Sequence record: PZ445527.1
Length of the DNA stretch: 64,000 nucleotides
Direction: 5' to 3' (one strand)
Source of the DNA: a phage
Made by a program: the position numbers and the translations under genes
Notes under the pieces: model-generated
The model's database searches: none
What the model was told of the DNA's origin: nothing
What the model saw: the letters and a program-made list of their open reading frames with translations, nothing else
Part shown: in pieces, positions 1 to 64,000 of the stretch
Layout: every line of letters starts with the position of its first letter
Position numbering within the stretch: position 1 is the first letter of the stretch

Positions 1-37
1 TTCCTCGATTAATAATTCATTTACTTTCTCTCTCATA

Positions 38-241
38 TTAGATACTCTCACAACTAAGGTGGAAACATTCGTAAGCATCCCCAGTAAACTCTTTATCTTG
101 TAATAAACACTTAGCCTGGTCTTCCGGTACTCCAGCATCTAATAATTGTTGTTTACTTGGCTTTTCAGCAAATACCTTTACAAAATACTCGCCATCCTGA
201 TTATACTCATTTATATCTCTAGTAAGGACATATACTTGCAT
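38..241 (-). CDS. hypothetical protein
   Basis: 67 aa ORF on the dominant minus coding strand; no recognisable motif. Confidence 0.4.
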   Translation of the reverse strand: MQVYVLTRDINEYNQDGEYFVKVFAEKPSKQQLLDAGVPEDQAKCLLQDKEFTGDAYECFHLSCESI

Positions 242-297
242 TTAAAGTTCCTTGAAAACATAAAAGGCCAGAACAATTAAGTCCTGGCCTCCTAAAA

Positions 298-669
298 TTA
301 ATGAAGTTGTTTACCACTTCTTAACATAGTGGCCGTTTCCATAAGACCTAGCGTAGCATCACGCTTATTGATCTGTTTACCAAGTTCATCAGTACGTTTA
401 CTGATGTAAGCATTAATAGCCATATTCATAGCTGTAGCGAGATCTTCTTTGGTTATCTCTTCATCGTCTAAAGCTAATTTAGCCAAAGAATCAAATGTGC
501 TAGAGAGTCCTATAAGATCTGAGGTTTCTCCAGCCAAAATAGGATTAATATTATCTACTGTTACTTCTAGCATGGAGTTGACAATATCTTCACCGTCTAT
601 TAGACCAGTTTCAATATTACTCTCCCACTCCTTCATCTGCTCCAATAATGGATTTTTCTTTTCTGTCAT
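298..669 (-). CDS. hypothetical protein (start moved to internal Met MTEKK)
   Basis: ORF 298..735; upstream part overlaps the 3-prime end of ORF 617..1078, so internal ATG at 669 preferred. Confidence 0.5.
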   Translation of the reverse strand: MTEKKNPLLEQMKEWESNIETGLIDGEDIVNSMLEVTVDNINPILAGETSDLIGLSSTFDSLAKLALDDEEITKEDLATAMNMAINAYISKRTDELGKQINKRDATLGLMETATMLRSGKQLH

Positions 670-1078
670 GGTAGAGGTTTCCTGTGTCAGTCGGTAAGAA
701 GGATGATTGCGTTTTAGGTGGATGTTGCTTAGCAATCCAGTTAAGAATCAGCACGCGACTAGGAACAATATCGGTGTTATACCAAAAATCGTGAACCCAT
801 TGACGAGCGTCTTCAAACTTACCAAATTTATATGCTTTCTTAAACAATTCAAATCCAAAACAATCTGGTGTAAAGTCTACTTCGCGATATTGAATTACTT
901 TAGAACCAGTTAGGTCTTGGATCGCTGCATTAATTTCTGTATGTGAGAATTTTGTTTCATGAAACTTATTAAAGAATCGGTAGTTGAAGCGTCCGTTCGT
1001 TTCGACAAACAACTGGATGAAAAGATCGTTAAATTGGTTATCAAACCAGTAATTCTGTAGTTGTTGTAGTGCTGTCAT
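617..1078 (-). CDS. hypothetical protein
   Basis: 153 aa ORF, minus strand. Confidence 0.55.
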   Translation of the reverse strand: MTALQQLQNYWFDNQFNDLFIQLFVETNGRFNYRFFNKFHETKFSHTEINAAIQDLTGSKVIQYREVDFTPDCFGFELFKKAYKFGKFEDARQWVHDFWYNTDIVPSRVLILNWIAKQHPPKTQSSFLPTDTGNLYHDRKEKSIIGADEGVGE

Positions 1079-1275
1079 TTACGAACCCCGTTAATCGCCA
1101 TAATGATGCCTTCGTACATAAAAGGAAGTAGCCCAGAAGTATAGAATATACTTTCCGTTATTCCTAGATGTCGAAAAAGTACATTAAATAACGCTGTTAG
1201 AAATACAATCTGAGGCAATAATACAAAATACTCAGTTACAATCTTTGGTGCCTGATAAACAAGACGTTTTATCAT
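1075..1275 (-). CDS. small hydrophobic protein
   Basis: 66 aa ORF with hydrophobic core; start overlaps neighbouring stop. Confidence 0.45.
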   Translation of the reverse strand: MIKRLVYQAPKIVTEYFVLLPQIVFLTALFNVLFRHLGITESIFYTSGLLPFMYEGIIMAINGVRK

Positions 1276-1374
1276 TGTTTTTAAGTCTCCTTATTACTTT
1301 GGCCTGCTCCACAATAATGAAAACTGCGAGCACTAATAGTGCTATTAGCCCCGCAGTAATTGGTACTAAATCAA

Positions 1375-1719
1375 TCATGGGAGACGCCATACGTAATTAG
1401 CTGTCTGTAGGACCATAGGAGTACCATTATGGTGCATTACTACAGACGTTGGAGAGTAACTATTCGCCAGTTCTGTACGAACCATCTCACGTTCTTCTCC
1501 AGTTTCAATATTTTTAACAACCACCTTCATTTTGAGAGGTGTCAGTTCAGAGAGCGGTTTCCAAGAGTCCTCAATTTCAATTCCTACCTTTTTCTCAATT
1601 AACATGAGAACTTCTAGTGTATCATCTGGAATACTAATATTATTATTTACAAACTGTAACAGCTCATGCAAAGTATTTAATTCGTTGAAATTAAGTTTCA
1701 TCTTTAAGAATATCCTCAA
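1375..1719 (-). CDS. hypothetical protein
   Basis: 114 aa ORF. Confidence 0.5.
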   Translation of the reverse strand: MRIFLKMKLNFNELNTLHELLQFVNNNISIPDDTLEVLMLIEKKVGIEIEDSWKPLSELTPLKMKVVVKNIETGEEREMVRTELANSYSPTSVVMHHNGTPMVLQTANYVWRLP

Positions 1720-1936
1720 TCATATCACAGGACTGTTGCAATTCGTCAGCAATGCGCTTAACATCGGTCTTCGTCACTTTACCGATTAACATCACTAGTA
1801 GCATAGAAAATATAACAAGGGGAACTGGAATAACAAATAATGCTACCTTAACTACATTCTTTGGTGCCCATGTATGGTATTTAGTAACTAGAACTCCCAC
1901 CACGATTAGATAAAATGCTAGAATAAACATCATCAT
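1691..1936 (-). CDS. small membrane protein
   Basis: 81 aa, two hydrophobic segments. Confidence 0.5.
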   Translation of the reverse strand: MMMFILAFYLIVVGVLVTKYHTWAPKNVVKVALFVIPVPLVIFSMLLVMLIGKVTKTDVKRIADELQQSCDMIEDILKDET

Positions 1937-2214
1937 TTTTTAATCTCCGTAATTATCTGTGCACGCATTACTTTATTAGGTAATTTTGTATTCCCAGCTA
2001 TTGCTTCAATATTATTTAGTTTTTCTTTAAGAATATCTGAGCGTCTTTGTGCTAATTCAATATCTTGCTCTTGCTCTAGTAACCGGTGGTGTAGCCCATC
2101 ATTAGTAATGAGCATACTTTCCATGTTTTTTCGTGCGTTTACAATCCCAATAACTCCACCAATCGCTACTAGCGTAGTAAGAACCAGTAACCCAATAAGA
2201 ATTTCAATCAACAT
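1933..2214 (-). CDS. hypothetical protein with N-terminal TM segment
   Basis: 93 aa; N-terminal hydrophobic helix then charged coiled-coil-like region. Confidence 0.5.
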   Translation of the reverse strand: MLIEILIGLLVLTTLVAIGGVIGIVNARKNMESMLITNDGLHHRLLEQEQDIELAQRRSDILKEKLNNIEAIAGNTKLPNKVMRAQIITEIKK

Positions 2215-2377
2215 TAAATGTCCTTACATTTTTCATTGTTTGGAACTAGTTTACACATCTCCACATTTAACTCGTGGATAGAATTGTCTAGTTCTTCTAA
2301 ACGTGTGTGAAGAAAAACTATACTATATATTAACACTCCTAAAAGGAGTGACAGCATAAAAATGGATAGTCTTTCCA

Positions 2378-2656
2378 TTATTTCTTACCTTTCAGTTGTT
2401 TAACTTCACGCTCAAAGCTAGCTGCACGGCGTTCTGCCACTGCTTGATGCTCCTTAGCAAAGCGTGCCTCTTGTTTTGCTAAGTTAAAGGCCATAGCGTT
2501 CTTGTTAAGAGAATCATACATCTTCTTCATCGCCGGAATAGACATTTTCATCAGTTGCCCCTCAAATCCTTGCATGTCGAGGAGAATTGCTAATACATTG
2601 GCCATTTCAGTCTTGGTAAGGTTAGAGGCGTCGAAGTCTTTAGTCATGTTTTCCAT
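2378..2656 (-). CDS. hypothetical protein
   Basis: ORF 2378..2674; start placed at MENMT Met 7 nt after GAGAGAGG RBS, downstream of promoter at 2689..2717. Confidence 0.55.
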   Translation of the reverse strand: MENMTKDFDASNLTKTEMANVLAILLDMQGFEGQLMKMSIPAMKKMYDSLNKNAMAFNLAKQEARFAKEHQAVAERRAASFEREVKQLKGKK

Positions 2657-2688
2657 TAGAATTTCCTCTCTCATTAATTTATGAACTT

Positions 2689-2717
2689 ATTATACAGAAT
2701 TTTGAGGTTTAAAGCAA
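2689..2717 (-). promoter_or_regulatory. sigma70-type promoter
   Basis: TTGCTT, 17 nt spacer, TATAAT, leader AAGTTCATAAATTAATGAGAGAGG. Confidence 0.6.
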
Positions 2718-2734
2718 CTGAATTTTTTAATTAC

Positions 2735-3166
2735 TTACCAATCGTTAACAACACCAGAGAACTCAGAAGCAAAAACTTTCTCAAATTTTTCTGCAATTTC
2801 AGGATGATCCTTACAGATCAACTCAATACATGCTTCTGGAGTCATTCCTTCGTCTTCAGGATCACCATAATACTTGTCCCAAAGATCGTCAGGGATGATG
2901 TGCTCTGCCAAATCTTGGAAAGAGATTAGCTGATAACGTTCTGCTTCCTCAGGGATAAGGATTTCACAAAGATCTTTATCTATATCACTACGGTAATCAG
3001 CAATTAGCAGGGCATTGCAAGCATGACACTCCCAAACCATCAAGCGTTCAGAAATAGAATTAGACTTATCCTGAATGTAGGACTGAAACAGGGTTCGAAA
3101 AGTAGCTTTAACTTGTTCAAACTTATCTGCTGCTGCAAAAACTAGAGCTTTATCAACTTTGTTCAT
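2735..3166 (-). CDS. hypothetical protein
   Basis: 143 aa ORF preceded by promoter at 3197..3225. Confidence 0.55.
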   Translation of the reverse strand: MNKVDKALVFAAADKFEQVKATFRTLFQSYIQDKSNSISERLMVWECHACNALLIADYRSDIDKDLCEILIPEEAERYQLISFQDLAEHIIPDDLWDKYYGDPEDEGMTPEACIELICKDHPEIAEKFEKVFASEFSGVVNDW

Positions 3167-3196
3167 TTTGTTTCCTTCTCATCAATTTATAAAGTA

Positions 3197-3225
3197 ATTA
3201 TACAGAAACTTAGGCATTTTAGCAA
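3197..3225 (-). promoter_or_regulatory. sigma70-type promoter
   Basis: TTGCTA, 17 nt spacer, TATAAT. Confidence 0.6.
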
Positions 3226-3333
3226 ATAAAACTTTTAATTAAAATGCCTAATCCTGTACTAATAGCAATACAAATGATTATAAGTATTGCTACTGCTTGT
3301 ATGACTCGTTTAATGATAACCTCAGCTATATAC

Positions 3334-3855
3334 TTAGACATTTAACATCCAGCTAGTTTTATCATGGGAAGTATACTTACCACTCATGATGTCTTCCAGG
3401 CGTACTGGTGATTTTGCATACTCTACACAAACGTTAATATAACGAGGGTCTCCCATTAACTCAAAGTGAGTATGCCCATGTAAGTTCTTTTTACCCCTCA
3501 GCTCCTCTGGATGTACTGGAGCATGGGAAAGCCAAAAGTTTTTATACTTAACTAGGGATTGTACATTATCTACTACTCCTACTAAGTCTTTGAAAGATAA
3601 CCCTTCTCGTTCTAAGTCGTGGTTCCCCAAAACTAATATAGTTCTAACATTGCTAAAGAGTTTTTCGAACTTTTCCAAACCATTTCTAGATACAAATGCA
3701 TCTCCTAAAATATAAAATACTGTACGCTTATCTTTCATGGATGTAATAGTATCCATAATAAATTCATCATGCTCTTCCATAGTAGAGAAGATTGGTCTGA
3801 ATTTAGTAATATTTGCATGTCCTAAATGGAGATCACTCCAAAAGCAAACTTTCAT
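3334..3855 (-). CDS. calcineurin-like metallophosphoesterase
   Basis: 173 aa; metal-ligand motifs DLHLGH, GDAF, GNHD, GHTH typical of metallophosphoesterases. Confidence 0.7.
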   Translation of the reverse strand: MKVCFWSDLHLGHANITKFRPIFSTMEEHDEFIMDTITSMKDKRTVFYILGDAFVSRNGLEKFEKLFSNVRTILVLGNHDLEREGLSFKDLVGVVDNVQSLVKYKNFWLSHAPVHPEELRGKKNLHGHTHFELMGDPRYINVCVEYAKSPVRLEDIMSGKYTSHDKTSWMLNV

Positions 3856-4718
3856 TAAAGGATCCTCTGTACACCACAGCTATTATTTTTGTCAGTGGTA
3901 AATGCTGTGATTTTGCCAGTTTCATCATTAACCTGCGCAACCGTCAACTGCCCGTTGAAAACACCGCCAGTATCAAGATAAACACGGTTTTTATAAAGAA
4001 GTGGGTAAGGTACTCCAGTATGCCCGTGAAACACGAAATCTATCCCTTTAACTTCTGGCACTTCCACCATATATTCTTCTTTAAATCCTGCATAACGCTG
4101 GAAATAGGGGTGTTCCTCAACATTTTTAGACAAGTGGAAGCCTATTTCTTGGATTACATCTCGATCCCATAAATATGGTTCAACATGGTATCCAGGAGGG
4201 TCATGTGGGTCTTCCTTAGCTGCTTCTACTTGTGCAATAAGGTTATCCCATACTGGGGTTTCAACTTCGTTACCACATTCTTTGTACATAAAAGGTACAC
4301 CACCATGAACAACACCATATTTCTTGCCACGATGTTTAACAGTTAGGAATACTGGCATTTTTTCAGCCATGTCTTCGGCAATATTTTTAATGGTATCTGC
4401 ATCTAGTTCATTCATAGCCCACATACCACCGTTATACATCCAGTTAGCCCAATCTCCTACAATCATAAACTGGTCATGATTTCCACGAACGCTACAGAAA
4501 CGTGGATTATACAGGAATTTGGCTAAAACTTGTAGGTTCTGCGTGCCTCGATCAATTAAATCTCCCACGCATACAACGCAATCTTTCTTGCCGTTATAGC
4601 CAGCTAATTGTAGTGCATCTTCTAGCAAATCGTTGCATCCATGAATATCACCAACAAAGAATAAGTTAACATCATCAGGTACTACTAGTGTTTTATGTAC
4701 ATTAAATTCTTTTTTCAT
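3855..4718 (-). CDS. serine/threonine protein phosphatase (PPP family)
   Basis: Motifs GDIHG, GDLIDRG, GNHD as in lambda-type PPP phosphatases; ATG at 4718 sits 2 nt after upstream stop. Confidence 0.8.
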   Translation of the reverse strand: MKKEFNVHKTLVVPDDVNLFFVGDIHGCNDLLEDALQLAGYNGKKDCVVCVGDLIDRGTQNLQVLAKFLYNPRFCSVRGNHDQFMIVGDWANWMYNGGMWAMNELDADTIKNIAEDMAEKMPVFLTVKHRGKKYGVVHGGVPFMYKECGNEVETPVWDNLIAQVEAAKEDPHDPPGYHVEPYLWDRDVIQEIGFHLSKNVEEHPYFQRYAGFKEEYMVEVPEVKGIDFVFHGHTGVPYPLLYKNRVYLDTGGVFNGQLTVAQVNDETGKITAFTTDKNNSCGVQRIL

Positions 4719-4720
4719 AA

Positions 4721-4966
4721 TTATTCCCAAATAACATTTAAAATAGTTGTACCATAGTTATTCGATAGTTTGAGAGTATAACCCTCTTTATTGAGGGCTT
4801 TTATAGCCTCATAACTAATTTCGTCACGATTAAGCTGTACAAAGGAACCTCCAATCTCGACAGAAGATACTATCCTCCGCTTAACCCATCTATACGTTTT
4901 CTTTCGGCTCTTAAGGAGTGCAGCTCTATTAACCCTAGCTAAATGTTTTGCTTGCTCTGCTAACAT
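4721..4966 (-). CDS. hypothetical basic protein
   Basis: 81 aa ORF downstream of promoter 4994..5022. Confidence 0.5.
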   Translation of the reverse strand: MLAEQAKHLARVNRAALLKSRKKTYRWVKRRIVSSVEIGGSFVQLNRDEISYEAIKALNKEGYTLKLSNNYGTTILNVIWE

Positions 4967-4993
4967 TTAATCCTCCTATCAATCTATATAAAT

Positions 4994-5022
4994 ATTATAC
5001 CAAAATTTTTAGCAAAAAGCAA
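4994..5022 (-). promoter_or_regulatory. sigma70-type promoter
   Basis: TTGCTT, 17 nt spacer, TATAAT. Confidence 0.55.
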
Positions 5023-5030
5023 GTAAAATA

Positions 5031-5057
5031 AAAGCCTGATCCGCTAAGATCAGGCTT
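5031..5057 (-). terminator. rho-independent terminator
   Basis: Perfect hairpin AAGCCTGATC-CGCTAA-GATCAGGCTT with T-rich tail on minus strand. Confidence 0.7.
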
Positions 5058-5063
5058 GGTTTA

Positions 5064-5360
5064 TTAATCCTCTGGATTATCATCCAGGAAATTTTTAATA
5101 GCTTCGTGCATAGTTTCCTTACGAAGCTGACGTCCAATCAAAATATGGTTAGCTTCTACTCGACCATTAGGTAAGCGATCTGCCAGAACTACTACAGGTA
5201 CTTGACGTACACCAAATTTCTGCATTAATTCTGTATTATCAGTCTCTTTATGGACTTCCAAGTTATAGTCATTGACTACTTTATCAAATACTGGCTCGAA
5301 AAGAGCACAAGGACGACACGTGGAACCTTTTAATAAATAAATAATTTTGCTCATATACAC
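5064..5360 (-). CDS. thioredoxin/glutaredoxin-like protein
   Basis: 98 aa with CRPC (CxxC) motif near N-terminus; followed by hairpin terminator. Confidence 0.55.
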   Translation of the reverse strand: MYMSKIIYLLKGSTCRPCALFEPVFDKVVNDYNLEVHKETDNTELMQKFGVRQVPVVVLADRLPNGRVEANHILIGRQLRKETMHEAIKNFLDDNPED

Positions 5361-5367
5361 TCCTATT

Positions 5368-5907
5368 TTACTTGTTAAGCTCTTCTAAATCTGGTATATA
5401 TCCAAGAAACTCCTCAATTAAAGCGTACTCCCCAGCAATCTCCTGTCTAGACTTATTCGCTAAGTCTACTGCCAGAGCTAAGTCTTCATAATTGAAGGTT
5501 CCTTTCATACGTTTTCGGCCTGTTTCATCCGTAATTTGAACTCTCCATTTCTGCCTATCTTTAGCCCACATAACATTTGCATATCCAGATTTGGACTTTC
5601 TATGCTTCTTATTACGACAATTTTGTGGTTTAGATGCAGAACGTAAGTTTTTCCATCGGTTATTTTGTGGATTTCTATCTATGTGATCCACAAATTCAGG
5701 TATATATCCTTCCATATATAGGAAGGCCCATCTATGGGCTCCCTGCCTCTCCCCTTCCACCATTATCATTATGTAATCATTGTTATATAGAGTTCCAGCT
5801 TCCATTCCCCTCTTTACATACTGATTATTACCATCTATCTTCCAGGTAAATATCCCGGTTTCTGGATTATATTCTAGTAATTCTTTTAGTCTTTCTTGAG
5901 TGATCAC
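5368..5907 (-). CDS. HNH homing endonuclease (HNH plus AP2-like domain)
   Basis: AHRWAFLYMEGYIPEFVDHIDRNPQNNRWKNLR HNH motif; paralog of ORFs at 29152 and 55085. Confidence 0.8.
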   Translation of the reverse strand: MITQERLKELLEYNPETGIFTWKIDGNNQYVKRGMEAGTLYNNDYIMIMVEGERQGAHRWAFLYMEGYIPEFVDHIDRNPQNNRWKNLRSASKPQNCRNKKHRKSKSGYANVMWAKDRQKWRVQITDETGRKRMKGTFNYEDLALAVDLANKSRQEIAGEYALIEEFLGYIPDLEELNK

Positions 5908-6308
5908 AATTTATTAATGGCCTCTAAGAAGTTTTTCATGCACTTAACAGTTGCGGTGCTGAGGTCTAGAGTAGTTCCTAAACATTCTGTTAATGCTGCC
6001 TGGTAAGGCGCTTTTAAACGCCCTTCAGGGACTTCTACCTTTTTGTAGGTTTTATTCTTTACTTTATCTAGCATAGCTTCAAGAACATTGAGAGGCAACT
6101 TCGCACCCTCAATATTCACACCAAGCATTTCGGTCAGCATGTTATTAAGATCAATACGAGTAAGTTTCTTGCCTTTAGACATAGTAGTTCCTGCCTTCTT
6201 CTCAAGTTTTTTACGCTCTGGTGAATCGAGGTCACGTAATGCGATGTTCAACTCATATGGAGCCATGTTATAATGTTCCGCCATTTGAGTGTAGAAACGA
6301 TCAGACAT
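5904..6308 (-). CDS. hypothetical protein
   Basis: 134 aa ORF downstream of promoter 6341..6369. Confidence 0.55.
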   Translation of the reverse strand: MSDRFYTQMAEHYNMAPYELNIALRDLDSPERKKLEKKAGTTMSKGKKLTRIDLNNMLTEMLGVNIEGAKLPLNVLEAMLDKVKNKTYKKVEVPEGRLKAPYQAALTECLGTTLDLSTATVKCMKNFLEAINKL

Positions 6309-6340
6309 AGTATATACCTCTCTTAACTAATTTATGTATA

Positions 6341-6369
6341 TATTATATAATAACTAGGGCTAAAAGTCA
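6341..6369 (-). promoter_or_regulatory. sigma70-type promoter
   Basis: TTGACT, 17 nt spacer, TATAAT. Confidence 0.6.
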
Positions 6370-6383
6370 ACTACTTTTTTATC

Positions 6384-6800
6384 TTAATCTACTGCATGTA
6401 TAAATCTTTTCCTAACTAGATACATAGTTATTGGGTAAATTGAGTACATAAGTATAGGGGAGAAAAGGGTGAAATACGCTGTAACTCCCCCAGCTAACAT
6501 CAAAGGTATTAATGCTAGAGTAAGGGCCATAAGAATCATACCGAATGAAACAGCCAAAGCTATGGATATAGGATTCTCTAGTTCCATCCATAACCAACAA
6601 TATTTCGTATCTCTGTGGCAATTGCATTTACAAACGCCGAATAAACCCATAATTATATACTCTAGTCCGTGAATAACCTTTATTAATAAGCTATTTCGGG
6701 TAGTTAATGCAATGATAGTAAAGACTATCATTAAAACGAATACTACTAGACTTATTTTCCAAATACCTAGCAGCATCATAGTGAATAGTTCTGCAAACAT
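6384..6800 (-). CDS. integral membrane protein
   Basis: 138 aa with about four hydrophobic helices. Confidence 0.5.
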   Translation of the reverse strand: MFAELFTMMLLGIWKISLVVFVLMIVFTIIALTTRNSLLIKVIHGLEYIIMGLFGVCKCNCHRDTKYCWLWMELENPISIALAVSFGMILMALTLALIPLMLAGGVTAYFTLFSPILMYSIYPITMYLVRKRFIHAVD

Positions 6801-6840
6801 GGCTTTCTCCTATCTTCAAAAGTTATTAAAGCCCCCTTTG

Positions 6841-6866
6841 CCTAAAAAGGCGGGAGTATTCCCGCC
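6841..6866 (-). terminator. rho-independent terminator after endolysin gene
   Basis: Hairpin GGCGGGA-GTAT-TCCCGCC followed by TTTTT on minus strand. Confidence 0.7.
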
Positions 6867-6875
6867 GTATCTTAC

Positions 6876-7289
6876 TTAAATCAATTCTATATGTGGGCCA
6901 TCAAAAGTACCACGTTGGATTTCATCCTTATAACTTCCGTTCTGGTTCCAATCACCACCCCATCTAATCTTTACCCCTAGCTCTTCTGCTGCCTTAAAGA
7001 AGGCATCTGCCACTAATTTGAATGATTCTAAATCATTCCAATCAATCTTCCCATTTTTAAGAGGAGCAAAGTCAACGGCCAGCCCTTGTACGTGTTTTGA
7101 CTTGCTCGGGTCTTTTAAAAACGAGGTTCCATTCTTAATATTTTGGGCGCTTTGTTCTAAGGAACGTAATCCTTCTGTAATTGTAAAATCATATGGGCTT
7201 AATTCTAAAGCTCTATGAGTTACTCTTACTAAATCTGGATGAACACCCTTTAATCTATCTAAACTTCTTTTACTAAATTTAAAACTCAT
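6876..7289 (-). CDS. lys: endolysin, L-alanyl-D-glutamate peptidase (M15-type)
   Basis: 137 aa; matches the size and sequence character I recall for T5 endolysin; followed by hairpin terminator. Confidence 0.85.
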   Translation of the reverse strand: MSFKFSKRSLDRLKGVHPDLVRVTHRALELSPYDFTITEGLRSLEQSAQNIKNGTSFLKDPSKSKHVQGLAVDFAPLKNGKIDWNDLESFKLVADAFFKAAEELGVKIRWGGDWNQNGSYKDEIQRGTFDGPHIELI

Positions 7290-7942
7290 ATTGACCTACC
7301 TAAAGACCTCTGTTGTGGGGAACAGAGCTTTGCTAAATATTCCTTGAACTGTTCAGAATCAGCTGTATCTACCGGATTATCTTTCCAAGCAATACCAATG
7401 TACCCAGCATAGATATTTTTTAGATTGAAGTATGGACAAGTGTATATGTAATTAAAAGTAATGTTTTTAAACGCAGGTATATTTAACCCCATATATTTAT
7501 TTACTCTTACACTTAAATCCGATGCGTAGTTAAAGCCCTCTAAATGACGTCTGTATAATTCAGACGTTTTATTTACCGCTTTATCGGCCAAGTCAGCCCT
7601 ATCTAATTGCGCATTACTTTCCCATGCAATAATATTGGAATAATCATTGATAGCATCTGGTTTATACTTGACTACAAAAACAGCATCTGCACCCGTCTGA
7701 GAGAAGAGAACCATGCTCTTTTCCCTCGCCACATTAGGGAAGTTATCTATCCTCTGGGTTTGTAAATCCTGTAAAACTGCAGACGTGGAAAAAGTCTTTA
7801 AGAATGACATCACTTCACTAGTATTACTAACGAATAAGAAAATAATGACAGCAACTAAGATAGTTAGCAGACGTTTAAGAAGCGATGCTGGGTCTTTCGC
7901 TTCTTGGAGCAGTACTGTTAATAATTGTAAGAACTTTTCCAA
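7286..7942 (-). CDS. holin (putative)
   Basis: Immediately upstream of and overlapping endolysin; single TM segment LLTILVAVIIFLFV; start placed at TTG 8 nt after AGGAGG giving 218 aa. Confidence 0.6.
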   Translation of the reverse strand: MEKFLQLLTVLLQEAKDPASLLKRLLTILVAVIIFLFVSNTSEVMSFLKTFSTSAVLQDLQTQRIDNFPNVAREKSMVLFSQTGADAVFVVKYKPDAINDYSNIIAWESNAQLDRADLADKAVNKTSELYRRHLEGFNYASDLSVRVNKYMGLNIPAFKNITFNYIYTCPYFNLKNIYAGYIGIAWKDNPVDTADSEQFKEYLAKLCSPQQRSLGRSI

Positions 7943-8098
7943 TTTGTAACCTCCTCTAACCAGTACCATTATACTAATTTTGGAGGAAAATTTCAATGGG
8001 TTTTTAAATGTTATACTTGGAGCACAAAATTATGTCGTTGTCAAGAAGAATTTTAGATAAAAGAAAAGCCAGGGTACTTAACCCTGGCTTAAAATTAC

Positions 8099-8698
8099 TT
8101 ACTCTTCGTTGCGCTCCTCGGATTGAGGTAACTGCGCTTTATTATATTGCTCAGATCGATATTTTGCCAAGATTTCAATACGTTTATGGATTTCCTTGCT
8201 ATCTAGATAGATATTTTTGTTGTCTTTTACCATCTCGTCGATTTCATCTATTGAGAAGAACGGATAGTAGACATCTAGCATCATATCTTCTACGAACTTG
8301 TTGTAAGATTCATAGGCTTTCTTGATTTCTTGACCTTTCTCACAGAACCCGCCAGAGAACGTGTGTCCCATTAGCGTAGCATGTGGATGTACTACCCATC
8401 CATGACAAGATAGGAAAATTGTGCAGTAAGCAGAAGCACTAGGACCAATCAGGTGTCCTATAACTGTTCCACGGCAATTAGCAATTAAGTTAGATAACTG
8501 TGCAGCGGTATCAACATAGCCACCAGGGCCATTAATCATCAGATTAATTTCATCGTCCTCATTTGCCTGCATAAGTACCATTGATAAATCACGGTATTCA
8601 TCCGGCGGACCAAGTTCTTCATCAAAGAAAAAGGTATACTCGTTAGATTGGCGAATAGAGTGGAACAGGTTAGTCTTTTCTTCTTTTTTATTAGTCAT
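8099..8698 (-). CDS. ClpP-like serine protease
   Basis: 199 aa with GPSASAY and HPHATLMGH segments resembling ClpP catalytic Ser and His regions. Confidence 0.65.
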   Translation of the reverse strand: MTNKKEEKTNLFHSIRQSNEYTFFFDEELGPPDEYRDLSMVLMQANEDDEINLMINGPGGYVDTAAQLSNLIANCRGTVIGHLIGPSASAYCTIFLSCHGWVVHPHATLMGHTFSGGFCEKGQEIKKAYESYNKFVEDMMLDVYYPFFSIDEIDEMVKDNKNIYLDSKEIHKRIEILAKYRSEQYNKAQLPQSEERNEE

Positions 8699-8710
8699 AG
8701 CGATCCTTGA

Positions 8711-9463
8711 TTATCCAACTAGTGGTTCTAGCTCTAAGTCACAGAAGTTATACACTTCTAGTTTAAGGTTATTGATACCATCGAATTTATTAACTAATTC
8801 ATGAGTAATATATTTTGCAGGAATACCACTTTCAGATGGATGATCTGATTTAATAGTGAACTTCTGCTCAGCGGGCACTACATTTACTAGTAAAGAATCC
8901 ATATCTAAATGGTTTGTTTCTCTGAGTAACTCTCCTTCATTGGGGAATCTCACATCTGTTATTACGGCGACATCTGGGTCGTCTTTAGCGATGGATTGCT
9001 CCAGAATTATGAGCCAAATGCGTTCATGTACTAGCTGCCTTCCTAGCTCTGTTCCTACGAGCTGTAACATTTTTCTCGGAGAAATAAATAAACTATAAAG
9101 TCCATCTTCTTTATTCTCTGAGATAAGTTGTTGAGGATTAAGATATTTTTCCTCAAAAATAGGCCAAACGTACGAGAAGTCCTCAAACTTATCGATACCA
9201 TATTTAAACCATACGTCTCTAGCTCGCTCCAATTGATATTGTGTGACCGTAAACCATTGGTCAATCTCTTTCCCCCTGCGCTCTCCTAGAAACTCTGGAG
9301 TTACCCCGAGGATTACGGATGCAAGCTCATAAACTGGTTTAGCAAAACTGTAACGACGTGGTAAACACGTTGGATACGTGTCATTACACCAATCGATAAT
9401 TAATTTTGCAACGGTATCTTTTCCTGCACCTGCCTCGCCATGTAAACCTACTAATACTGACAT
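8711..9463 (-). CDS. deoxynucleoside monophosphate kinase
   Basis: 250 aa; P-loop GEAGAGKDT at N-terminus; size and sequence as T5 dNMP kinase. Confidence 0.8.
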   Translation of the reverse strand: MSVLVGLHGEAGAGKDTVAKLIIDWCNDTYPTCLPRRYSFAKPVYELASVILGVTPEFLGERRGKEIDQWFTVTQYQLERARDVWFKYGIDKFEDFSYVWPIFEEKYLNPQQLISENKEDGLYSLFISPRKMLQLVGTELGRQLVHERIWLIILEQSIAKDDPDVAVITDVRFPNEGELLRETNHLDMDSLLVNVVPAEQKFTIKSDHPSESGIPAKYITHELVNKFDGINNLKLEVYNFCDLELEPLVG

Positions 9464-9816
9464 TAATCTTTCCTATTGTTAATGGGTGGATAGTAAATTA
9501 AGCAACGTTTTTCTTGTAAATCTTGGCGATAGAAGCAAACCATACTAGTCAATCGTGAGATATATGAATATTCTGCCTCCCGACATTTTGCTAACATATT
9601 CCAATCTTTATATGGTACAACAACTACTACACCATCTTCGCCATTTGTAGCTAATTTCTTTTCGAATTTGAAATCAAAGCTACAAGGCTGAAGTCCTTTA
9701 GGCCAATCTACATGAGCTGTTGGTAGCTCATGTGTAGGTTCTGGCTTTACTTCTTGTGCACAGCCTGTGATTGTGATTGCGGCTGTGAGCAGTATTCCAC
9801 ACTTCCAGTTAAACAT
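9463..9816 (-). CDS. lipoprotein (candidate o-spanin)
   Basis: Signal peptide with lipobox ITGC; start embedded in the 3-prime end of the upstream TM/coiled-coil ORF. Confidence 0.5.
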   Translation of the reverse strand: MFNWKCGILLTAAITITGCAQEVKPEPTHELPTAHVDWPKGLQPCSFDFKFEKKLATNGEDGVVVVVPYKDWNMLAKCREAEYSYISRLTSMVCFYRQDLQEKRCLIYYPPINNRKD

Positions 9817-10190
9817 GCTAATCTTTCCTCGAACTCCTTACTCTGCTTTTTAGCAATTAATGTAACCAATCCAGGCTTTGCAGCTATAATATCTTGACGA
9901 CTAAGTGCTTTATCAAGCTGGGAGATCTTCTTATCAAGATCTTGTTGGGAAATATTATGGAAAGTGAAATATTGATTCATACGTGTTTCACGTTGTTCAC
10001 TTTCAACTTTAATCTTGTTTAAGGAAGTTTCTAGAGTAGAGATCTTTTTAGTAGCTACTGCAAGATCACCTGATAGAGTCTCAACCTTATTAACTAAGTG
10101 ATAAGCACCGAATCCGATGCCTATCGCTAGACCTGCTCCCAGGATATACCATTTACCTTGCCATAGAGAACTAATAAAGTTTTTTATCAT
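9747..10190 (-). CDS. TM plus coiled-coil protein (candidate i-spanin)
   Basis: N-terminal TM helix WYILGAGLAIGIGFGAY followed by coiled-coil-like region; overlaps downstream lipoprotein gene by 70 nt. Confidence 0.5.
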   Translation of the reverse strand: MIKNFISSLWQGKWYILGAGLAIGIGFGAYHLVNKVETLSGDLAVATKKISTLETSLNKIKVESEQRETRMNQYFTFHNISQQDLDKKISQLDKALSRQDIIAAKPGLVTLIAKKQSKEFEERLACLTGSVEYCSQPQSQSQAVHKK

Positions 10191-10867
10191 CTTTTCATAT
10201 TCCTGAATGACGTAACCGTATCAAATCCATGTGCTGCTAGGCGGTCTTTATCAGAAGTGGTAATAATATCTGGTTCTCCTGTTCCAAGTACACCCCAAAT
10301 ATACTGCTCGATTCTTTGGTGCAGCCGATATAGGTTAGGTTCCACACTCTGCCACGGAATACCTGATAGGTGTAGACGCGGATTAGTTATAACCTTGAAG
10401 TATTTATTGTTATCTTTATCATTTGGAACTAATGAATCTAGAACTGCTAACGGTACTCTTAACTCAGTTAAGGCTTCTTCAGCTTTGGGGGTAACTTCTT
10501 CTTGCCATGCTAAGATAGACTCTTTTGGCTTCCCCCTATTTATGTCTAGCAAAGAAAACCCTGTTGACCATCCCTTCTCCTCCAAAATTTCTAACGCCTC
10601 GTCCAAACTGAAGGTTTTTACTTGGGTATCCAGTACATCAATGTGGTATAACCAGTAAATCTCCCCAGCTAGGAAGAAAGGCAAAATTTTAAAGTAGCCA
10701 ATCTTTCCCTCAATACGAGCAATCCTACGTTCTTGCATGATCATATAGTTGTCATCATCTGGGGCTTTTATTGTTAGCTCTTCAGTTTTACGTTCCCAAA
10801 CGCGATCGGGGTCGAACAAACTGTTCTGCAAATCATACACATCTACGAATTTAGAGATGATTCTCAT
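10187..10867 (-). CDS. hypothetical protein
   Basis: 226 aa ORF downstream of promoter 10899..10927. Confidence 0.55.
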   Translation of the reverse strand: MRIISKFVDVYDLQNSLFDPDRVWERKTEELTIKAPDDDNYMIMQERRIARIEGKIGYFKILPFFLAGEIYWLYHIDVLDTQVKTFSLDEALEILEEKGWSTGFSLLDINRGKPKESILAWQEEVTPKAEEALTELRVPLAVLDSLVPNDKDNNKYFKVITNPRLHLSGIPWQSVEPNLYRLHQRIEQYIWGVLGTGEPDIITTSDKDRLAAHGFDTVTSFRNMKR

Positions 10868-10898
10868 ATTTAATCCTCTTGCCTCAATCTATGAATAT

Positions 10899-10927
10899 AT
10901 TATACAAAAGTTTGGGCATCTATGCAA
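10899..10927 (-). promoter_or_regulatory. sigma70-type promoter
   Basis: TTGCAT, 17 nt spacer, TATAAT. Confidence 0.6.
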
Positions 10928-10940
10928 CTAAAATTTTATT

Positions 10941-10977
10941 ACAAAAATAGCCCAGTCGCAAAAGTGCAGGCTGGGCT
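10941..10977 (-). terminator. rho-independent terminator
   Basis: Hairpin AGCCCAG...CTGGGCT followed by ATTTTTGT on minus strand. Confidence 0.55.
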
Positions 10978-11021
10978 TTGTCATTATTTGCTTTTGCTAG
11001 TAAGTTGACTTAGTGTCAATC

Positions 11022-11402
11022 TTATGTAATATTAGTTTCTCTAGCTTTGCGTAGTACCCCTGCATTTCTCCATAACTTAATATCGTCTACTGTTTCTTTA
11101 TAAGGAGCTATGGTAAAACCTAGTGGGCCAGCACTAAATAATCCTAAGAATCCTATTGCACGCATATAGAATAAACATTCTTCGCCTGTCATTTCTTCAA
11201 CTGCTTTTCTTTGTTTTTCGTTTTCAAACTCGTGATCCTTGTTGTCTATACGAAGGTGTTTAATGAACCATTCAGCAGAATATTCATCTAAGTGTCTAAG
11301 TATGGCTACTGCATACCCAGCACCAATTAAAAACCAAGTGGTAACAAGAATTAATACTATAGTCATATCATCTCCAGTTAAGGTCAGCGACCAACTCACC
11401 AC
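11022..11402 (-). CDS. membrane protein
   Basis: 126 aa with two or more hydrophobic helices. Confidence 0.5.
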   Translation of the reverse strand: MVSWSLTLTGDDMTIVLILVTTWFLIGAGYAVAILRHLDEYSAEWFIKHLRIDNKDHEFENEKQRKAVEEMTGEECLFYMRAIGFLGLFSAGPLGFTIAPYKETVDDIKLWRNAGVLRKARETNIT

Positions 11403-11476
11403 TTACCGCACTAAGGGGCACGACTCCCTTATCCGTAACAGTTGCAGGTGACGCAACTCGGTCCTACGCGAGTTCT

Positions 11477-11761
11477 TTAAGTATTCTGCATTTCTGCTTT
11501 AAATTTTCTCATATTACGGGTTTTTCGGTAATAGAAAAATACAGATGTTGGGCCTAAAAGAATGTCTATAATAAATATTGCAGATCTAGCACACCTGAGC
11601 AACGTTTTATCATCAAGAGGTGCTAGGTCTGATGGACGTGTTTTATGTACAACATATAAGATCACATCTTTATTCTTGGAGATGAATAAATCATCTATTA
11701 GACTATAAATAGCAACCACAGAGCCGATGACGAACCAAAGAGCAAATGGAGAAACAATCAT
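11477..11761 (-). CDS. small membrane protein
   Basis: 94 aa, hydrophobic N-terminal half. Confidence 0.5.
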   Translation of the reverse strand: MIVSPFALWFVIGSVVAIYSLIDDLFISKNKDVILYVVHKTRPSDLAPLDDKTLLRCARSAIFIIDILLGPTSVFFYYRKTRNMRKFKAEMQNT

Positions 11762-12054
11762 TTCAGATCCTTTTCATTAATTAAAATATTTGTAAATAAT
11801 GGAGTATTTCCTAAACTCATAGTAGGTCCAAATGTTTTCATAGCTACCCATAACTGCATAGTAATCATGCCATCTTTAATTTCTGGATCTTTATACTCCT
11901 CGATACGTTTTTTAGCAAAGGCAACTACATCTGGAGTGCTGCCATTCTTTATAACATGATCATGCCAAAATTGTGCATCCTCACTACGCAGGAATGTTAA
12001 GATGTCCTTAGTTGCTGGAATCTGCACTGTGCTATTGATGTTTAGCTTTTTCAC
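11758..12054 (-). CDS. hypothetical protein
   Basis: 98 aa ORF, stop/start overlap with neighbours. Confidence 0.5.
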   Translation of the reverse strand: MKKLNINSTVQIPATKDILTFLRSEDAQFWHDHVIKNGSTPDVVAFAKKRIEEYKDPEIKDGMITMQLWVAMKTFGPTMSLGNTPLFTNILINEKDLK

Positions 12055-12451
12055 GTTCTTCTCTCCGACGTTTGCATTCTTTCATCATATGAGCTGCTAC
12101 TACTTCATGGTAGTAGTCATTAATGTTATCTTCTGGCAAGAAATGCTTAATAGTCTCTAGCTGACAAATAACTCGATGAAGATGATTATTTGGTAGACAC
12201 AATTTCATACCTGCAACAAATCCAGAGAAGCCTGGAACACTGAACATGGGTTGGGCTTCTACTCTACCTTCAGAGTTGATATTAAGCTCAATTGAGATAC
12301 CCATTTTCATGCTATAAAGCTGGCAGTATTCCCCATTACCAGATCTTGACCAAATAGTGAAGTCTTCATCAATTTGATCTTGGATTTCTGTAATTGCAAA
12401 TTTAATTCTAGGATCTAAATTATTCATCTTCACCTTCAAAGTCGCAATCAT
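12032..12451 (-). CDS. hypothetical protein
   Basis: 139 aa ORF. Confidence 0.5.
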   Translation of the reverse strand: MIATLKVKMNNLDPRIKFAITEIQDQIDEDFTIWSRSGNGEYCQLYSMKMGISIELNINSEGRVEAQPMFSVPGFSGFVAGMKLCLPNNHLHRVICQLETIKHFLPEDNINDYYHEVVAAHMMKECKRRREEREKAKHQ

Positions 12452-12722
12452 AACGACAAGTAAAAGAACTAGAGCTATTAGTACGTTGAGTAGTTATCTC
12501 ACCGCGTTTGCTAATGGTAATAGCTGGTGTAGAGAAATTTTTGTTAGTGTATACCTCTACTTTACCATTACGTTCCCTAACATCACGAACTTTACCATAC
12601 TCGGTAATAATACCATTCTGTTGTACCCTAACATTCCCATTTTTCATAAAAACTTTGGTAGATGCTAGAGAACCGAAACTAACTGCTGAAACCATCAGTG
12701 CAATAATAAACTTATTCATCAT
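12420..12722 (-). CDS. secreted small protein
   Basis: ORF 12420..12830; start placed at MMNKFIIALMVSAVSFGSLAST signal-peptide Met, which overlaps the upstream stop (ATGATGAATAA). Confidence 0.5.
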   Translation of the reverse strand: MMNKFIIALMVSAVSFGSLASTKVFMKNGNVRVQQNGIITEYGKVRDVRERNGKVEVYTNKNFSTPAITISKRGEITTQRTNSSSSFTCRYDCDFEGEDE

Positions 12723-12993
12723 GGTCTTCCTCATTGCAGTCACGGCATACATCATAATCATTGAAGGAATGTTCGTGGGCTTCACACCACCAAGAACAAG
12801 AATCACAGAGGAATATTTCGGTTTTCTCAAGTGCTTGGCCTAAAAGATCATCAGCTTCCTCAGCAGTAATCTTCAATCCACATACATCTGCCACACGTTC
12901 TTTAATTAAGCGACCTGCCTCATGGTAAGACATACAGGTTCCAACAACACTATGCTCGACAACGTGAATAGCACAGTCTAGACGAGTTTTCAT
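12712..12993 (-). CDS. cysteine-rich small protein
   Basis: 93 aa with multiple Cys pairs (CDSCSWWC, CRDC); RBS GAGAGAGG downstream of promoter 13024..13052. Confidence 0.55.
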   Translation of the reverse strand: MKTRLDCAIHVVEHSVVGTCMSYHEAGRLIKERVADVCGLKITAEEADDLLGQALEKTEIFLCDSCSWWCEAHEHSFNDYDVCRDCNEEDHDE

Positions 12994-13023
12994 TTCAAAC
13001 CTCTCTCATCAATTTATAAATAT

Positions 13024-13052
13024 ATTATAACAAGAAAAGAGAGGTTTAGCAA
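13024..13052 (-). promoter_or_regulatory. sigma70-type promoter
   Basis: TTGCTA, 17 nt spacer, TATAAT, leader ATATTTATAAATTGATGAGAGAGG. Confidence 0.65.
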
Positions 13053-13069
13053 ATGAATTATTTCAGAAA

Positions 13070-13417
13070 TTAGTCGTAGCACCACCATAACCCACGCTTA
13101 CGCATGTCATGATCGCGATTATAGTCGTAATTTTCTGGATCTTTCATCACGCGGTGGAGTTCTTGACGATTCCCTTGACGAACCATTTTATTAGAATGCC
13201 ACTTAACATTCTTACTAATGGAATTCCAGTTATAACCATCCTTTTTCTCATTACGAATGGTTGCTTCCTTCATTTCTTTTTTGATGTCGTCCCAGGATTT
13301 AGCATAAGTAACACGAATCCAGTAGCCATTTTCTTTTAGGAAAGAATATTCTTGAGAGAATTGTTCTTTAGACTTCCACCACTGATCACCAGATTGTTTA
13401 CGATAAGTACGGCTCAT
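13070..13417 (-). CDS. hypothetical protein
   Basis: 115 aa, Trp/Lys-rich. Confidence 0.55.
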   Translation of the reverse strand: MSRTYRKQSGDQWWKSKEQFSQEYSFLKENGYWIRVTYAKSWDDIKKEMKEATIRNEKKDGYNWNSISKNVKWHSNKMVRQGNRQELHRVMKDPENYDYNRDHDMRKRGLWWCYD

Positions 13418-13493
13418 ATTACCTCCATTAAGTCTTTTAAACTAACCTAATGTGGATGAATTTTGTTATACATATATTATGTACCTTTATACA

Positions 13494-13527
13494 GAAAAAC
13501 CCCAGACTACTTATTCAATAGCTGGGG
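13494..13527 (-). terminator. rho-independent terminator
   Basis: Hairpin CCCCAG...CTGGGG followed by TTTTT on minus strand. Confidence 0.6.
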
Positions 13528-13538
13528 TTTGTTATTAA

Positions 13539-13850
13539 TCACAGATCGGGGCGCTTATCTTCTAAACAGTCCGAGCTAATATCTTCTCCGAATCCTACGA
13601 AGCCATCAAATTCATTTGAAATATCCGTAATCATTGCTTCCATTTTCCTAATCTCCGAGGTTTTCATCCCTGCTTTACTATTCTTAAAGTGTTTGCGAGG
13701 ATTCCCGCACATCCAACAAGAACAGATACAAGGAGTAGTAGTGATAATACCTAACCGTTTAGGGCTTTCTTCATGCGGGAAGACTGTCCAATATTTCTTG
13801 CGGTTGTTCTTCACACGTTGCCGGTGATGACGTCTTAATGCTCGATCCAC
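13539..13850 (-). CDS. hypothetical protein with Cys cluster
   Basis: 103 aa; TPCICSCWMCG cysteine cluster; followed by hairpin terminator. Confidence 0.5.
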   Translation of the reverse strand: MDRALRRHHRQRVKNNRKKYWTVFPHEESPKRLGIITTTPCICSCWMCGNPRKHFKNSKAGMKTSEIRKMEAMITDISNEFDGFVGFGEDISSDCLEDKRPDL

Positions 13851-13931
13851 ACATTTCTCCTAAAACTTGGGAGATAAATGGAGTTTGCTCGACTACCTTA
13901 CGTAGTTCGTAGAAACCGTATCCAAGCCCCA

Positions 13932-14300
13932 TTACATCGCCTGAGTAAATGTACGACTAATAACGTCGTTCTGCTGTTCACGCGTCAGTGCGTTAAAACG
14001 CACAGCATAACCAGAAACACGAATGGTTAGCTGAGGATATTTTTCAGGATGTTTCTGAGCATCCAAAAGCTGGTCACGACTTAACACATTGACATTTAGG
14101 TGTTGACCCCCTTCAATTTGAGGGGCGACTTCCACCTTGACTTCACGAAAGGATTCGGGGTCAAAGTGAGGTGTGATACCTTCTAGATCCTCAACTAGAA
14201 CTTTTTGTTTAAGTTCACCATCTTTAGAGTATAATTGAATAATCTGATTATTATGAACAATATTAATTACGCCAGATTTAAGATTTTGATATGCTTTCAT
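13932..14300 (-). CDS. grcA: autonomous glycyl radical cofactor (GrcA/YfiD-like)
   Basis: 122 aa; C-terminus [30 protein letters not shown] carries the glycyl-radical motif RVSGYAV and aligns by eye with E. coli GrcA. Confidence 0.8.
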
Positions 14301-14669
14301 TAGATCTCCCTGATGTTAGAATTTGGCTCAGCTTTTTGTTAACCCAGAAGCAAGATAAAAACTGGAAGGCAGGCTTGCTTTTCTCTTAACCACTAGGCTA
14401 CTTTTGGGTGCTAGCATTCCGGTGAGATTGATGGTCTCGGTTAAGAAGAAAAACACGGGACTTCTGTTTTAACGTCGTGCTCCCGGATTGATGCGACTAC
14501 GTGATTGCTCGCGCTAAGACAATGGCTATCTAAAGTCTTAGCTTCTACATTTATACTCCTGGATAGCATGGAGTTGCAGTCTACTTCCTGCTGTCACGCC
14601 CGGTCATTTATAGAATGTGGACTCTCTTCTCAGCAAGTTCTGGCACTATGGCCTGATCTTCTGTTTGGT

Positions 14670-14745
14670 AGTTAGTAGTGGAATCGAACCAGGTTCCACG
14701 GTTTACAAGACCGTTGCATCGCCAGCAATGCTTTAAGAGCTATCG
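14670..14745 (-). tRNA. tRNA-like element or fragment (anticodon-like loop CTTGTAA, TGT)
   Basis: T-loop GGTTCGATTCC and 3-prime ACCA present with a good anticodon stem-loop, but no pairing 5-prime acceptor strand found; abuts the 3-prime end of the HNH ORF. Confidence 0.3.
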
Positions 14746-15132
14746 TTGTCTTGTTGAAACTCTATTTCTGGCCCTATGCGTAGAGGTCATAGAGTGGCAG
14801 TTAGGGCAGAGAATCTTTAGATTTTCTGGAGAACAGTTAGTTGCATCTCCATCTATATGATCTACCTCAGTTAAAACTGCTCCGTCAATTGGATGTTTCC
14901 CATCCCAACCACATACTTCACAAGCAGTACCACGAGTATCCCACAGCCACTTCCTAACAAAAGGTTTTAATTGTGCAGCTTTACCAGTATAACCAGGTTC
15001 TTCACCTGCCAGCCACTTTAATACTTTTTGCTTTGTCTGGTACTCCTGCTGACAAGCAGGACCACAATACTTACCTGCGGAACCTCTACTTTTAGGTTTT
15101 GTGATTCCGCAATTTAAACAAGTAAACTCCAT
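14740..15132 (-). CDS. HNH endonuclease
   Basis: 130 aa; EVDHIDGDATNCSPENLKILCPNCH HNH motif plus N-terminal Cys pairs. Confidence 0.75.
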   Translation of the reverse strand: MEFTCLNCGITKPKSRGSAGKYCGPACQQEYQTKQKVLKWLAGEEPGYTGKAAQLKPFVRKWLWDTRGTACEVCGWDGKHPIDGAVLTEVDHIDGDATNCSPENLKILCPNCHSMTSTHRARNRVSTRQR

Positions 15133-15296
15133 GTTGCTTCCTATTTCAACGGGATTTCTTTTTCAATAACAAGGGCTTATCAGTCATAACTGTCATTGCC
15201 ATTTGTTGTAGAAATTCAAAGGTGAAGGCTACACGTTCTTCACCAATCTCTACTTCTACACGTTTCTTTTGTTTGTCAACCTTTAATTTTAGGCTA

Positions 15297-15518
15297 TCAG
15301 CCATCTTCGGATTCTCGTTGCTCGGCTACTGCTAGCCAGTCTGGTAAAAGAAACTTAGTACGAAACTCTTCATACGTTTCTTCTGGATAAAAGCTAAAAC
15401 CCCCTTTCTCATCATTCAAGATAACAGAGCCGTCAGTTTGTTCATATGCTCGATATGTTTCTCCAATAATGATAACTCGCTTATCAGTACTTTTATTACG
15501 AAACTCAAAAACGTGCAT
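15297..15518 (-). CDS. hypothetical protein
   Basis: 73 aa ORF within the tRNA region. Confidence 0.45.
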   Translation of the reverse strand: MHVFEFRNKSTDKRVIIIGETYRAYEQTDGSVILNDEKGGFSFYPEETYEEFRTKFLLPDWLAVAEQRESEDG

Positions 15519-15534
15519 AACGTTTCCTTAAAGT

Positions 15535-15610
15535 TGGAGCGGCTAGAGGGAATCGAACCCTACTCAGCGAGGCTTGGAAGGCCTGCGACACAACCCGTGT
15601 GCTTAACCGC
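15535..15610 (-). tRNA. tRNA-Gly (anticodon TCC)
   Basis: Manual fold: acceptor GCGGTTA/TAGCCGC, anticodon loop CTTCCAA, T-loop TTCGATT, encoded CCA. Confidence 0.7.
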
Positions 15611-15618
15611 TTATTGTT

Positions 15619-15692
15619 TGGCAGGGGATATTGGATTTGAACCAATGATCTCGACTTCAAAGGCCGTTGTGCTAACCGTTACACTACTCTCC
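15619..15692 (-). tRNA. tRNA, possibly Gln (anticodon TTG)
   Basis: T-arm ATTGG-TTCAAAT-CCAAT, anticodon loop CTTTGAA, encoded CCA; acceptor stem pairs imperfectly so boundaries and isotype are uncertain. Confidence 0.45.
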
Positions 15693-15784
15693 AATTGTTT
15701 GGCTGGAGTGCCTGATTCAATCCCAGGCACCTTCGGAGTCAGAGGCCGACGACTTGACAATTGATCTACACCTCAAGAATACTA

Positions 15785-16021
15785 TTAACTAGATGCTGGT
15801 TCTGCTGGCTGAGATACAGCAGGCTGTTCTAATGTATCTGGTGCTGATACAGAGAAAAGAGCTTGTAATGCTGCAATATCACGCTCGTAAGTTTCAATAC
15901 GAGTAGTAAGAGTATCTACCATCTGTTTATGATAGGCTAAGTTATTCTGAGATTCATCTCGAAGGGTTTGCAGTTCTGCAAGACGTGTTAACATAATTTC
16001 ACTAATTAAAGCATTACTCAT
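15785..16021 (-). CDS. hypothetical protein
   Basis: 78 aa ORF, helical heptad-like character. Confidence 0.45.
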   Translation of the reverse strand: MSNALISEIMLTRLAELQTLRDESQNNLAYHKQMVDTLTTRIETYERDIAALQALFSVSAPDTLEQPAVSQPAEPASS

Positions 16022-16211
16022 TTGTTTCTCCTAAATTTTCCGGTTCTTCTAAACGTTTGCCTTCATGATCTACTCGAATAACTCCGCATCCTTCGCAAAT
16101 CACAACTGCACCATAACCTTCTTTGACTTCAGCTTCTGTAATCAAACCAGAAAGATCACCAGTATCTCTGCCCCACATATCAATGGAGCATTGTTTGCAG
16201 AAATCAGCCAT
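16014..16211 (-). CDS. small zinc-ribbon-like protein
   Basis: 65 aa with CKQC and CEGC pairs. Confidence 0.45.
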   Translation of the reverse strand: MADFCKQCSIDMWGRDTGDLSGLITEAEVKEGYGAVVICEGCGVIRVDHEGKRLEEPENLGETNE

Positions 16212-16236
16212 ATTTTATTTCCTATTTAAGTTAATT

Positions 16237-16313
16237 TGGGGTGGCTAGTGGAACTCGAATCCACATAGGCCTGATTCACAATCAGGATCATTAACCAATT
16301 ATGATATAGCCAC
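16237..16313 (-). tRNA. tRNA-His (anticodon GTG)
   Basis: Manual fold: acceptor GTGGCTA/TAGCCAC, D-stem TCAT/ATGA, anticodon stem CCTGA/TCAGG with loop TTGTGAA, T-arm GTGGA-TTCGAGT-TCCAC, CCA encoded. Confidence 0.8.
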
Positions 16314-16534
16314 AATTGAAAACTCGCAGGGTTAGCGAAACCATCCTCAATTAGCATGTTCTAGAATACTAATCAAGTTATCTCCTATTGCACGCAGCTC
16401 AAGACGAGTACGAATTTTCAATTGTGGCGGCTCTCAGAAACTCTTCTATTCTAGCCTCAGAAGCTTACCCCCGAACGCATGTCGGGAAAGTCTTTCCAAG
16501 CGCATCAAATAGCACCGTTACACTTTGAGCCATT

Positions 16535-16610
16535 GATGTATCAAGGAATAGAAGGACTTGAACCTTCATGAGTTAGACCATTTAACTCAACCGCTTTTTA
16601 GGGTATATTT
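16535..16610 (-). tRNA. tRNA-like element (unresolved)
   Basis: Perfect T-arm GAAGG-TTCAAGT-CCTTC on minus strand but acceptor and anticodon arms could not be paired by eye. Confidence 0.25.
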
Positions 16611-16679
16611 CTAGGAGTGGATGTTCCTAGTAAACCTATTCGGCAGTCCCGTCTACCAATTCCGGCATATTCCAAGATT

Positions 16680-16774
16680 TGGAGGTAGGTAAGGGGATCG
16701 AACCATTACACCGTATCACTACGGTCAACCGATTTCAAGTCGGAGTCCATCGCCAGCCGTTGGATTGACCTACC
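16680..16774 (-). tRNA. tRNA-Ser (anticodon TGA), class II
   Basis: Acceptor GGTAGGT/ACCTACC perfect, anticodon loop CTTGAAA, long variable arm, CCA encoded. Confidence 0.75.
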
Positions 16775-16786
16775 TTATAAATTGTT

Positions 16787-16871
16787 TGGTGGGTTAGGAG
16801 AGACTCGAACTCTCACGCACTTAAGCAAGGGCTTCTAAGACCCTCGTGGCTACCAATTACACCACTAACCC
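16787..16871 (-). tRNA. tRNA-Leu (anticodon TAG), class II
   Basis: Acceptor GGGTTAG/CTAACCC, anticodon stem AGGGT/GCCCT with loop CTTAGAA, long variable arm, T-arm GAGAG-TTCGAGT-CTCTC, CCA. Confidence 0.75.
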
Positions 16872-16877
16872 CTAATT

Positions 16878-16952
16878 TGGTGGACAGTAGGAGAGTCGAA
16901 CTCCTCACTCCTGAGTGCAAGTCAGGTATTTTCCCAGATAAACTAACCGCCC
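16878..16952 (-). tRNA. tRNA-Ala (anticodon TGC)
   Basis: Acceptor GGGCGGT with G3-U70 wobble, anticodon stem CCTGA/TCAGG with loop CTTGCAC, T-arm AGGAG-TTCGACT-CTCCT, CCA. Confidence 0.75.
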
Positions 16953-17191
16953 AAATTCTTTAATTTACTAAGGCTATTAGCTCGGCGTAACTACAGCACC
17001 TTCGCTTCAAGCGGAAGGAACCGCGTCATCTCGCAAACCCAATACACTATTCAGTTGCCGCTGAATCTAGTGGACTAATCTAGAACTTCTCCCGAGTCGT
17101 AGGGATCGTGCTTTTTGGCAGCCAGTCCTAGGTCGAGCTAATACCTTAGTGAATTATGATGAGGATTTCTCCCATATCAATTTATATAAAT

Positions 17192-17220
17192 ATTATAACA
17201 AGAAATTAATCATCAAGCAA
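17192..17220 (-). promoter_or_regulatory. sigma70-type promoter upstream of non-coding leader and tRNA-Ala/Leu/Ser
   Basis: TTGCTT, 17 nt spacer, TATAAT, then conserved leader ATATTTATATAAATTGA. Confidence 0.65.
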
Positions 17221-17321
17221 TTGAGTTTTTCTTGAAATTGGTAGCGGGTTCCAGTACTGCCCTGGACTTACTTAGCTTATGAGACTAAGAAGAACTCTAT
17301 GCCTTCCACCCGCAATTGTTT

Positions 17322-17400
17322 GGTTATTCTAGACAGGATTCGAACCTGTTATCACTTGTGCGGACTTACGAGAACCATTCTTTCACTCGAATCGAACGAG
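17322..17400 (-). tRNA. tRNA-like element (unresolved)
   Basis: Perfect T-arm ACAGG-TTCGAAT-CCTGT followed by ACCA; remaining arms not confidently paired. Confidence 0.3.
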
Positions 17401-17567
17401 CTTCTGCCCTAGCCAAGCTGGTTTCCCCATCAACCACGCTAGAATGTTTGATTGTTTTCAGTGCAAGAGTCCGAGTCTTGGACACGACCGTTTCGCAAGT
17501 ACATAGGCAGCTTATCATGAGTCAGCACTTCCGAATTGCTAGCCCCGTGTTCTGCACTGAAATTTTA

Positions 17568-17915
17568 TTAGTTTAACCGTAAAGTATTATCTAATTCACC
17601 ATTAATTGTTCGGCATTCCTCTGGAATTGCTGGTGTGGCCTTGTATTCCCACCACTCAGCACCATCATATTCCCCACGTTCTAGCCAAGTTCCGTCGGCA
17701 AACCATACATTACCATAAAGTAATTGTCCACCGTATCCAGAATCATACTCAAAGTCTAGGTTATCAAGAAAATCCTCAATATCTTCTTCTGTATAGCCTA
17801 AAGGTAATACCCAAACTTTTTTATCCCCATAATACCCGAATTCTATTTTAATACACTTAATTTTAGAATTGGTATTTTTTAAGGCAAGTAACAACTCTTC
17901 TTTAGCATTACGCAT
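17568..17915 (-). CDS. hypothetical protein
   Basis: 115 aa ORF between tRNA groups. Confidence 0.5.
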   Translation of the reverse strand: MRNAKEELLLALKNTNSKIKCIKIEFGYYGDKKVWVLPLGYTEEDIEDFLDNLDFEYDSGYGGQLLYGNVWFADGTWLERGEYDGAEWWEYKATPAIPEECRTINGELDNTLRLN

Positions 17916-17940
17916 AGTATATTCTCATACTGAATTAATT

Positions 17941-18017
17941 TGGCGCGACTGATGGGATTTGAACCCACATTCCCTCCCGTGATAGGGGAGTACCATTACC
18001 AAGCCAGCCACGGTCGC
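17941..18017 (-). tRNA. tRNA with unusual anticodon loop CTATCAC (anticodon ATC, isotype uncertain)
   Basis: Acceptor GCGACCG/CAGTCGC, anticodon stem CTCCC/GGGAG, T-arm GTGGG-TTCAAAT-CCCAT, CCA encoded. Confidence 0.6.
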
Positions 18018-18026
18018 ATAATTTAT

Positions 18027-18212
18027 TTACTCAGCTTTGAGTTTTTCAATAGCTGCATTAAGTTCTTTAAGAAACTCTTTTCGTACATTAAGACGATTGA
18101 GACTTACTAGTATATCATGTTTAAGTTCTTCGATGTATTTCTTCTCAACTTCAATATTGTTGATAGTGCTATCACGATGAACTTCTAGCTGCGCAATCAC
18201 ATTCTTGGACAT
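18027..18212 (-). CDS. hypothetical protein
   Basis: 61 aa ORF, charged helical. Confidence 0.4.
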   Translation of the reverse strand: MSKNVIAQLEVHRDSTINNIEVEKKYIEELKHDILVSLNRLNVRKEFLKELNAAIEKLKAE

Positions 18213-18314
18213 GCTTGTTTCCTCAGTTATTAATGAAAATGGTATCTGTGGCTGAATTAGATGTCAGCAATGATAGCTGGTTGGCTACCGGTTTACTTAA
18301 CTCTACACAGAATT

Positions 18315-18397
18315 TGGCGGGCCGTGTAGGATTCGAACCTACGTTGTCTTTCGACACGGATTAACAATCCGCCGCCAAACCGCTTGGCTAACGACCC
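18315..18397 (-). tRNA. tRNA-Asn-like (anticodon GTT) with extended variable arm
   Basis: Acceptor GGGTCGT/ACGGCCC, D-stem GCCA/TGGC, anticodon stem GCGGA/TCCGT loop TTGTTAA, 13-nt variable hairpin, T-arm GTAGG-TTCGAAT-CCTAC, CCA. Confidence 0.6.
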
Positions 18398-18552
18398 TAA
18401 AAAATTTATATTGCTGACTAGGGTTTTCACCTAGACGGAGTTAGCACCGTAGCGTGTAGCGGCATACCTCTCCAAACCGTGCCTCATCTTTCAATTACGG
18501 AGACAGTGTTCCTACGCGTGCCTGAATTGATTTAACAATTCTTTCAGCAAAT

Positions 18553-18628
18553 TGGACGACCGCATGAGGATTGAACTCACATAAAAAGGATTTGCAATCC
18601 TTCGCCTAAGCCATTCAGCCAACGGTCG
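18553..18628 (-). tRNA. tRNA-Cys (anticodon GCA)
   Basis: Acceptor CGACCGT/GCGGTCG, anticodon stem AAGGA/TCCTT loop TTGCAAA, T-arm GTGAG-TTCAATC-CTCAT, CCA. Confidence 0.75.
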
Positions 18629-18806
18629 ATTTATCTTGTTTTTCGAGATCTTCAAACTCTAAATCATTGAAGTTCCCTAGAGTACGGGTATAGAACCCAT
18701 CCCCTGCGTCATAGCCTGATTTACCACAATCACACATTTTAAATTCGCGCAGGTGTGTGAAAACATGTTCAGAACCACAACACTTAAATCTAACTAATCG
18801 TTTCAT
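18615..18806 (-). CDS. small Cys-containing protein
   Basis: 63 aa; CCGSEH and CDCG motifs; 3-prime end overlaps tRNA-Cys by about 14 nt; promoter at 18835..18863. Confidence 0.4.
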   Translation of the reverse strand: MKRLVRFKCCGSEHVFTHLREFKMCDCGKSGYDAGDGFYTRTLGNFNDLEFEDLEKQDKSTVG

Positions 18807-18834
18807 TAGCTTCTCCAGTTCAATTTATGTAATT

Positions 18835-18863
18835 ATTATATAGAACTTTTGGGAACTAAGCAA
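18835..18863 (-). promoter_or_regulatory. sigma70-type promoter
   Basis: TTGCTT, 17 nt spacer, TATAAT. Confidence 0.6.
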
Positions 18864-19145
18864 CTACATTTTTTAAGAATTTGATGCCTTTCTTTTTCTT
18901 CTTATATTTCCACGTTAATGGATTCTGTCGATTATGAACGCTTGAGATCTTTGTCTCGTCAAAGTTCTTCAATATCATGTAATCACAAGATAATTGTTCT
19001 AGTGGAATGTGATCACCGTCAAAAGCGTATACATAAGGCTGTTGACTAGCACGATAATGATAGACTTTGTTAATTCTACGTTTCAGCGACTTATCCGCGC
19101 AGTAAATAAAGAAGTTTTAAGGGTGCATCAGCATCTCCTTCAATT

Positions 19146-19229
19146 TGGTGCATCGTGCTGGATTTGAACCACCAACCCCGAAGGGCACGGATTTACAGAC
19201 CGCTGCAATAGCCATTCTGCCAACGATGC
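19146..19229 (-). tRNA. tRNA-Tyr (anticodon GTA), class II
   Basis: Acceptor GCATCGT/ACGATGC, D-stem GCAG/TTGC, anticodon stem GCGGT/TCCGT loop CTGTAAA, long variable arm, CCA. Confidence 0.8.
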
Positions 19230-19357
19230 ACATTTAAAAGTATTCAAATACTAGTTTAAACACTTTTAAATATGTTTCCAAATTAGATAACTATTATACC
19301 AAGTTTTAAGGCACTGAGCAAGTCAGATTTTGAAGAACTTGCTCAGTGCTGTATTAG

Positions 19358-19642
19358 TTAGTCGAACTTAGGAGTGACAGATAAGGAGAACGGAAGTTCA
19401 AAAACTTCTTCACCCTCATTACTAACGGTAACTACACGACCTTTAAGTTCAGACATTAAAATATCAATATCAGCTTTTGCATCTGGAGCCATGCCAGCTT
19501 CAATACATTTAGCTTTAACTTCCGGTAAAAGCTCTACGTTATAGAGATAGAGCCACTCAATCTCACCTTCCCAGTCTTCCCAGTCTTCCCAGGATTTGCA
19601 GATTGCACTTTCAATACCAGTTGCTACAACACGATTTTGCAT
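19358..19642 (-). CDS. hypothetical acidic protein
   Basis: 94 aa with WEDWEDWEGEIEW repeat; promoter 19673..19702 upstream. Confidence 0.5.
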   Translation of the reverse strand: MQNRVVATGIESAICKSWEDWEDWEGEIEWLYLYNVELLPEVKAKCIEAGMAPDAKADIDILMSELKGRVVTVSNEGEEVFELPFSLSVTPKFD

Positions 19643-19672
19643 TCGTTAACTCCTTCATCAATTTATATAACT

Positions 19673-19702
19673 ATTATACCAGAAATTTAAAGCAAAAGGC
19701 AA
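19673..19702 (-). promoter_or_regulatory. sigma70-type promoter
   Basis: TATAAT with TTGCCT 18 nt upstream. Confidence 0.5.
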
Positions 19703-19732
19703 GTACATTTTTAAAAATTCTGTTTGGAGGAG

Positions 19733-19939
19733 CTAAACTCCAGATTCTTCTGCCAAGTCTAGACTAATAAGAGTTATAGCCATAATTGCTGCACCGTGTT
19801 CTTTTTCTCCGGTGTTTTTAGCAGAGTCTATAATATCCTTAATCTGTTCGTAATAACTTTTTACTTCTTGTTCAATGCCTGCCTCGGCTATCATGCCTTT
19901 AGTCATGAGTCGTTGCATGGTAATTTCAGTATTAGCCAT
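19733..19939 (-). CDS. hypothetical protein
   Basis: 68 aa ORF. Confidence 0.45.
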   Translation of the reverse strand: MANTEITMQRLMTKGMIAEAGIEQEVKSYYEQIKDIIDSAKNTGEKEHGAAIMAITLISLDLAEESGV

Positions 19940-20114
19940 GTTGTTTCTCCAGTTTCATTTTTAATAGTTTACAAATGAAATCAACGTCTTCATCCGTGCC
20001 TAGATCTCTATCTTCAAGGGTTGCCTTGAAATTTTTTGTTAGTTCCATAAGAATAACTTCCCTGGAACGACGTGTTGGCGGGGGTGGATGTCTATACATC
20101 TTATTTCCTTAATT

Positions 20115-20189
20115 TGGTGGGTCGGAGGAGAATCTAACTCCTACTCGTTAGCTTATGAGGCCACCGCTTTAACTTTAAGCTACCGACCC
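20115..20189 (-). tRNA. tRNA-Met or Ile2 (anticodon CAT)
   Basis: Acceptor GGGTCGG/CCGACCC perfect, D-stem GCTT/AAGC, anticodon loop CTCATAA, T-arm AGGAG-TTAGATT-CTCCT, CCA. Confidence 0.75.
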
Positions 20190-20195
20190 TATGTT

Positions 20196-20284
20196 TGGCG
20201 GAAGAAGTGGGAATCGAACCCACAAGGCTATATTTCAAACCGACAGATTAGCAATCTGCTGCAATACCGTTATGCTATTCTTCC
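20196..20284 (-). tRNA. tRNA-Ser (anticodon GCT), class II
   Basis: Acceptor GGAAGAA/TTCTTCC, anticodon stem GCAGA/TCTGT loop TTGCTAA, long variable arm, T-arm GTGGG-TTCGATT-CCCAC, CCA. Confidence 0.8.
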
Positions 20285-20298
20285 GAATTTATAAATAT

Positions 20299-20327
20299 AT
20301 TATATTAGAAATTTAGCTTCATAGCAA
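20299..20327 (-). promoter_or_regulatory. sigma70-type promoter directly upstream of tRNA-Ser(GCT)/tRNA-Met
   Basis: TTGCTA, 17 nt spacer, TATAAT, with the tRNA 5-prime end about 15 nt downstream. Confidence 0.65.
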
Positions 20328-20823
20328 GAAAATTTTTCAAGTTTTCGGTAGACATCTCATCCACATCTACAGGAGAAACAAATCCATTTAATTGTCTAGC
20401 AAATTTTTTACCAGCAGGATCATTATCCCCAACAGCTACCAATTTAAAAGGTAGTAATTTCAATTGCTTTAATAGCGCTTTTCCTGGAGAAGAACCCAAC
20501 ATTGCCAAGGCTGGATAACCAGCGTTATGTAACGCAACTGCCTTAAATACAGATTCAGCAATCAATACCACTTTTTCATCTCCATTGAGAGTTTCTAGTC
20601 CCCATACACACTGTGTAGTAGAATAAGTAAAATATCTAGCTTCAAAGGGGCACTTACCATGACCTTTTGGAGCAGAAGGATTATAAGTCTGATAGCCTCT
20701 CAACATCCCAGAGAAGTCATACAATGGGACTGTTAGCCATCCTTCCGGGCTTAACCAGCAATGATATTTATCTGTATCAAACCCTCTAGATAAGAGATGT
20801 TCTGTTAGTTCATCAACAGTCAT
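20305..20823 (-). CDS. hypothetical protein (possible Toprim-like fold)
   Basis: 172 aa; VAVGDNDPAGKKF resembles a DxD Toprim motif, assignment tentative. Confidence 0.5.
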   Translation of the reverse strand: MTVDELTEHLLSRGFDTDKYHCWLSPEGWLTVPLYDFSGMLRGYQTYNPSAPKGHGKCPFEARYFTYSTTQCVWGLETLNGDEKVVLIAESVFKAVALHNAGYPALAMLGSSPGKALLKQLKLLPFKLVAVGDNDPAGKKFARQLNGFVSPVDVDEMSTENLKNFLAMKLNF

Positions 20824-20860
20824 ATTTGATCCCCTAGTTAGTTGTATAAATACATTATAC

Positions 20861-20894
20861 AGAAAAGCCCTGCGCTCTCCAGTGAACGCAGGGC
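20861..20894 (-). terminator. rho-independent terminator
   Basis: Stem GCCCTGCG...CGCAGGGC followed by T-run on minus strand, after SPFH gene stop. Confidence 0.55.
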
Positions 20895-20919
20895 TTACTT
20901 CGAATATTACGTGTGGGTA

Positions 20920-21867
20920 TTACTTGTTACGCATATCCATAATCATTTGGCCATCGTAACCAGTGCCAACCACAGTCTGCGGTACACCACCTTGATACTT
21001 CTGAGCACGAATCATTTCAACTTCTAGTTGCTTCCAGCGAATCATCTCAGGAGTAATGGTACGTTGCAGAGCGGCGTTAGCTTCAGCTTCTTTCTTAGCT
21101 GCGTACAGTTTAGCATCTGCATCACGTTCGTTTGCAATAGCTTGGTTGTTACGAGCTTCACGATCTGCTTCTGCTTGTTTAACCTTCTGCTGTGCTTCTT
21201 GTTCAACACGAGCCAACTCAGCTTTCGCAGCATTAACTTGTTCTTCACGAACTTTGGTATTCTGTACCTGTTCCATGATTACAGGCGGCAAAGTAATATC
21301 CTGAAGGAACACTTGCTTAACTGTGTAACCATAAGGGCGTGCATACTCTTCAACTTCCTGTTGAATTGCAGTTTGCAATTGAGCCTGAATTTTAGCATCA
21401 AACAAATCTTGTGCTTTAGGTACAGACTTACCAAACTCACGAATAGTAGACAGTAATTTTTCAGTTACATACTTGTCTAGTGCCTGATCCTGAGTACCTG
21501 CATTAATACGGTTAATCGGTGCCTTAGAACCATCAAACTGCAACATAACAGTCAGGTCAACAGTGGATTTAAACTTATCCTGACTAGGAACCTGAAGTTT
21601 ATCTAATTTTACAGCAATATCTTTTGTACTGAAAGTATCGAAAGATGCAAACGGGTTTACAATATGGAAACCAGGTAATACTGGATTAGGGTCTACTTTA
21701 CCAAGAAATGTTTGGGTTTTAACCGTACCATCAGAAACAATAGTATATGAATTAAAAGCTAGGATTAAACCTGCTAAACCAACTACAGCACCAATACCCC
21801 AACGTTTAATAGTACGGATTACTTTCTGCTCAGAAGTCAGTTCTTTCATATTTTTAGTAGCAAACAT
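20920..21867 (-). CDS. SPFH/band-7 (HflK/C, stomatin-like) domain protein
   Basis: 315 aa; N-terminal TM helix, SPFH-like core, long Ala/Gln/Glu-rich coiled-coil C-terminus. Confidence 0.65.
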   Translation of the reverse strand: MFATKNMKELTSEQKVIRTIKRWGIGAVVGLAGLILAFNSYTIVSDGTVKTQTFLGKVDPNPVLPGFHIVNPFASFDTFSTKDIAVKLDKLQVPSQDKFKSTVDLTVMLQFDGSKAPINRINAGTQDQALDKYVTEKLLSTIREFGKSVPKAQDLFDAKIQAQLQTAIQQEVEEYARPYGYTVKQVFLQDITLPPVIMEQVQNTKVREEQVNAAKAELARVEQEAQQKVKQAEADREARNNQAIANERDADAKLYAAKKEAEANAALQRTITPEMIRWKQLEVEMIRAQKYQGGVPQTVVGTGYDGQMIMDMRNK

Positions 21868-21901
21868 ATATTTCCTTTGTTTTAGTTACAGTTAATAAAA
21901 T

Positions 21902-21976
21902 TGGCCGAGGTGACAGGATTCGAACCTGCATAAAGGAATTTAGAAGACTCCTGCCTCTCCCTTAGACTACACCCCG
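21902..21976 (-). tRNA. tRNA-Arg (anticodon TCT)
   Basis: Acceptor CGGGGTG/CACCTCG, D-stem GTCT/AGGC, anticodon stem GGAGT/ATTCC loop CTTCTAA, T-arm GCAGG-TTCGAAT-CCTGT, CCA. Confidence 0.8.
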
Positions 21977-22479
21977 TTTAAGTATTTTTAAGAACTCTCG
22001 TAAAAACTCTTAAAAATACAGACGATACCGGGAGAGTCATAAGTCTCACTCATTAAGTATTTCAAGACAAAATACAGTAACGTCTATTATTTTCCAGTTT
22101 AAGTCAGGGTGACTTAGTGGTTATGTCCTGCGGTATATTGAGGACTCGGTTAGGCTTGGGGTCATGACTTCCCGCCTTTTGCTGCTACTCAACAGGAGTT
22201 ATCGCGAATTACCTGTGCTATTGTGCACCATTAGTGACATCTCTCATGCCAGCATTTCCCACTTTGTGGATAGCTTGAAAAACTACTCCGATACGGAGAA
22301 AGAACTTCACTATCCTAGAATACCTTCTAAAGTTCTTCTTTAGCCTGGACATAGTTAAATCGTAATAAAACTATTCAGCAGACCGGTTGGTTAGTCTGGA
22401 ACCAACTACCGCGTGGTTTAGGCAGTGCGCAACTAACCTCGGAAGCTTTTACGTTAAAAGCACCAGTTATCCAGTTCTT

Positions 22480-22552
22480 ACCGACCGTAGGATTCGAACC
22501 TACATCTTCCACCAGTTACGGCTTGATAATACCAATTATACTAGGACGGCAG
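22480..22552 (-). tRNA. tRNA-like element, possibly degenerate
   Basis: Canonical T-arm GTAGG-TTCGAAT-CCTAC and D-loop AATTGGTA, but no convincing anticodon stem and no encoded CCA. Confidence 0.3.
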
Positions 22553-22626
22553 TGTTACTACATAAGTGATTTCCACACCCCACTATTTATAAATTAGAAA
22601 AGAATTACTCTCTAATTTATGAATAT

Positions 22627-22655
22627 ATTATACAGAATTTATAAGCATTTAGCAA
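22627..22655 (-). promoter_or_regulatory. sigma70-type promoter reading into the tRNA-like element and non-coding region
   Basis: TTGCTA, 17 nt spacer, TATAAT. Confidence 0.6.
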
Positions 22656-22663
22656 ATGAATTT

Positions 22664-23098
22664 TTAGAAAAACTCGCTAGCAATCAAGGCGGCTGTTTTA
22701 CCATCATAACGCCCTGTAAACTCTGCCTTAATAGTTTTCATTAAGAGAGCTTTGGTAATACCTGGGTTTAGCTTAACCAATTCTGCAAAGTATTTACGAA
22801 TTTCAGTTTCAGTTAACTGTTGCAGTGCATAATCATGCTCTAAACGCGCTAAAAGATCTAAGTATTCAGCATCAGGGGTATAGTCAACATTCGATTTTTC
22901 AGCAGCAATCCGTGTATTCTCAATTGCTTTGAATTGTGATTTCAACCAGTTAGTAAACTCCAGCTCAGTTACGCAATCTTTATCAATACGTTGCAGGTCT
23001 CCTAGAACCGTACTTAGATGCTTAACTGATACAGCGTCACCACTTTTGCGAGCAGCTTCAATCAACTCTCGCAGTACATAAAGCATATTCATGCCCAT
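22664..23098 (-). CDS. hypothetical protein
   Basis: 144 aa ORF. Confidence 0.55.
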   Translation of the reverse strand: MGMNMLYVLRELIEAARKSGDAVSVKHLSTVLGDLQRIDKDCVTELEFTNWLKSQFKAIENTRIAAEKSNVDYTPDAEYLDLLARLEHDYALQQLTETEIRKYFAELVKLNPGITKALLMKTIKAEFTGRYDGKTAALIASEFF

Positions 23099-23099
23099 T

Positions 23100-23270
23100 A
23101 TTTCATCCCCAATGCTTGGTTGAAAGATTGTTCCGTCATAACTGCTGAGACTTTGGCGAAATCAAACTTTTTAGGGTTAGTAGTGATCTCAGCAACGTTG
23201 GAAGTTTTAACAGTTTTCGTAGTACGAATACCGCGAGTGTTAACACCAATGACGATCAAGTTTTTCATAT
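23100..23270 (-). CDS. small hypothetical protein (below 60 aa track cutoff)
   Basis: ATG at 23270 preceded by GAGAGGAAG RBS and promoter 23300..23328; about 56 aa ending just before the next gene start. Confidence 0.4.
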
Positions 23271-23299
23271 TTCGCTTCCTCTCATTAATTTATGAAAGT

Positions 23300-23328
23300 A
23301 TTATACAGAAGTTTAAGTATTTAAGCAA
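23300..23328 (-). promoter_or_regulatory. sigma70-type promoter
   Basis: TTGCTT, 17 nt spacer, TATAAT. Confidence 0.6.
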
Positions 23329-23336
23329 ATAAATTT

Positions 23337-23786
23337 TTAAGTTTTAGTGACAACAGGCTTATAAAATGTATGTCCCTTAATCTTAGTTGTTTTCTTAAAC
23401 TTCTTTGTCCAGTACGGTTTATCTTTACCACTATGGAAGTATAAAGCTCCATGTGTAGGATCTTGTGGTAAATCAACGTAGTATATCACTCTAGCTAAAT
23501 TCTTGGCGGTTTTCCAAGCCTCATCGGTTTTATCAACTTTTGGTCTCTTAGATACCCAAGAGAACTGGTTAGACTGATATACTACTTTACAGTAGGAATC
23601 TGGGAATTTACCGGAGTTTACACGGTTTTTAGTAACATGTGCAATCGCCGTCATTCCCTTTATGCCCTCACCACGACTTTCGAAATAGATATTTTTAGCA
23701 ATGCAATCTATTTCTTTTGCATCGTGCGATGCCTGACTACTAAAGCTGAAGGTAAGGGCAGCTACTAAAAGCAAAGCTGCCTTCAT
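23337..23786 (-). CDS. secreted cell-wall hydrolase (SleB/CwlJ-like)
   Basis: 149 aa; signal peptide then NIYFESRGE...TAIAHVTKNR...YQSNQFSW resembling the SleB/CwlJ hydrolase domain. Confidence 0.6.
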   Translation of the reverse strand: MKAALLLVAALTFSFSSQASHDAKEIDCIAKNIYFESRGEGIKGMTAIAHVTKNRVNSGKFPDSYCKVVYQSNQFSWVSKRPKVDKTDEAWKTAKNLARVIYYVDLPQDPTHGALYFHSGKDKPYWTKKFKKTTKIKGHTFYKPVVTKT

Positions 23787-23798
23787 TCTTTTTACTCC

Positions 23799-24620
23799 TT
23801 AAAATAGATCATATTCTAATCTATTGGGATTTTCTCGGTATCCATAAGACGTAAGAGTACCCCTCATATACTCTGCGTCAACAGGATTAGATGTTACTAG
23901 AACCACTTTTAGTGGTCTTTGACCTAAAAATAGTATATGATCTAATAAGTCTTTTCCTTGTACCTCTGGATCTCCTAAATCTGAGTCCATAAATAAATAG
24001 GATCCTGTGAAACTAAATATATCTGATAGTTCCAGCGCACCTATAACTGTACGACAAATAATGGACATTTCAGGTAGATCTCTAACATCGTCTATTAGAA
24101 TATTGGTCTGCTTCCCAATTTCTGCATTACATAAACCATTTACTAGTTTTTCTCTTTCCCCTTTAGCTTGTTCGAAAGTGGTGAAGCCAGGAGATACGAA
24201 AAACTTTCCACCTAATGTAATGCTATACACAAAACCCTCTGGGAGTAGTTCTACACCTACGGTTTTATTAGTATTAATCCTATTTAACTTAAAATTTGTC
24301 TCTCTTAGATTAATAATTCTGTTATCCCACGGTATAGTATTTATATGGTCGATCATATAAGGCGGCTCTTCACCATAATGGAGCAACCACGCTATTCGGT
24401 GTCCATAAATAATTGTGGGTTTATTATCTAAGAGCAAACTAACTCTGATGTACCCATCAGAGTTCTTACTACATATTTCTCTCCCAGCATATAGGGTGTG
24501 CCAAGTTTTATTCTTGTATTTATTAGGCTTATAAAATAATTTACCGGTATAAGGATTATACTCTATAATTTCTCGAATATAATCTATATATGGTAGTATT
24601 TGTTTTTGTAATTTACCCAT
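23799..24620 (-). CDS. HNH homing endonuclease (HNH_3-like)
   Basis: 273 aa; GHRIAWLLHYGEEPPYMIDHINTIPWDNRIINLR; own promoter at 24651..24679. Confidence 0.7.
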   Translation of the reverse strand: MGKLQKQILPYIDYIREIIEYNPYTGKLFYKPNKYKNKTWHTLYAGREICSKNSDGYIRVSLLLDNKPTIIYGHRIAWLLHYGEEPPYMIDHINTIPWDNRIINLRETNFKLNRINTNKTVGVELLPEGFVYSITLGGKFFVSPGFTTFEQAKGEREKLVNGLCNAEIGKQTNILIDDVRDLPEMSIICRTVIGALELSDIFSFTGSYLFMDSDLGDPEVQGKDLLDHILFLGQRPLKVVLVTSNPVDAEYMRGTLTSYGYRENPNRLEYDLF

Positions 24621-24650
24621 AATAGCCTCGTTTCATCAATTTAAAAATAT

Positions 24651-24679
24651 ATTATACAGATAACTTAGTAAATTAGCAA
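24651..24679 (-). promoter_or_regulatory. sigma70-type promoter
   Basis: TTGCTA, 17 nt spacer, TATAAT. Confidence 0.6.
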
Positions 24680-25062
24680 ATACATTTTTAAATTGTGAAA
24701 CTAGTAAACCGATAAACAGCCTAGAGGCGCCACAGGCCATATCTTACGAGCCATGTACCTTTGATCTAGGGTTTGAATCATCAACGAATACTTTGCATCT
24801 TTTAGCTTTAGAAGTTTAGAAGTTTGAGTTCTTTAAACTTTTCAGCTTTCATACTTAAATGTTGATCTTTGAAGTTGTGTCGGTAATATCAACGACGCTT
24901 TGTTTTTACGTGTCAGATTAAGTGTCTGATGTAATAAACATAATCTCCAATAGATTATACTTTATAGTATGGTCAGCGGTCTTATTTAACCTCGTATTTC
25001 AACCGCTGCTGCGAGGTAAGATGCTTGGGCTTTCGTCTACCGATTTACTAGCTTTTAAATTA

Positions 25063-25701
25063 TTACTCTACTTCAATGAAGGTAGAGGCGTTAGACTCGG
25101 ACAGAACAAAGTCAACATTTGTTGCAAAGTCCTGATATTCCTCGTCATGCTGTTTAATCAGCTTCTCCAGCTCCAGCGGATCAATCAAGAATGGAGTATT
25201 CTTGAGTTCCAACAGGTTGAGCTGCATTTTAACTTCATCTTCGGAAGTTTTCTTATCGCGGGTAGCCATGCTATCCTGCAAACGCTCATATTTAGCATCA
25301 AACTGTGCTTTCTGCGTATTAAACTTAACTGTAGCGGCATGGAACTGCTTACGCATGTTAGCCAGCAGCTGAGCTTTAAGCTCCATAGAACGCTTAGCTT
25401 CAATTGCTTCCGCAACAGTCATCTTACGAGAGCCAATCTCAACGATTGTTTCCGCATTGCTTTTAATCAGAGCAGCTTTGATACGATCACGCTGGGACAT
25501 CATATCCAGCAGAGACTGGAAATCAGTCTTAATACGGGTAGACAGATCAGCTACTTCGATTGCAGCGCCAACTACAACCTGGTTTTTATCCTTACCTTCA
25601 CCAACAGCGATCAGAAGCTGTTGTTCAGTAGCTTTACGGATTTTAGCTTCCAGAGATTTGATGGTTGCCAGAGCACGAGTTTTAGAAATACGAGTAGTCA
25701 T
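25063..25701 (-). CDS. hypothetical protein
   Basis: 212 aa charged helical ORF on the coding strand. Confidence 0.55.
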   Translation of the reverse strand: MTTRISKTRALATIKSLEAKIRKATEQQLLIAVGEGKDKNQVVVGAAIEVADLSTRIKTDFQSLLDMMSQRDRIKAALIKSNAETIVEIGSRKMTVAEAIEAKRSMELKAQLLANMRKQFHAATVKFNTQKAQFDAKYERLQDSMATRDKKTSEDEVKMQLNLLELKNTPFLIDPLELEKLIKQHDEEYQDFATNVDFVLSESNASTFIEVE

Positions 25702-25754
25702 TATTTGCTTCCTTATATGAAGTTTGAGATTTGAATTTGTTTAAAGTTGGTCTA

Positions 25755-25937
25755 TTACAGACCAATTGCCAGCAGAGTGCGTAGAACAGTATCGTTACTG
25801 TTATCAATTTTAGGATTAGCACGATTTAGCAGATCAAAGATCTTCTGGACACCTGATTGACGTTCAGCCATACGACGGCTACCCAGATTACGAGTAGCTT
25901 TCTTACCATTTTTACGAACATTTTTAGATACTGGCAT
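25755..25937 (-). CDS. small basic protein
   Basis: 60 aa, Lys/Arg-rich; promoter 25978..26007. Confidence 0.45.
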   Translation of the reverse strand: MPVSKNVRKNGKKATRNLGSRRMAERQSGVQKIFDLLNRANPKIDNSNDTVLRTLLAIGL

Positions 25938-25977
25938 ATTTGTTTTCCTTTTATTGTTCTCTCAAATTTATGAATAT

Positions 25978-26007
25978 ATTATACAGAATTTTGGGGGCCG
26001 GAAGCAA
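25978..26007 (-). promoter_or_regulatory. sigma70-type promoter
   Basis: TTGCTT, 18 nt spacer, TATAAT. Confidence 0.55.
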
Positions 26008-26008
26008 A

Positions 26009-26710
26009 TCAAATTTTCATTTTTTCGATCATAGCTGCAACACAATAGCTCTCAACTAAGGCATCGAATGCTGGGTCATGTTTAACTGGGTAGATCCCAT
26101 AACGAATGGTGTCCATCTTCTCCATTTTAGCTTTTGCCCAGCTAATCCCCTCTGCTTCTAGGTCTTTGTAGTTATAACCAGCCTGCATCCAGAGATTGCG
26201 GAGAGATCGAACATTACCCAAGTTCCAGAATTTCCACGGAACTATTTCTTCATTGGTTCCAGCATGGAAAGTGTTTGCAGAGTAGATAGTCATATCAAAC
26301 TCTGGGCCGTTGCCATAATACAAAGCATTCTCTCCTAGAGCCAACTCCATAATATTTTGAGCCATAGAGTAAGCAGCATAGTTAGAGCCGAGTTTATTAG
26401 TACAATGATGTTTACCGTTTTGGAATGCAATCAGCTTTGGATTACGTTCGTTCATAGCTTCCATAATGTGGAGAGCAGACGGACTATTTTTAGCTTGATC
26501 CATCCAGAATGCTAGAGTAGATGCTGTAACTTTAGCACCAGAATTAAACTGATCTTGCACATCCAAAGTAACAAATACTAGATCAGGATCTTTATCAATT
26601 CCGTGCATAGCCACAAAAGCGAAAGAAGGCATTGCGATATGAGTAGTACCACAATCTCCTGGAGTTCCTAGAGATTCAATATCTAGCATACCAAATGGTT
26701 TTACTTTCAT
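26009..26710 (-). CDS. DEDD-type 3-prime-5-prime exonuclease (putative)
   Basis: 233 aa; N-terminal MLDIESLG (Exo I D-x-E) and C-terminal HDPAFDAL (H-x4-D) consistent with DEDDh exonucleases. Confidence 0.55.
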   Translation of the reverse strand: MKVKPFGMLDIESLGTPGDCGTTHIAMPSFAFVAMHGIDKDPDLVFVTLDVQDQFNSGAKVTASTLAFWMDQAKNSPSALHIMEAMNERNPKLIAFQNGKHHCTNKLGSNYAAYSMAQNIMELALGENALYYGNGPEFDMTIYSANTFHAGTNEEIVPWKFWNLGNVRSLRNLWMQAGYNYKDLEAEGISWAKAKMEKMDTIRYGIYPVKHDPAFDALVESYCVAAMIEKMKI

Positions 26711-26738
26711 AACTTATCCTTTATTGTGTAGAAAACTA

Positions 26739-26960
26739 TTAAAGAGCTGTCTCTTTAATAGACTCCCACTTCTTGGGGTCTTTAAAACCAGGAAGCATAC
26801 CCTCACTGACATCCCAGTTCTCCTCCACATAGAGGTCCTCTAAGTCTAACTCATCTACTGCTAGATCCATTACCTCATGACTAGAAAGTCGTGTATAATC
26901 CCTAGCTGACTTATGGGTACTAGCACGGTTAAAATCATTCTTTGCTACAAAATTACGCAT
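26739..26960 (-). CDS. hypothetical protein
   Basis: 73 aa ORF. Confidence 0.4.
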   Translation of the reverse strand: MRNFVAKNDFNRASTHKSARDYTRLSSHEVMDLAVDELDLEDLYVEENWDVSEGMLPGFKDPKKWESIKETAL

Positions 26961-26969
26961 AGTTTCTCC

Positions 26970-26993
26970 AAATAAGAGGGGCTTTCGCCCCCT
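26970..26993 (-). terminator. rho-independent terminator
   Basis: GC-rich hairpin AGGGGGC...GCCCCCT with T-rich tail on minus strand. Confidence 0.5.
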
Positions 26994-27001
26994 GATTTAA
27001 A

Positions 27002-27217
27002 TCACTTGCCCAGCAGTTTAAGGATATTTTCCATAATAGTTTGGGCAGATTTTTCACTCTTGTTGGTTTCAGCCAACTTTAAAGCGAGTTCTTCCTGCTG
27101 TTTCTGAATATCCGCAGCAATTTTTTGATCAGCCTCAATACGAGCTTGAAGCTCATCAGTGATAGTGGTAAAGGAAGCAACGATTTCAGTAACAGAACGT
27201 GGTTTCTTAGAGAACAT
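27002..27217 (-). CDS. hypothetical protein
   Basis: 71 aa ORF, helical. Confidence 0.4.
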   Translation of the reverse strand: MFSKKPRSVTEIVASFTTITDELQARIEADQKIAADIQKQQEELALKLAETNKSEKSAQTIMENILKLLGK

Positions 27218-27280
27218 AAAAATATCCTTGATTAGTTAGAGAATTAGTAGATTCTAGGGGCAGAAGCCCCTATTTATCTA

Positions 27281-27796
27281 TTACTTCGCTTTACGTTTAC
27301 GAGCTGGTTTAGCAGATTTACGAGCAGAATCACCCGTGAACTTAATGCCTACACCGTAACACAGAGCACGAACATTATCTTTACTATACTCTACGCCAAA
27401 GATATTTGGCTTAACAGAACCAAACTGTCCACGAGTATCACGCAATACATCTGCCGTTGGTTTGCGTTTCTGGTTAACTGCTTTCTCGTAATCTTTCATG
27501 GCCATGCCATTACGAGGGAACAATTCTGCTCCAGCATTGAAACTCAGTGCTACGGGAACAGATTTGTGACCGTAACCCTGTACATAGGTCACAAGGCGGG
27601 TTACAGAACGAGTAGCATTCTTAGCCTTCGGCTTTTGACGAATCGGAGCCGGACGATTCAGTGCCTGTGCAGCTTGAGCATCAGTAGGGTGCTTGCGCAG
27701 GTGGCGTTCCAGACGAGCTTTGCGGTTAGCCTCAGTCTGAGGGAAAGTTTTAACTGTAGTAGCTGCTTGAGTTTTTGCGTTTTTCTGCTTAGCCAT
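27281..27796 (-). CDS. basic protein, possibly nucleic-acid binding
   Basis: 171 aa, Lys/Arg-rich termini; promoter 27835..27863. Confidence 0.5.
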   Translation of the reverse strand: MAKQKNAKTQAATTVKTFPQTEANRKARLERHLRKHPTDAQAAQALNRPAPIRQKPKAKNATRSVTRLVTYVQGYGHKSVPVALSFNAGAELFPRNGMAMKDYEKAVNQKRKPTADVLRDTRGQFGSVKPNIFGVEYSKDNVRALCYGVGIKFTGDSARKSAKPARKRKAK

Positions 27797-27834
27797 TATT
27801 TGTTTTCCTTTTTGTTTATCAATTTATGAAGTAT

Positions 27835-27863
27835 ATTATACGGTAATTTGAAGCGTTTAGCAA
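27835..27863 (-). promoter_or_regulatory. sigma70-type promoter
   Basis: TTGCTA, 17 nt spacer, TATAAT. Confidence 0.6.
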
Positions 27864-27871
27864 ATGAATTT

Positions 27872-28321
27872 TTAATTTATTAACTGTAAGCTTCTTTTAA
27901 TTTCAGACCTTACCTGCATCAAAAGAACTCCTAAAGTATTGTCCCCGATGCCTCGGCAAACACCCCAATATGTATCTCCCCAGGTATTTCCTTCGATCAA
28001 AGTTGCATTTTTTGTTGCTAACAGTTTGTCCCTCAAATCAGGGATTGCAAACTTTAACCGTAAAAGCTCTAGCATTACGTCATCTTTTACCTTATCCCAG
28101 TCAGAGCGCAGAGTTAATTTACGTCCCCTACGTTTGGCAACTCCTGCATTTAGGGAGCGCAGTACATGAGCTACATCATCTTTTTGGTCGGATTTCATAG
28201 CCTGAAAAGCATGTTCTACAGTATCAGCATGCCATATCTCATTTAGATATTCGAAAGTAATTGGTGATAAATAAAAGTTAGATAAAAAACTATAAGTACC
28301 TTTAAATTCAGTAATCTTCAT
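27872..28321 (-). CDS. NADAR (YbiA-like, DUF1768) domain protein
   Basis: 149 aa; FYLSPITFEY...EHAFQAMK...GNTWGDTYWG resembles the NADAR/YbiA family. Confidence 0.6.
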   Translation of the reverse strand: MKITEFKGTYSFLSNFYLSPITFEYLNEIWHADTVEHAFQAMKSDQKDDVAHVLRSLNAGVAKRRGRKLTLRSDWDKVKDDVMLELLRLKFAIPDLRDKLLATKNATLIEGNTWGDTYWGVCRGIGDNTLGVLLMQVRSEIKRSLQLIN

Positions 28322-28602
28322 TTTTTACGCCCCGCATCTTTAGCCTCCTCGGCTGTATAGATATACTGATAAGCCCCTTTGGAGTAGGCTGGAGCAGTAC
28401 ACATTTTCTTACGCTCAATCTCTTCTTGAGCTTTTCTTTCGCGTTCAGCTAATTCTTCATCCAGATAAACTAAACGTTGTTCTGGAGGAGGTGGAAGACG
28501 TGTTTCTGGCTCACCAATATTAGCCTTTCTTATTTGACGAGGTGATTGTGCACGTTTTCTCAACGGTTTAAATCCTAATGAATTTGAGTTATAAATTCGC
28601 AT
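28318..28602 (-). CDS. hypothetical protein
   Basis: 94 aa ORF; promoter 28630..28658. Confidence 0.45.
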   Translation of the reverse strand: MRIYNSNSLGFKPLRKRAQSPRQIRKANIGEPETRLPPPPEQRLVYLDEELAERERKAQEEIERKKMCTAPAYSKGAYQYIYTAEEAKDAGRKK

Positions 28603-28629
28603 AAAGCCCTCCTCACTTTCAATACGAAT

Positions 28630-28658
28630 ATTATACTAAATTAGAGGGCTTTAAGCAA
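28630..28658 (-). promoter_or_regulatory. sigma70-type promoter
   Basis: TTGCTT, 17 nt spacer, TATAAT. Confidence 0.6.
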
Positions 28659-28678
28659 GAAGATTTTTAATTTATTTA

Positions 28679-29155
28679 TCACATCTCGGCAAGTTCTTGC
28701 TCAGTAATAACAGTATTACATAATGCGTCAACTTCTTCATTACCTCTAATACCTGAGTGCCCTTTAACCTTAATAAAGGTAGGGTTAGTATTATGAAAAT
28801 TAATATACTGTTGGGTTAGTTTAAATGCTTCTTGCCATAGTTCTAAATTGAGAGGAGCTTCACCATCTCCCTTCTTCCAGCCTTTCTTCTGCCAAGACCA
28901 CATCCAGCTTTCCATACCATTTTTACAGTATGCAGAATCAGTGTAGATTATAACTGGACGTTTATCATTCTTAGTAGCCCAGCGCAGAACTTCAACAATA
29001 GCTGTAAGTTCCATTTCATTGTTTGTGGTTTTTGGACTGAAACCCGACTTAGAACCCAAACGTTCGTCATTAGGATCATAAACTACGAAACCCCAAGCAC
29101 CTAAACCAGGATTACCTTTACAAGCCCCATCTGTATATATATGAAATGTACTCAT
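28679..29155 (-). CDS. rnhA: ribonuclease H
   Basis: 158 aa; IYTDGAC...EMELTAI...YTDSAY...HSG...EVD typical RNase HI catalytic motifs. Confidence 0.85.
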   Translation of the reverse strand: MSTFHIYTDGACKGNPGLGAWGFVVYDPNDERLGSKSGFSPKTTNNEMELTAIVEVLRWATKNDKRPVIIYTDSAYCKNGMESWMWSWQKKGWKKGDGEAPLNLELWQEAFKLTQQYINFHNTNPTFIKVKGHSGIRGNEEVDALCNTVITEQELAEM

Positions 29156-29694
29156 TTATTAAGTTCCTCTAAAATAGGGGGTGGTTTTGTGGAATCAAAA
29201 GTTTCTATAACAGCGTTTTTACCGTGTAACTGTAGACGAAGTTCATTGGCACATTGAATGGCGGATTCTAGGTCTTTGTACTCAAAATAACCACCATATA
29301 CTGACTTTTTATCGGAGTCTCTAACATGTACTTGCCATTTCTGATTTTGCCTATTCCAGCTAATTCCTAGATAACCAGATTTACTTCTAGTGGTTTTATT
29401 TCTCTGATTCTCTTGGTAATTAGATTTCCTGAGATTAATCCATCTATTATCATCTCGTATGCGGTTTATGTGGTCTACCATTTCCGGTAGATAGCCTTCC
29501 ATATAGAGAAATGCTAGCTGATGCGCATAATATGGATTTTTATCCACGGATATAGTTATATATCCGTCTTTTCTTAGATGACCAGCAATACTTCCTATTT
29601 TTCCGTTTCTACCCCTGACTCCCGTCCTTCTAGTAAATATTCCGGTATCGGGGTTATAATCGAATAGTTCTTTTAATCTTTCTTGTGTGATCAT
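29152..29694 (-). CDS. HNH homing endonuclease (HNH plus AP2-like)
   Basis: 180 aa; N-terminus MITQERLKELFDYNPDTGIFT shared with ORFs at 5368 and 55085. Confidence 0.8.
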   Translation of the reverse strand: MITQERLKELFDYNPDTGIFTRRTGVRGRNGKIGSIAGHLRKDGYITISVDKNPYYAHQLAFLYMEGYLPEMVDHINRIRDDNRWINLRKSNYQENQRNKTTRSKSGYLGISWNRQNQKWQVHVRDSDKKSVYGGYFEYKDLESAIQCANELRLQLHGKNAVIETFDSTKPPPILEELNK

Positions 29695-30074
29695 TCATCT
29701 AACCATCCTATGTCTATACTAAGTAATGCTTTTATTCCTGTAATACCTGTACCATAGGTATTATATCGAATAGCACTTCTGCTCTTTACTTCAAGTATAT
29801 TTTCATACTCTGTATTTTCTAGAATTTCTGTAGATATACCTAAATATCCTGATTGATCTTCCTCGTCCCAACCCATATCTTCTAGAAGATTTAGACGTAA
29901 TTCTACCTTCTCATCTCCATTGCCTACAGAGTAGTAGTCTTCTAAAGTCCTGAATTTAGAAGTGATAGAGTCTAGTATTAATAATATCTGTTCCTTAGTA
30001 ATAGTTTCTTTATCACCCTGTAAGTAATTGGAGTAATTCAGAAGGGCTTGTTCTAATTCAATTTCTTTACTCAT
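29691..30074 (-). CDS. hypothetical acidic protein
   Basis: 127 aa ORF. Confidence 0.5.
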   Translation of the reverse strand: MSKEIELEQALLNYSNYLQGDKETITKEQILLILDSITSKFRTLEDYYSVGNGDEKVELRLNLLEDMGWDEEDQSGYLGISTEILENTEYENILEVKSRSAIRYNTYGTGITGIKALLSIDIGWLDE

Positions 30075-30174
30075 TTTATTATCCTTTTGTACTTATTGAG
30101 TATATTATATTTAAAATTATACCTAATAAGCAGGTACAATTTCAAATATAATAGCCCCGAAAGGGCTATTTGAG

Positions 30175-31014
30175 TTAAGAAGACATCTTAGCTTTAAGAG
30201 CTGGGTGAGGATCATACCCCTCCAAATGGAATGACCAAGCTGCCGTATTATTTTCTAGTAAGTCGTAAAGATCTACAAATTCTGGCATTACTAGAGTCGG
30301 TAAAGGACGAGGTTTACGTTTTACCTGTTCTTCTACCTGTTCCATGTGGTCATTATAGATATGAGTATCGCCGCCACTAAAGATAAGGTAGCGAGGTTTT
30401 AATCCTGTCAGTTTTGCTAATATATGCGTTAATAAAGCATAACTAGCAATGTTGAAAGGTAAACCGAGGAAACAATCCACAGAACGTTGTGTCCATTTAA
30501 GATCTAGGTATCCATCGTTACTTACATAGCACTGGAAGCCGTAGTGACAGGGTGGTAATGCCATTTTATCAAGTTCAGCTACGTTCCATGCAGATACTAG
30601 GTGTCTGCGACCATGTGGGTTATTTTTGAGTCCCTCAATAAGTTCTATAATCTGATCTCGTCCACCAAAGTTGCGCCATTGTTTACCATATACTGGCCCT
30701 AGATTACCTTTGTCATAACCCATACTTATGGCTTGGTCTTCGTAGTTTGGAGTCCATATAGTCCATTGCCCCTCATCACACCCAAAAGTGAATACACGTA
30801 GATCATGAAGATTTGTGGAACCAGACAAGAACCATAAAAGTTCTCCTACTACTGATTTCCAGGCCAGGCGTTTAGTAGTTACAGCCGGGAACCCTTCACG
30901 TAGATCGAACTTAGCATAGGAATCAAAAATTGAAACTGTGCCTGTTCCTGTACGGTCATTACGGGGTTCACCTAGTAAAATTACATCTGTCAAAATTTTT
31001 AAGTATTGTTGCAT
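30175..31014 (-). CDS. thyA: thymidylate synthase
   Basis: 279 aa; conserved ThyA active-site region PPCHYGFQCYV. Confidence 0.9.
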   Translation of the reverse strand: MQQYLKILTDVILLGEPRNDRTGTGTVSIFDSYAKFDLREGFPAVTTKRLAWKSVVGELLWFLSGSTNLHDLRVFTFGCDEGQWTIWTPNYEDQAISMGYDKGNLGPVYGKQWRNFGGRDQIIELIEGLKNNPHGRRHLVSAWNVAELDKMALPPCHYGFQCYVSNDGYLDLKWTQRSVDCFLGLPFNIASYALLTHILAKLTGLKPRYLIFSGGDTHIYNDHMEQVEEQVKRKPRPLPTLVMPEFVDLYDLLENNTAAWSFHLEGYDPHPALKAKMSS

Positions 31015-31547
31015 TAATAAGTAACCAATTCCTGTACAAATCGCAGGCTGTTATCACTGTTTGCGCCAACTGCATAGACTAATCGAGTGGATTCATAGTT
31101 ATAATCCAGTATCATACTATCTAGGTGTGTATCTGCCTCTAGCTTCTGTTCGCTAAAGATTGTAGATACAAAAGCACTTTCAATATGCCCATGTTGGTAC
31201 ATTTCTAGAAGAAGACTAGCTCCACCTAGAACTACTGTTTGCTGATCTTTTAGAAAGGTAGGTAATGTATCACCTATCATTGATATGGGAGTGTAAATAT
31301 CGTGTGTAATATCGTCTGGCAGTGGACGATCAGCACGAATAAATAGGTCAGAAGCTCCAATCATACGTTCCCTAACGGTATATGGAAGAGCTAAATAAGT
31401 ACCCGCACCAATGATGATATTATCGGGATTCAACACGTCCAGTTGGGAATAGAAAGCATTCAGCTCTTCCTTGAAGGAGCCCCAAGGAAGCTTACCCCGG
31501 AGGCCGAACTCCCCATTCGGCCCAACTGCATACATTGCTGTAATCAT
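31014..31547 (-). CDS. dihydrofolate reductase
   Basis: 177 aa; N-terminal MITAMYAVGPNGEFG and position between thyA and nrdB. Confidence 0.8.
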   Translation of the reverse strand: MITAMYAVGPNGEFGLRGKLPWGSFKEELNAFYSQLDVLNPDNIIIGAGTYLALPYTVRERMIGASDLFIRADRPLPDDITHDIYTPISMIGDTLPTFLKDQQTVVLGGASLLLEMYQHGHIESAFVSTIFSEQKLEADTHLDSMILDYNYESTRLVYAVGANSDNSLRFVQELVTY

Positions 31548-32689
31548 AGGAAATCTCCAAATTCATTACCCAAATCTTTCAGGGTATCCATAGACGTTTC
31601 TGTGACTTGACCTACACGGTAGGCTGCACCAATCTGGATTTCTTGTGGAGCAGGCTGTAGAGAGGTAGTATCCAACCAGTTCATGATCCACGGAATAGGG
31701 TTTTTGGTGATTACTGGTAAGTGACTAGGCCATTCTACACCAATGTGCATAAATGCATTACGCCCCACAAAGTACAGATATTCTTCTAGAAGTTCTGCAT
31801 TCAAACCAATCAGACTACGACCTTTGAAGATGAAATGACCCCATTCAATTTCAGTTTTCAGAGTTTTCAGGAGCTGTGCTGGTGCTTTAGCCACTGCTTC
31901 ATCTACCAGATCTTTGTCAAACTGCTGGAACATAATCTGGATGATTGTTTTAGACATCTGCGTGTGAAGGGCCTCATCCTTAGCAATCAACTGCAGATTT
32001 TTAGCAATACCTTGCAGAATATCGTTCTCTGCTAACGCAAAGGTACATGCAAAGGATGCGTAGAACTGCATTGCTTCCAGACCGTAGATTGCAAAATAAG
32101 CATCTAACAGTTTAGCCTGAGTTTCACGCTTAACTTCAGGGAACTCAGTTTCTGGGTATGTATTGTCACCACGATGATCACGTACTGCGATGAAATACTG
32201 ACCTAACTGGTACAGTTCATCAAATAGTTCAACAGAATCTGCGATACGTGCAAATGCTTCTTGGTTTTTAGTTACAGAATCAATAAATTCTGCCGGATCA
32301 GTCAACACATTACGAATAATATTGCTATAGGCACGACTATGCAGGTCTTCAAAGTAGCTCCACTGTTTTAGCATTCCTTCCAGTTCAGGGCGGCTTACAA
32401 GCGGCATAATAGCTGCTTCAGGTGCGCGACTAATGAAAGAATCTGTTTGGGTCTGCCATGCTAAGTTCAGGAGTGTAATTTCCTGAATTTCACGAGGGAG
32501 GTTAGGCCATTGTTTCTTATCAGCCTCTAAACTGATTTCTGTCTCAGTCCAAAATTGAGAGCGTTGCAGAAGTGCCAGACGCTCTAATTCTGGATGTGCT
32601 ACGCGTACATAATCTGCGATACCTAGAGAATCGCCCAGGAAAAGATCAGCGTTAGTATGATCCCAATTCAGGTTTAGTAAAGTAGTCAT
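31544..32689 (-). CDS. nrdB: ribonucleotide reductase small subunit
   Basis: 381 aa; iron-ligand and tyrosyl-radical region typical of class Ia R2. Confidence 0.9.
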   Translation of the reverse strand: MTTLLNLNWDHTNADLFLGDSLGIADYVRVAHPELERLALLQRSQFWTETEISLEADKKQWPNLPREIQEITLLNLAWQTQTDSFISRAPEAAIMPLVSRPELEGMLKQWSYFEDLHSRAYSNIIRNVLTDPAEFIDSVTKNQEAFARIADSVELFDELYQLGQYFIAVRDHRGDNTYPETEFPEVKRETQAKLLDAYFAIYGLEAMQFYASFACTFALAENDILQGIAKNLQLIAKDEALHTQMSKTIIQIMFQQFDKDLVDEAVAKAPAQLLKTLKTEIEWGHFIFKGRSLIGLNAELLEEYLYFVGRNAFMHIGVEWPSHLPVITKNPIPWIMNWLDTTSLQPAPQEIQIGAAYRVGQVTETSMDTLKDLGNEFGDFL

Positions 32690-32720
32690 TGATTTTCCTC
32701 TTTCTCACTATTTCAGGAAT

Positions 32721-32749
32721 ATTATAGCAAATCAGATAGCGATTAGCAA
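32721..32749 (-). promoter_or_regulatory. sigma70-type promoter upstream of nrdB
   Basis: TTGCTA, 17 nt spacer, TATAAT. Confidence 0.6.
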
Positions 32750-32755
32750 GTAAAA

Positions 32756-33262
32756 TTATAAACTATCAAGCTCCAATAGTTTAGCATCACGCCATTCTAT
32801 AGCATCCTCTAATTCTTTAAATGTTTTTGTATATTTTACGCCTTTACGAGCTATCTGGACTTGATATGATCCACTAGCTTTTTGATGAATATTTTTAATA
32901 CCTAGCTTATTGTCTTTATGCGCCCCGACATTCTTTCCGTTACTGAATCTATCAGAAGCTACTAGGTTAATAGCTCTATTATCATGTCGTATTCTATTAT
33001 CGTGGTCTACTTCAGGTGGCAGATACCCATGAATTTTAGCAAAGATTACCCTATGGGCTAAGTAGGGGTATCCTTTAATATTTAATACTATATATCCTGT
33101 AGATTTATCTAAGGAGCCTGCTGGTTTTCCGGCATATTTGGTATTAAATGTTTTATTATCTCTAGGTCTATGAGTCAATATTCCAGTATATGGATCATAA
33201 TCAAATAATTTAGCTACCTCTAGATGATCTTCTAATGTTTTTGACATAATTATAATTTCCAA
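32756..33262 (-). CDS. HNH homing endonuclease
   Basis: 168 aa; AHRVIFAKIHGYLPPEVDHDNRIRHDNRAINL; sits between nrdA and nrdB. Confidence 0.75.
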   Translation of the reverse strand: MEIIIMSKTLEDHLEVAKLFDYDPYTGILTHRPRDNKTFNTKYAGKPAGSLDKSTGYIVLNIKGYPYLAHRVIFAKIHGYLPPEVDHDNRIRHDNRAINLVASDRFSNGKNVGAHKDNKLGIKNIHQKASGSYQVQIARKGVKYTKTFKELEDAIEWRDAKLLELDSL

Positions 33263-33311
33263 CCAATTAGTATAAAAATAAGAGGGTTATAATTAACCCT
33301 CTTTACTAGTT

Positions 33312-36300
33312 TTATAAGGTGCAGCCACCTGAAGAACATCCTGTAGTTTCTCCAGCTCCTCCACCATTCGCAGTGTTAAAGTTAGCATAATACCAGGTTT
33401 TTATACCATACTTAACCGCAGTCATAAAGTCACGAACTACTACTGGGCCAGGGATGATTTCATTCTCGAATTTAGAGTAATCATAATACATCTGGAAACT
33501 TGATGACTGACTCAAGAATTTTTGGTAAACGGCGTTCCACTTGATCCACTCAATACGATCTACATCATAGGCCAGTTTATAGCTCATGAGAGTATCCCAA
33601 TCAGTTGCACCTGGGGCAATTGCAATTACTTTATTCACTGCACTACCCTTGATAGATACAATCTTACGAGGTGGTTCAATAGAGTTAGTAACGCCTAACA
33701 GAACAGAGGAACTTTCTCCCGGCATCTGCGCAGTCAGAACAGAGTTACGCATACCGTATTTCAGAATGTCTGCACGCAGAGATTCCCAATCCATTTCTAG
33801 ACCTACGGATACCAGCTCATCAACAGTTTTCTTATACGTGTCGATTACCAGAATTCCTTTGGATGGTTTAGTACGATTAAACCATTCACATGCACCTTGT
33901 TCTTTAGCCAGACGTACAGAGGCTTTATGTAGGAAGTAAGACAGTTTTTCAGCTTCACGATGAATCCAGTTACGTGCTTCAACGCCTTCATAAGCCAAAC
34001 CTTCCGCCGCCATTGCACCTGCTGCGTTCATCAGACCAATACCAACATTACGACGTTTCTTAGCCGTATATTCCATAGTTGGGAACGGATAATCCTGAAT
34101 TTCAATGATGGTATCAACGAATTTCAGGAGGATGTAGCAAGTTTTCTCCCACTCAGCCAGAGATTCCATGCGTCCTAGTACAACACCACCTAAGTTACAC
34201 AGAGATACTTCACCAATATCCTCTGGCTTCATTTGATCAAGCTGCTCTTTTGTCTTATACAGCTCTGTGATATGATGGAACGGGCGTGTAGGCTGAGTAA
34301 TTTCTACACAGTTACCCGCTAAAATGCCATTAAATACACCTAAGTTTAATTTAGGTTCTGTAAAGCAATAAGTATCACTAATACGACCAGTAAACTCAAC
34401 GTTAGTTACAGTTACAAAACGGGTTGCGTCTCTATTGGGGCGTGTTAGGTTTAAGAGTTTCTCTTTATCCAAAGAGAGTCCTAAATCTTTAAGTTTCCAG
34501 AAGCCACTACTCCCCACAATAAGCCTACTAGTCTCCTTGCAGTGGTATAGTTTACTAGTACCAGTACCATCTGGTAACTCGTGGTCACCTTCTTTGCGTC
34601 CTAAAATAATCTTGCTAGTAACCCCCAATTCTAGTAACAAATCCTTCACTTTACTTAGAAAATCAGGCTCTGCCGAAGCAACCACAATACTAGGAGTTGT
34701 GCCATTTTTCTGTATGCAGCCATCTGCATCTAAATATCCCTCTAACCATTTGATACGGCTATCAATAGTATACTCTGGGCCAGGTACAAAATACTTCGGC
34801 ATTAAATCAGACTTAACAATATAGCTCAGTCTACCTGTGCTGTCCAGTAATCCACTTCCCTGAATTTCTGCGTCAATTTTATCCACTAATGGTAGTTTGC
34901 CACCTTTTTCATAGAAGTACAGCTTAGGTTCTCCATGTCTTCCATAAGTTCCATCTCCAGTGAAGAAACCGTTAGTATAAGGAGATTTTAGTACCATATT
35001 TCCATGATCTACAATAGGATTACTAAATTTAGGCATTTTCATACCTACTTGCAAGTCTACTGCTCGTACCTCTTCTAGCCCCTGTTTGAAAGAGGTACGA
35101 CGATCCTCTCTGACATATTTGGGCTGGTGGTAGAACTTATGATAAAGAGTAGATTCAATAGTAGATCCATCAGAGAATGTGATTTTTATCAACTCCTGAG
35201 CTTCCCCAGTTTTAGTAGGGATAACTGTTGACCATTCTTGTCCGTTCCAAATCTCTACTTCTTTACCAACTAAATCAATAATCTCTATGTTACCATTTTT
35301 GGTTAAAATTTTTGTTTCTGGAGCTACACAAAGGTTTGTCATACGGATTGGATCAAGGAAGTTACCGTGACGATTAGATTCCCCGATGTGGTGCGCATAC
35401 ATACGTCCTGTTTCCATTCGGATACGTAGCCAAGTATCTAGGATTTCTTTTGCAGAGACTTTAGGAGCTGCTGGAACTGTTTTTCCTTCGTGGTCGATCT
35501 TTGTAAGAGATGCCACACGTTTCTCCGCTGCCACGTAGATTTCTTCAAATTTAGCCTCGTCATCACTATAAAACGCTTCATGAACTTCTGGAGCATAGAA
35601 GTATGACATTAGCGTAATATCTTCATTTTTCAGATAACGTTTTAACAAAAGATTGTTGAAGCTCAGAGAATAATCCATCTTATCAATTTTATTCTCGTCT
35701 GTAGCACGTTGTTGCTTAACCTGCATCAACTGAATGATTTCAGGGTCAAAGTATGGATAAGACACTGTAGCAGAACCACCACGAGTTTGCTGAGTATTGG
35801 CCTTTACTGAGCGATCAATGTGTCGATAATATGGCAGTTTTCCGGAATGCGGGAATGCCCCATTTCGCACCGGATCAGCAATTGATCTGCTTTCAAGATG
35901 ATACCCGATTCCCGCTCTGGCTGCAACCATTTTGAAGACGATGTGCTCGGCGGTGTCGATTGAATCCAACGTGTCAGTGGAATCCACGAGGCAGCAACTA
36001 GCAAATCCACGGTCACTAGAGCGCAGACCAACCAGTGGCGGCGTAGGAACGTTGATTTTGTGGAGCGACATTGCGTTGTAGAGGTCGATTGCATCTAGAA
36101 TTGTCCAGTTAGGTTGAGATAACATCGCCATTGCCATACCCATGTAGGCAAACTGCGGAGTTTCATAAATTTCACCAGTGGCTATGTTGCGGCGGGAATA
36201 CTTATCAAAGAACTGCTTCAGTCCACCACTAGTAAAAAGACGGTCACGATCATGGTCGATAACCTGATTCAGAGCTTCAAATTGCTCATCGGTAATCCAT

Positions 36301-36659
36301 GCACTCATGTCTTCCCATGCACCTACGCTAACCATGTGGTCATGGAAGAAGCGCAGAGAAGGTGGTTCGAAGGAATCATAAAGGCGTTTACGCATTTGCG
36401 CAAGACGTAATTCCTTTGCTGGCACATCGTATGCTGGGTTATCTTTGATAAGGCTTTCAGCAGCCTTAATTAATGCGTCCATCAGAGTGTCGGAATCTAC
36501 AACCCCTTTAGGCAGAGTTTTTTGAGCAGCCATAGTAATGGCTGACCAACTTACATCAACTGTTTTGCAACCATACTCTGCCCAACCATTGAGTTTTTCA
36601 GGAGCAAAGTCTTCTACAGTACCGTCACGTTTAATTACTTTTTCAATGCGATGGCTCAT
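33312..36659 (-). CDS. nrdA: ribonucleotide reductase large subunit with in-frame intein
   Basis: ORF 33312..36764; start placed at MSHRIEKVIKRDG Met by comparison with NrdA N-termini; class Ia R1 motifs throughout; about 340 extra residues inserted at the NLC active-site motif. Confidence 0.9.
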   Translation of the reverse strand: MSHRIEKVIKRDGTVEDFAPEKLNGWAEYGCKTVDVSWSAITMAAQKTLPKGVVDSDTLMDALIKAAESLIKDNPAYDVPAKELRLAQMRKRLYDSFEPPSLRFFHDHMVSVGAWEDMSAWITDEQFEALNQVIDHDRDRLFTSGGLKQFFDKYSRRNIATGEIYETPQFAYMGMAMAMLSQPNWTILDAIDLYNAMSLHKINVPTPPLVGLRSSDRGFASCCLVDSTDTLDSIDTAEHIVFKMVAARAGIGYHLESRSIADPVRNGAFPHSGKLPYYRHIDRSVKANTQQTRGGSATVSYPYFDPEIIQLMQVKQQRATDENKIDKMDYSLSFNNLLLKRYLKNEDITLMSYFYAPEVHEAFYSDDEAKFEEIYVAAEKRVASLTKIDHEGKTVPAAPKVSAKEILDTWLRIRMETGRMYAHHIGESNRHGNFLDPIRMTNLCVAPETKILTKNGNIEIIDLVGKEVEIWNGQEWSTVIPTKTGEAQELIKITFSDGSTIESTLYHKFYHQPKYVREDRRTSFKQGLEEVRAVDLQVGMKMPKFSNPIVDHGNMVLKSPYTNGFFTGDGTYGRHGEPKLYFYEKGGKLPLVDKIDAEIQGSGLLDSTGRLSYIVKSDLMPKYFVPGPEYTIDSRIKWLEGYLDADGCIQKNGTTPSIVVASAEPDFLSKVKDLLLELGVTSKIILGRKEGDHELPDGTGTSKLYHCKETSRLIVGSSGFWKLKDLGLSLDKEKLLNLTRPNRDATRFVTVTNVEFTGRISDTYCFTEPKLNLGVFNGILAGNCVEITQPTRPFHHITELYKTKEQLDQMKPEDIGEVSLCNLGGVVLGRMESLAEWEKTCYILLKFVDTIIEIQDYPFPTMEYTAKKRRNVGIGLMNAAGAMAAEGLAYEGVEARNWIHREAEKLSYFLHKASVRLAKEQGACEWFNRTKPSKGILVIDTYKKTVDELVSVGLEMDWESLRADILKYGMRNSVLTAQMPGESSSVLLGVTNSIEPPRKIVSIKGSAVNKVIAIAPGATDWDTLMSYKLAYDVDRIEWIKWNAVYQKFLSQSSSFQMYYDYSKFENEIIPGPVVVRDFMTAVKYGIKTWYYANFNTANGGGAGETTGCSSGGCTL
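34311..35330 (-). mobile_element. intein with LAGLIDADG homing endonuclease inside nrdA
   Basis: Insert begins with Cys (CVAPET), ends GILAGN followed by +1 Cys of extein NL-CVEITQP; contains GFFTGDGTYG and LEGYLDADGC motifs. Confidence 0.8.
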
Positions 36660-36803
36660 TTGGTTTTCCTTTTTATAGTTATCAGGATTTAAGGAATATT
36701 CTACATTATTATTGGTCATTAGGCAAATAAAATTTTCTGATAGAAAAGGCCCGAGTATTTTCATACCCAGGCCCTCTGTGTTGTCAGTCTAGTTTTTGGC
36801 CAC

Positions 36804-37001
36804 TTAAGTTCTCAGCAGAATATCTATCGAGGTACTTAGTTCACTATAATTGAAGGGCCGATTTGGATTTGAGGTTACAATTTTCCACGCTAGGGTAGTC
36901 TTAGGACTTTCTTCCCCTTCCTTACGTGTAATCATATTAGCAGCGCTCAGTGAAGTACGATGTATTTTAGTTTTTCGGTGTAGATGTACAACGTCTCCCA
37001 T
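36804..37001 (-). CDS. small hypothetical protein
   Basis: ATG 2 nt after phoH stop, preceded by GGGGAAGG RBS; low confidence. Confidence 0.3.
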   Translation of the reverse strand: MGDVVHLHRKTKIHRTSLSAANMITRKEGEESPKTTLAWKIVTSNPNRPFNYSELSTSIDILLRT

Positions 37002-37002
37002 A

Positions 37003-37755
37003 TTACACCTTCCCCATGTCTTTAAAAATATCGTAGAATGCTTTAGACTCAGCAGAACGAACGTTATCAATTAATTCGATCATTGAGAATGGAGCATTTT
37101 CATATTTCTCATAAACTTCCATAAGAAGTGCTAGACCTGAGTCACCTTTAATGTCTTTCTGAGCTATATCCCCGCAGATAATCAAACGGCAGTCTTGTCC
37201 TACACGAGTTAGGAGACAAACCATTGCCTCAACGGAAATATTCTGAGCTTCATCGACAATTACATAGGAGTTGTTGAAAGTTCTGCCACGAGCATGTTCT
37301 ATAGCCAAAAATTTAATTTTCTGACGTTCGACATATCCCTTATAGGCATGATCACCGATGGCCCATTTCATACCATCAGCTATTGGCTCCAACCAAGGCT
37401 CTAGCTTTTCGGCTAGATCACCAGGAAGCATACCAAGAGACTTACCTAGAGGTTCATTAGGACGTACGAGAATCACTTGCTCAATATCTGAGTGAATGTC
37501 TACGAGTTCCTGAGCTGCAAGAACGGACGGAATAAAGGTTTTACCAGTACCTGGCTCACCGATACCCACAGTCACTGTGTTGTTCTTGATCATATTGATA
37601 TATGATTTTTGCTCGCGGTTTTTACCTACTAGGGATTTAGCAACTGGGTTAGCGTAATCATTAGAAAAATCAGCCTGAATTACGTTATTCTCATATTTGT
37701 TGCCACGCTTTCTTGAACCATTGCGGTTCTCTCTTTTTTGACGTGCTTTTCCCAT
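37003..37755 (-). CDS. phoH: PhoH-like ATPase
   Basis: Walker A GEPGTGKT and VIVDEAQN Walker B; start at MGKARQ Met after AGGAGTG RBS. Confidence 0.85.
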   Translation of the reverse strand: MGKARQKRENRNGSRKRGNKYENNVIQADFSNDYANPVAKSLVGKNREQKSYINMIKNNTVTVGIGEPGTGKTFIPSVLAAQELVDIHSDIEQVILVRPNEPLGKSLGMLPGDLAEKLEPWLEPIADGMKWAIGDHAYKGYVERQKIKFLAIEHARGRTFNNSYVIVDEAQNISVEAMVCLLTRVGQDCRLIICGDIAQKDIKGDSGLALLMEVYEKYENAPFSMIELIDNVRSAESKAFYDIFKDMGKV

Positions 37756-37830
37756 AAATAACACTCCTATAGTGTACTTCGCTTCTAACAGAGGATCAAC
37801 AAAAGATCTTGTTTATCAACTTACAAATAT

Positions 37831-37859
37831 ATTATACCAGTATATACAGTAAAAAGCAA
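37831..37859 (-). promoter_or_regulatory. sigma70-type promoter upstream of phoH
   Basis: TTGCTT, 17 nt spacer, TATAAT. Confidence 0.6.
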
Positions 37860-38030
37860 CTACAATTTTAAATAAGCCTATGATATTGCATTTAAATAAA
37901 AAATTTGCTTGCTTATAGAGGTAGAAATATGATACTAGATAATCATTTATTTATATGTAAAAATACTATGCTGTATAGCATCAATAAAAATTGATAAAAA
38001 TCAAAAGTCAAATAGTATTAGAAAAATGTA
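37860..38030. promoter_or_regulatory. AT-rich divergent intergenic region with palindromes at the strand switch
   Basis: No ORF; AT-rich; contains palindrome ATGCTGTATAGCAT; lies between outward-facing promoters. Confidence 0.35.
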
Positions 38031-38031
38031 G

Positions 38032-38060
38032 TTGACGTATGGGGTGGAATTATGTATAAT
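38032..38060 (+). promoter_or_regulatory. sigma70 promoter
   Basis: TTGACG, 17 nt spacer, TATAAT, then AAGGAG RBS and ATG at 38082. Confidence 0.7.
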
Positions 38061-38081
38061 ATGTGAATTAAGGAGAATTTA

Positions 38082-38747
38082 ATGGTAAGAAAGAAAATAA
38101 CTACAGAAGATGTGAACTTAGCACTTGCTCCCAGAGGAATAATTATGCTAAGCACGTATATATCAGCTAAATCCAATGCTATATTTAAGTGCTCTAATGG
38201 GCATAGTTGGGAGGCTAGAGTAGATAATGTAAAAGGTGGGAGAGGTTGCCCTTATTGTGCTAGTCGTACTTTAGATCTTAAAGAGGTAAATGAATCCTTA
38301 GCTGCTCGTGGAATAAAGATGGAAGGTAAATACATCAATTCTAAGAGTAAAATTATGTTCAGCTGTGAGAATGATCATAGGTGGGAGTCTACCCTTGATA
38401 GTGTTAGAAATCATAATTCTGGTTGTCCTATATGTTTATTAGAGAAGGATAATTATCCTACTAACGTATATATTTTAGTAAGTAGTATGGGAACCAAAAT
38501 AGGGATGTCTAGCAGAACTAAAGATAGACTCAGAGATATTAAAACTTCTTCTAACATACATGATTTAAAAATATTTAAGGAATATAGCTTTTCAGATAGA
38601 TCAAAAGCTGTGCGTATTGAAAGAGAAGCCCATTTACAGTTTAAGGAATATAATTGTCAGTACAAAGATTTTGATGGTGCTACAGAATTTTTTAGTATTG
38701 AGCCAGAAGTAGTAGCAAGGTTTATTGAGGAAATAATTAATGAATAA
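38082..38747 (+). CDS. zinc-ribbon plus T5orf172/GIY-YIG-like nuclease-domain protein (putative homing endonuclease)
   Basis: 221 aa; two CxxGHxW...CPxC zinc-ribbon repeats and C-terminal region VYILVSS...RLRDIKTS...REAHLQFKEY resembling the T5orf172 domain. Confidence 0.55.
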   Translation: MVRKKITTEDVNLALAPRGIIMLSTYISAKSNAIFKCSNGHSWEARVDNVKGGRGCPYCASRTLDLKEVNESLAARGIKMEGKYINSKSKIMFSCENDHRWESTLDSVRNHNSGCPICLLEKDNYPTNVYILVSSMGTKIGMSSRTKDRLRDIKTSSNIHDLKIFKEYSFSDRSKAVRIEREAHLQFKEYNCQYKDFDGATEFFSIEPEVVARFIEEIINE

Positions 38748-40587
38748 AGATGAATTGATTAGAAACTGCAAAGAAATTATTGAGGGTTCTGCTGATGAAG
38801 AGCTTCTCTTTAATAATGCGAATAAACCCTCTGAGCGTTTCCCTACACAAAGGGATATGCTTGCAGGGGAATTGAGTAAATATCTGATTCTAGAAGAAAT
38901 GCCAATTCAGATTCGAAATGCTCATATGATTGGAGATATTCATTTCCATGATGCTGACTATGCTGCATTAGGCATGACTAACTGTTGCCTAGTAGCCCTG
39001 GAAGATATGTTGAAAAATGGTATGAAAGTTGGTAATGCTGAAATTAGTACACCAAATTCTATTACTACTGCGGCGGCTATTACTGCTCAGATTATCACTC
39101 AGGTTAGCTCCCATCAGTATGGTGGTACTTCTGTAGATCGCCTTGATGAAGTATTAGCCCCTTATGTTCGTAAGTCCTATGATAAAAATCATGCGTTTGC
39201 AAAACGTTGGACTAAGGATGAAGCTAAAGCATCTGTAATGGCTACGGAGATGACTGAAAAAGAAGTCTATGACGCTTGCCAGGGTTTAGAATATGAAATC
39301 AATACCATGTTCAACTCTAACGGTCAGAGTCCATTTATTACCTTTGGTTTTGGTCTAGGAACTTCTTGGGAAGCACGTCTAGTACAGAAAGCAATACTGA
39401 AAGTACGCATGGATGGTTTAGGTATCAATAAACGTACAGCTATCTTCCCGAAACTGGTATTTGTACTTCGTGATGGCGTAAATATGAAACCAGGGGATGT
39501 TAATTATGACATCAAGAAGTTAGCTATGAAATGTACTGCTGAACGTATGTATCCAGATTATATCAGCTATGATAAGGTTGTGGAAGTTACTGGAGACTAT
39601 AAAGTTTCTATGGGCTGCCGTTCATTCCTAGCTGCTGCAGAAGATGGTGAAACTGCCGGTCGTAATAACTTAGGTGTTGTTTCTGTAAACTTGCCTAGAA
39701 TTGCTATCGAAGCTGAAGGAAATATTGACCTATTCTTTGATTTGCTTGAGCTACGTGTAGATACAGCATTAAAAGCGTTGGAGTGGAGAGTTGATCGCTT
39801 AAAATACATTCAAGCTAAAGCTGCACCCATCCTCTATATGTCAGGAGCCTTTGGATTACGCTTAGGGCCTGATGAATATGTATTCGATCATTTCTATAAC
39901 CGTGCTTCTGTATCTCTAGGGTATATTGGTTGCCATGAAATGCTACAGTTCATGTTTGGCAAAGATGTAGACACAATGTCCGAGACCTGCATCAAGTTTG
40001 TTCAGCGTGTATTGCAGTACATGCGGGATAGAGTCGATCAGAAGAAGGAAGAAACTAAGTTAGGTTATAGCCTGTATGCTACACCATCAGAGTCCCTATG
40101 TGATCGCTTTTGTCGTCTAGACCGTGAATATTTCCCGGAGCATGAAGATATTCTGTCCAAAGGATACTACACTAACTCTCACCACCTTGATGTGGAACGT
40201 AAAGTTGCCCCTAACGTGAAATTTGATTATGAATCTAACTTTACTCCGATTGCTTCTGGTGGGTGTATCTCTTATGTAGAACTACCAGATATGAAACGAT
40301 TCCCGGATGCACTGGAATGGGTTATTAATTATGCTGCTAGTAAGGTTCATTACTTCGGTATTAATACTCCAGTGGATTCCTGTGGTAAATGTGGATTCTT
40401 AGGTGAAACAGTAGCATCCGAAGATGGATTCAAGTGCCCTATCTGTGGTAATCATGACCCTGAAACTCTTGAAGTAACTCGTCGAGTTTGTGGGTATCTT
40501 GGAAATCCAGGTGCTCGTCCGTTTAACCCAGGAAAACAACATGAGGTTATGGGCAGGGTGAAACATCAGGATATTCGAGCTAAATAA
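38740..40587 (+). CDS. nrdD: anaerobic ribonucleoside-triphosphate reductase (class III)
   Basis: 615 aa; C-terminal glycyl-radical motif RVCGYLG; size similar to phage NrdD. Confidence 0.85.
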   Translation: MNKDELIRNCKEIIEGSADEELLFNNANKPSERFPTQRDMLAGELSKYLILEEMPIQIRNAHMIGDIHFHDADYAALGMTNCCLVALEDMLKNGMKVGNAEISTPNSITTAAAITAQIITQVSSHQYGGTSVDRLDEVLAPYVRKSYDKNHAFAKRWTKDEAKASVMATEMTEKEVYDACQGLEYEINTMFNSNGQSPFITFGFGLGTSWEARLVQKAILKVRMDGLGINKRTAIFPKLVFVLRDGVNMKPGDVNYDIKKLAMKCTAERMYPDYISYDKVVEVTGDYKVSMGCRSFLAAAEDGETAGRNNLGVVSVNLPRIAIEAEGNIDLFFDLLELRVDTALKALEWRVDRLKYIQAKAAPILYMSGAFGLRLGPDEYVFDHFYNRASVSLGYIGCHEMLQFMFGKDVDTMSETCIKFVQRVLQYMRDRVDQKKEETKLGYSLYATPSESLCDRFCRLDREYFPEHEDILSKGYYTNSHHLDVERKVAPNVKFDYESNFTPIASGGCISYVELPDMKRFPDALEWVINYAASKVHYFGINTPVDSCGKCGFLGETVASEDGFKCPICGNHDPETLEVTRRVCGYLGNPGARPFNPGKQHEVMGRVKHQDIRAK

Positions 40588-40594
40588 GCTAATC

Positions 40595-40630
40595 AGCCAG
40601 GTTGCTAGTCGACCTGGCTTTTATTTTATT
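40595..40630 (+). terminator. rho-independent terminator after nrdD
   Basis: Hairpin AGCCAGGT...ACCTGGCT followed by TTTTATTTTATTT. Confidence 0.7.
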
Positions 40631-40658
40631 TGCTTTCAGCTAAAAATATATGTATAAT
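40630..40658 (+). promoter_or_regulatory. sigma70 promoter
   Basis: TTGCTT, 17 nt spacer, TATAAT, leader ATAAATTTGAGAGGAG. Confidence 0.7.
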
Positions 40659-40686
40659 AGATTTATAAATTTGAGAGGAGAAGACT

Positions 40687-41067
40687 ATGAAAGTAAAACC
40701 CTATATAGTTGAGTCTACGTGCGGGAGTTTCCATCTAGGAGTGGATGATATTGCAGAAGCTATCTTTGCTGCTACAGGTGATTACTCCCATATAGGGGGT
40801 GCTGCATACCCCACCGTTATTGGTGATTGGGCGGAAACAAATCTAGATGTATCACCATATAGCTCACATTGCTTGTTTGATGAAGACAGAGATGAGGTAA
40901 AATGTAATCTTGAATTTGTATACAATAGAGTACTAAAAGTCTATCAACACAGTGTTGAGGGATATGAAGATATTACTGGAAGTATTAAACAATATCTTAA
41001 AGATGTATACTCTAATTTTTCTGATGAAGACCTGGAAACAGTTGCAGTGGAGTTTAATAATGACTAA
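40687..41067 (+). CDS. hypothetical protein
   Basis: 126 aa ORF with RBS GAGAGGAG. Confidence 0.5.
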   Translation: MKVKPYIVESTCGSFHLGVDDIAEAIFAATGDYSHIGGAAYPTVIGDWAETNLDVSPYSSHCLFDEDRDEVKCNLEFVYNRVLKVYQHSVEGYEDITGSIKQYLKDVYSNFSDEDLETVAVEFNND

Positions 41068-41293
41068 GAATGTGAAACACCTTAAATATCGCTTAATCTA
41101 TAACGGACGTATGGAAACTGAAGAGCTAGCTCAATTAGCTATTAACTCTAGTGAGGTTATGGTGCGTGCGCTAGCAATTGAAAAGTTGCGTGCTTCTTAT
41201 GAAAGCCGTATTATGCAACTGGAGGAAACCCTTTATGGGCTTCTTGAATCAGAAGCTAAAAGCAACCCAGAGGATAGACCTACTAAGCAATAA
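41060..41293 (+). CDS. hypothetical protein
   Basis: ORF 40952..41293; ATG at 41060 overlaps upstream stop (ATGACTAA), giving 77 aa. Confidence 0.45.
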   Translation: MTKNVKHLKYRLIYNGRMETEELAQLAINSSEVMVRALAIEKLRASYESRIMQLEETLYGLLESEAKSNPEDRPTKQ

Positions 41294-41347
41294 AAGGTAT
41301 GCATATTATGGAATAATTTTACCCCAAAACATTATCGAAGGATTTAA

Positions 41348-42187
41348 GTGAGGAACTGTACAGTGCGTAGATTAATTATTATTAGCGGTGCAGGTTTGAG
41401 CGTTGAAAGTGGTGTACGAGCCTTCCGTACTGATACTGCTAGTGGTAAAGCATTGTGGGATGATTATGACTTAGAAGAGGTATGTAATATTCATGCCTTT
41501 CGTGGTAATTTTTATCATAAAACCCATATGTTTTACAACAAGCGTCGTGAAGAGCTAAAAACTATTGAACCCAATCTTGCGCATCTTCGTATTGGTGAGT
41601 GGTATAAACAATACCCAGGTCAAGTAGTAAACTTGACTACTAACGTCGATGACCTTATTGAGCGTGCTGGCGTTCCGCATAGTGACATTCTACATATTCA
41701 TGGGTATTTAAAAGAGGTTGTTGTAGCTGACAGCTACAATAGCAGTAATAAACGAGTTATTGATGTTGGGTATAGCTCTATTGACCCAGATGATTATAAA
41801 TGGGTTAAACCTAATGTAATCTTCTTTGGTGAGCATGCTCCAGCGTACGCAGAAATGTACAATATTTTTGATGGTATTACCAGTCAAGATATGATCGTTG
41901 TAGTTGGTTGCTCTAACCAAGTAATTAACTTCTACTGGGAATTATTCCCTGTTCTTAATTTGACTGCTGCCAAATTAATGGTAGTTAACTACTATGATAG
42001 TGCCCTAGCGACAGAGCCAGGCTATCAAGGTATGACTCGTAGTGAGATGTACCAGCTGGAAGAACGCGGTATCCCTTACTGGAGTAAAGGGGCTGTAGAT
42101 GCCTTCAGTGACCCTGATTTTATTACTCGTGTAGAAGCTCATCTAGAGGGTAGACCTTATATGCCGGGGAAACAAATATGTCCATAA
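41348..42187 (+). CDS. Sir2-like NAD-dependent protein (deacetylase/ADP-ribosyltransferase family)
   Basis: 279 aa; Sir2-type Rossmann motif GAGLSVESGVRAFR, VIFFGE and VVVGCS segments; no obvious Cys4 zinc module. Confidence 0.65.
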   Translation: MRNCTVRRLIIISGAGLSVESGVRAFRTDTASGKALWDDYDLEEVCNIHAFRGNFYHKTHMFYNKRREELKTIEPNLAHLRIGEWYKQYPGQVVNLTTNVDDLIERAGVPHSDILHIHGYLKEVVVADSYNSSNKRVIDVGYSSIDPDDYKWVKPNVIFFGEHAPAYAEMYNIFDGITSQDMIVVVGCSNQVINFYWELFPVLNLTAAKLMVVNYYDSALATEPGYQGMTRSEMYQLEERGIPYWSKGAVDAFSDPDFITRVEAHLEGRPYMPGKQICP

Positions 42188-42360
42188 TTAAATCTGTGTA
42201 TACACACCCTGATGATATATTTGTATGGGCGGATGGTAGTTGGTGCTATCGCTGTGAGCTGTGGGAAATGGACTATAAATCCGATGACTATGGTGTCATA
42301 TATGTTGATACGGTTGAGTATGATACGTTCTTAGAAAGGGACAAAAGTGGAAATAAGTAA
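42178..42360 (+). CDS. small hypothetical protein
   Basis: 60 aa ORF. Confidence 0.4.
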   Translation: MSIIKSVYTHPDDIFVWADGSWCYRCELWEMDYKSDDYGVIYVDTVEYDTFLERDKSGNK

Positions 42361-42855
42361 TACTCCGATTATTTTTCTAGACATTGATGGGGTGCTCAAT
42401 TCGAGCATCTCCCACCATCATGCACCTGATGATGAAAAGATTTTCTTTGGAAGTGACTGGGTTTTCAAACCGCTTCTCAAGGCTTTTCAGGACTTTATTC
42501 GTCCTTCTCCGATAATGATTGTTGGAGTATCCTCATGGTTCTCTGTCAGGAATGAGGTGGAGAACGTTCACATTATGACCGGATTAGGTCTTATCGATCG
42601 TTTTCTAGGTACAACGGATTTTACAGGGGGGTGGATTATCTAGGGGTAATTCTGTTCTTCGTTTCGTTGAAAAGCATAAGCTCAAACATTGGTGTGTGCT
42701 GGATGATGCTGGTGCTATGATGTATCAGTATCCAACAGTTATAGTCAATGGTAGGACTGGGATAAATCTTCAAGATTTAAAAGCTGTTAGCTATATGCTA
42801 GAATTTAGCCCAGATCTTGAAATGTGTAAATCCTTACAACAATTTAAGGTGTAAA
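42347..42855 (+). pseudogene. HAD-like phosphatase/nucleotidase interrupted by a frameshift at a G6 tract
   Basis: N-terminal ORF 42347..42643 has HAD motif I FLDIDGVLN; continuation with WCVLDD motif is open in a different frame from 42609; frames meet at GGGGGG 42626..42631. Confidence 0.5.
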
Positions 42856-42856
42856 T

Positions 42857-43285
42857 ATGTTCAATAATGTATTCTCTAAAGAAGCTAACCCAATTTTGGT
42901 TAACTTTTGGCGTACTCTTCCAGCCAACCTATACAATGAGGCTATTAATGCTCTGAAAATATGGTGTGAGAATAATGAAATCTCCTTTGCTTTTAAAGGT
43001 GAGATTGAAGAGGCTCCGTGTATTGGTTTAATTGTGCAGGTGGAGGATGGTCTTGAAGAGATTGTCGGCTGGAAAGAGTTAGATGAAATGGGCTTGGTTT
43101 TTGCATTAAACTATAAGCTGTTTATGCCTAATAAACACCGTATTGTTGTTAATTATAAAACCAGTGAATCTCCTGGTTTTCAAGTTAATGAACGGTATGG
43201 TTGGTCTTACTCACCAGAAGAGGTAAATGATGGTATCCAAAAACTTCGCCGTTTTGGTTATCAAATTCCGGGTTTAACTGCCTAA
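42857..43285 (+). CDS. hypothetical protein (tandem paralog A)
   Basis: 142 aa; shares conserved block with the next ORF. Confidence 0.55.
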   Translation: MFNNVFSKEANPILVNFWRTLPANLYNEAINALKIWCENNEISFAFKGEIEEAPCIGLIVQVEDGLEEIVGWKELDEMGLVFALNYKLFMPNKHRIVVNYKTSESPGFQVNERYGWSYSPEEVNDGIQKLRRFGYQIPGLTA

Positions 43286-43294
43286 GGAGGCACA

Positions 43295-43681
43295 ATGGAA
43301 CAAGTATATTGGCGTCAGATTGATCCTAGTTTAGTGAAGCGTGCAGAGAAGCTGCTACAACGTTGGTTGGGGGTAAGACAAGCCTCCTTCACTTTTCCGG
43401 AGCAGCAAACGGATGATCCCTGTATTGGTGTTTTCCTATCAGGCTACGCTAGGGAATTGGATTGGAATGAGTTGTCTGCTATGGGTTTAATTGTTGCACT
43501 AAATTTCTTTTTGTTCCATCCACGTGGTTTGGCCATATGTCGTGTGCCTGATGACGGTTGTTCGCCCCATCTTTTACAGGTGAAAGATGATACTTGGGAG
43601 TACACTCCAGATATTCTCAAAGAAGCCAAAGAACAATTGAATCGTGTTGGAATCTATGTTCCAGGCCTGAATGATGAATGA
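43295..43681 (+). CDS. hypothetical protein (tandem paralog B)
   Basis: 128 aa; similar to preceding ORF; RBS AAGGAGG. Confidence 0.55.
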   Translation: MEQVYWRQIDPSLVKRAEKLLQRWLGVRQASFTFPEQQTDDPCIGVFLSGYARELDWNELSAMGLIVALNFFLFHPRGLAICRVPDDGCSPHLLQVKDDTWEYTPDILKEAKEQLNRVGIYVPGLNDE

Positions 43682-43704
43682 TTTTTATTAGCTGAACTCT
43701 AATT

Positions 43705-43730
43705 GCCGAGTCATTTTGGCTCGGTTTTCT
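43705..43730 (+). terminator. rho-independent terminator
   Basis: Hairpin GCCGAG...CTCGG followed by TTTTCT. Confidence 0.55.
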
Positions 43731-43772
43731 CTATGCTCAAAGACACTGGTAGCAGCCCCTGGAAAAATCTAC

Positions 43773-43801
43773 TTGCATGATGCTCAAAATCTTGATATAA
43801 T
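43773..43801 (+). promoter_or_regulatory. sigma70 promoter preceding a long non-coding leader
   Basis: TTGCAT, 17 nt spacer, TATAAT; no ORF of 60 aa or more until 44396. Confidence 0.65.
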
Positions 43802-44395
43802 ATTTATATTGAATTGAGAGACATTAGTAAAAATTGATTTTGCTAATTTTTCTTAGTGAAGCTGACAAGGGATTTACGGCGAGAGGAATCGATGACCCGT
43901 AAATAGCTGCATAAGGTACGTTGCTAGAGCTTTACGAAAAAGTTTTTTCTTGTTTACAATCCGCGATACGGAACAGTTAGGCTGCCCCATTAAGGGTTGT
44001 TTTAACTATTACTAGTGTTTATATTGCATTAGTTAATCTTCAATTAAGTGATCTGTGTACCCTGAATTCGGAAAGGTAAATCCAAACCGTGCATATTTAG
44101 CTCGTTATATAGGCAGAGTTTTATATGGGGGTGCGAACGAAAAGAGCAGCGAATGGCGGCACGTACAGTAGTCACCTACCAATAGGATAGTGAGGACAAA
44201 TAGAATCGGCTTAGCGGCCAATGACCTAGGTTCTATTCTGTATATGAGCGAAGAGAGCACAGCACTGAGATATGATAACTTATTCATATTGTTTGATGAT
44301 AATTGATGTTTACGTAAATAGTAGTAATAGTTGTTCTATTCTTTCTGAATAGTCCTAAAGAAAAGATTTCGATTAACCAACACAGGAGTATTATT

Positions 44396-47185
44396 GTGTT
44401 TTCTATCCTCCAAGGTCACGCCGGGTTTTCTCGTGATTTAGCAACAGGTATTTGGCGAGAAATCAAAGCGGAAGATTATACCTTTGCCAAGCGATTCTCG
44501 AAAGAGCATCCAGAAGGTAAACCAGCTTCTATGCCCTTCAAATTTGATGTAATAGAAGAGCACGACCCACAAAGCCTTGCAGAAATGTTACCACTTATGA
44601 GACGTTTAACGTCTGACCCTCATATCGTTGCGGTACGAGGTCGATGTCTTGCACCTAAAAATAATGTGCGACGTAAGAAAGATAACTTTAATGTATCTAA
44701 TCCTAGTAATATTATTGCTATGGACGTGGATGGTATCCTAGATACCGGTGGGTACGACAAATTTAACCTTGTTGGTATGGCCCGCCACATTATTAAGATG
44801 TTGAATAGTATTAGTGAGGATATGTTTCCTCTTGATGCAGGCTTTATAGCTCATGCATCGTCTTCGGCTGGGCTAAAACCAGGTATCCGAATGCACTTAA
44901 TGCTAGAATCTAACGTCAAGGTAACTCAGGGTCAGCTAAAGTTCTTATTTACATCTATCAATGATAGTAGTAAGCAAAAATTTGGTTTTGATATTGCCGA
45001 CCTAGCTTATTATTCATCTGTCCAGCTCCACTATTTTGCCAACCCCTTATTTAGCGATGGTATTGTTGATCCGTTTAAAGCGGAGAGTAAGCCACGTCTG
45101 GTGTATGTTAAAGGTTCGAAAGTAAATTTGCCCAATAATCTGGTTGACTATGAAACAACTAGAGGGGAGTTTAAAGAGGAATTCTACTCTTTACTCGATC
45201 AAATTAAAGGCAAAAAGATTGCTTCCGATAAAGTAGAAGAAACCATTAGCGAGTTAGAAGAGGCTGATGATGGAGTGTACTTGCGTATTATCCCCAAACT
45301 ATACCATAGAGCATTAGAGGATGGTGTTGATTTTGAATGGCTAGAACGTGAGATTAAACCAGCTTTATCTGAATATATTGCAACTAAAGATAACAGCCGT
45401 AATATTCAAGATTACTTTAATAACGGTCGTAAGCAGGCTCTCAAAGCGTTTGTTAATAATTCTAAACGTGAGATTCCATTAAATCTGAAAGGTGTTCCAC
45501 TTAAGAAATTAGAAGTGGATTCTCCACCAGAAGTTCCATACCTGAAGATTAACATTGTGCCCCCAAAAGGCCATATAACATTTGTTAAGGCAAGTCTTGG
45601 TACTGGTAAAACTACGGCAGTAACTAAATGGCTGGACGCAGGTGTTCTTCCGGGCAACTTTTTAGCAGTTACAAATACTAGAGCACTGGTATCTTCAAAT
45701 GCTAAGAAATTTAGTGCAGGACAATATGATAAGTCTGTAGATATGCTTAATTTTAAACGTGGAGCTATTGATCGTATGTCCACAACTATTCACTCTTTAC
45801 ATAAGTTCAAAAGTTTTATTGGGCAAATAGACACCATTTTTATTGATGAATGTGACGCTGTAATGAATGACCTATTATTCGCCCCAGTTGTTAAGCAACG
45901 TCGCGAGTGTATTCAAGTTCTACGTGACATCCTCATGACAGCTAAGACTGTAATCTTATCCGATGGTGATATTAGTGCGGAAACAATTGAAGCATATGGT
46001 TCTTTGATTGAGTTCGATAAACCAGTTGCATTCTATAATCATCACCGTAAGATGCTGTCAAAAGCTCATGCTTATGAGTTCCCTGATGAATCTAGTATTT
46101 GGGTTGCACTTCAGACCTCTCTAGAGATGGGTGAGAAATCTATTCTGGTATCTGATTGTGGGCCGGATGAACTGAATGAGAAGGGCATGGCGTTGCGTCG
46201 TAATACGGGTGCGTTAGTTAAGGAAATCCACTCAAACTCTACGTCTGATGTAGATATTCGACGTATTCTGGATTACACAACTAATGAGTTAATTGACCAA
46301 CAAATTGATTGCTTATTATGTAGTCCATCCGTAACGAGTGGTGTTGACTTCAACTATTTTGATAACGTATTCGTTATTACTAGAACCTCAAACCAAGCGC
46401 CAAACATGCGTTTTCAAGCAATCAGGCGCGACCGTGGTGCTCAGAATATCTATTATTTTATTGATAAATCCACTAGTGGGTTCTCTGCAGGTTCTGAACA
46501 ATATAATATTGATGAAGGTTGGCTGGAGTTAGCACAGCAATTATACGCACGTCGCAGAGAGCTGGAATCTAGGAACTATACTAGTACTTTACGTTATTAT
46601 TTGCTTGATCAGGGTGCAACTATTGATATTTTCAGCGAAAGCTGGGGAACTATTGAAGGTGCTGGTAAAGAGTACACAGAAGAGCGAATCAAAGCTATTC
46701 TGCACTCAACTCCTGATTATTGTGCTCCACGTCATGCGGATGCGTATGAAGCTAAACTACTTCTTGTCCGCTATTATCATCTTGAGTCTATTAAAGATGT
46801 AACAGTTGAGCATGTTGAACAATATATCAAAGATAAGCCGAATGATCGAGCTGCATTCTTCCATAAGATGCACGAGATGTTCTGGGAAGATATTAAGAAG
46901 TGTTCAAATGTGACCATTAAACCATTCATAGAAGCTCTGAAGGGTAAGAAGAAGGACTTCTTCCTTAAAACAGGTCAGAGTGCTAACCCAAAATATGCTA
47001 GAATGTATCTTGGTATGATGGGTATTGGTAAGGATATGAACACTGAAAATATTGTAGACTGGTACAGAACCTATTGTAAAATCGAGTGTATGCCAATTCC
47101 TTTCAAATTCATGACAGAGGAAGAGAAGGCTATGGCAGAAGAAGTAATGTCAGAGCTAGGTGCTAGAAATGACAGTGAAGAATAA
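44396..47185 (+). CDS. large replication-associated P-loop protein (T5 D2-like)
   Basis: 929 aa; GTG start 7 nt after CAGGAG RBS; Walker A ASLGTGKTT and Walker B FIDECD; position upstream of ligase/helicase/primase/polymerase. Confidence 0.65.
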   Translation: MFSILQGHAGFSRDLATGIWREIKAEDYTFAKRFSKEHPEGKPASMPFKFDVIEEHDPQSLAEMLPLMRRLTSDPHIVAVRGRCLAPKNNVRRKKDNFNVSNPSNIIAMDVDGILDTGGYDKFNLVGMARHIIKMLNSISEDMFPLDAGFIAHASSSAGLKPGIRMHLMLESNVKVTQGQLKFLFTSINDSSKQKFGFDIADLAYYSSVQLHYFANPLFSDGIVDPFKAESKPRLVYVKGSKVNLPNNLVDYETTRGEFKEEFYSLLDQIKGKKIASDKVEETISELEEADDGVYLRIIPKLYHRALEDGVDFEWLEREIKPALSEYIATKDNSRNIQDYFNNGRKQALKAFVNNSKREIPLNLKGVPLKKLEVDSPPEVPYLKINIVPPKGHITFVKASLGTGKTTAVTKWLDAGVLPGNFLAVTNTRALVSSNAKKFSAGQYDKSVDMLNFKRGAIDRMSTTIHSLHKFKSFIGQIDTIFIDECDAVMNDLLFAPVVKQRRECIQVLRDILMTAKTVILSDGDISAETIEAYGSLIEFDKPVAFYNHHRKMLSKAHAYEFPDESSIWVALQTSLEMGEKSILVSDCGPDELNEKGMALRRNTGALVKEIHSNSTSDVDIRRILDYTTNELIDQQIDCLLCSPSVTSGVDFNYFDNVFVITRTSNQAPNMRFQAIRRDRGAQNIYYFIDKSTSGFSAGSEQYNIDEGWLELAQQLYARRRELESRNYTSTLRYYLLDQGATIDIFSESWGTIEGAGKEYTEERIKAILHSTPDYCAPRHADAYEAKLLLVRYYHLESIKDVTVEHVEQYIKDKPNDRAAFFHKMHEMFWEDIKKCSNVTIKPFIEALKGKKKDFFLKTGQSANPKYARMYLGMMGIGKDMNTENIVDWYRTYCKIECMPIPFKFMTEEEKAMAEEVMSELGARNDSEE

Positions 47186-47402
47186 AAAATGGGAAACAAG
47201 GAAGCTTCCAGTAAAAGAACGTAAAGTTCCTGTTTATGATACTTCGGAAAAGCTATGTAGGGTGGTTCCTGCTAGACTAGCTGGCATCCCTAACATATCC
47301 GAGTGGTTACTTAAACAACGGAGGACTAACGTATCTCTTCGCATAGGGTTTGAGTTAGATAAAGTATATGCTGAACTTTCTTCTTTGCTCAAGGAACAAT
47401 AA
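47169..47402 (+). CDS. small basic protein
   Basis: ORF 47160..47402 fills the gap between the large protein and the HNH gene; ATG at 47169 after AGGTG. Confidence 0.35.
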   Translation: MTVKNKKWETRKLPVKERKVPVYDTSEKLCRVVPARLAGIPNISEWLLKQRRTNVSLRIGFELDKVYAELSSLLKEQ

Positions 47403-47974
47403 TGTTTATAAGAATTCCTAAATTTCCTGACTATGCAGTGAATGAAAATGGAGAGGTGTATTCTTTTCTCTCCTACAAGTTTCTTACTCCAGGTCAAAAT
47501 ACTGCTGGGTACTTACAAGTTAATTTAATGAAGGACGGTCCCCCTATAAATATGAGGGTGCATAGGTTAGTAGCCTATTGTTTTGGACTACTTCCTGGGT
47601 TAGAATCAGAATTGGTAGTAGACCATATAAATGATGATAAGTTAGATCCTAGACTATCTAACTTGCAGGTATTAACCTACAGAGCTAATGCAATAAAATT
47701 TCATAATAAAAATTGGAGAGAACATCCAGATTTCCTAGTAGAAATTAAGAAATTAGAAAGTATGGGCATAACTAAAGCAGCTGCATCCTATAGGCGCAAG
47801 GCTATGCTTAAATACATTGTGGCTGTTCCCTCTAGTGATACTCTAACCTTAGAATTAATAGAATCTACATATCAGAAAACCAATTCTTGGAGAAAAACTG
47901 CTAGAGTGCTTGGATTTAAAAGCGCCCCAGCTATTCTTTATAGATATAACAAGCTGAAAGCAGCTTCTTTATAA
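47402..47974 (+). CDS. HNH homing endonuclease
   Basis: 190 aa; HRLVAYCFGLLPGLESELVVDHINDDKLDPRLSNLQ HNH motif. Confidence 0.7.
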   Translation: MFIRIPKFPDYAVNENGEVYSFLSYKFLTPGQNTAGYLQVNLMKDGPPINMRVHRLVAYCFGLLPGLESELVVDHINDDKLDPRLSNLQVLTYRANAIKFHNKNWREHPDFLVEIKKLESMGITKAAASYRRKAMLKYIVAVPSSDTLTLELIESTYQKTNSWRKTARVLGFKSAPAILYRYNKLKAASL

Positions 47975-47980
47975 ATTTAT

Positions 47981-48009
47981 TTGCATAGTTCAAAAAATTT
48001 CTGTATAAT
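47981..48009 (+). promoter_or_regulatory. sigma70 promoter, close match to T5 PN25
   Basis: TTGCAT, 17 nt spacer, TATAAT, AGATTCATAAATTTGAGAGAGGAGTTTAAATATG; this leader and ATGGCCGGTTCTCGCAGAAAG start match the T5 N25 promoter region as I recall it. Confidence 0.8.
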
Positions 48010-48040
48010 AGATTCATAAATTTGAGAGAGGAGTTTAAAT

Positions 48041-48745
48041 ATGGCCGGTTCTCGCAGAAAGAAACATATCCATGAAATCCCGGATGAAGTCTTTAAAAAA
48101 GTTATAGAGCATCTGGAGAACGGTGGTACTAAGAAAGCAGCATGTGAAATGCTCGGCGTATCATCCAATCCGACTATGGAAAGGATGATAGAAGAGTGGC
48201 AAGATCGCCAAATTCAAGTTGCCGAGATGAAGAAAAAGAAACGTGGTACACTCATTGAAGGTATTGAGTTGGCCAACGTTATTGAACAGTATCTATCTGG
48301 TGATTCTTTTGAAGAGATTGCCGATCGTAATTACCGCTCTGTAGCAATGGTTAAATCCGTTCTGGAACGCTATGGTGCTCTGCTTCGTTTGAACGATATT
48401 GTAGATCCATTGAATCCACCAATTATTCCTGATGATGCTGTAGCAGAAGAATTTGAGGTAGGTGAGCTTGTTTGGGTTCCTGGATACCAGTGTATCGGTG
48501 AAATCAAAAAAGCAATGGATAACCCTGTTGGTTGTTACCGTGTATGGCTTCTATCAGAAGGCAAACAACAGAACGTTCATTATATGAATTATGAATTAGC
48601 TTCTGTAAAGCATTTGGAAAAGCTAGGGGTAGACGTAAAATCTCTGGGGTATAAATGGTCCCGGGAAGAAGTTATCACACTGATTAACGAAGCTGTTAAG
48701 GCCGCCTTGAAACTTGATAAAGAAAAAGGAAAACGCCGTGAGTAG
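48041..48745 (+). CDS. early protein with helix-turn-helix-like region
   Basis: 234 aa directly behind the PN25-like promoter; N-terminal GGTKKAACEMLGVS looks HTH-like. Confidence 0.6.
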   Translation: MAGSRRKKHIHEIPDEVFKKVIEHLENGGTKKAACEMLGVSSNPTMERMIEEWQDRQIQVAEMKKKKRGTLIEGIELANVIEQYLSGDSFEEIADRNYRSVAMVKSVLERYGALLRLNDIVDPLNPPIIPDDAVAEEFEVGELVWVPGYQCIGEIKKAMDNPVGCYRVWLLSEGKQQNVHYMNYELASVKHLEKLGVDVKSLGYKWSREEVITLINEAVKAALKLDKEKGKRRE

Positions 48746-48974
48746 ACTAACTGATTTACTTAAAGATGGAGATGTAAAATATCTCCAACGGGATAGCTGG
48801 GAAAATAATAAAGAGTATACTGTACTATTGAAGTTTGACGTAGACAGTAATACTGTACGCCAATACGTGTGGATGCCTTCAGACACTACTCTGCTGCCTA
48901 GTGATGAAGAGGTTGAATTAACACTAGATGAAGCTCTAGCGGATGATTGGGAGATTGTTGAGCTAGATGTGTAG
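48738..48974 (+). CDS. hypothetical protein
   Basis: ORF 48714..48974; GTG at 48738 follows AAGGAAA RBS. Confidence 0.4.
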   Translation: MSRLTDLLKDGDVKYLQRDSWENNKEYTVLLKFDVDSNTVRQYVWMPSDTTLLPSDEEVELTLDEALADDWEIVELDV

Positions 48975-48995
48975 CAATTACCGAAAAATTTCAGT

Positions 48996-49024
48996 TGCTT
49001 AATCCTACAATTCTTGATATAATA
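48996..49024 (+). promoter_or_regulatory. sigma70 promoter
   Basis: TTGCTT, 17 nt spacer, TATAAT. Confidence 0.65.
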
Positions 49025-49080
49025 TTCTCATAGTTTGAAAGAACTATTCTGTTTAATTCTTAATTAAGGAAATATAAAAT

Positions 49081-49491
49081 ATGACTACTCCAACTCAGTG
49101 GACTGATGAACTGTTCGAAAAAATGTCTTCCGAATATGTTGCTCGTATGGAGCAATTCCCAGAGGATGAACGTCCGAGTGTTAGCATGGAAATTGTTAGC
49201 GAAATTGCCCAGGAAAATGGTGTAACTCCGAACGGTTTTCGTATGAAGCTGACTAAAGCAGGTTTGTATATCAAGAAAGCTGCTGGTTCTACTTCTAAAT
49301 CTAGCGCATCTACTGGAGAAAAAGCTTCCGGTGGTTCTCGTACCTCCAAAGCCCAGGCCCATGCCGACCTTCGTTCAGCATTCTCTGACGCTGGCTTAGC
49401 ACCAGATTTTCTGGATGACGCAATTATCGACAAACTGACCGGTAAAGCGGCCGCTCATCTGGCAGAAGCAATCCGAGCTATCACTAAGTAA
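49081..49491 (+). CDS. hypothetical protein
   Basis: 136 aa; Ser/Ala-rich low-complexity middle. Confidence 0.55.
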   Translation: MTTPTQWTDELFEKMSSEYVARMEQFPEDERPSVSMEIVSEIAQENGVTPNGFRMKLTKAGLYIKKAAGSTSKSSASTGEKASGGSRTSKAQAHADLRSAFSDAGLAPDFLDDAIIDKLTGKAAAHLAEAIRAITK

Positions 49492-49505
49492 TAGGGAGAT
49501 TATAC

Positions 49506-49793
49506 ATGAACAAACAAGAAATTATCTCCGCATGTGAAGCCTATAATGAATTCTATCTCCATTATGAGAAACTACGCCAAAAAGGTACTACGTATCTTCA
49601 GGGTACTATGGATTTTTCTGATAAGTACCTAAGTAAACGTTTTGCCCAGGAGCGTATCCGTCAACCAAAAGATGACGAAATTCTAGTGTTTAGTCGCACT
49701 AATGACAGCTTCCGTTTTATTCCTGTAGCGAAAGTTCGTCGTGTGACTAGCCTCCAATCAGAGTTAGATCGTGCTTCTCCAGTAGGCCGATAA
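49506..49793 (+). CDS. hypothetical protein
   Basis: 95 aa ORF followed by hairpin terminator. Confidence 0.5.
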   Translation: MNKQEIISACEAYNEFYLHYEKLRQKGTTYLQGTMDFSDKYLSKRFAQERIRQPKDDEILVFSRTNDSFRFIPVAKVRRVTSLQSELDRASPVGR

Positions 49794-49803
49794 GAAAACA
49801 ATT

Positions 49804-49828
49804 AGCCCCTATATGGGGCTTTTTGTGT
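49804..49828 (+). terminator. rho-independent terminator
   Basis: Hairpin AGCCCC...GGGGCT followed by TTTTTGTG. Confidence 0.6.
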
Positions 49829-49843
49829 ATTTGGGATATGTAA

Positions 49844-50152
49844 ATGAGCGAACAGGTAAATCAAAACTATGAGGGACACGTTGATGACCAGTCCATCATA
49901 CTTTGGGAGAAGGAGGGGGAACAAGTAAGATTAACAGTATCTGAATTTCGTGGGAATCTATACATGGGTATTCGTTACTGGCTTCTTGATATTAATGATG
50001 AGTGGTTTCCAACGAAATCTGGCTTCTCTTTTCCTTACACCCTAGAAACAACATCACAGCTTTTCTATGCGTTTACACAGATTCTTAGCGAATCTGAGGT
50101 TTTACATGAAGTACAGAAACGAGCTGAAGAACTCAAAGCCAAGAATGCCTAG
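49844..50152 (+). CDS. hypothetical protein
   Basis: 102 aa ORF. Confidence 0.5.
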   Translation: MSEQVNQNYEGHVDDQSIILWEKEGEQVRLTVSEFRGNLYMGIRYWLLDINDEWFPTKSGFSFPYTLETTSQLFYAFTQILSESEVLHEVQKRAEELKAKNA

Positions 50153-50169
50153 TTCTTGGCTTTTTCTTT
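50138..50169 (+). terminator. rho-independent terminator
   Basis: Hairpin GCCAAGAA...TTCTTGGC followed by TTTTTCTTT. Confidence 0.65.
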
Positions 50170-50179
50170 ATAAATGTAT

Positions 50180-50208
50180 TTGCTTTCAACTCAGTTTTGT
50201 TATATAAT
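50180..50208 (+). promoter_or_regulatory. sigma70 promoter upstream of ligase A
   Basis: TTGCTT, 17 nt spacer, TATAAT. Confidence 0.7.
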
Positions 50209-50239
50209 ATTTATATAAATTAATGAGAGATATAAATAA

Positions 50240-51211
50240 ATGACTAATGTAAAAGAATTTATTAAACGCTGTCAAGAAGCATATTATCAAGGCATGTCTT
50301 TAATCTCTGATGAAGAATATGATCGTCTGGTAAAACGCTTCCCGTTAGAGGAAGAGATCGGGCCTAAGGGTGATATTCCACACCTATATCGTATGTATTC
50401 TTTACAGAAAGTTTATTATAATCGTGGGGATAAACCACCATTCAATCCTTTAGGTCAGGTGGAAACCGATAAGTTAGATGGTTGTGCAATTTCTCTGCTA
50501 TATATTAACGGTGAATTTGTTCAAGCATTAACCCGTGGTAACGGTATTCTGGGGAATGATGTCACAAGCAACGTAAGATTGCTGAACATCCCTAAAAAGA
50601 TTTCCCAAAAAGTACCTACCCAAATCACTGGTGAAGTTCTAATTACAAAGGAAGTAGAAAATAAACGTAACTTTGCCTCTGGTGCTATTAACCTCAAAGA
50701 TAGCAATGATTTTGTACAACGCATTGGAGAAGGCGGTTTAATTTTTGTTGCTTATGGTATCCAATGTTCTGCTGAATCTGTAGGTATTACAGAAGCATAC
50801 TTAAAAGATATGCTTTGGCTAGAGAATGAGAACTTCTTAACAGTTGTTAATGTACGTTCCTTCTTTAAATGGATTCCAACCGACGGTAAAGTTGTTCGTA
50901 TTAATGATAATAATAAATTCTTCCGCGAAGGGTGGACTAATAAATTCCCTCGTGGAGCATTCGCTATTAAAGAGGATGAAGAAGGCGAGATTACAACTCT
51001 TACTAAAGTTGAATGGGCGACAGGAGCGTCTGGTAAAGTAACTCCAGTTGGTTATTTCGAACCGGTAATTATTGATGATGCAGTTATTACAAAAGCCACC
51101 CTTAATAATGTAGATTATATTAAATCACTAGATTTAGAGATCGGATGTCAGATTAGAGTAGTACGTGCAGGCGGTGTGATACCAAAGATTGTGGAAAGAG
51201 TTTATGAATAG
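50240..51211 (+). CDS. ligA: NAD-dependent DNA ligase, N-terminal part (adenylation and OB domains)
   Basis: 323 aa; adenylation motif KLDGCAISL; ends where bacterial LigA continues into its Zn finger. Confidence 0.85.
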   Translation: MTNVKEFIKRCQEAYYQGMSLISDEEYDRLVKRFPLEEEIGPKGDIPHLYRMYSLQKVYYNRGDKPPFNPLGQVETDKLDGCAISLLYINGEFVQALTRGNGILGNDVTSNVRLLNIPKKISQKVPTQITGEVLITKEVENKRNFASGAINLKDSNDFVQRIGEGGLIFVAYGIQCSAESVGITEAYLKDMLWLENENFLTVVNVRSFFKWIPTDGKVVRINDNNKFFREGWTNKFPRGAFAIKEDEEGEITTLTKVEWATGASGKVTPVGYFEPVIIDDAVITKATLNNVDYIKSLDLEIGCQIRVVRAGGVIPKIVERVYE

Positions 51212-51845
51212 CGGAGTTTATCCACTGATAGTAAAAGGATATAAATATGTTGGCTATTCCAGAAATATTGATAGAAGGTTTAAGGAGCATACATATACTT
51301 ATGTTACTAATCTAGGTCATATAGACTCCCATATCCCGAGAAACTTACTAGGTGTACAGGTACAGAAGTCAGATATAAGCATAGAAATTCTAGAGTATAT
51401 TTCTCCGGAAGAGAGTACTGATGTATTTTTAAGGGCAGAAGATTTGTGGATACAGAGGATTTGTCCAGAGCTAAATACAAACGTTCCTTTATCTAACTTA
51501 GTCGAAGCAGTAGAATATTGTATTTCAAACCCATCTGAAACGTATAAATCAGCGGCCTCAAAGTTCAACATTACACCTAAAATGTTAGAGCATGTTGCCT
51601 CTGGAGGATATAACTCCTTAGGATGCATTTTATCAAGAAGTACTTTAGAACTATTTCGTAGTAAGAAATATAAAGAACTAATATTAGTACACGAAAATGG
51701 GGCTAGGTTTGTAGCGACGTCTTACCTTGAATTACATAGATTATCTGGGCTAGATAGGCATAGAATATCTGACCTACATAAAGGCAAGTACCCCACCTTT
51801 AAAGGGTGGACCCTTTTAACCCCATCTACCATATCGGAATTATAA
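51204..51845 (+). CDS. GIY-YIG homing endonuclease
   Basis: ORF 51189..51845; GVYPLIVKGYKYVGYSRNIDRRFKEH GIY-YIG motif; start at MNSG Met overlapping ligA end. Confidence 0.75.
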   Translation: MNSGVYPLIVKGYKYVGYSRNIDRRFKEHTYTYVTNLGHIDSHIPRNLLGVQVQKSDISIEILEYISPEESTDVFLRAEDLWIQRICPELNTNVPLSNLVEAVEYCISNPSETYKSAASKFNITPKMLEHVASGGYNSLGCILSRSTLELFRSKKYKELILVHENGARFVATSYLELHRLSGLDRHRISDLHKGKYPTFKGWTLLTPSTISEL

Positions 51846-51946
51846 AGTGGTTATTGACATTTTCGCCGCTTAGGTATATACTATTATCATTCAGTTGAGG
51901 GATAGAAAGTTATGGCGAGGGTAAGCAAAGTTAATTAAAATTGTAG

Positions 51947-51975
51947 TTGCTAAATGCTTAAATACTTGCTATAAT
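51947..51975 (+). promoter_or_regulatory. sigma70 promoter upstream of ligase B
   Basis: TTGCTA, 17 nt spacer, TATAAT, leader ATTTATATAAATTGATAAGGAAG. Confidence 0.7.
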
Positions 51976-52002
51976 ATTTATATAAATTGATAAGGAAGAA
52001 AT

Positions 52003-52773
52003 TTGATGAAAATCGAAATTCCAACACAATGTCCCTCTTGTGGTTCTAAGCTAGATCTTGTCAACGGACAATTATTCTGTCGTAATAAGTCCAACTGTCC
52101 AGCGCAATCAAGTAAGTTAATTGAGAACTTCTGTACAAAAATGAAGTTAAAGGGCTTTGGCCCAAAAACTATTGAGAAGCTGGAGCTGACGAAGATTTCA
52201 GAACTATTTTACCTAACCGAAGAAGATTTGGTTAGAGCCGTGGGTAGCAAGGTTGCCGCTAAGTTAATTAGCGAATTAAATACTAAAGTTCGCGGAGACA
52301 TTGACTTTGGTTCAGTTCTCGGTTCTTTAGGAATCCCTCTGATTGGAGAGGTTGCAGCAAAGAAATTATCCCAAAATTGCACTAGCTTCCACGATGTGAA
52401 GGCTGACGGCAAGGCTGGAGAAAACTATAAAGCCTGGCTAAATTCCCCACAAGGCAAGGATGTAATCGAATTACCGTGGAAATTCTCAAAGGGTGTTAAA
52501 GCTGACATCATTACTGATGGTCTAGTAGCTCAACCAAATGGAATCGCGGTATGTATTACCGGATCTTTGCAAGATTTTGCAAATAGAACGGATGCAACAA
52601 ACTATTTAGAAAGTCTAGGGTATACGGTTAAGAAATCCGTTACTAAAGACGTCAAATACCTAATCTGTGAGGATGAATCAAAACGTTCTTCCTCATCTTA
52701 TAAGAAAGCCGAAACGAATGGGATAGAAATCCTGTCGATTAAAGAACTATTGGAGAAAAATAATAATGTCTAA
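52003..52773 (+). CDS. ligB: NAD-dependent DNA ligase, C-terminal part (Zn finger, HhH, BRCT)
   Basis: 256 aa; begins with Zn-finger Cys cluster CPSCGS...C...C corresponding to the LigA Zn finger. Confidence 0.85.
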   Translation: MMKIEIPTQCPSCGSKLDLVNGQLFCRNKSNCPAQSSKLIENFCTKMKLKGFGPKTIEKLELTKISELFYLTEEDLVRAVGSKVAAKLISELNTKVRGDIDFGSVLGSLGIPLIGEVAAKKLSQNCTSFHDVKADGKAGENYKAWLNSPQGKDVIELPWKFSKGVKADIITDGLVAQPNGIAVCITGSLQDFANRTDATNYLESLGYTVKKSVTKDVKYLICEDESKRSSSSYKKAETNGIEILSIKELLEKNNNV

Positions 52774-53533
52774 ACTGAACTGGAACGTAGAAGGTGTAAC
52801 CGAGTCTCTGAAAGCAAAAGCCACTGCTCTGGGTGTTGCTGTAATCTCTCAAGAACAAGTAGCTGCTATCGCTGCTGAACTGGCCGCTGAAACTGGTAAA
52901 GATGTTACCGCTCGCTCTGTTGGCTCTAAACTGCGTAAAGAAGGTTTTGAAGTACAAAAAGCTAACGAAGTACAGAAATCCCCGTGGACTCCTGAGCAGG
53001 AAGCTGAACTGGTTGATTTCCTGAACGCTCATGCTGGTCAGTATACCTATGCTGAAATCGCTGCTGCTGTAGCTGGTGGTCAGTTCGGTGCTAAGCAGGT
53101 ACAGGGTAAGATTCTGAGTCTGGAAATGACCGCTTCTGTTAAACCAACCGAAAAAGCTGCTGCTGTTCGTTCCTTCACTCCGGATGAAGAAACTGATTTT
53201 GTTAATCAGGTTGTTGCTGGTGCTACTATTGAAGCTATCGCTGCTCACTTCGGTCGTAATATCAAGCAGATCCGTGGTAAAGCTCTGAGCCTGCTTCGTG
53301 AAGGTCGTATCGCTGCTATGCCGGTACAGGAAACCTCAAGTGCTAAAACTCGTGAAGATCTGTTAGAAGGTCTGGATCTGGTTAACATGACTGTTGCTGA
53401 GATCGCTGAGAAAACTGGTAAGTCTGAGCGTGGTGTTAAATCTATGCTGTCTCGTCGTGGTCTGGTTGCTAAGGACTATGATGGTGCCGCTAAGCGTGCT
53501 AAACTGGATGCAAAAGCTGCGGCTGCTGAATAA
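52766..53533 (+). CDS. abundant DNA-binding protein (T5 D5-like), tentative
   Basis: 255 aa, Ala-rich; three internal repeats of a short HTH-like motif; strongly biased codon use. Confidence 0.55.
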   Translation: MSKLNWNVEGVTESLKAKATALGVAVISQEQVAAIAAELAAETGKDVTARSVGSKLRKEGFEVQKANEVQKSPWTPEQEAELVDFLNAHAGQYTYAEIAAAVAGGQFGAKQVQGKILSLEMTASVKPTEKAAAVRSFTPDEETDFVNQVVAGATIEAIAAHFGRNIKQIRGKALSLLREGRIAAMPVQETSSAKTREDLLEGLDLVNMTVAEIAEKTGKSERGVKSMLSRRGLVAKDYDGAAKRAKLDAKAAAAE

Positions 53534-53615
53534 TCTGGTAAATTAAACCTAAGGGGTGGGGGCTATGCCTCTACCCCTTTTTGCATTTAGAAGGCACGAA
53601 AGCGTGCAAAGGAGA

Positions 53616-55088
53616 ATGACCTTGTTTAACGTGCAAGCTGTAGTGTTGAAGATGCTTCTAGCTTCCGAACAGAAGCAAATAGCATTGGAAACATTCTCAA
53701 AACTGCATAAAGATCATTTTAATGACGCTTTCTCCTCAATTTACCAAGCCGTCCAGAATTATTATAAAAAATATAACGCAATGCCGTCCATTGACGCACT
53801 TATGCTTGAGGCCAATAGGAACGCCCGCCTTTCTCAAGCTCTAGTCGTCTTAGCTAACACTCAAATTCCAGAAGTTAGCATGGAACAGGCACTTGAAGTC
53901 CTAGAGGCCGAGTATACACAGGATTTATTCCTGAAGCTTCTAGAAACAGACGTGCTTCAAGATTTAACAATGCTGGATCAGGGAGAAATTCTTAACCGAG
54001 TTGCCTCCCTTCACTTAAAATTAGAAGAGAAAGTAACGAATACTGGAAAAGTATTCAACGCAGATAACATGCGTATTTTCCAGAGAGAAGAAGATACCAA
54101 ACTGAACTTAATCGCTCTTGGTATTTGTAATGAGTTCGACGCTCAAATTGGTTTAGCTCGCACAGAAACGTTACTGCTTGGTGGTTGGCGTGGTACTGGT
54201 AAATCCATTATCTGTTCAAACATACAGGTTCAGCAATATTTGAATGGAGATATTGCTCCATACTTCTCAATTGAGATGAAAGAACATGAAGTATTTAGAC
54301 GTAATCTAGCCATGTTAGCTGGTGTATCAGCACTAGCAATGCGTAATAATACTCTAGAAGGCGCAGCTCTGTTGAGATTAGCCAGAACTAGAGCTAGGAT
54401 GTTTAATGGTGGTGAAGAGCTTTTCGATAACTTCGTTAAACAGTACACAATGGCTAAGATGAGTGATTTCTACGATATGGAAAGTAAGCTAATAGAAGGA
54501 TATGAGCTACATACTCCTATGATTATTGTTTATGATCCTGAGCTGTCTATTACAACAGTTGACGTAGAATTAAATAAATTAGTTGCTAGATATGGGGATA
54601 AAGTTACAGTAGCTTTACTGGACTATATTAACCAAACCCGACTTCCAGACTCTAAAACCATTGATATGTATGACTGGAAAGAACAGATGGTTGTTAGCTC
54701 GTCTTTCAAATCTATCTGCCAGAAACATAACGTGGCTGGTGTAGCCCCTTACCAGATTGATCAAGATGGTAGAACACGTATGTCAAAGGGGATTCTTGAT
54801 TCCGCAGACATGGCTGCTAATCTTAATGCTGCAAAAGCTGATAATGGTCAAGGTGCTATTATGTTTGACTTCGTTAAGACTCGTTCTTCTGATAGCGTGA
54901 AGTTTATGCCTAAAATGAACTGGGAAACCCTACGGATGGATAACACTACCAACCTAGCAATGGAAGATATATCTCAAATGGAAGCTGAGTTCGTTATCCC
55001 TATTGAGAAGGATAAGCCGGCTCAATCTAAACGTGCTAAGAAAGACAAAGCTGAAAATTCAACAGGTGAACAGGCCAGCGATATATGA
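53616..55088 (+). CDS. DnaB-like replicative helicase
   Basis: ORF 53556..55088; start at MTLFNVQ Met 4 nt after AAGGAG; Walker A GWRGTGKS. Confidence 0.8.
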   Translation: MTLFNVQAVVLKMLLASEQKQIALETFSKLHKDHFNDAFSSIYQAVQNYYKKYNAMPSIDALMLEANRNARLSQALVVLANTQIPEVSMEQALEVLEAEYTQDLFLKLLETDVLQDLTMLDQGEILNRVASLHLKLEEKVTNTGKVFNADNMRIFQREEDTKLNLIALGICNEFDAQIGLARTETLLLGGWRGTGKSIICSNIQVQQYLNGDIAPYFSIEMKEHEVFRRNLAMLAGVSALAMRNNTLEGAALLRLARTRARMFNGGEELFDNFVKQYTMAKMSDFYDMESKLIEGYELHTPMIIVYDPELSITTVDVELNKLVARYGDKVTVALLDYINQTRLPDSKTIDMYDWKEQMVVSSSFKSICQKHNVAGVAPYQIDQDGRTRMSKGILDSADMAANLNAAKADNGQGAIMFDFVKTRSSDSVKFMPKMNWETLRMDNTTNLAMEDISQMEAEFVIPIEKDKPAQSKRAKKDKAENSTGEQASDI

Positions 55089-55615
55089 TAACACAGGAAC
55101 GACTAAAAGAACTGTTTGACTACTCCCCAGAGACTGGGGAGTTTACTAGAAAAGTATCTAGAGGCAATCAGAAAGCTGGTAGTATTGCGGGTACTCTAGA
55201 TAGTGGATACATACGGATAAGGGTAGATAGAAAATTATACTTTGCACACCAACTAGCCTTCCTATACATGGAAGGATATATGCCAGAGGAAGTAGACCAT
55301 ATTAATCGAATTACTTGGGATAATAGATGGATTAATATTAGGCCATCCACCCGGCAAGAAAATAGCAGAAATAAAACAGCTAGAAGTAAATCTGGATACT
55401 TGGGAGTTTTCTGGTTTAAGCGGGATCACAAATGGCATGTAAGAGTAGTAAATTCTATGGGAGAAAAAGTTCACGGTGGGCTCTTTAATTACGCAGATCT
55501 AAAGCTTGCAGTCACTAAAGCCAATGAACTACGTCTACAATTACATGGAGAAAATGCTGTTCAAGAGATCTTTGATCCAACTAAGTATCCTTCACTGGAG
55601 GAGTTAAATTCATGA
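55085..55615 (+). CDS. HNH homing endonuclease (HNH plus AP2-like)
   Basis: 176 aa; N-terminus MITQERLKELFDYSPETGEFT, paralog of ORFs at 5368 and 29152. Confidence 0.8.
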   Translation: MITQERLKELFDYSPETGEFTRKVSRGNQKAGSIAGTLDSGYIRIRVDRKLYFAHQLAFLYMEGYMPEEVDHINRITWDNRWINIRPSTRQENSRNKTARSKSGYLGVFWFKRDHKWHVRVVNSMGEKVHGGLFNYADLKLAVTKANELRLQLHGENAVQEIFDPTKYPSLEELNS

Positions 55616-56502
55616 GTAGAATAACAGAATTACTTGATCTTAAGGGAATTGAGTATAAAGATACTGGTGGAGATATTTTAATCTGTTGCTTAAATCCAGA
55701 TCATGACGATAAACACCCAAGTTTGCGTATTGACCCTGAAACAGGTATTATGCACTGCTTGAGTTGTGGCTTCGGTAAAGGTATACCGAGCATTTACCAT
55801 TATTTTAATGAGACTCAGTACCGACAGTCCCCAAGACTATCGCAAGTACGTAAAAAGATTTCAGAGATTAGGAATGGATCAACGAATCTTGCAATTCCTG
55901 AATCTGCTTACCTTTTCGAAGGTGATTTCCGAGGTATAAGTTCTAAGACCTTGAAGAAATATTTTGCTTTCCAACACCAAGCAGACTGGGAAGGCAGAAT
56001 TGTATTCCCAATCACAGATGCTGTTGGACGCAATATCCTATTTTTGGGTCGTTCTATAAACAGTTCTGCCCCTCCTAAATACTTAGTAAAACCAAAACAA
56101 GTTTCACCCCCAATTTTTCCTGTACGATATAATACTCCAGTTCTTATTCTAGTTGAAGGCATCTTTGATATGCTGAACCTAGAGGATAATGGTATAGACT
56201 ATGCTTCTTGCTGCTTTGGTACACATCAGTTTACTTCGGATAACATTGCAGATAAGTTCAGTCCTTATATTATTGCCGGTGTAAAAGTTGTTGTTATCTT
56301 ACTAGATAATGATGCTTCTGGTAATAAAGCCGCACAAGCATTGGCCAAGCTAATTCGTACAAAAACACGTTTAACACCTGTAGTTGCTAACTTCTTACTT
56401 CCAGAGGGTAAGGATCCTGGTGATTTAAATAAAGAAGAAGTCGATACGTTAGCAAAACGTATTGAAATTTTAGTTGCTGAATCGCTTAAAGATTTGGTAT
56501 AA
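55612..56502 (+). CDS. DNA primase (DnaG-like zinc finger plus Toprim)
   Basis: 296 aa; CCLNPDHDDKHPSLRID...HCLSCGFGKG zinc finger; Toprim LVEGIFD...LLDNDASGNKAA. Confidence 0.85.
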   Translation: MSRITELLDLKGIEYKDTGGDILICCLNPDHDDKHPSLRIDPETGIMHCLSCGFGKGIPSIYHYFNETQYRQSPRLSQVRKKISEIRNGSTNLAIPESAYLFEGDFRGISSKTLKKYFAFQHQADWEGRIVFPITDAVGRNILFLGRSINSSAPPKYLVKPKQVSPPIFPVRYNTPVLILVEGIFDMLNLEDNGIDYASCCFGTHQFTSDNIADKFSPYIIAGVKVVVILLDNDASGNKAAQALAKLIRTKTRLTPVVANFLLPEGKDPGDLNKEEVDTLAKRIEILVAESLKDLV

Positions 56503-56564
56503 TATATTGGTAAGTTAGAGAAGAAACATTGAAGTTATACTTACTTACCAAGAGGAGATTAAAT

Positions 56565-59132
56565 TTGAAAATCGCAGTAGTTGATAAAGCTCTAAACAAC
56601 ACTCGTTATGATAAACATTTCCAGCTATACGGCGAGGAAGTTGATGTATTCCATATGTGTAATGAGAAGTTGTCCGGTCGTTTGCTCAAAAAGCATATTA
56701 CTATCGGGACTCCAGAAAACCCATTTGACCCGAATGATTATGATTTTGTTATACTGGTAGGTGCCGAACCTTTTCTGTACTTTGCAGGTAAGAAAGGTAT
56801 TGGTGATTATACCGGTAAACGTGTAGAGTATAATGGATATGCTAACTGGATTGCTAGTATCAGCCCAGCCCAGTTACACTTTAAACCTGAAATGAAACCA
56901 GTTTTTGATGCAACAGTAGAGAATATCCACGATATTATCAATGGTCGTGAGAAGATTGCAAAAGCTGGTGATTACCGTCCTATTACTGGTCCTGACGAGG
57001 CAGAAGAATATATCAAGATGGTATATAATATGGTTATCGGACCTGTCGCATTCGACTCCGAAACCTCAGCACTATACTGTCGAGATGGTTATCTGCTTGG
57101 TGTTTCTATATCTCACCAAGAGTATCAGGGTGTATATATTGATTCTGATTGTCTCACAGAGGTTGCAGTATATTATCTCCAGAAAATTCTGGATAGTGAA
57201 AACCACACTATTGTTTTTCACAACTTGAAGTTTGATATGCACTTTTATAAGTACCACCTGGGACTTACTTTTGATAAAGCACATAAAGAACGCAGGCTCC
57301 ATGATACCATGTTGCAGCACTATGTTCTAGATGAACGTCGTGGTACTCATGGCTTGAAATCTCTAGCAATGAAGTATACCGATATGGGTGACTATGACTT
57401 CGAACTAGATAAGTTCAAAGATGATTACTGCAAAGCACATAAAATCAAGAAAGAAGATTTCACCTATGATTTAATTCCGTTTGATATTATGTGGCCTTAC
57501 GCTGCGAAAGATACAGATGCCACCATACGTTTGCACAACTTCTTCTTACCAAAGATTGAGAAGAATGAAAAACTTTGCAGTCTGTATTACGATGTTTTGA
57601 TGCCTGGTTGCGTATTCTTGCAGCGTGTTGAAGATCGTGGTGTACCTATTTCTATCGATCGTTTAAAAGAAGCTCAGTATCAGTTAACCCATAATCTGAA
57701 TAAAGCCCGTGAGAAACTGTACACTTATCCGGAAGTTAAACAGCTAGAACAAGATCAGAATGAAGCGTTTAACCCGAACTCTGTTAAGCAACTTCGTGTT
57801 CTTCTGTTCGATTATGTTGGTTTGACTCCAACTGGTAAGTTAACAGATACTGGGGCAGATTCTACGGATGCAGAAGCTCTGAATGAACTGGCTACGCAGC
57901 ATCCAATTGCTAAAACTCTACTAGAGATTCGTAAGCTGACTAAGCTGATCTCTACTTATGTTGAGAAGATTCTACTGAGTATTGATGCAGATGGTTGCAT
58001 TCGTACTGGTTTCCATGAACATATGACTACTTCTGGTCGTCTGAGTTCTTCTGGTAAACTGAACCTGCAACAGTTGCCCCGCGATGAATCTATTATCAAG
58101 GGTTGTGTAGTAGCTCCTCCAGGATATCGTGTAATCGCATGGGACTTAACAACTGCGGAAGTTTATTATGCTGCTGTTCTATCTGGGGATAGAAATATGC
58201 AACAGGTATTTATCAACATGAGAAATGAACCTGATAAATACCCAGACTTCCACTCTAACATCGCACACATGGTATTTAAGCTCCAATGCGAACCTCGTGA
58301 TGTTAAAAAGTTATTTCCAGCTCTGCGTCAAGCAGCTAAAGCAATCACCTTTGGTATTCTGTATGGTTCTGGCCCAGCTAAAGTAGCTCATTCTGTTAAC
58401 GAAGCTCTTCTGGAGCAGGCTGCTAAGACAGGCGAACCGTTTGTAGAGTGTACTGTTGCAGATGCTAAAGAGTACATTGAAACTTACTTCGGTCAGTTCC
58501 CGCAGCTTAAGCGTTGGATTGATAAGTGCCACGATCAGATAAAGAATCATGGATTTATCTACAGTCACTTTGGTCGTAAACGTCGTCTGCATAATATCCA
58601 CTCCGAAGACCGTGGTGTTCAGGGTGAAGAAATCCGTTCTGGATTTAACGCAATCATTCAGTCTGCTTCTTCTGATAGTCTCCTTTTAGGTGCTGTAGAT
58701 GCAGATAATGAGATCATTTCTCTTGGCCTAGAACAAGAGATGAAGATTGTTATGCTGGTTCATGACTCCGTAGTTGCTATTGTTCGTGAAGACTTGATCG
58801 ACCAATACAATGAAATCCTGATTCGTAATATTCAGAAAGACCGTGGTATCAGTATTCCTGGCTGTCCGATTGGTATTGATTCAGATTCTGAAGCTGGAGG
58901 TTCTCGTGACTACTCTTGTGGTAAGATGAAGAAACAGCACCCATCAATCGCTTGTATTGATGATGATGAATATACTCGTTATGTCAAGGGTGTATTACTT
59001 GATGCAGAGTTCGAGTATAAGAAACTAGCTGCAATGGATAAAGAGCATCCAGATCATAGCAAGTACAAGGATGATAAGTTTATTGCTGTATGTAAAGATT
59101 TGGATAACGTGAAAAGGATTCTCGGTGCTTAA
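56565..59132 (+). CDS. DNA polymerase, family A with 3-prime-5-prime exonuclease domain
   Basis: ORF 56529..59132; TTG at 56565 follows AGAGGAG and gives 855 aa; Pol A motif B KAITFGILYGSG and motif C LVHDS. Confidence 0.9.
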   Translation: MKIAVVDKALNNTRYDKHFQLYGEEVDVFHMCNEKLSGRLLKKHITIGTPENPFDPNDYDFVILVGAEPFLYFAGKKGIGDYTGKRVEYNGYANWIASISPAQLHFKPEMKPVFDATVENIHDIINGREKIAKAGDYRPITGPDEAEEYIKMVYNMVIGPVAFDSETSALYCRDGYLLGVSISHQEYQGVYIDSDCLTEVAVYYLQKILDSENHTIVFHNLKFDMHFYKYHLGLTFDKAHKERRLHDTMLQHYVLDERRGTHGLKSLAMKYTDMGDYDFELDKFKDDYCKAHKIKKEDFTYDLIPFDIMWPYAAKDTDATIRLHNFFLPKIEKNEKLCSLYYDVLMPGCVFLQRVEDRGVPISIDRLKEAQYQLTHNLNKAREKLYTYPEVKQLEQDQNEAFNPNSVKQLRVLLFDYVGLTPTGKLTDTGADSTDAEALNELATQHPIAKTLLEIRKLTKLISTYVEKILLSIDADGCIRTGFHEHMTTSGRLSSSGKLNLQQLPRDESIIKGCVVAPPGYRVIAWDLTTAEVYYAAVLSGDRNMQQVFINMRNEPDKYPDFHSNIAHMVFKLQCEPRDVKKLFPALRQAAKAITFGILYGSGPAKVAHSVNEALLEQAAKTGEPFVECTVADAKEYIETYFGQFPQLKRWIDKCHDQIKNHGFIYSHFGRKRRLHNIHSEDRGVQGEEIRSGFNAIIQSASSDSLLLGAVDADNEIISLGLEQEMKIVMLVHDSVVAIVREDLIDQYNEILIRNIQKDRGISIPGCPIGIDSDSEAGGSRDYSCGKMKKQHPSIACIDDDEYTRYVKGVLLDAEFEYKKLAAMDKEHPDHSKYKDDKFIAVCKDLDNVKRILGA

Positions 59133-59622
59133 TTTCAAATTGCCCGTCTATGCGTTACGGGCATTTGTATCAATTGAGCAAGAAGGTGATTATTCCGTAA
59201 TTACAACAAGATATAATAAATATGTCCTAGATAACAGGAAGTTGCCTGGCACTTTTTCTCAACGTAGACTTATTCTATTTGAGAAACGGAAAGAATTACC
59301 ATACAAGCTCTATCCTATTAGAGGTAGAATATCAATGTTGTCTCAATTAGTTGGGTCAAAGCGTAACCAATTTATAGATTCTGATGGAAATCTTATTAAT
59401 TGGAAGAAAACTACGTTCTACGATGTTGTCACCTCTAAAGTTTTGCATTCAGCTAGAATTTATAATGGAAAATACCAATGCTATGTGGCTAAAGTCCCTT
59501 ATCCATTTGTATTATCCTATGTTCCAGCTTATATAAGCTATATTCTGGTAAATAATAGCCCTGTTATTTATCAAGTCCATCAAGAGGAGCCTGAAATTCC
59601 TAGACTTAGAATAAAATTATGA
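59125..59622 (+). CDS. hypothetical protein
   Basis: 165 aa ORF between polymerase and helicase. Confidence 0.5.
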   Translation: MLNFKLPVYALRAFVSIEQEGDYSVITTRYNKYVLDNRKLPGTFSQRRLILFEKRKELPYKLYPIRGRISMLSQLVGSKRNQFIDSDGNLINWKKTTFYDVVTSKVLHSARIYNGKYQCYVAKVPYPFVLSYVPAYISYILVNNSPVIYQVHQEEPEIPRLRIKL

Positions 59623-60971
59623 AGGTTGTTATATCTAATAAAGCCTATTTCAAGCCCGATGATGAACTTTGGGATTATTGTAGTAAGCAAACCACTTATC
59701 ACATAGAGACAATGACTAGTAAATACCCTATTATGTATAAGAATAGTGGTGTTGTTGCCAAAGAGATTAAGTGGATTCCTATTACGCGTCTGGACTTATT
59801 AGATGCTAAAGGAATAAAATACGAATTAGTCGATAAACGCACATTAGCTCCGGTAGATATACCAAAACCGTCGTTTAAACTGCGTGAAGAAGATCAGCTT
59901 CCAATATACGAAGAATGCGATGATACCTGTATTATTAATGGTAAGCCTGGGTTTGGTAAAACTATCCTAGCACTTGCACTTGCGTATAAATTTAGTCAGA
60001 AAACTTTGGTAATCTGTACAAATACATCCATTCGTGAAATGTGGGCGGCAGAAGTTCGTAAATGGTTTGGGTTTGAACCAGGCATCATAGGTTCTGGAAA
60101 GTACAATATTGATCCACCCATTGTGGTTAGTAATATTCAAACAGTGAATAAACATGCGAATAATCTTTCTAAAGTATTCGGTACTGTTATAGTTGATGAA
60201 GTTCACCATTGTGTGGCTACAACTTTCACTAACTTCCTAGAAATATCATGTGCTCGCTATAAAATTGGACTATCCGGTACACTAAAACGAAAAGATGGTC
60301 TACAAGTTATGTTCAAAGATTTCTTTGGATATAAGATATTTAGCCCACCGGTTAATAATACTGTTGCACCTACAATCCATAGGTACTCCGTGCCTGTTGA
60401 GCTATCAGGAAACCAAAACGTACCGTGGGCATTACGTGCTAACGATGTGTATAACCATCCTGAATACCGAGAGACTATTATAAACCTAGCACATCTATAT
60501 GTGAATATGGGGCATAAAGTACTCATTGTAAGTGATAGAACAGAGTTAATCCAAACAGTACTAGAAGCACTATCTCAGCGAGGCGTCACAACCTATGAGA
60601 TTATTGGCGCAACCCCCCTTGATGATCGATTAAAAATTCAGGAAGATATAGCAAAAGGTGGCCCTTGTGTACTTGCAGCAGCTCAAAGTATCTTCTCTGA
60701 AGGTATTTCCCTTAATGAGCTATCTTGTTTAATAATGGGAAGCCTCATTAATAATGAATCTCTCATTGAACAGCTTGCAGGCCGTGTTCAACGTATTGTC
60801 GATGGTAAACTCGACCCTATTGTTGTAGATCTAATTATGAAAGGTGGCACTGGACTAAGACAGGCTTCTGGGCGTATGGCAGTATATCGTAACAACGGGT
60901 GGAAAACTATTACTATGACTCCGGAGAAAGCAGTTCAATTAGCTAAAATTGCATTTGGCAACAGCTTATAA
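59619..60971 (+). CDS. SF2 ATP-dependent DNA helicase (T5 D10-like)
   Basis: 450 aa; Walker A GKPGFGKT, DEVH box VIVDEVHH, C-terminal helicase motifs. Confidence 0.8.
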   Translation: MKVVISNKAYFKPDDELWDYCSKQTTYHIETMTSKYPIMYKNSGVVAKEIKWIPITRLDLLDAKGIKYELVDKRTLAPVDIPKPSFKLREEDQLPIYEECDDTCIINGKPGFGKTILALALAYKFSQKTLVICTNTSIREMWAAEVRKWFGFEPGIIGSGKYNIDPPIVVSNIQTVNKHANNLSKVFGTVIVDEVHHCVATTFTNFLEISCARYKIGLSGTLKRKDGLQVMFKDFFGYKIFSPPVNNTVAPTIHRYSVPVELSGNQNVPWALRANDVYNHPEYRETIINLAHLYVNMGHKVLIVSDRTELIQTVLEALSQRGVTTYEIIGATPLDDRLKIQEDIAKGGPCVLAAAQSIFSEGISLNELSCLIMGSLINNESLIEQLAGRVQRIVDGKLDPIVVDLIMKGGTGLRQASGRMAVYRNNGWKTITMTPEKAVQLAKIAFGNSL

Positions 60972-60983
60972 ATGATGTATAAT
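60955..60983 (+). promoter_or_regulatory. sigma70 promoter (first of a tandem pair)
   Basis: TTGGCA, 17 nt spacer, TATAAT, leader ATATACATAAATTTGAGAGAG; followed by hairpin TTCGGA...TCCGAA. Confidence 0.6.
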
Positions 60984-61054
60984 ATATACATAAATTTGAG
61001 AGAGAAAGTTTCGGATTGATAAGAAAGTCCGAAGCAGAAAAATAAAAATTTTAG

Positions 61055-61084
61055 TTGCTAAATTCTCTCGAAATCTAGTATAAT
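61055..61084 (+). promoter_or_regulatory. sigma70 promoter (second of a tandem pair)
   Basis: TTGCTA, 18 nt spacer, TATAAT, leader ATATACATAAATTCGAGGAG. Confidence 0.6.
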
Positions 61085-61191
61085 ATATACATAAATTCGA
61101 GGAGAAAACAAAAATTAAATTCTTCGATTATGAAAAGCTATACTTACTAGCTAGAGGAAATTCCGACTTAATTATTAGGCTATTCAAAAGA

Positions 61192-61476
61192 ATGCTTACA
61201 GAGCCTGATGCTCACCAATTATTGGTCGGTTCCTCATTCATTTTGAATGAATCAACAATAGTTGATAATCCAAATAAATTGTCTAATAGACAACTGGCAG
61301 AATATCTAGGAATTTTAAGTCTACGAAATTATGCCGAATACAAGTTTACAAACGATCCTAGTTTGGACATACAATATGTTCCAGTATGGATACCACGTTT
61401 AGTAATCGACACTAACCCACTAATCGCAATTAACAAATCGAAATTAATCTTTAAAGAGGAAATAAAATATGGCTAA
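61192..61476 (+). CDS. hypothetical protein
   Basis: 94 aa ORF; weak RBS. Confidence 0.4.
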   Translation: MLTEPDAHQLLVGSSFILNESTIVDNPNKLSNRQLAEYLGILSLRNYAEYKFTNDPSLDIQYVPVWIPRLVIDTNPLIAINKSKLIFKEEIKYG

Positions 61477-62242
61477 GTCTTGGGGCGAAACTACTGGCGG
61501 TTCTAACGATAAAATCGAATTCCTGAAGTTCAACAACGGTATCACTCGTGTTCGTATCGTTTCTGGTGTTCTTCCACGTTATGTCTACTGGCTGACTAAT
61601 AAAGAAGGTAGCGTAGCTCCTTTTGAATGTCTCCGTTTTAACCGCGACAAAGAGAGCTTTGTTCGTGGTAAAGCTGATCCAGTTCATGAGATGGGCTTCT
61701 TTGAGAAAGAGCTGGATAAAGATGGTAATCGAGTTCCGCTGAAACCGAAGAAAAACTATATCGCTTTTGTTATCGACCGTTCTGATAACAAACTGAAAGT
61801 AATGGAAGTCAAAGCTACTATTCTGAAAGGCATCCAGTCTATCATGAAGCAGTTGAATCTGGCAACTCCGTTTGATATTGATATTTCTATCGAGAAAAAA
61901 GGCAAAGGTTTCGATACTGAGTATGATGTACAGCAGATTGCTGCTATGCAGTTCCAGATTAAGCTGCAAGATCCTAACAGTGCAGAGTCTAAGCAATATG
62001 CTGCGGATGTAGATCTGATCGGTGAAGCTATGTGTGATGAAGATGGCGACATCATTAAGTTCGAGAAAGTTCCTTCTCTGGAACAAACCTATCCGGTCCC
62101 TACCTATGAAGAGCAGAAAGAAGCAATTCAAGCCTTCATGGAAGGTCGTGAGAATAAAGATGATGATGCCAAATCTGGTAACAGCAATGCTGGTTCCCAG
62201 AAAGGTATTGACCAAGAAGCTGCAAGCGATCTGGATGACTAA
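61469..62242 (+). CDS. acidic-tailed protein, possible ssDNA-binding/replication accessory (T5 D11-like)
   Basis: 257 aa; biased codon use; acidic C-terminal tail ending DLDD. Confidence 0.5.
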   Translation: MAKSWGETTGGSNDKIEFLKFNNGITRVRIVSGVLPRYVYWLTNKEGSVAPFECLRFNRDKESFVRGKADPVHEMGFFEKELDKDGNRVPLKPKKNYIAFVIDRSDNKLKVMEVKATILKGIQSIMKQLNLATPFDIDISIEKKGKGFDTEYDVQQIAAMQFQIKLQDPNSAESKQYAADVDLIGEAMCDEDGDIIKFEKVPSLEQTYPVPTYEEQKEAIQAFMEGRENKDDDAKSGNSNAGSQKGIDQEAASDLDD

Positions 62243-62248
62243 TAAATA

Positions 62249-62275
62249 GAGGGGCTTCGGCCCCTTTCTTTTTAA
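62249..62275 (+). terminator. rho-independent terminator
   Basis: Hairpin AGGGGC-TTCG-GCCCCT followed by TTCTTTTT. Confidence 0.7.
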
Positions 62276-62278
62276 CAT

Positions 62279-63256
62279 ATGAGAATATTATTTAGTGCTG
62301 ATCATCATATTAAGCTGGGCCAAGATAAGATACCCAAAGAATGGCAGAAGCGTCGCTTCCTGATGCTAGGAGAACGGTTAAATGATATATTCCATAATCA
62401 TAACTGTGATCTTCATATTATTGGTGGTGATTTATTTGATCATTCCGACCCGTCGTCGGAAGAAGTAGAACTTCTAGAAAAATTTATGTCTAGGCTAGAT
62501 CATATAGGAATGGTATTTACAGGTAATCATGAATTAATAACTAAAACTATTTCATGTCTGTACCATTATGCGGGAGTTATTAATAAAGTAACTAGTGGGA
62601 AGTGGGAAGTAATTACCAAACCATATCGTTCCCTTGAATTTGATATTGTCCCATATGATGAGATTCATAAACCCAAGTGGAAACCTGCTGAATCAAAACT
62701 ATGTTTCACGCATGTTCGTGGTGAAATCCCTCCACATGTAAAACCAGAAATTGATCTAACTAAGTACAACTGTTATGATACTGTAATTGCTGGAGATTTA
62801 CATTCTTATACTAATAGCCAGACTATCGGATCTACTAGACTTCTCTACCCAGGGTCTCCATTAACTACATCGTTCCATAGAGAACGCACAAAAGGTACAA
62901 ATGGTTGCTTTATCATTGATACCGATACATTAAAAGTAGAATGGATTGAACTAGGTGATTTACCACAACTGATTCGTAAAACAATCGGAGCAGGTGAAGA
63001 AATGGAACCTAGTGATTATGATCGTGTAGTCTACGAAGTTACTGGTGACGTTGTTCAATTAAAGTCTATCAAAGACTCTGATTTATTAGATAAGAAGATT
63101 AACCATCGAGTTACTAAAGACGCTAAGTTAAATCTTGTTGATCTTGATATGTTGGGCGAACTTGAACTTTACTTCCGTGAAGTCGAGAAGCTATCTCAAG
63201 GCGACATTGATAGAATCTTGGCTAGAGCTGCGAAATATGTCAAAGATTACAATTAA
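62279..63256 (+). CDS. SbcD/Mre11-like nuclease (T5 D12-like)
   Basis: 325 aa; metallophosphoesterase motifs FSADHH, GGDLFDH, GNHE. Confidence 0.8.
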   Translation: MRILFSADHHIKLGQDKIPKEWQKRRFLMLGERLNDIFHNHNCDLHIIGGDLFDHSDPSSEEVELLEKFMSRLDHIGMVFTGNHELITKTISCLYHYAGVINKVTSGKWEVITKPYRSLEFDIVPYDEIHKPKWKPAESKLCFTHVRGEIPPHVKPEIDLTKYNCYDTVIAGDLHSYTNSQTIGSTRLLYPGSPLTTSFHRERTKGTNGCFIIDTDTLKVEWIELGDLPQLIRKTIGAGEEMEPSDYDRVVYEVTGDVVQLKSIKDSDLLDKKINHRVTKDAKLNLVDLDMLGELELYFREVEKLSQGDIDRILARAAKYVKDYN

Positions 63257-64000
63257 GACACTAAAATTTAGTAACGTTATGTCTTACGGTAAGGACATCG
63301 TAATTCATTTCGATAAGAATCCAGTTACTCAACTAATTGGTGGCAATGGGCTAGGGAAATCCACCATCGCTACTGTTATCGAGGAATTGTTTTATAACAA
63401 GAACTCTCGAGGTATCAAGAAGGATGCTCTATTCTCTTGGAATGCCCCTAAGAAAGAATATGATATGCACGCTTATTTCTCGAAAGATGATGATGAGTAT
63501 GAATTGCATAAAGTAGTTAAATCAACTGCTAAGGTTACACTCATTAAGAATGGAGAAGATATTAGTGGGCATACGGCAACCCAAACATATAAGATGATTG
63601 AAGAAATTATGGGTGGTGACTTTCAAACGTTCACCAAACTGATTTATCAATCAGTGGGTTCCAACCTAGATTTTCTAAAAGCAACAGATGCAACACGTAA
63701 GGCTTTTCTTGTCAACTTGTTTAATCAAGAACAATACAAAGAAATGTCGGAAACTATTAAGGCTGACCGTAAAGAAATAGCAAATACCTTAAATAATTTG
63801 CAGGGCCAAATGGCTGTAATTACGAAAATCCTTAATGGAAAAAATAATCTAGGAACTTTGCAGGAACCTGTAGAAGTACCGGAGTTTGATGAAGAGCCAT
63901 TAGCACAAGAACTTACTGAATCGAAAATTAAGGCGGCATTAGCCAAGTCTCAAGAGGCTAATATTACTAAGTTGCGTAATTTGGACAAAGCTGTACAAGT
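63237..64000 (+). CDS. SbcC/Rad50-like ATPase (T5 D13-like), 5-prime partial
   Basis: ATG at 63237 overlaps sbcD end; N-terminal Walker A GGNGLGKST; ORF runs off the window end. Confidence 0.8.
   Translation, partial: MSKITIKTLKFSNVMSYGKDIVIHFDKNPVTQLIGGNGLGKSTIATVIEELFYNKNSRGIKKDALFSWNAPKKEYDMHAYFSKDDDEYELHKVVKSTAKVTLIKNGEDISGHTATQTYKMIEEIMGGDFQTFTKLIYQSVGSNLDFLKATDATRKAFLVNLFNQEQYKEMSETIKADRKEIANTLNNLQGQMAVITKILNGKNNLGTLQEPVEVPEFDEEPLAQELTESKIKAALAKSQEANITKLRNLDKAVQ

Follow-up and report, generated by a model that had tools for sequence, protein, structure and literature searches.

What does a T5-like phage transcribe between an early promoter and the first tRNA of the unit that follows it? 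The question is raised by sequence record PZ445527.1, a 64,000-nt stretch of phage DNA (the window), in which the minus-strand tRNA region of a T5-like phage (Demerecviridae) presents a promoter, then ~240 nt without a sense ORF, and then a co-transcribed tRNA-Ala(UGC) (16878-16952, identified by ARAGORN and Rfam), which is succeeded by tRNA-Leu and tRNA-Ser. The initial annotation proposed that the intervening stretch could be a leader that undergoes processing, or else a small RNA of the phage.

On the minus strand, the promoter consists of a −35 hexamer, TTGCTT (17220-17215), a 17-nt spacer, and an extended −10 element, TGT-TATAAT (17200-17192). The −35 hexamer aligns to that of the annotated promoter P13b of phages T5 and BF23, while the extended −10 is invariant in all promoter-bearing T5-like, Epseptimavirus, and Sugarlandvirus copies of the locus. 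The window contains 12 occurrences of the motif TTGCT-N15-TGNTATAAT with at most one mismatch, whereas shuffles predict 0.21, and the strand of the matches tracks gene direction. Because of this excess and the strand agreement, the site is considered a member of the phage's own promoter family and not a chance match, which bears out the consensus promoter originally placed at 17192..17220. By sequence, it is a sigma-70 extended −10 promoter predicted to drive a non-coding minus-strand transcript. A generic sigma-70 promoter scan does not list the site at 17192-17220, since TTGCTT agrees with TTGACA at only three of six positions. The well-known T5 promoter PN25 has the same two hexamers, TTGCTT and TATAAT.

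The claim that no meaningful ORF precedes tRNA-Ala stands as well. No ORF of at least 20 amino acids is present on the sense (minus) strand of 16953-17191, and the sole ORF at the locus is a 28-aa GTG frame that lies on the opposite strand and overlaps the promoter. The first element past the presumed start site (~17185) is a 5′ leader hairpin (17157..17179, minus strand), which is imperfect in the window and forms a perfect 10-bp stem, UUGAUGAGGA-GAAA-UCCUCAUCAA, in T5. This hairpin is missing in Sugarlandvirus, where the closing helix P1 of the structured RNA described below starts 9 nt after the −10, and in copies that lack an adjoining promoter, and it is therefore placed outside the core RNA.

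The identity of that core RNA can be read from existing records. The GenBank entry for T5 st0 (AY692264) lists, at the same place, “promoter P13b”, a 172-nt misc_RNA designated “RNA2H”, and tRNA-Ala. The same RNA 2H feature is annotated in Salmonella phage 5 (AJ604531), and a note in the BF23 record (NC_042564/AJ604530) speaks of a “stable RNA with unknown functions”. The window copy is homologous in sequence to the annotated T5/BF23 rna2H and occupies the same location on the same strand, between P13b and the genes for tRNA-Ala and tRNA-Leu. Across the unit it is ~99% identical to T5, with only a few differing positions; among these, one pair at the P1 base is changed in a compensatory manner (A-U in place of G-C), and the loop of hairpin P3 carries two substitutions. 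By pairwise alignment, the adjoining tRNA-Ala is far more diverged from T5 than the RNA2H unit. The surroundings differ further upstream: in T5, P13b-RNA2H is preceded by an RNAIV-P13a-ORF-tRNA-Pro-tRNA-fMet-ORF-tRNA-Lys-tRNA-Val block, whereas in the window an 83-nt tRNA-like segment directly precedes the promoter and RNA2H. The stretch is almost certainly the orthologue of T5/BF23 RNA 2H in this phage, together with what appears from its sequence to be early promoter P13b. The complete conserved unit, delimited by a covariance model and alignments, spans 194 nt from P1 base to P1 base (16962..17155, minus strand). The T5 misc_RNA (L001:2859-3030) corresponds to unit positions 13-184, and transfer of the T5 and BF23 GenBank ends yields a predicted mature RNA2H of 172 nt at 16972..17143 (minus strand).

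The suggestion of a processed leader or phage small RNA is thus supported, the element being promoter-proximal in the tRNA-Ala/Leu/Ser unit and annotated as RNA 2H. The locus is a re-discovery of a known gene and not a new element; what is new is (i) a covariation-supported pseudoknotted fold, (ii) an RNase III excision hypothesis, (iii) a spread over six Demerecviridae lineages, and (iv) absence from Rfam. A literature search on RNA2H function found nothing, nor was a paper found that assigns a role to the T5 tRNA-region “stable RNAs with unknown functions”, as the T5/BF23 GenBank entries word it. Reading the H of RNA2H as a guess for “homologue” was tried and rejected, as RNA2H shows no similarity to “rna2” or to other T5 small RNAs.

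By megablast, the region is present in 444 phage records; 425 phage records cover at least 80% of the query by blastn. An alignment of 28 distinct Tequintavirus and Epseptimavirus copies (72-98% identity) has ~45 nt that are invariant in all 28, down to ~72% identity to the window. A 36-nt blast match led to copies in Klebsiella Sugarlandvirus, and a covariance model then led to those of Proteus (Novosibvirus) and Providencia (Priunavirus) phages as well as to one in Pectobacterium phage DU_PP_V. RNA2H is accordingly found in six lineages: Tequintavirus, Epseptimavirus, Sugarlandvirus, Novosibvirus, Priunavirus, and the Pectobacterium phage. Apart from chance matches, the copies recovered by pattern scans of IMG/VR and metagenomes all belong to T5-like, Sugarlandvirus, Proteus, Providencia, and Pectobacterium phages, and a P1-pairing filter splits true from chance matches cleanly (19-21 pairs in the former, at most 17 in the latter). 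Neither the covariance model nor a helix descriptor detects a homologue in Aeromonas phage AhSzw-1 (10-50 kb searched) or in the T4 tRNA region. On the host side, neither 5,426 E. coli genomes nor 72,556 plasmids contain a blastn match to RNA2H, and the core pattern has no match in 185,579 GTDB genomes; mimicry of a host RNA was rejected on these grounds.

Several observations indicate that the transcript folds. None of 200 shuffles folds as well as the 233-nt transcript (z = −4.07), and covariance model R1 scores 232 bits on the sense strand versus 29.5 bits on the antisense strand. The presence of conserved G-U pairs likewise points to the transcribed (sense) strand. Applied to the 28-sequence alignment, the structure model has 97.9% of its cells paired and 17 pairs with changes in both partners; these values are not reached in any of 500 shuffles, and slid controls are 30-44% paired. 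This analysis is the comparison of structure across T5-like genomes that had been proposed for the locus, and it finds compensatory changes. Outside the alignment, all helices recur at equivalent positions with different sequence in Sugarlandvirus, Novosibvirus, Priunavirus, and DU_PP_V, such that covariation supports helices P1, P2, P3, P4, P5, and P6 and pseudoknot PK1 across the six groups. RNA2H is very probably a real, independently folding structured RNA composed of P1-P6 and PK1, and its modeled architecture appears to be kept, with different sequences, in six Demerecviridae lineages infecting Enterobacterales.

The unit is closed by P1, whose 5′ strand (17134..17154, minus strand) is made of an outer segment, AUUCACUAAGG, and an inner segment, UAUUAGCUCG, and whose 3′ strand (16963..16984, minus strand) comprises CGAGCUAAUA, a bulged G (16974), and CCUUAGUAAAU. 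P1 has 21-22 bp, with 100% of cells paired in the 28 sequences and two compensatory pairs. In the five other lineages, its sequence is wholly different while the geometry is the same, and every lineage places a bulged G between an inner helix of 9-10 bp and an outer helix of 11 bp. The inner helix, UAUUAGCUCG in T5, is built from AAUUAAUCUG, UAUGUGUAUA, UAUGUGUGC, UAUAUGUAUA, and UAUAACCUAG in the other lineages, each with its complement. The 64-kb window contains a single helix of the P1 type. The strict length and bulge, retained despite complete sequence turnover, fit a measured protein-recognition site.

Within P1, helix P2 joins ACCU (17130..17133) to GGGU (17037..17040), both on the minus strand, and covaries across lineages, where it appears as AUAC/GUAU, GCU/GGC, AACU/AGUU, GACC/GGUC, and GCAG/CUGU. 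Hairpin P4 (17066..17084, minus strand) has the form UCUAG-AUUAGUCCA-CUAGA, with stems elsewhere reading UCUGAU/AUCAGA, GGAG/CUCC, GGGA/UCCC, GUGAGA/UCUCAC, and UCCG/CGGA. Hairpin P5 (17050..17065, minus strand), UUCAG-CGGCAA-CUGAA, is invariant within T5-like phages, and its stem is replaced in other lineages by ACGC/GCGU, GGU/ACC, GGAU/AUCC, GACU/AGUC, and GGG/CCC. The two remaining hairpins are the variable ones. P3 (17090..17105, minus strand) pairs UCCC with GGGA across a loop, is 23-26 nt larger in many Epseptimavirus copies, and carries a compensatory CC/GG to UG/CA change in 10 of 28 sequences. P6 (16985..17034, minus strand) is a long irregular hairpin that includes GCGGTTCCTTCCGC; 10 of its 15 pairs show changes on both sides, yielding two sequence types of one shape.

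The pseudoknot PK1 is formed by the strand just 3′ of P2, GGACUG (17123..17128, minus strand), which pairs with the whole loop of P4, UAGUCC (17072-17077). Its position is the same in all seven lineage representatives, always starting 1-2 nt past the invariant A that follows P2, and its pairing is replaced in other lineages by AGUC/GACU, AGCC/GGCU, GAACUA/UGGUUC, GAACCA/UGGUUU, and GAACCG/UGGUUC. Its support is this positional consistency and the compensatory changes across lineages, loop-shuffle tests being too weak to prove either PK1 or the candidate PK2 lineage by lineage. PK2 is a tentative second pseudoknot in which the strand after PK1, UGCC (17117..17120, minus strand), can pair with GGCA in the P5 loop (17056-17059); an A-rich linker (17106-17116) lies 3′ of PK1 and the candidate PK2 strand. 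Candidate strands UGCC, ACCA, and GCCAA face P5 loops GGCA, UGGU, and UUGGC, and one column covaries, G-C being replaced by A-U in Sugarlandvirus and the Pectobacterium phage. Loop-shuffle tests of PK2 do not reach significance individually, and the pairing is lost in one natural variant (L025).

Other foldings were tried and set aside. The minimum free energy structure of the single sequence pairs CUAGGACU with AGUUCUAG, an arrangement disrupted in variants that have UCUGAU/AUCAGA (for UCUAG) and retain P4. An RNAalifold consensus that merges PK1 into a nested helix was replaced by P4 plus PK1. The hairpin GCGGTTCCTTCCGC named in the initial annotation is present in the sequence (~17024-17011), but its pairing is not conserved: relatives carry GTAG (GUAG) in place of GCGG while CCGC is unchanged, so the proposed GCGG...CCGC stem is broken. 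The GCGG bases covary instead with a downstream strand, with GCGGU/GCUGU becoming GUAGU/GCUAU.

The covariation bears directly on whether the locus might be a small protein gene or owe its conservation to an element acting at the DNA level, for instance the target of a homing endonuclease or the end of a mobile element. Some automated annotations place “hypothetical protein” ORFs over the locus, mostly antisense, and homing endonuclease genes are found nearby in relatives. Against such readings, which are barely credible, stand the empty sense strand noted above, helix-compensatory substitutions that include G-U pairs valid on one strand only, insertions that differ in length, and a synteny that is broadly kept within the tRNA region. 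Nor do relatives contain a conserved small ORF; the 23-26 nt indels are not consistently multiples of three.

The scan of Rfam with Infernal that had been suggested for the locus was carried out against Rfam 15, and no family matches RNA2H. Over 9 kb at E ≤ 1 and then, at E ≤ 10, for the window element alone and for a Klebsiella-phage (Sugarlandvirus) copy, RNA2H gave only noise (a wrong-strand snoRNA and one lncRNA), and at E ≤ 10 neither copy matches a family on the sense strand. The models for 6S, Y RNA/YrlA, tmRNA, RNase P, self-cleaving ribozymes, and ROOL/GOLLD (Rfam 15, sense strand, E ≤ 10) are among those without a match.

How the RNA might be released is suggested by its ends. As annotated in GenBank for T5 and BF23 (unit positions 13 and 184), these lie inside P1 and are staggered with a 2-nt 3′ overhang, the 5′-strand end falling between the outer and inner halves of the helix and the 3′-strand end two paired nucleotides into the outer half. 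A 2-nt 3′ overhang within a helix of about two turns is a hallmark of RNase III, known from the stems that bracket 16S and 23S rRNA. RNase III substrates contain a double-stranded helix of ~20 bp or more, and P1, at 21-22 bp in six lineages, is long enough. Because the annotated ends inside this two-turn helix leave such an overhang, the balance leans, if slightly, toward excision of RNA2H from P1 by RNase III. Host RNase III would cut in the middle of P1, beside the bulged G. The 172-nt RNA so freed, with the annotated ends, would have a terminal helix of 10 bp and a 2-nt 3′ overhang, and tRNA-Ala would retain a ~19-nt 5′ leader for removal by RNase P. As in the rRNA stems and the R1.1-type sites of phage T7, sequences on either side of an RNA annotated as stable form about two turns of double strand here. 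Unusual for an RNase III site, however, is the bulged G, which is invariant at the presumed cut; a bulged nucleotide at the cut is not a textbook feature, and it is the geometry of P1 that suggests cleavage. A further point against cleavage by RNase III is that, for Proteus and Providencia phages, the predicted overhang is CU and not CC.

The predicted 3′ end also touches on a further possibility, namely that RNA2H is a degenerate tRNA or tRNA pair, like the neighboring “tRNA-like” rna1, rna2, and rna3. It sits in a tRNA cluster and, in T5, its 3′ end after the inferred cut reads ...GCC, like a tRNA end awaiting its final A. This GCC is not conserved, however, being GCU in Proteus and Providencia phages; ARAGORN and Rfam RF00005 find nothing in 16953-17191, the fold has neither a T-loop nor a cloverleaf, and sequence similarity to rna2 or to other T5 RNAs is absent. 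A tRNA origin is therefore highly improbable.

What the RNA does can be approached through its genomic context, which is variable. The unit is followed by tRNA-Ala, tRNA-Leu, or unrelated small ORFs, and the downstream ORFs, when compared, are not homologous to one another, so a functional link to them was rejected. A link to an upstream protein was likewise rejected, as the ORF preceding RNA2H encodes 115 aa in the window and 117 aa in Epseptimavirus, and the two products are unrelated; neither has a Pfam match. The adjoining promoter is absent in several Epseptimavirus copies and in the Proteus and Providencia phages, and the scan shows no terminator-like site after P1. Together, the variable neighbors, missing promoters, and lack of a terminator argue against a riboswitch, a leader dedicated to one gene, and an obligatory promoter-proximal antiterminator.

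A riboswitch-like cis-regulator, in which an aptamer would control the downstream gene, has in its favor several features typical of ligand-binding aptamers: the fold is compact and pseudoknotted, the junction nucleotides are conserved, and the linker is A-rich. It is nonetheless very improbable, since an expression platform is lacking (neither a terminator past P1 nor, in T5, a sequestered ribosome-binding site), the genes that it would control are not homologous, and no riboswitch family of Rfam 15 matches at E ≤ 10. Only somewhat less improbable is a processive antitermination RNA like put of HK022, which would bind polymerase and allow read-through of the long untranslated tRNA region. The promoter-proximal position of RNA2H (~30 nt past the start in T5-like phages and, as noted, closer still to the −10 in Sugarlandvirus) would suit this role, as would downstream RNA that is largely untranslated and in principle exposed to Rho. 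However, the several copies without an adjoining promoter-like site do not suit it, an RNA excised by RNase III could not stay tethered to polymerase, RNA2H neither resembles put nor matches Rfam, and the sister promoter P13a has no such element.

The gene also appears to be dispensable. The T5 mutants T5Mos (deletion 30661-38625) and T5-123 (deletion 29191-32442) are viable (PMC11464382). RNA2H corresponds to AY587007 31729-31900, within both deletions, and since these mutants are viable without the gene, RNA2H is accessory under laboratory conditions. In the same region of T5, a neighboring tRNA-Lys neutralizes the PARIS host defense (PMC11464382). By analogy with such neighboring tRNA genes, a role for RNA2H in host range or counter-defense is plausible.

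Dispensability is also compatible with RNA2H being only a cis-acting processing or insulator cassette, in which the stem serves as an RNase III entry site separating promoter-proximal RNA from the tRNA precursors and the excised RNA is a by-product. RNA2H heads the tRNA operon in T5-like phages and Sugarlandvirus, the geometry of P1 is its most strictly conserved feature, and other stem-closed elements are found in these tRNA regions. Yet a stem of this kind needs no conserved 150-nt interior, whereas P2, PK1, P4, and P5 covary across six lineages and ~45 nt are invariant in 28 copies; moreover, the Proteus, Providencia, and some Epseptimavirus copies precede unrelated ORFs and not tRNAs. The cassette reading is thus unlikely, though it deserves serious weight, and RNA2H might be without any trans function.

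The best available proposal is that the excised RNA2H would accumulate and act in trans, its shape being what a protein of the host or phage, or a small ligand, would recognize. A role based on shape seems likelier than antisense pairing because every conserved nucleotide takes part in the fold and the variable parts, P3 and P6, lie at the periphery. Such a protein- or ligand-binding role in trans is itself a tentative proposal, one that is possible but doubtful at present. The best explanation of the locus as a whole is nevertheless judged reasonably probable: an orthologue of RNA2H, released by RNase III, that would serve as an accessory RNA acting in trans by its shape.

Several known RNAs provide points of comparison. 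The species 1 and species 2 RNAs of T4 (rnaC and rnaD) are small stable RNAs without an assigned function in a phage tRNA cluster, as RNA2H is annotated to be, but their region shows no homology to RNA2H by model R1 and has no P1-type helix. The YrlA Y RNAs, 6S RNA, ROOL, and GOLLD are stem-closed, modular non-coding RNAs, as is RNA2H, and are protein-binding or self-assembling; ROOL and GOLLD often adjoin tRNAs in phages. RNA2H differs from these four in size (172-220 nt) and in its pseudoknot architecture. Ro/Rsr is not known from E. coli K-12.

RNA2H thus combines a conserved, intricate fold with the lack of an Rfam family and of a host homologue, and it lies in a dispensable region of T5 whose neighboring tRNA genes neutralize host defenses, which provides a context for interest in it. 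More speculatively, RNA2H may represent a new functional class, an RNase III-released, pseudoknotted, high-copy decoy or sponge for a host RNA-targeting defense or processing protein or for a nucleotide signal; this is improbable on present evidence but, if true, a decoy RNA2H would be the RNA counterpart of the counter-defense exerted by the neighboring T5 tRNAs. Now that RNA2H has a structure model with a defined pseudoknot, and a proposed processing mechanism that is open to test, its function is directly addressable.

The structured non-coding RNA RNA2H (16962-17155, minus strand) is nearly identical in the window and in T5, whereas the adjoining tRNA-Ala (16878-16952) carries many substitutions relative to T5, most of them compensatory and located in the tRNA stems. 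On sequence comparison, a near-identical RNA abutting a diverged tRNA points to mosaic exchange, in which tRNA alleles would have been swapped beside a frozen RNA2H. The tRNA-Asp (17941-18017, minus strand) also differs, having the anticodon AUC (loop CCCCUAUCACGGG) in place of the GUC of T5 (CCCCUGUCACGGG). Adenosine at position 34 (A34), an unusual feature in a tRNA-Asp of the bacterial type, could alter either decoding or recognition by anticodon nucleases.

The T5 block RNAIV-P13a-ORF-tRNA-Pro-tRNA-fMet-ORF-tRNA-Lys-tRNA-Val (P13a being a promoter) is replaced in the window by a tRNA-like segment of 83-87 nt (17240-17322, minus strand) with an acceptor-like GCGGGU/ACCCGC pairing, two arms, and a 3′ end of UACCA. 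Neither ARAGORN nor Rfam calls this segment, and ARAGORN finds no tRNA-Lys across the 64-kb window. tRNA-Lys is the known suppressor of the host defence system PARIS (PMC11464382).

Further structured elements populate the region. The 125-nt orthologue of T5 “rna2”, which is annotated as a “tRNA-like RNA with unknown functions”, lies at 17323-17447 (minus strand); it is closed by a stem of 8 bp and its T-arm (CAGGUUCGAAUCCUG) is canonical. Between it and a 115-aa ORF is a stem-closed structured element (17455-17563, minus strand; UUUCAGUGCA.../...UGCACUGAAA, z = -2.67), whose T5 counterpart (1634-1754 of the T5 stretch L001) is without annotation in the T5 record. Rfam additionally matches tRNA or tRNA-like sequences, without an ARAGORN call, at 22479-22550 (35.5 bits, exceeding the gathering score) and, more weakly, at 15538-15611, 14670-14740, and 16543-16612, all on the minus strand; the last sits within the part of the window that aligns to T5 “rna1”.

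An extended -10 promoter family, TTGCT-N15-TGNTATAAT, is represented by 12 sites in the window versus 0.21 expected, with motif matches at, for example, 4994-5022, 13024-13052, 19293-19321, 48995-49023, and 51947-51975. As far as ~38 kb its sites are all minus-strand, and from ~43.8 kb onward they are plus-strand, a change that marks a switch in transcription direction.

Among the RNA2H copies of other phages, that of Klebsiella phage vB_Kpn_3 (L042 1296-1536, MZ079855) is a chimera whose 5′ half comes from the Sugarlandvirus form and whose 3′ half is of the T5/Epseptimavirus type, so that pairing is lost in P2 and in the inner part of the closing helix P1. This copy is either an assembly artefact or a natural recombinant carrying a broken RNA; the record is a “partial genome” containing gaps. 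In Providencia and Proteus phages, the 3′ strand of outer P1 (CUUUAAUCAACU) occurs a second time, directly upstream of the P1 5′ strand (AGUUGAUUAAAG) (L060 ~490-520, L061, and L049 ~12335-12360). The upstream copy could form an alternative local hairpin that competes with P1 or represent a direct repeat flanking the RNA2H element. Proteus phage 1 also encodes, directly upstream of tRNA-Asp, a second stem-closed RNA of ~200 nt (L049 17075-17282, z = -5.7) that is unrelated to RNA2H and whose 19-bp closing helix likewise has a bulged G. The occurrence of this feature in two unrelated RNAs suggests that closing stems with a bulged G are a recurrent processing module of these phage tRNA regions.

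Follow-up and report, generated by a model that had tools for sequence, protein, structure and literature searches.

A tRNA-Asp gene with an encoded AUC anticodon in a T5-like phage, an allele of the conserved GUC gene of the family

A natural tRNA-Asp-AUC has been described in Streptomyces, where position 34 was 97% A and GAU was decoded efficiently (PMC9262613). This tRNA is rare, being found in accessory DNA in 32 of 4649 streptomycete genomes, and no homologues of the gene of Streptomyces violaceusniger SPC6 were reported outside streptomycetes (PMC9262613). The TadA of E. coli shows high specificity for the anticodon loop with ACG; no inosine was found in orthogonal tRNAs with anticodons unlike ACG at both positions 35 and 36, and a change at position 32, 37 or 38 blocked the editing (PMC11066159). 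An orthogonal tRNA with an AUC anticodon reassigned GAU in E. coli to 3.5%, while GAC, GAA and GAG were below detection (PMC11066159). As for charging, G34 is one of the five strong determinants of bacterial Asp identity, the anticodon determinants being the strongest in bacteria, and G2-C71 is a minor determinant that is conserved in bacterial tRNA-Asp (PMC9976931).

The anticodon loop is also the target of tRNases. Colicin E5 cuts tRNA-Tyr, -Asp, -His and -Asn, with an absolute requirement for YGU and with tRNA-Asp as the second-best substrate (PMC1635277). Anticodon-loop changes in phage tRNAs that evade host tRNases have been put forward as a general hypothesis (PMC10264068), and T5 tRNA-Lys against PARIS is a proven case of such evasion (PMC11464382). 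The T5 variant T5Mos, which lacks 16 of the 23 tRNA genes owing to a deletion of 30661-38625, is viable (PMC11464382). This deletion spans the annotated position of the tRNA-Asp gene of T5.

The DNA analyzed in this study, referred to as the window, is the whole 64,000-nucleotide stretch of phage sequence record PZ445527.1. By similarity, the window comes from a T5-like phage (Tequintavirus, Demerecviridae). A query of 801 nt around the gene of interest matched 394 phage records with a best identity of 97.9%, and nearly all of the matched records came from T5-like phages of Salmonella, Escherichia and Shigella. With a 24-kb query, the identity was 92-95% at 85-87% coverage (HildyBeyeler, HASG4 and others), the best being about 94%, and thus no record in the searched phage collection appeared equal to the window phage. 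The gene lies downstream of tRNA-Asn on the same strand, between two small ORFs, as in the relatives, whose annotations identified both ORFs:

18027..18212, minus strand: intact 61-aa ORF upstream of the tRNA-Asp gene, homologue of T5.068 / ORF trn 2.9
17568..17915, minus strand: intact 115-aa ORF downstream of the tRNA-Asp gene, homologue of ORF trn 2.10

The stop codon of the 61-aa ORF is 9 nt before the tRNA-Asp gene and the start of the 115-aa ORF is 25 nt past it. T5-like phages match this region at 94-98% identity, and the order ORF-tRNA-ORF-tRNA-Asn is preserved. The gene itself is identical at 74 of 77 positions (96.1%) to the commonest T5-family tRNA-Asp(GUC) allele, and 356 phage records covered at least 80% of it at 90-96% identity. 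By its place and identity, it is the syntenic orthologue of the tRNA-Asp gene that is conserved in the T5 family. The 383 nt upstream (18018-18400) matched Shivani, SHSML-45 and LmqsSP1 at 99.7% identity; for the 381 nt downstream (17560-17940), the best relatives were the GEC_vB_N series and LVR16A at 96.8-97.1%, and no record exceeded 97.1%. With different best matches on the two sides, the gene sits at a mosaic boundary.

The preliminary description had placed a tRNA with an ATC anticodon, and thus A at the wobble position, at 17941-18017. Both statements were borne out: ARAGORN called a tRNA-Asp (atc) of 77 nt at exactly these coordinates on the minus strand, as one of 12 tRNA genes in the window, all on the minus strand, and Rfam RF00005 matched at full length (model 1-71) at 17944-18017 on the same strand with 44.5 bits (gathering score 29; E=4.9e-7 in a 10-kb search) and aligned the same anticodon. 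The parts of the gene are as follows.

17941..18017, minus strand: tRNA-Asp gene, anticodon AUC, with encoded CCA (17941-17943); from ARAGORN, Rfam and homology
17974..17990, minus strand: anticodon stem-loop CUCCC-CUAUCAC-GGGAG; from the Rfam alignment, with the same hairpin in the MFE fold
17981..17983, minus strand: anticodon A34-U35-C36; from the sequence, the alignment with phage 5 and Shivani, and the population probes

Positions 17981-17983 read GAT on the plus strand and hence ATC on the minus strand, with A34 opposite the T at 17983, where the relatives have C (G34). In the Rfam alignment, the anticodon loop is C32-U33-A34-U35-C36-A37-C38 and the acceptor stem is GCGACCG/CAGUCGC, followed by U8. 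The D arm is GCUG-GCUUGGUAA-UGGU and the T arm is GUGGG-UUCAAAU-CCCAU. G18G19 are present, and the discriminator G73 is directly 5' of the encoded CCA. The cloverleaf had first been described as good; a C6·A67 mismatch in the acceptor stem, the sole non-canonical pair flagged in the Rfam alignment, and a weak D stem with three G·U pairs had been overlooked. The Rfam score of 44.5 bits compares with 46.7 bits for the GUC gene of HdH2 and 46.6 bits for phage 5, a drop of only 2.2 bits.

An alternative fold giving a standard anticodon, which would have spoken against the ATC reading, was also examined. The unconstrained MFE fold retained identical anticodon and T hairpins and offered no standard anticodon, and another fold or register with a standard anticodon was ruled out, since AUC falls at positions 34-36 in the ARAGORN call, in the Rfam alignment and in the MFE fold. 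Since the folding energy was not better than that of shuffled sequences (z=0.17, which is uninformative on structure), the evidence for a real tRNA comes from the covariance model and the hundreds of syntenic orthologues. A second tRNA-Asp(GUC) gene was not found in the window, either among the 12 ARAGORN calls or among additional Rfam matches.

To place the gene within its family, 40 T5-type tRNA-Asp genes were sampled, and nine alleles were found among them. The commonest allele (15 of 40) is that of HildyBeyeler, HASG4, SHSML-45 and GEC_vB_N3, and the window allele is this allele with three substitutions: G8U, G34A and G67A. Besides G34A in the anticodon, these are:

18010, minus strand: private substitution G8 to U; plus strand A, with C in 42 of 42 aligned relatives
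17950, minus strand: private substitution G67 to A, turning C6-G67 into a C·A mismatch; plus strand T, with C in 38 of 38 relatives

Positions 8 and 67 were G in all the other tRNA-Asp sequences sampled. G8 belongs to the unusual core of the T5-family tRNA-Asp, together with G14 and the G·U-rich D stem. U8 is the universal tRNA base, and G8U brings position 8 of the window tRNA towards it. The comparison with T5 that had been suggested in the preliminary description was the right test; overlooked there was that the window gene is a point-mutated allele of a tRNA that is normally GUC, with two further private substitutions.

The frequency of the AUC anticodon was assessed with 41-nt probes centred on position 34, and since megablast required an exact word of 28 nt, every word spanned the wobble base. 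The expected rarity of ATC was upheld. The GTC probe matched 339 records of T5-like phages, whereas the ATC probe matched one record among 50,697, namely AJ604531 of Salmonella phage 5; of the 369 records that matched the tRNA, about 30 were left unclassified by the probes, and A34 alleles on divergent backbones could escape. AJ604531 is a 13.7-kb "Bacteriophage 5 tRNA gene region", in which the authors annotated the gene as "codon recognized: GAU". A pattern with N at position 34 gave G in 24 of 24 IMG/VR contigs and in 12 of 12 metagenome contigs, with the 20 nt around position 34 fixed and the variation inside that stretch censored. The exact window pattern with A34 was absent from IMG/VR, the metagenome contigs and the GTDB genomes, and the ATC pattern had no match in the 185,579 bacterial and archaeal species genomes of the latter (one per species). 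A34 probes for the tRNA-Asn and tRNA-His of the family gave no match, these genes being presumably present in many records. In tRNA-Asp, A34 was thus seen in only 2 of about 340 sampled genomes, and no clade carries it.

In phage 5, G34A is the sole change and sits on the allele of T5 itself (A45, G8, G67), the second commonest in the sample. The window G34A is on a G45 allele, so the two backgrounds differ in position 45 of the variable loop, and the window flanks have an identity of 97.9% to G34 phages and of only 95.6% to phage 5. Because of these two differences, two independent G to A transitions would be the simplest history for the window and phage 5. Alternatively, a gene-conversion tract ending within 10 nt may have been involved.

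The three changes were then set against the rate of change of the locus. Among the relatives, the ratio of tRNA to flank divergence was 0.09, i.e., the tRNA changed about 11-fold more slowly than the 350-nt flanks, whereas the ratio between the window and the others was 0.40. Compared with the closest relative, SHSML-45, the flanks differ at 15 of 700 sites and the tRNA at 3 of 77. The probability of at least three changes in the tRNA is 5e-4 under the constraint typical of the family and 0.23 under neutrality. The usual family constraint is lost in the window tRNA-Asp, and its three substitutions are too few to tell relaxed from positive selection. Over positions 14000-24000, the private substitutions of the window amounted to 0.69% (60 of 8715), clustered patches included. 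One such patch, with 7 private substitutions in 18 nt, was observed at 20836-20853 within the homologue of a 519-nt "DNA primase-related" ORF, and it resembles a short tract acquired by recombination or gene conversion from a relative that has not been sampled.

Changes were also observed in other tRNA genes of the window. The tRNA region (14600-22600) contains 12 ARAGORN tRNAs, compared with about 25 in HdH2 and 23 in T5, and the genes for Lys, Pro, fMet, Val, Phe, Trp, Glu, Leu(UAA), Ile and Thr are among those missing. The tRNA content is very plastic across Tequintavirus, and SHSML-45 likewise has few tRNA genes. At 15700-15775 (minus strand), the T arm of the T5-family tRNA-Gln(CUG) homologue is rewritten (CCTGGTTCGATCCCAGG in the relatives, CCTGGGATTGAATCAGG in the window) and the D arm is changed too; 7 private substitutions and one indel fall within about 60 nt. 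This tRNA was called by neither ARAGORN nor Rfam, and the locus is probably a decayed tRNA-Gln(CUG) gene. The tRNA-Ser(UGA) gene (16680-16774, minus strand; position 16705) has three private substitutions. By manual reading, G to U at raw position 70 converts a T-stem G-C into U·C, and the change at raw position 51 converts a U·G of the variable arm into C-G. The T5 record marks its own Ser(UCA) and Ser(UCC) genes as pseudo. In the tRNA-His and tRNA-Cys of the window, the private changes are at the variable T-loop positions 59 and 60.

Two further loci of the window are tRNA-like. The one at 22479-22550 (minus strand) scored 35.5 bits with the Rfam tRNA model and has good acceptor, D and T arms, with the anticodon arm skipped by the model; it received no ARAGORN call, and its near-identical orthologue in HASG4 is annotated as "tRNA-Ser(act)". 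This orthologue was considered as a sign of a family habit of A34 tRNAs and was rejected, since the anticodon arm falls outside the tRNA model; the annotation was probably given in error to a conserved tRNA-like RNA. The other, at 15538-15611 (minus strand), has a CTTCCAA loop (possible UCC/Gly anticodon) and lies where the relatives have tRNA-Gly(tcc), with only scattered identity of its body to the tRNA-Gly of HdH2 and HildyBeyeler. Its best model was tRNA-Sec (30.9 bits), it was missed by ARAGORN, and it is identical in several other T5-like loci.

The tRNA-Asp(GUC) gene itself is unannotated in many GenBank records, SHSML-45 and GEC_vB_N3 among them, although it is present and intact. The atypical core (G8, G14 and three G·U pairs in the D stem) likely lowers the scores of tRNA finders and leads to such annotation gaps. 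A second tRNA-Asp(GUC) lineage was seen in four metagenome contigs (L031, L032, L038 and L039); its D and anticodon arms, including G8, are identical, while its acceptor stem (AGTCGCG...) and T arm differ entirely. The D and anticodon half may thus be conserved as a module in related phages.

Of the Asp identity elements, the window tRNA keeps G73, U35, C36, C38 and G10, and because these are kept, AspRS would be the only plausible synthetase. The element G34 is replaced by A34. C2-G71 is found instead of G2-C71, as in every T5-family allele, and is thus a family trait. Charging by AspRS would be weaker, because the tRNA lacks G34 and has a mismatched pair in the acceptor stem. Tgt requires U33-G34-U35; with no G34, no queuosine is therefore expected on this tRNA. 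The loop CUAUCAC differs from the TadA loop (C32 U33 A34 C35 G36 A37 A38) at positions 35, 36 and 38. Inosine at position 34 is not expected with such a loop and would do harm, since I34 could pair with the Glu codon GAA as well. The initial supposition that A34 would need modification to decode sensibly is not supported, as an unmodified AUC anticodon reads GAU (PMC11066159, PMC9262613). In 62 long ORFs of the window, GAU makes up 689 of the 912 Asp codons (76%), and Asp has the strongest U-bias among the NAY boxes. With U33-A34-U35 in place of the YGU motif needed by colicin E5, the UAU loop should resist cleavage by this nuclease. G34 is present in the remaining E5 targets of the window (Asn gtt, His gtg, Tyr gta), and no defence nuclease specific for tRNA-Asp beyond colicin E5 was found in the Schlafen and AriB papers.

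We therefore consider, with moderate confidence, that G34A, G8U and G67A make up a tolerated, probably hypomorphic tRNA-Asp allele under relaxed constraint. The RNA would still be transcribed together with the small ORFs on either side and mature into a cloverleaf tRNA. With G34 absent, the host Tgt would be unable to add queuosine, and the host TadA would leave A34 undeaminated, the loop being UAUCAC and not UACGAA. A34 would thus stay unmodified, and the tRNA would read GAU alone by Watson-Crick pairing. The host AspRS would charge it with Asp only, less efficiently than with G34. Such an allele may be near-neutral to mildly defective and simply be tolerated, because host tRNA-Asp reads both GAU and GAC and the T5 tRNA genes are dispensable. 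We favor this hypomorph because of its extreme rarity without a clade, the neutral-like rate, the destabilizing change in the acceptor stem, the erosion of neighboring tRNAs, the loss of an identity element and the dispensability of the T5 tRNA region.

Some observations run counter to this view. The tRNA-Asp gene has stayed in place between intact flanks, while half of the tRNA set of this phage is lost; G8U brings position 8 closer to the universal U8, and the Rfam score falls by only 2.2 bits. The occurrence of G34A on two backgrounds, by apparently independent events, and its absence from the tRNA-Asn and tRNA-His of the family hint that A34 is tolerated or favored specifically in tRNA-Asp. 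The change may instead have been adaptive, with A34 selected as a queuosine-independent Watson-Crick decoder of GAU, the dominant Asp codon of this AT-rich phage, and/or for the loss of YGU against nucleases of the colicin E5 type, in which case the phage tRNA-Asp would survive the cleavage of host tRNA-Asp; we regard this as possible but unlikely. A GAU-specific decoder would fit a phage in which GAU accounts for 76% of the Asp codons, AUC reads GAU specifically in E. coli, and the functional Streptomyces tRNA-Asp-AUC boosts the decoding of GAU, which shows A34 to be tolerated by the AspRS of at least one bacterium. The strict need of colicin E5 for YGU and the rank of tRNA-Asp as its second-best substrate (PMC1635277), the nuclease-evasion hypothesis (PMC10264068) and the proven escape of T5 tRNA-Lys from PARIS are consistent with the second advantage, and faster change at three invariant sites is also expected from positive selection. 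However, only 2 of about 340 sampled genomes and no clade carry the change, the Asn, His and Tyr tRNAs of the same phage retain G34, a strong AspRS determinant is lost and G67A weakens the acceptor stem. The Streptomyces rationale applies weakly, since E. coli and Salmonella have queuosine, and the Schlafen and AriB papers name no phage-defence nuclease specific for tRNA-Asp. The full form of this idea, in which G34A is a recurrently selected switch to a queuosine-independent, GAU-specialized tRNA-Asp that is also immune to YGU-dependent nucleases, seems to us improbable; if true, this would be the first case of a phage evading a tRNase through a change of its wobble base, and a functional split-box A34 tRNA would for the first time be known from an enterobacterial system.

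The neutral-like substitution rate, the clearly decayed tRNA-Gln(CUG) homologue nearby, the large tRNA losses in the lineage and the dispensability of the region would also fit a dead gene, i.e., a pseudogene awaiting deletion in which the three substitutions together, among them that at position 8 of the tertiary core, stop processing, folding or charging. We find this rather improbable, as the cloverleaf scores 44.5 bits against 46.7 for an intact orthologue, all the helices are intact but for one pair, and the T-loop, G18G19, G73 and CCA are kept; moreover, single acceptor mismatches also occur in conserved T5 tRNAs such as tRNA-Gln, and phage 5 has A34 without the other damage. All three changes are private and single-base, and no identical allele was present in any searched collection, as would be seen if the real phage had GUC and the changes came from sequencing or assembly errors or from laboratory mutation. 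This is very unlikely, since private substitutions are found all over the region (60 of 8715) in clusters typical of recombination, the flanking ORFs are intact, and the independent Sanger-era record of phage 5 has the same A34 and is annotated as reading GAU. Least credible of all is that the host TadA makes I34, giving a tRNA that reads GAU, GAC and, erroneously, GAA. The A34 of tRNA-Arg(ACG), the canonical bacterial A34 tRNA, is indeed quantitatively converted to inosine; however, TadA is specific for the ACG loop and leaves AUC-type anticodons unedited (PMC11066159), the window loop departs from that substrate at three positions (35, 36 and 38), and the Streptomyces tRNA-Asp-AUC is 97% A (PMC9262613).

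The allele offers a natural test case for the tolerance of enterobacterial AspRS to the loss of G34, for the behavior of an unmodified A34 in a two-codon box in vivo, and for the escape of a phage tRNA from YGU-dependent anticodon nucleases through a wobble-base change. Knowing that it is a point-mutated GUC allele guards against over-reading it as an exotic decoding system. It also illustrates that tools disagree on such tRNAs, as ARAGORN calls the window gene and several GenBank records omit even the GUC orthologue.

Compared with the known A34 tRNAs, the window tRNA shares A34, C32, U33 and A37 with E. coli tRNA-Arg2 (ACG to ICG). It differs from tRNA-Arg2 at positions 35, 36 and 38 and serves a split two-codon box in which inosine would mean Asp/Glu misreading; on the evidence of its loop, it would not be a TadA-type A34 tRNA. 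The tRNA-Asp-AUC of S. violaceusniger SPC6 (PMC9262613) likewise has an encoded A34, which is unmodified there and reads GAU. The anticodon loop of the SPC6 tRNA, however, is odd (purine 32, C33), and this tRNA works in a queuosine-free, GC-rich host in which GAU is rare, whereas the host of the window phage has queuosine and GAU is the common codon; the likeness would be functional only, between unrelated tRNAs. In nuclease-resistant phage tRNAs, such as T5 tRNA-Lys against the AriB of PARIS, the anticodon loop differs from that of the host at a site that the tRNase needs, as it does in the window. Those tRNAs are fixed across a phage family and keep their anticodon, whereas in the window tRNA-Asp the anticodon itself is changed and nearly unique, and the resistance is putative.

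The closest relatives are the T5 tRNA-Asp(GUC) gene and its Tequintavirus orthologues (AY587007 33431-33507, HdH2, Shivani and HildyBeyeler), which have the same locus, the same neighbors and the same 77-nt body. G14, the G·U-rich D stem, G73, C38 and the encoded CCA are common to this group and the window. The window gene lacks the GUC anticodon of the group, having AUC in its place, and has U8 instead of G8 and A67 instead of G67, which gives C6·A67. The tRNAD gene of Salmonella phage 5 (AJ604531), at the same locus, is the only other phage record with AUC in this gene family; G34A stands alone there on an A45/G8/G67 allele, whereas the window has a G45 allele with two extra changes. An AUC variant of the T5-family tRNA-Asp was therefore already in GenBank, and the window gene is a second, apparently independent instance with extra changes.

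Follow-up and report, generated by a model that had tools for sequence, protein, structure and literature searches.

The phage genome analysed here encodes a 315-residue SPFH/band-7 protein that we tentatively regard as an early, non-essential accessory membrane scaffold, one that would form a periplasmic cage on a client in the host inner membrane, with FtsH as the first candidate. The gene lies in the window, by which we mean the whole 64,000-nucleotide stretch of record PZ445527.1 that was analysed (Table 1), and the window belongs to a T5-like phage, with nucleotide identities of 96.4% to Salmonella phage Shivani and 96% to T5. Its ortholog is T5.080 (YP_006908.1 / AAX12012.1), with 98.7-99.0% amino acid identity to the T5 copies; both proteins have 315 residues, and both genes follow a tRNA-Arg gene and precede a bidirectional terminator. 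An earlier, sequence-only reading of this DNA had proposed the 315-residue reading frame, and it is a real gene, with an ATG start, an AAGGA Shine-Dalgarno sequence, homologs and a history of purifying selection; chance is excluded because a homolog is encoded in 726 phage records and dN/dS is 0.04-0.10.

That T5.080 is a band-7 protein is correct and already known. Since 2005 one T5 GenBank record (AAX12012.1) has carried the label 'putative transmembrane protein, IPR001107 band 7 protein'. The SPFH observation is therefore not new, and with SPFH genes being routine in phage genome papers it adds little by itself. In RefSeq the same protein (YP_006908.1) is called 'lipoprotein', a name copied in many other phage records, and the window protein matches PHROG_200 (E=2.4e-86), which is also named 'lipoprotein'. 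Single SPFH genes of viruses are annotated in many genome papers, never with a function, and our literature search, covering gene and protein identifiers, T5 deletion mutants and SPFH proteins in phages, found no functional study of T5.080.

Table 1. The SPFH gene, its transcription unit and the segments of its product, in window coordinates
Feature	Position	Strand	Basis
CDS of 315-aa SPFH/band-7 protein, read from the ATG at 21867 down to 20920, stop included	20920..21867	-	ORF, Pfam Band_7, PHROG_200, T5 orthology
Shine-Dalgarno AAGGA, 5 nt upstream of ATG	21873..21877	-	upstream sequence
tRNA-Arg(UCU), 34 nt upstream of CDS	21902..21976	-	ARAGORN; Rfam tRNA 49.3 bits; T5 order identical
Counterpart of T5 'RNAX' stable-RNA region, leader of SPFH transcription unit	21977..22626	-	T5 misc_RNA rnaX
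Sigma-70-type promoter-like TTGCTA-17-TATAAT, at the position of T5 early promoter 'P16-17'	22627..22655	-	scan 10/12, T5 annotation
Intrinsic terminator, 13-bp stem and T-run, 24 nt past stop	20865..20896	-	scan, RNA fold
N-terminal tail, codons 1-22, 6 K/R and 2 D/E, predicted cytoplasmic	21802..21867	-	charge count
Single TM segment, codons 23-41, predicted uncleaved signal-anchor	21745..21801	-	hydropathy, Cys count 0, model helix 11-38
SPFH alpha/beta core, codons 42-193, invariant VPSQDK motif at residues 92-97	21289..21744	-	
Continuous 76-residue helix, codons 194-269, CC1 (cage wall) equivalent	21061..21288	-	model, block pLDDT 75-91
CC2-like helix 272-289 and conserved C-terminal block, codons 270-315	20923..21060	-	model, conservation

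The sequence-only reading had described an N-terminal transmembrane helix, an SPFH-like core and a long helical tail, and all three parts were borne out. In the profile search, Pfam PF01145 (Band_7) matched residues 52-225 at 64.4 bits (E=1.8e-17), where the gathering score is 23.6; the protein has the alpha/beta fold of the Band 7 superfamily, and PF01145 is present in all homologs among the matches listed, bar one fragment. The most hydrophobic 19-residue stretch is residues 25-43 (Kyte-Doolittle 1.79), and the AlphaFold monomer model places a transmembrane helix at residues 11-38, the core at 40-191, and behind it a 76-residue helix (194-269), with a second helix (272-289) after it. Residues A, E, K, Q and R make up 69% of positions 206-275, and indels in the long helix among relatives are of 11 or 22 residues; Fourier analysis of its heptad or hendecad periodicity was uninformative. 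The C-terminal block, conserved among relatives as GGVPQTVVG..Y.G..I.D.R.K and colinear with the QmcA C-terminus by hhalign, is likely to be the cap-forming end; residues 290-314 have pLDDT <50 in the monomer model. The motifs are invariant across phage families, and a domain scan of the longer relatives found no extra domains beyond Band_7.

Cage-forming SPFH subunits consist of a membrane anchor, an SPFH core, the helices CC1 and CC2 and a C-terminal cap segment (PMC12624060), and in the structure model this layout is complete in the T5.080-type protein. A published regression relating the number of subunits to the length of CC1 (y=0.1782x+10.22; PMC12624060) returns 23.8 subunits for a CC1 of 76 aa, an extrapolation from a model that is itself monomeric, and would thus predict a ring of about 24 subunits.

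A fold search with the AlphaFold model matched erlin, prohibitin, HflC/K, QmcA and stomatin along the whole length. The earlier suggestion of an HflK/C- or stomatin-like scaffold is partly supported; the phage protein is an ortholog of neither HflK nor HflC, nor of QmcA. No family was matched at E<=1 in a scan of NCBIfam, the HflK and HflC models included, and a sequence search at the same threshold did not retrieve the HflK and HflC chains present in the PDB set; hhalign gave 8.8% probability against HflK and, against HflC, a local alignment of 32 columns at 69.5%. The systems also differ in composition. HflK and HflC are an adjacent pair of paralogs that form a hetero-oligomer, whereas the phage has one SPFH ORF, with no second SPFH domain in the eight flanking window ORFs scanned against Pfam, and its product has no counterpart of the 79-residue extension at the N-terminus of HflK. 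Likeness to erlin1/2 of the ER lumen and to the prohibitins PHB1/2 of the mitochondrial intermembrane space is likewise architectural and does not indicate orthology, with 11-19% identity in the fold-search alignments; each of these cages is assembled in a eukaryotic organelle from two paralogs, as a hetero-oligomer. True homologs are found in T4-like phages (44RR ORF098c, Aeh1 ORF064c and RB43 ORF139c, 61-78% identity), whereas giant-virus and most other phage SPFH proteins are matched at fold level only (13-21% identity); Vi01-like phages and the N4-like GIB1 are further carriers of such genes.

Among E. coli proteins the nearest paralog is QmcA (phmmer E=3.3e-6; profile search E=3.4e-7), which hhalign aligns over its full length (247 columns, 96.3% probability, E=1.7e-9, 24% identity). 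Like the phage protein, QmcA is of the homo-oligomer type, encoded by a single gene, with 305 aa and one N-terminal transmembrane segment; with YbbJ it forms an SPFH-NfeD complex (PDB 8z5g). Sequence affinity would thus favour a scaffold of the QmcA/stomatin type, facing the cytoplasm and organising inner-membrane microdomains from that side, a reading we consider improbable on the remaining evidence. In E. coli ybbJ comes directly after qmcA, whereas the phage gene has no adjacent NfeD gene. Pfam scanning of the eight flanking window ORFs found no NfeD domain, nor was an NfeD domain or a conserved partner found among ten proteins encoded beside the gene in phages of four other lineages (Lw1, Aeromonas phage 31, Proteus 3H10_20, a Vibrio phage and faergetype); the PHROGs of these ten are unrelated. 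The transmembrane segment of QmcA begins at residue 1, without a tail, whereas the phage protein carries a positive N-tail of 22 residues, including six K/R, which would have to cross the membrane were the protein to face the cytoplasm. QmcA itself is cytoplasm-facing and works with its NfeD partner; Chiba and colleagues reportedly found in 2006 that its SPFH domain faces the cytoplasm, with the N-terminus out. The predicted orientation of the phage protein is the opposite.

That prediction, of an SPFH domain facing the periplasm, is made because of a charge bias and because some relatives are anchored as lipoproteins. The net-charge difference across the transmembrane segment is -3; among 115 close relatives 113 have a negative value, and none has a positive one. 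Furthermore, 31 of 281 retrieved proteins (17 independent sequences, with 14 being near-identical members of one cluster) have a lipobox signal peptide in place of the transmembrane anchor, which implies that in these relatives the SPFH domain is exported. The charge rule discriminates known topologies poorly, giving 0 for both HflC and QmcA, and this leaves some room for the QmcA-like orientation. A rule based on K/R counts alone misclassified the HflK and HflC controls and was dropped in favour of net charge; such weakness in the topology rules counts against our preferred explanation. On balance we think it probable that the N-terminus is cytoplasmic and the SPFH domain and tail periplasmic, as in HflK/C, prohibitin and erlin, and that about 24 copies close into a dome over the periplasmic side of the inner membrane, which would fence off a patch of membrane.

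The same relatives bear on the name 'lipoprotein'. As a description of the window protein it is practically untenable, despite its standing in PHROG_200, in RefSeq for T5.080 and in many phage records, and despite the lipobox-like motif of the 31 sequences. There is no cysteine among the 315 residues of the window protein, and hence no lipobox or acylation site, so the label was rejected; a cysteine in or near the anchor occurs in only 5 of 115 close relatives. Asp at +2 is absent from all 31 lipobox-type sequences, examples of which come from Morganella phage vB_Mm5 and the Aeromonas T7-like phage; by the E. coli sorting rule these relatives would be outer-membrane-bound, a poor fit to an inner-membrane cage around FtsH.

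The gene was also said to lie in a phage early region, and this agrees with its setting, the early tRNA-rich region of a T5-like phage, downstream of P16-17. The unit runs from the early promoter annotated in T5 through tRNA-Arg and the CDS to a strong terminator. A promoter scan found no promoter-like site between tRNA-Arg(UCU) and the CDS, so the two are probably co-transcribed; the scan was not enriched over shuffled sequences, and the P16-17 assignment consequently rests on the T5 annotation. Upstream, within the RNAX counterpart, a tRNA-like element at 22479-22550 scores 35.5 bits with the Rfam tRNA model and was not called by ARAGORN. The terminator folds at -25.5 kcal/mol (z=-5.3), with none of 200 shuffles equally stable, and the homologous hairpin is annotated in T5 as an efficient bidirectional terminator.

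Retention of the gene presents a puzzle: nearly every T5-like phage retains this intact, strongly constrained and predicted SPFH cage subunit, which has also been exchanged among lineages, yet its gene can be deleted at no cost in the laboratory. T5.080 is deleted in T5 st(0) and in BF23, where tblastn at the syntenic loci returned no SPFH match; in a CRISPRi-ART knock-down screen it was scored 'Not Fit' (7 guides, p=0.85). The gene is thus dispensable for growth of T5 on laboratory E. coli. It is equally clear that strong purifying selection acts on it and that it is near-universal in T5-like phages. Homologs of at least 80% identity occur in 441 records, compared with 444 for DNA polymerase; 680 of the 726 matching records retain an intact frame at a coverage of at least 80%; and the low dN/dS is maintained at dS up to about 2. 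A decaying passenger, tolerated in a hypervariable region without any current role, could be lost at no laboratory cost, and NG_S8 does keep a remnant of only 43 codons, but such a passenger is very hard to reconcile with this degree of constraint, with a frequency equal to that of DNA polymerase and with motifs that do not vary between phage families, and we judge it highly improbable. If our preferred reading is right, the benefit of the scaffold would be felt only in natural hosts or conditions, and not in K-12.

What the cage would enclose is more speculative. HflK and HflC form a periplasmic cage of 24 subunits around the FtsH protease (PDB 7vhp, 7wi3, 9cz2), in which the periplasmic domains of FtsH bind the SPFH2 domains of HflK/C, and all solved SPFH complexes of the proposed topology (HflK/C, PHB1/2 and erlin1/2) are tied to membrane-protein quality control (PMC12624060). 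By analogy the client may be a conserved host inner-membrane protein, with FtsH the first candidate, a suggestion we hold to be rather doubtful, under which the phage cage would shift the set of membrane proteins degraded in the infected cell. The contact for FtsH in HflK is Arg191, which is not mappable onto the phage protein because a reliable HflK alignment is lacking. Negligible sequence similarity to HflK and HflC, with QmcA as the closest E. coli paralog, speaks against the FtsH cage.

The neighbourhood of the gene may point to another role. In the window the SPFH gene adjoins the ortholog of rad (T5.076; 98.8% identity), experimentally reported as an anti-retron gene; in T5 a 1.9 kb block on the opposite strand, T5.077-079, lies between T5.080 and T5.076/rad; this block is missing from the window, and the junctions share the repeat ATACAGARAA. 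The 8.5 kb deleted in st(0) also include the gene, and a deletion of about equal size has been named the 'Anti-Defense Island' (ADI), with an anti-AVAST-2 activity to which no gene is assigned. By location, therefore, it lies in an accessory region with proven counter-defence genes, and a region this rich in counter-defence favours a defence role at least as much as a protease role. It is possible, if somewhat doubtful, that the protein is an envelope-level factor of counter-defence or superinfection exclusion, whose periplasmic assembly would make the infected cell's envelope more stable or shield it, and which might block membrane-acting abortive-infection effectors, envelope sensors or a second phage entering the cell, and would not regulate a protease. 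Dispensability in the laboratory combined with near-universal presence and strong selection is typical of anti-defence and exclusion genes, and T5.080, dispensable in K-12, conforms to this signature. The alternation of anchors between transmembrane and lipoprotein forms is likewise known from exclusion proteins, T5 Llp among them. In other phages, the SPFH gene of Lw1 follows rI, the sensor of lysis inhibition and superinfection, and that of PhiSH19 is listed beside a 'superinfection exclusion protein', but these are single cases in hypervariable regions. Nor does the link with rad extend far: rad is found in 272 records against 441 for the SPFH gene and the two adjoin only within Tequintavirus, so that a functional SPFH-rad linkage was rejected. 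The ADI study gives the anti-retron activities to other fragments (F6, F7 and F8) and its text does not state if any fragment under test carried the SPFH gene, the PADLOC defence-protein models did not match the protein at E<=1, and our literature search found no SPFH protein reported as an anti-defence or exclusion factor.

Exchange between phages bears on both the scaffold and the counter-defence readings. Homologs are common to T4-like, T7-like and Privateer-like phages as well as T5-like ones, and the SPFH gene is an autonomous single-gene cassette shared by several unrelated phage lineages, a mode of spread that would suit a counter-defence factor. A nucleotidyltransferase gene was considered as its companion in a transfer between Epseptimavirus and Lw1, and this was rejected, the neighbours being unrelated (27% identity over 33 aa). 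Aeromonas 'chromosomal' homologs were likewise discarded as a cellular origin, being located within a T7-like phage genome, and among the homologs none emerged as a clearly cellular close relative. A broader proposal, which we put forward as unlikely, is that virulent phages of Gram-negative bacteria have in common a mobile single-gene 'periplasmic cage' module, an early SPFH dome that captures or shields a host membrane machine. That machine might be FtsH, or it might be an envelope-sensing or membrane-acting defence, for which the anti-AVAST-2 activity of the island and a stator-like sensor would be candidates.

We know of no virus-encoded SPFH protein with a known function. Were the proposal true, this would be the first with a defined role, and would represent a new class of host-takeover or counter-defence factor acting from the periplasm. 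T5 is tractable and the deletion strains st(0) and BF23 exist, so that the role is directly testable. For annotation, the widespread label 'lipoprotein' is wrong for the T5.080 protein and its further propagation should be avoided.

The gene at the centre of this analysis begins with an ATG on the minus strand, with a Shine-Dalgarno sequence (AAGGA) 5 nt upstream, and is the intact open reading frame for 315 amino acids that a sequence-only reading had claimed. That reading also proposed an SPFH core, to be refuted if a profile search detected none; the search confirms it, Pfam Band_7 (PF01145) scoring 64.4 bits (E=1.8e-17) over residues 52-225 where 23.6 is the gathering score. Its N-terminal transmembrane helix coincides with the top hydrophobic window (residues 25-43) and with the first helix of an AlphaFold2 model built from a 39-sequence alignment (mean pLDDT 75), and the long helical tail is recovered in the same model as one continuous helix followed by a second. 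As modelled, the protein has the SPFH fold, one anchor and the architecture of a cage subunit. The phage itself shares 96.4% nucleotide identity with Salmonella phage Shivani and 96% with T5 (local 3 kb), carries a T5-type cluster of 12 tRNAs, and by these comparisons is T5-like and of the genus Tequintavirus.

The SPFH observation is right but already known: T5.080, to which the protein is 98.7-99.0% identical, was labelled 'putative transmembrane protein; IPR001107: band 7 protein' in GenBank AY587007, and homologues in the T4-like phages 44RR, Aeh1 and RB43 were given as SPFH/Band 7 Pfam matches in 2006 (PMC1524935). RefSeq calls T5.080 a 'lipoprotein', while newer phage records use 'band 7 domain-containing protein' or 'SPFH domain-containing protein'. 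As an annotation the gene is ordinary; what we add is a correction of the 'lipoprotein' label, predictions of periplasmic orientation and cage size, the ruling out of HflK, HflC and QmcA as orthologues, the spread of the cassette across phage families, and the finding that a gene dispensable in the laboratory is retained almost universally and under strong constraint.

The suggested likeness to HflK/C or stomatin stands at the level of fold but does not extend to orthology with HflK or HflC. Foldseek against the PDB returned probability 1.00 for erlin1/2 (E=4e-15) and equally for prohibitin 1/2, stomatin, HflK/C, QmcA, flotillin and major vault protein, all in the range of 13-20% identity, so that the protein resembles all cage-forming SPFH proteins over its full length at low identity. 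The nearest E. coli paralogue is QmcA (phmmer against PDB sequences, E=3.3e-6; family profile, E=3.4e-7), and hhalign of the family profile with E. coli QmcA spans 247 columns, the C-terminal region included, at 96.3% probability, in contrast to only 32 columns for HflC (69.5%) and a probability of 8.8% for HflK. None of the NCBIfam models, those for HflK and HflC included, matches the protein. Taken together, the fold, profile, hhalign and NCBIfam comparisons show that the protein truly belongs to the SPFH superfamily and lead us to reject orthology to HflK, HflC or QmcA.

The RefSeq name can be traced to PHROG_200 (E=2.4e-86), a family named 'lipoprotein' whose name has spread through RefSeq. 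We reject it for this protein, which contains no cysteine and so has no lipobox, making lipid modification impossible. A PS51257-like lipobox is present in 31 of the 281 proteins retrieved (amounting to 17 independent sequences, since 14 are near-identical and from one cluster), and these relatives probably explain the family name. In some relatives, among them the cluster representative P0123 (50% identity), a lipoprotein signal peptide replaces the transmembrane anchor; their SPFH domain is necessarily exported, which independently supports a periplasmic orientation.

Charge distribution points the same way. The 22 N-terminal residues hold six K/R and two D/E, while the 21 residues past the transmembrane segment (42-62) are charge-neutral, with two of each. 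A topology rule using K/R only was discarded since it got the HflK and HflC controls wrong. The net-charge rule, which separates known controls weakly, gives -3 for the phage protein, -1 for HflK and 0 for both HflC and QmcA, and is negative in 113 of 115 close relatives and positive in none; the predicted N-in signal is thus much stronger in the phage family than in HflK itself. E. coli lipoproteins without Asp at position +2 are sorted to the outer membrane, and Asp occupies that position in none of the 31 lipobox-type sequences, so that conservation may extend to the periplasmic location but not to the inner membrane as such.

In solved structures, SPFH proteins assemble into rings or domes capped by their C-terminal domains, and their subunit number is linear in the length of CC1, the long helix of the cage wall (y=0.1782x+10.22; PMC12624060). 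The 76-residue helix of the model corresponds in this relation to ~24 subunits and the longer helices of relatives to 26-28. Helix indels in the family alignment measure 11 or 22 residues, lengths that would keep the helix face, and a conserved C-terminal block (GGVPQTVVG..Y.G..I.D.R.K) aligns with the C-terminus of QmcA. The 338-residue version in the Tequintavirus JLBYU43 carries its extra residues outside alignment columns 200-300. We consider it likely that the protein faces the periplasm and builds a homo-oligomeric dome of ~24 subunits on the inner membrane. More speculatively, this dome might enclose a conserved host membrane protein, for which FtsH would be the first candidate, because the solved complexes that share the predicted topology (HflK/C, prohibitin, erlin) all have links to the quality control of membrane proteins and the periplasmic domains of FtsH bind the SPFH2 domains of HflK/C (PMC12624060). 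The literature we found on phage SPFH proteins consists of genome descriptions that note the domain, some speculating on HflC-like effects on lysogeny or on host range, and includes no experimental study.

The assignment to an early region, also made from the sequence, fits the position of the gene downstream of a promoter annotated as early in T5. No promoter-like site was found by scanning between tRNA-Arg and the coding sequence, so the mRNA probably starts out together with the tRNA in one early transcript and would be released from it. The T5 counterpart of the downstream hairpin is annotated as an efficient bidirectional terminator. Within the counterpart of the 'RNAX' region lies a tRNA-like element just over its Rfam gathering score (35.5 bits against 29) and without an ARAGORN call; one T5 record has a pseudo-tRNA here.

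Features of the SPFH gene, its product and its surroundings (window positions unless another sequence is named)
Feature	Position	Strand	Detail
Sigma-70-like site	22655-22627	-	TTGCTA-17-TATAAT; sits where T5 has early promoter 'P16-17'
Counterpart of T5 stable-RNA 'RNAX' region		-	3' of sigma-70-like site, 5' of tRNA-Arg
tRNA-like element	22479-22550	-	in 'RNAX' counterpart
tRNA-Arg	21976-21902	-	SPFH CDS follows 34 nt on
SPFH gene	21867-20920	-	315 aa
Model: helix	residues 11-38
Model: alpha/beta core	residues 40-191
Model: one unbroken helix	residues 194-269		76 residues
Model: second helix	residues 272-289
Model: C-terminus			low confidence
Hairpin with T-run	20896-20865	-	13 bp; -25.5 kcal/mol, z=-5.3
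Site lacking T5.077-079	20823-20920
Toprim gene	20305-20823	-	172 aa; directly 3' of SPFH gene
tRNA-Asp	17941-18017	-	A34, anticodon AUC
Hydrolase_2 gene	23337-23786	-	149 aa
HNH_3/cREC_REC gene	23799-24620	-	273 aa; edge of tRNA region
T5.077-079 block	T5 (L002, NC_005859) 2630-4624	+	1.9 kb, three genes
SPFH gene of JLBYU43	L012 2501-3517		338 aa
Pilin-like gene, Aeromonas phage 31	L006 3891-4109		72 aa; just 3' of SPFH gene
T7-like genome, Aeromonas caviae	L018 (CP026055.1) 1268210-1289151		within chromosome assembly

The gene is non-essential in K-12 yet strongly constrained. The sequenced deletion mutant T5 st(0) has lost 8.5 kb relative to wild type, and the fusion of T5p066 with T5p079 at its annotated recombination site takes away the SPFH gene; BF23 lacks the whole block from hegA to the T5.081 homologue, as a published comparison also records (PMC12752171), and tblastn found no match to the protein in the syntenic loci of either phage. 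Epseptimavirus NG_S8 retains only the last 43 codons. In a CRISPRi-ART screen of T5 (supplementary file 16), T5.080 was 'Not Fit' (7 guides, mean fitness -4.28, p=0.85), a result that is supportive of dispensability rather than decisive because, according to the authors, guide consistency is lower outside the pre-early region (PMC11879866). Against this, 726 phage records match the protein in tblastn, and at >=80% identity there are 441, compared with 444 for the DNA polymerase of the window (records, with duplicates and fragments included), so nearly every sequenced T5-like phage has the gene. Every informative comparison gives a dN/dS of 0.04-0.10, with dS from 0.16 to ~2.

Beyond the T5-like phages, identity to the protein is 75-78% in T4-like Straboviridae of Escherichia, Klebsiella, Enterobacter and Cronobacter (the Lw1 gene being 76.5% identical in nucleotides over 808 nt), 75% in Proteus Privateervirus, 61-64% in Aeromonas T4-like phages, 50% (P0123) in a T7-like phage genome in Aeromonas caviae assemblies, where the gene lies between those for DNA polymerase and 5'-3' exonuclease, and 32-41% in Vibrio phages of ~139 kb. 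An exhaustive search of representatives gave 941 clusters at E<=1e-3 and 36 at E<=1e-30; other phages and giant viruses encode SPFH proteins that match at the level of fold only. Neighbouring genes differ lineage by lineage and belong to unrelated PHROGs, we found neither an NfeD partner beside the gene nor added domains in its relatives, and on these comparisons the gene is apparently a mobile single-gene cassette moving across unrelated phage lineages. Lacking a phage partner, the proposed dome would have to rely on a conserved host partner present alike in Enterobacterales, Aeromonas and Vibrio. The T7-like genome, found also on ~44-46-kb contigs (L017), encodes a single-subunit RNA polymerase, T7-type SSB, helicase-primase, DNA polymerase A, connector and Gp10A-like capsid protein in addition to its lipoprotein-type SPFH homologue. 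In Aeromonas phage 31 the adjacent small gene has a pilin-like N-terminus (a weak match, PHROG 'pilin'), and in the related phage 44RR, ORF097c, numbered beside the SPFH gene, was reported to carry a prepilin N-terminal methylation motif (PMC1524935).

The main rival to a role in membrane-protein quality control is an envelope-level factor of counter-defence or superinfection exclusion, which is favoured by the genomic company of the gene and by the way it is dispensable under some conditions only, but has no known precedent among SPFH proteins. The adjacent Toprim protein is 98.8% identical to T5.076, called 'DNA primase' in RefSeq and annotated in the CRISPRi-ART study as 'subverts retron-mediated defense', i.e. 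the anti-retron Rad (PMC11879866). In the report that this annotation cites, Rad is described as a T5-family Toprim protein that inactivates retrons, and a spontaneous ~8-kb deletion in T5 is said to take out an 'Anti-Defense Island', to which tRNA-Tyr, an anti-Ec83 gene pair and an as yet unassigned activity against AVAST-2 belong as well; nine fragments were tested (bioRxiv 10.1101/2023.03.15.532788). From the st(0) deletion boundaries and the adjacency to rad, we infer that the SPFH gene belongs to this island. At >=80% identity, rad is present in 272 phage records (tblastn) against 441 for SPFH, and no linkage of the two was seen in the other lineages sampled. Single cases of suggestive company are Lw1, where the SPFH gene comes after rI and rI.-1, and PhiSH19, where an SPFH gene is listed beside a 'superinfection exclusion protein'.

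Further observations concern nearby loci. Between rad and the SPFH terminator T5 has a block of three genes that is missing from the window; the direct repeat ATACAGARAA, common to both T5 junctions, indicates a clean indel. Position 34 of the tRNA-Asp is an unusual A, against G (anticodon GUC) in T5 st(0) and BF23, from which this tRNA differs by three further substitutions. The SPFH transcription unit is preceded, two genes upstream, by the Hydrolase_2 gene (SleB-type cell-wall hydrolase, E=2.4e-25; 'endolysin' in RefSeq T5), whose product apparently has a signal peptide and which appears to be a second early gene directed at the envelope. The neighbour of the Hydrolase_2 gene combines an HNH_3 endonuclease with a cyclic-phosphate processing receiver domain (cREC_REC, E=1.9e-12); the gene at the matching position in T5 and BF23 is only 639 nt long, possibly encodes another protein, and carries the apparently mistaken label 'tail fiber protein'.
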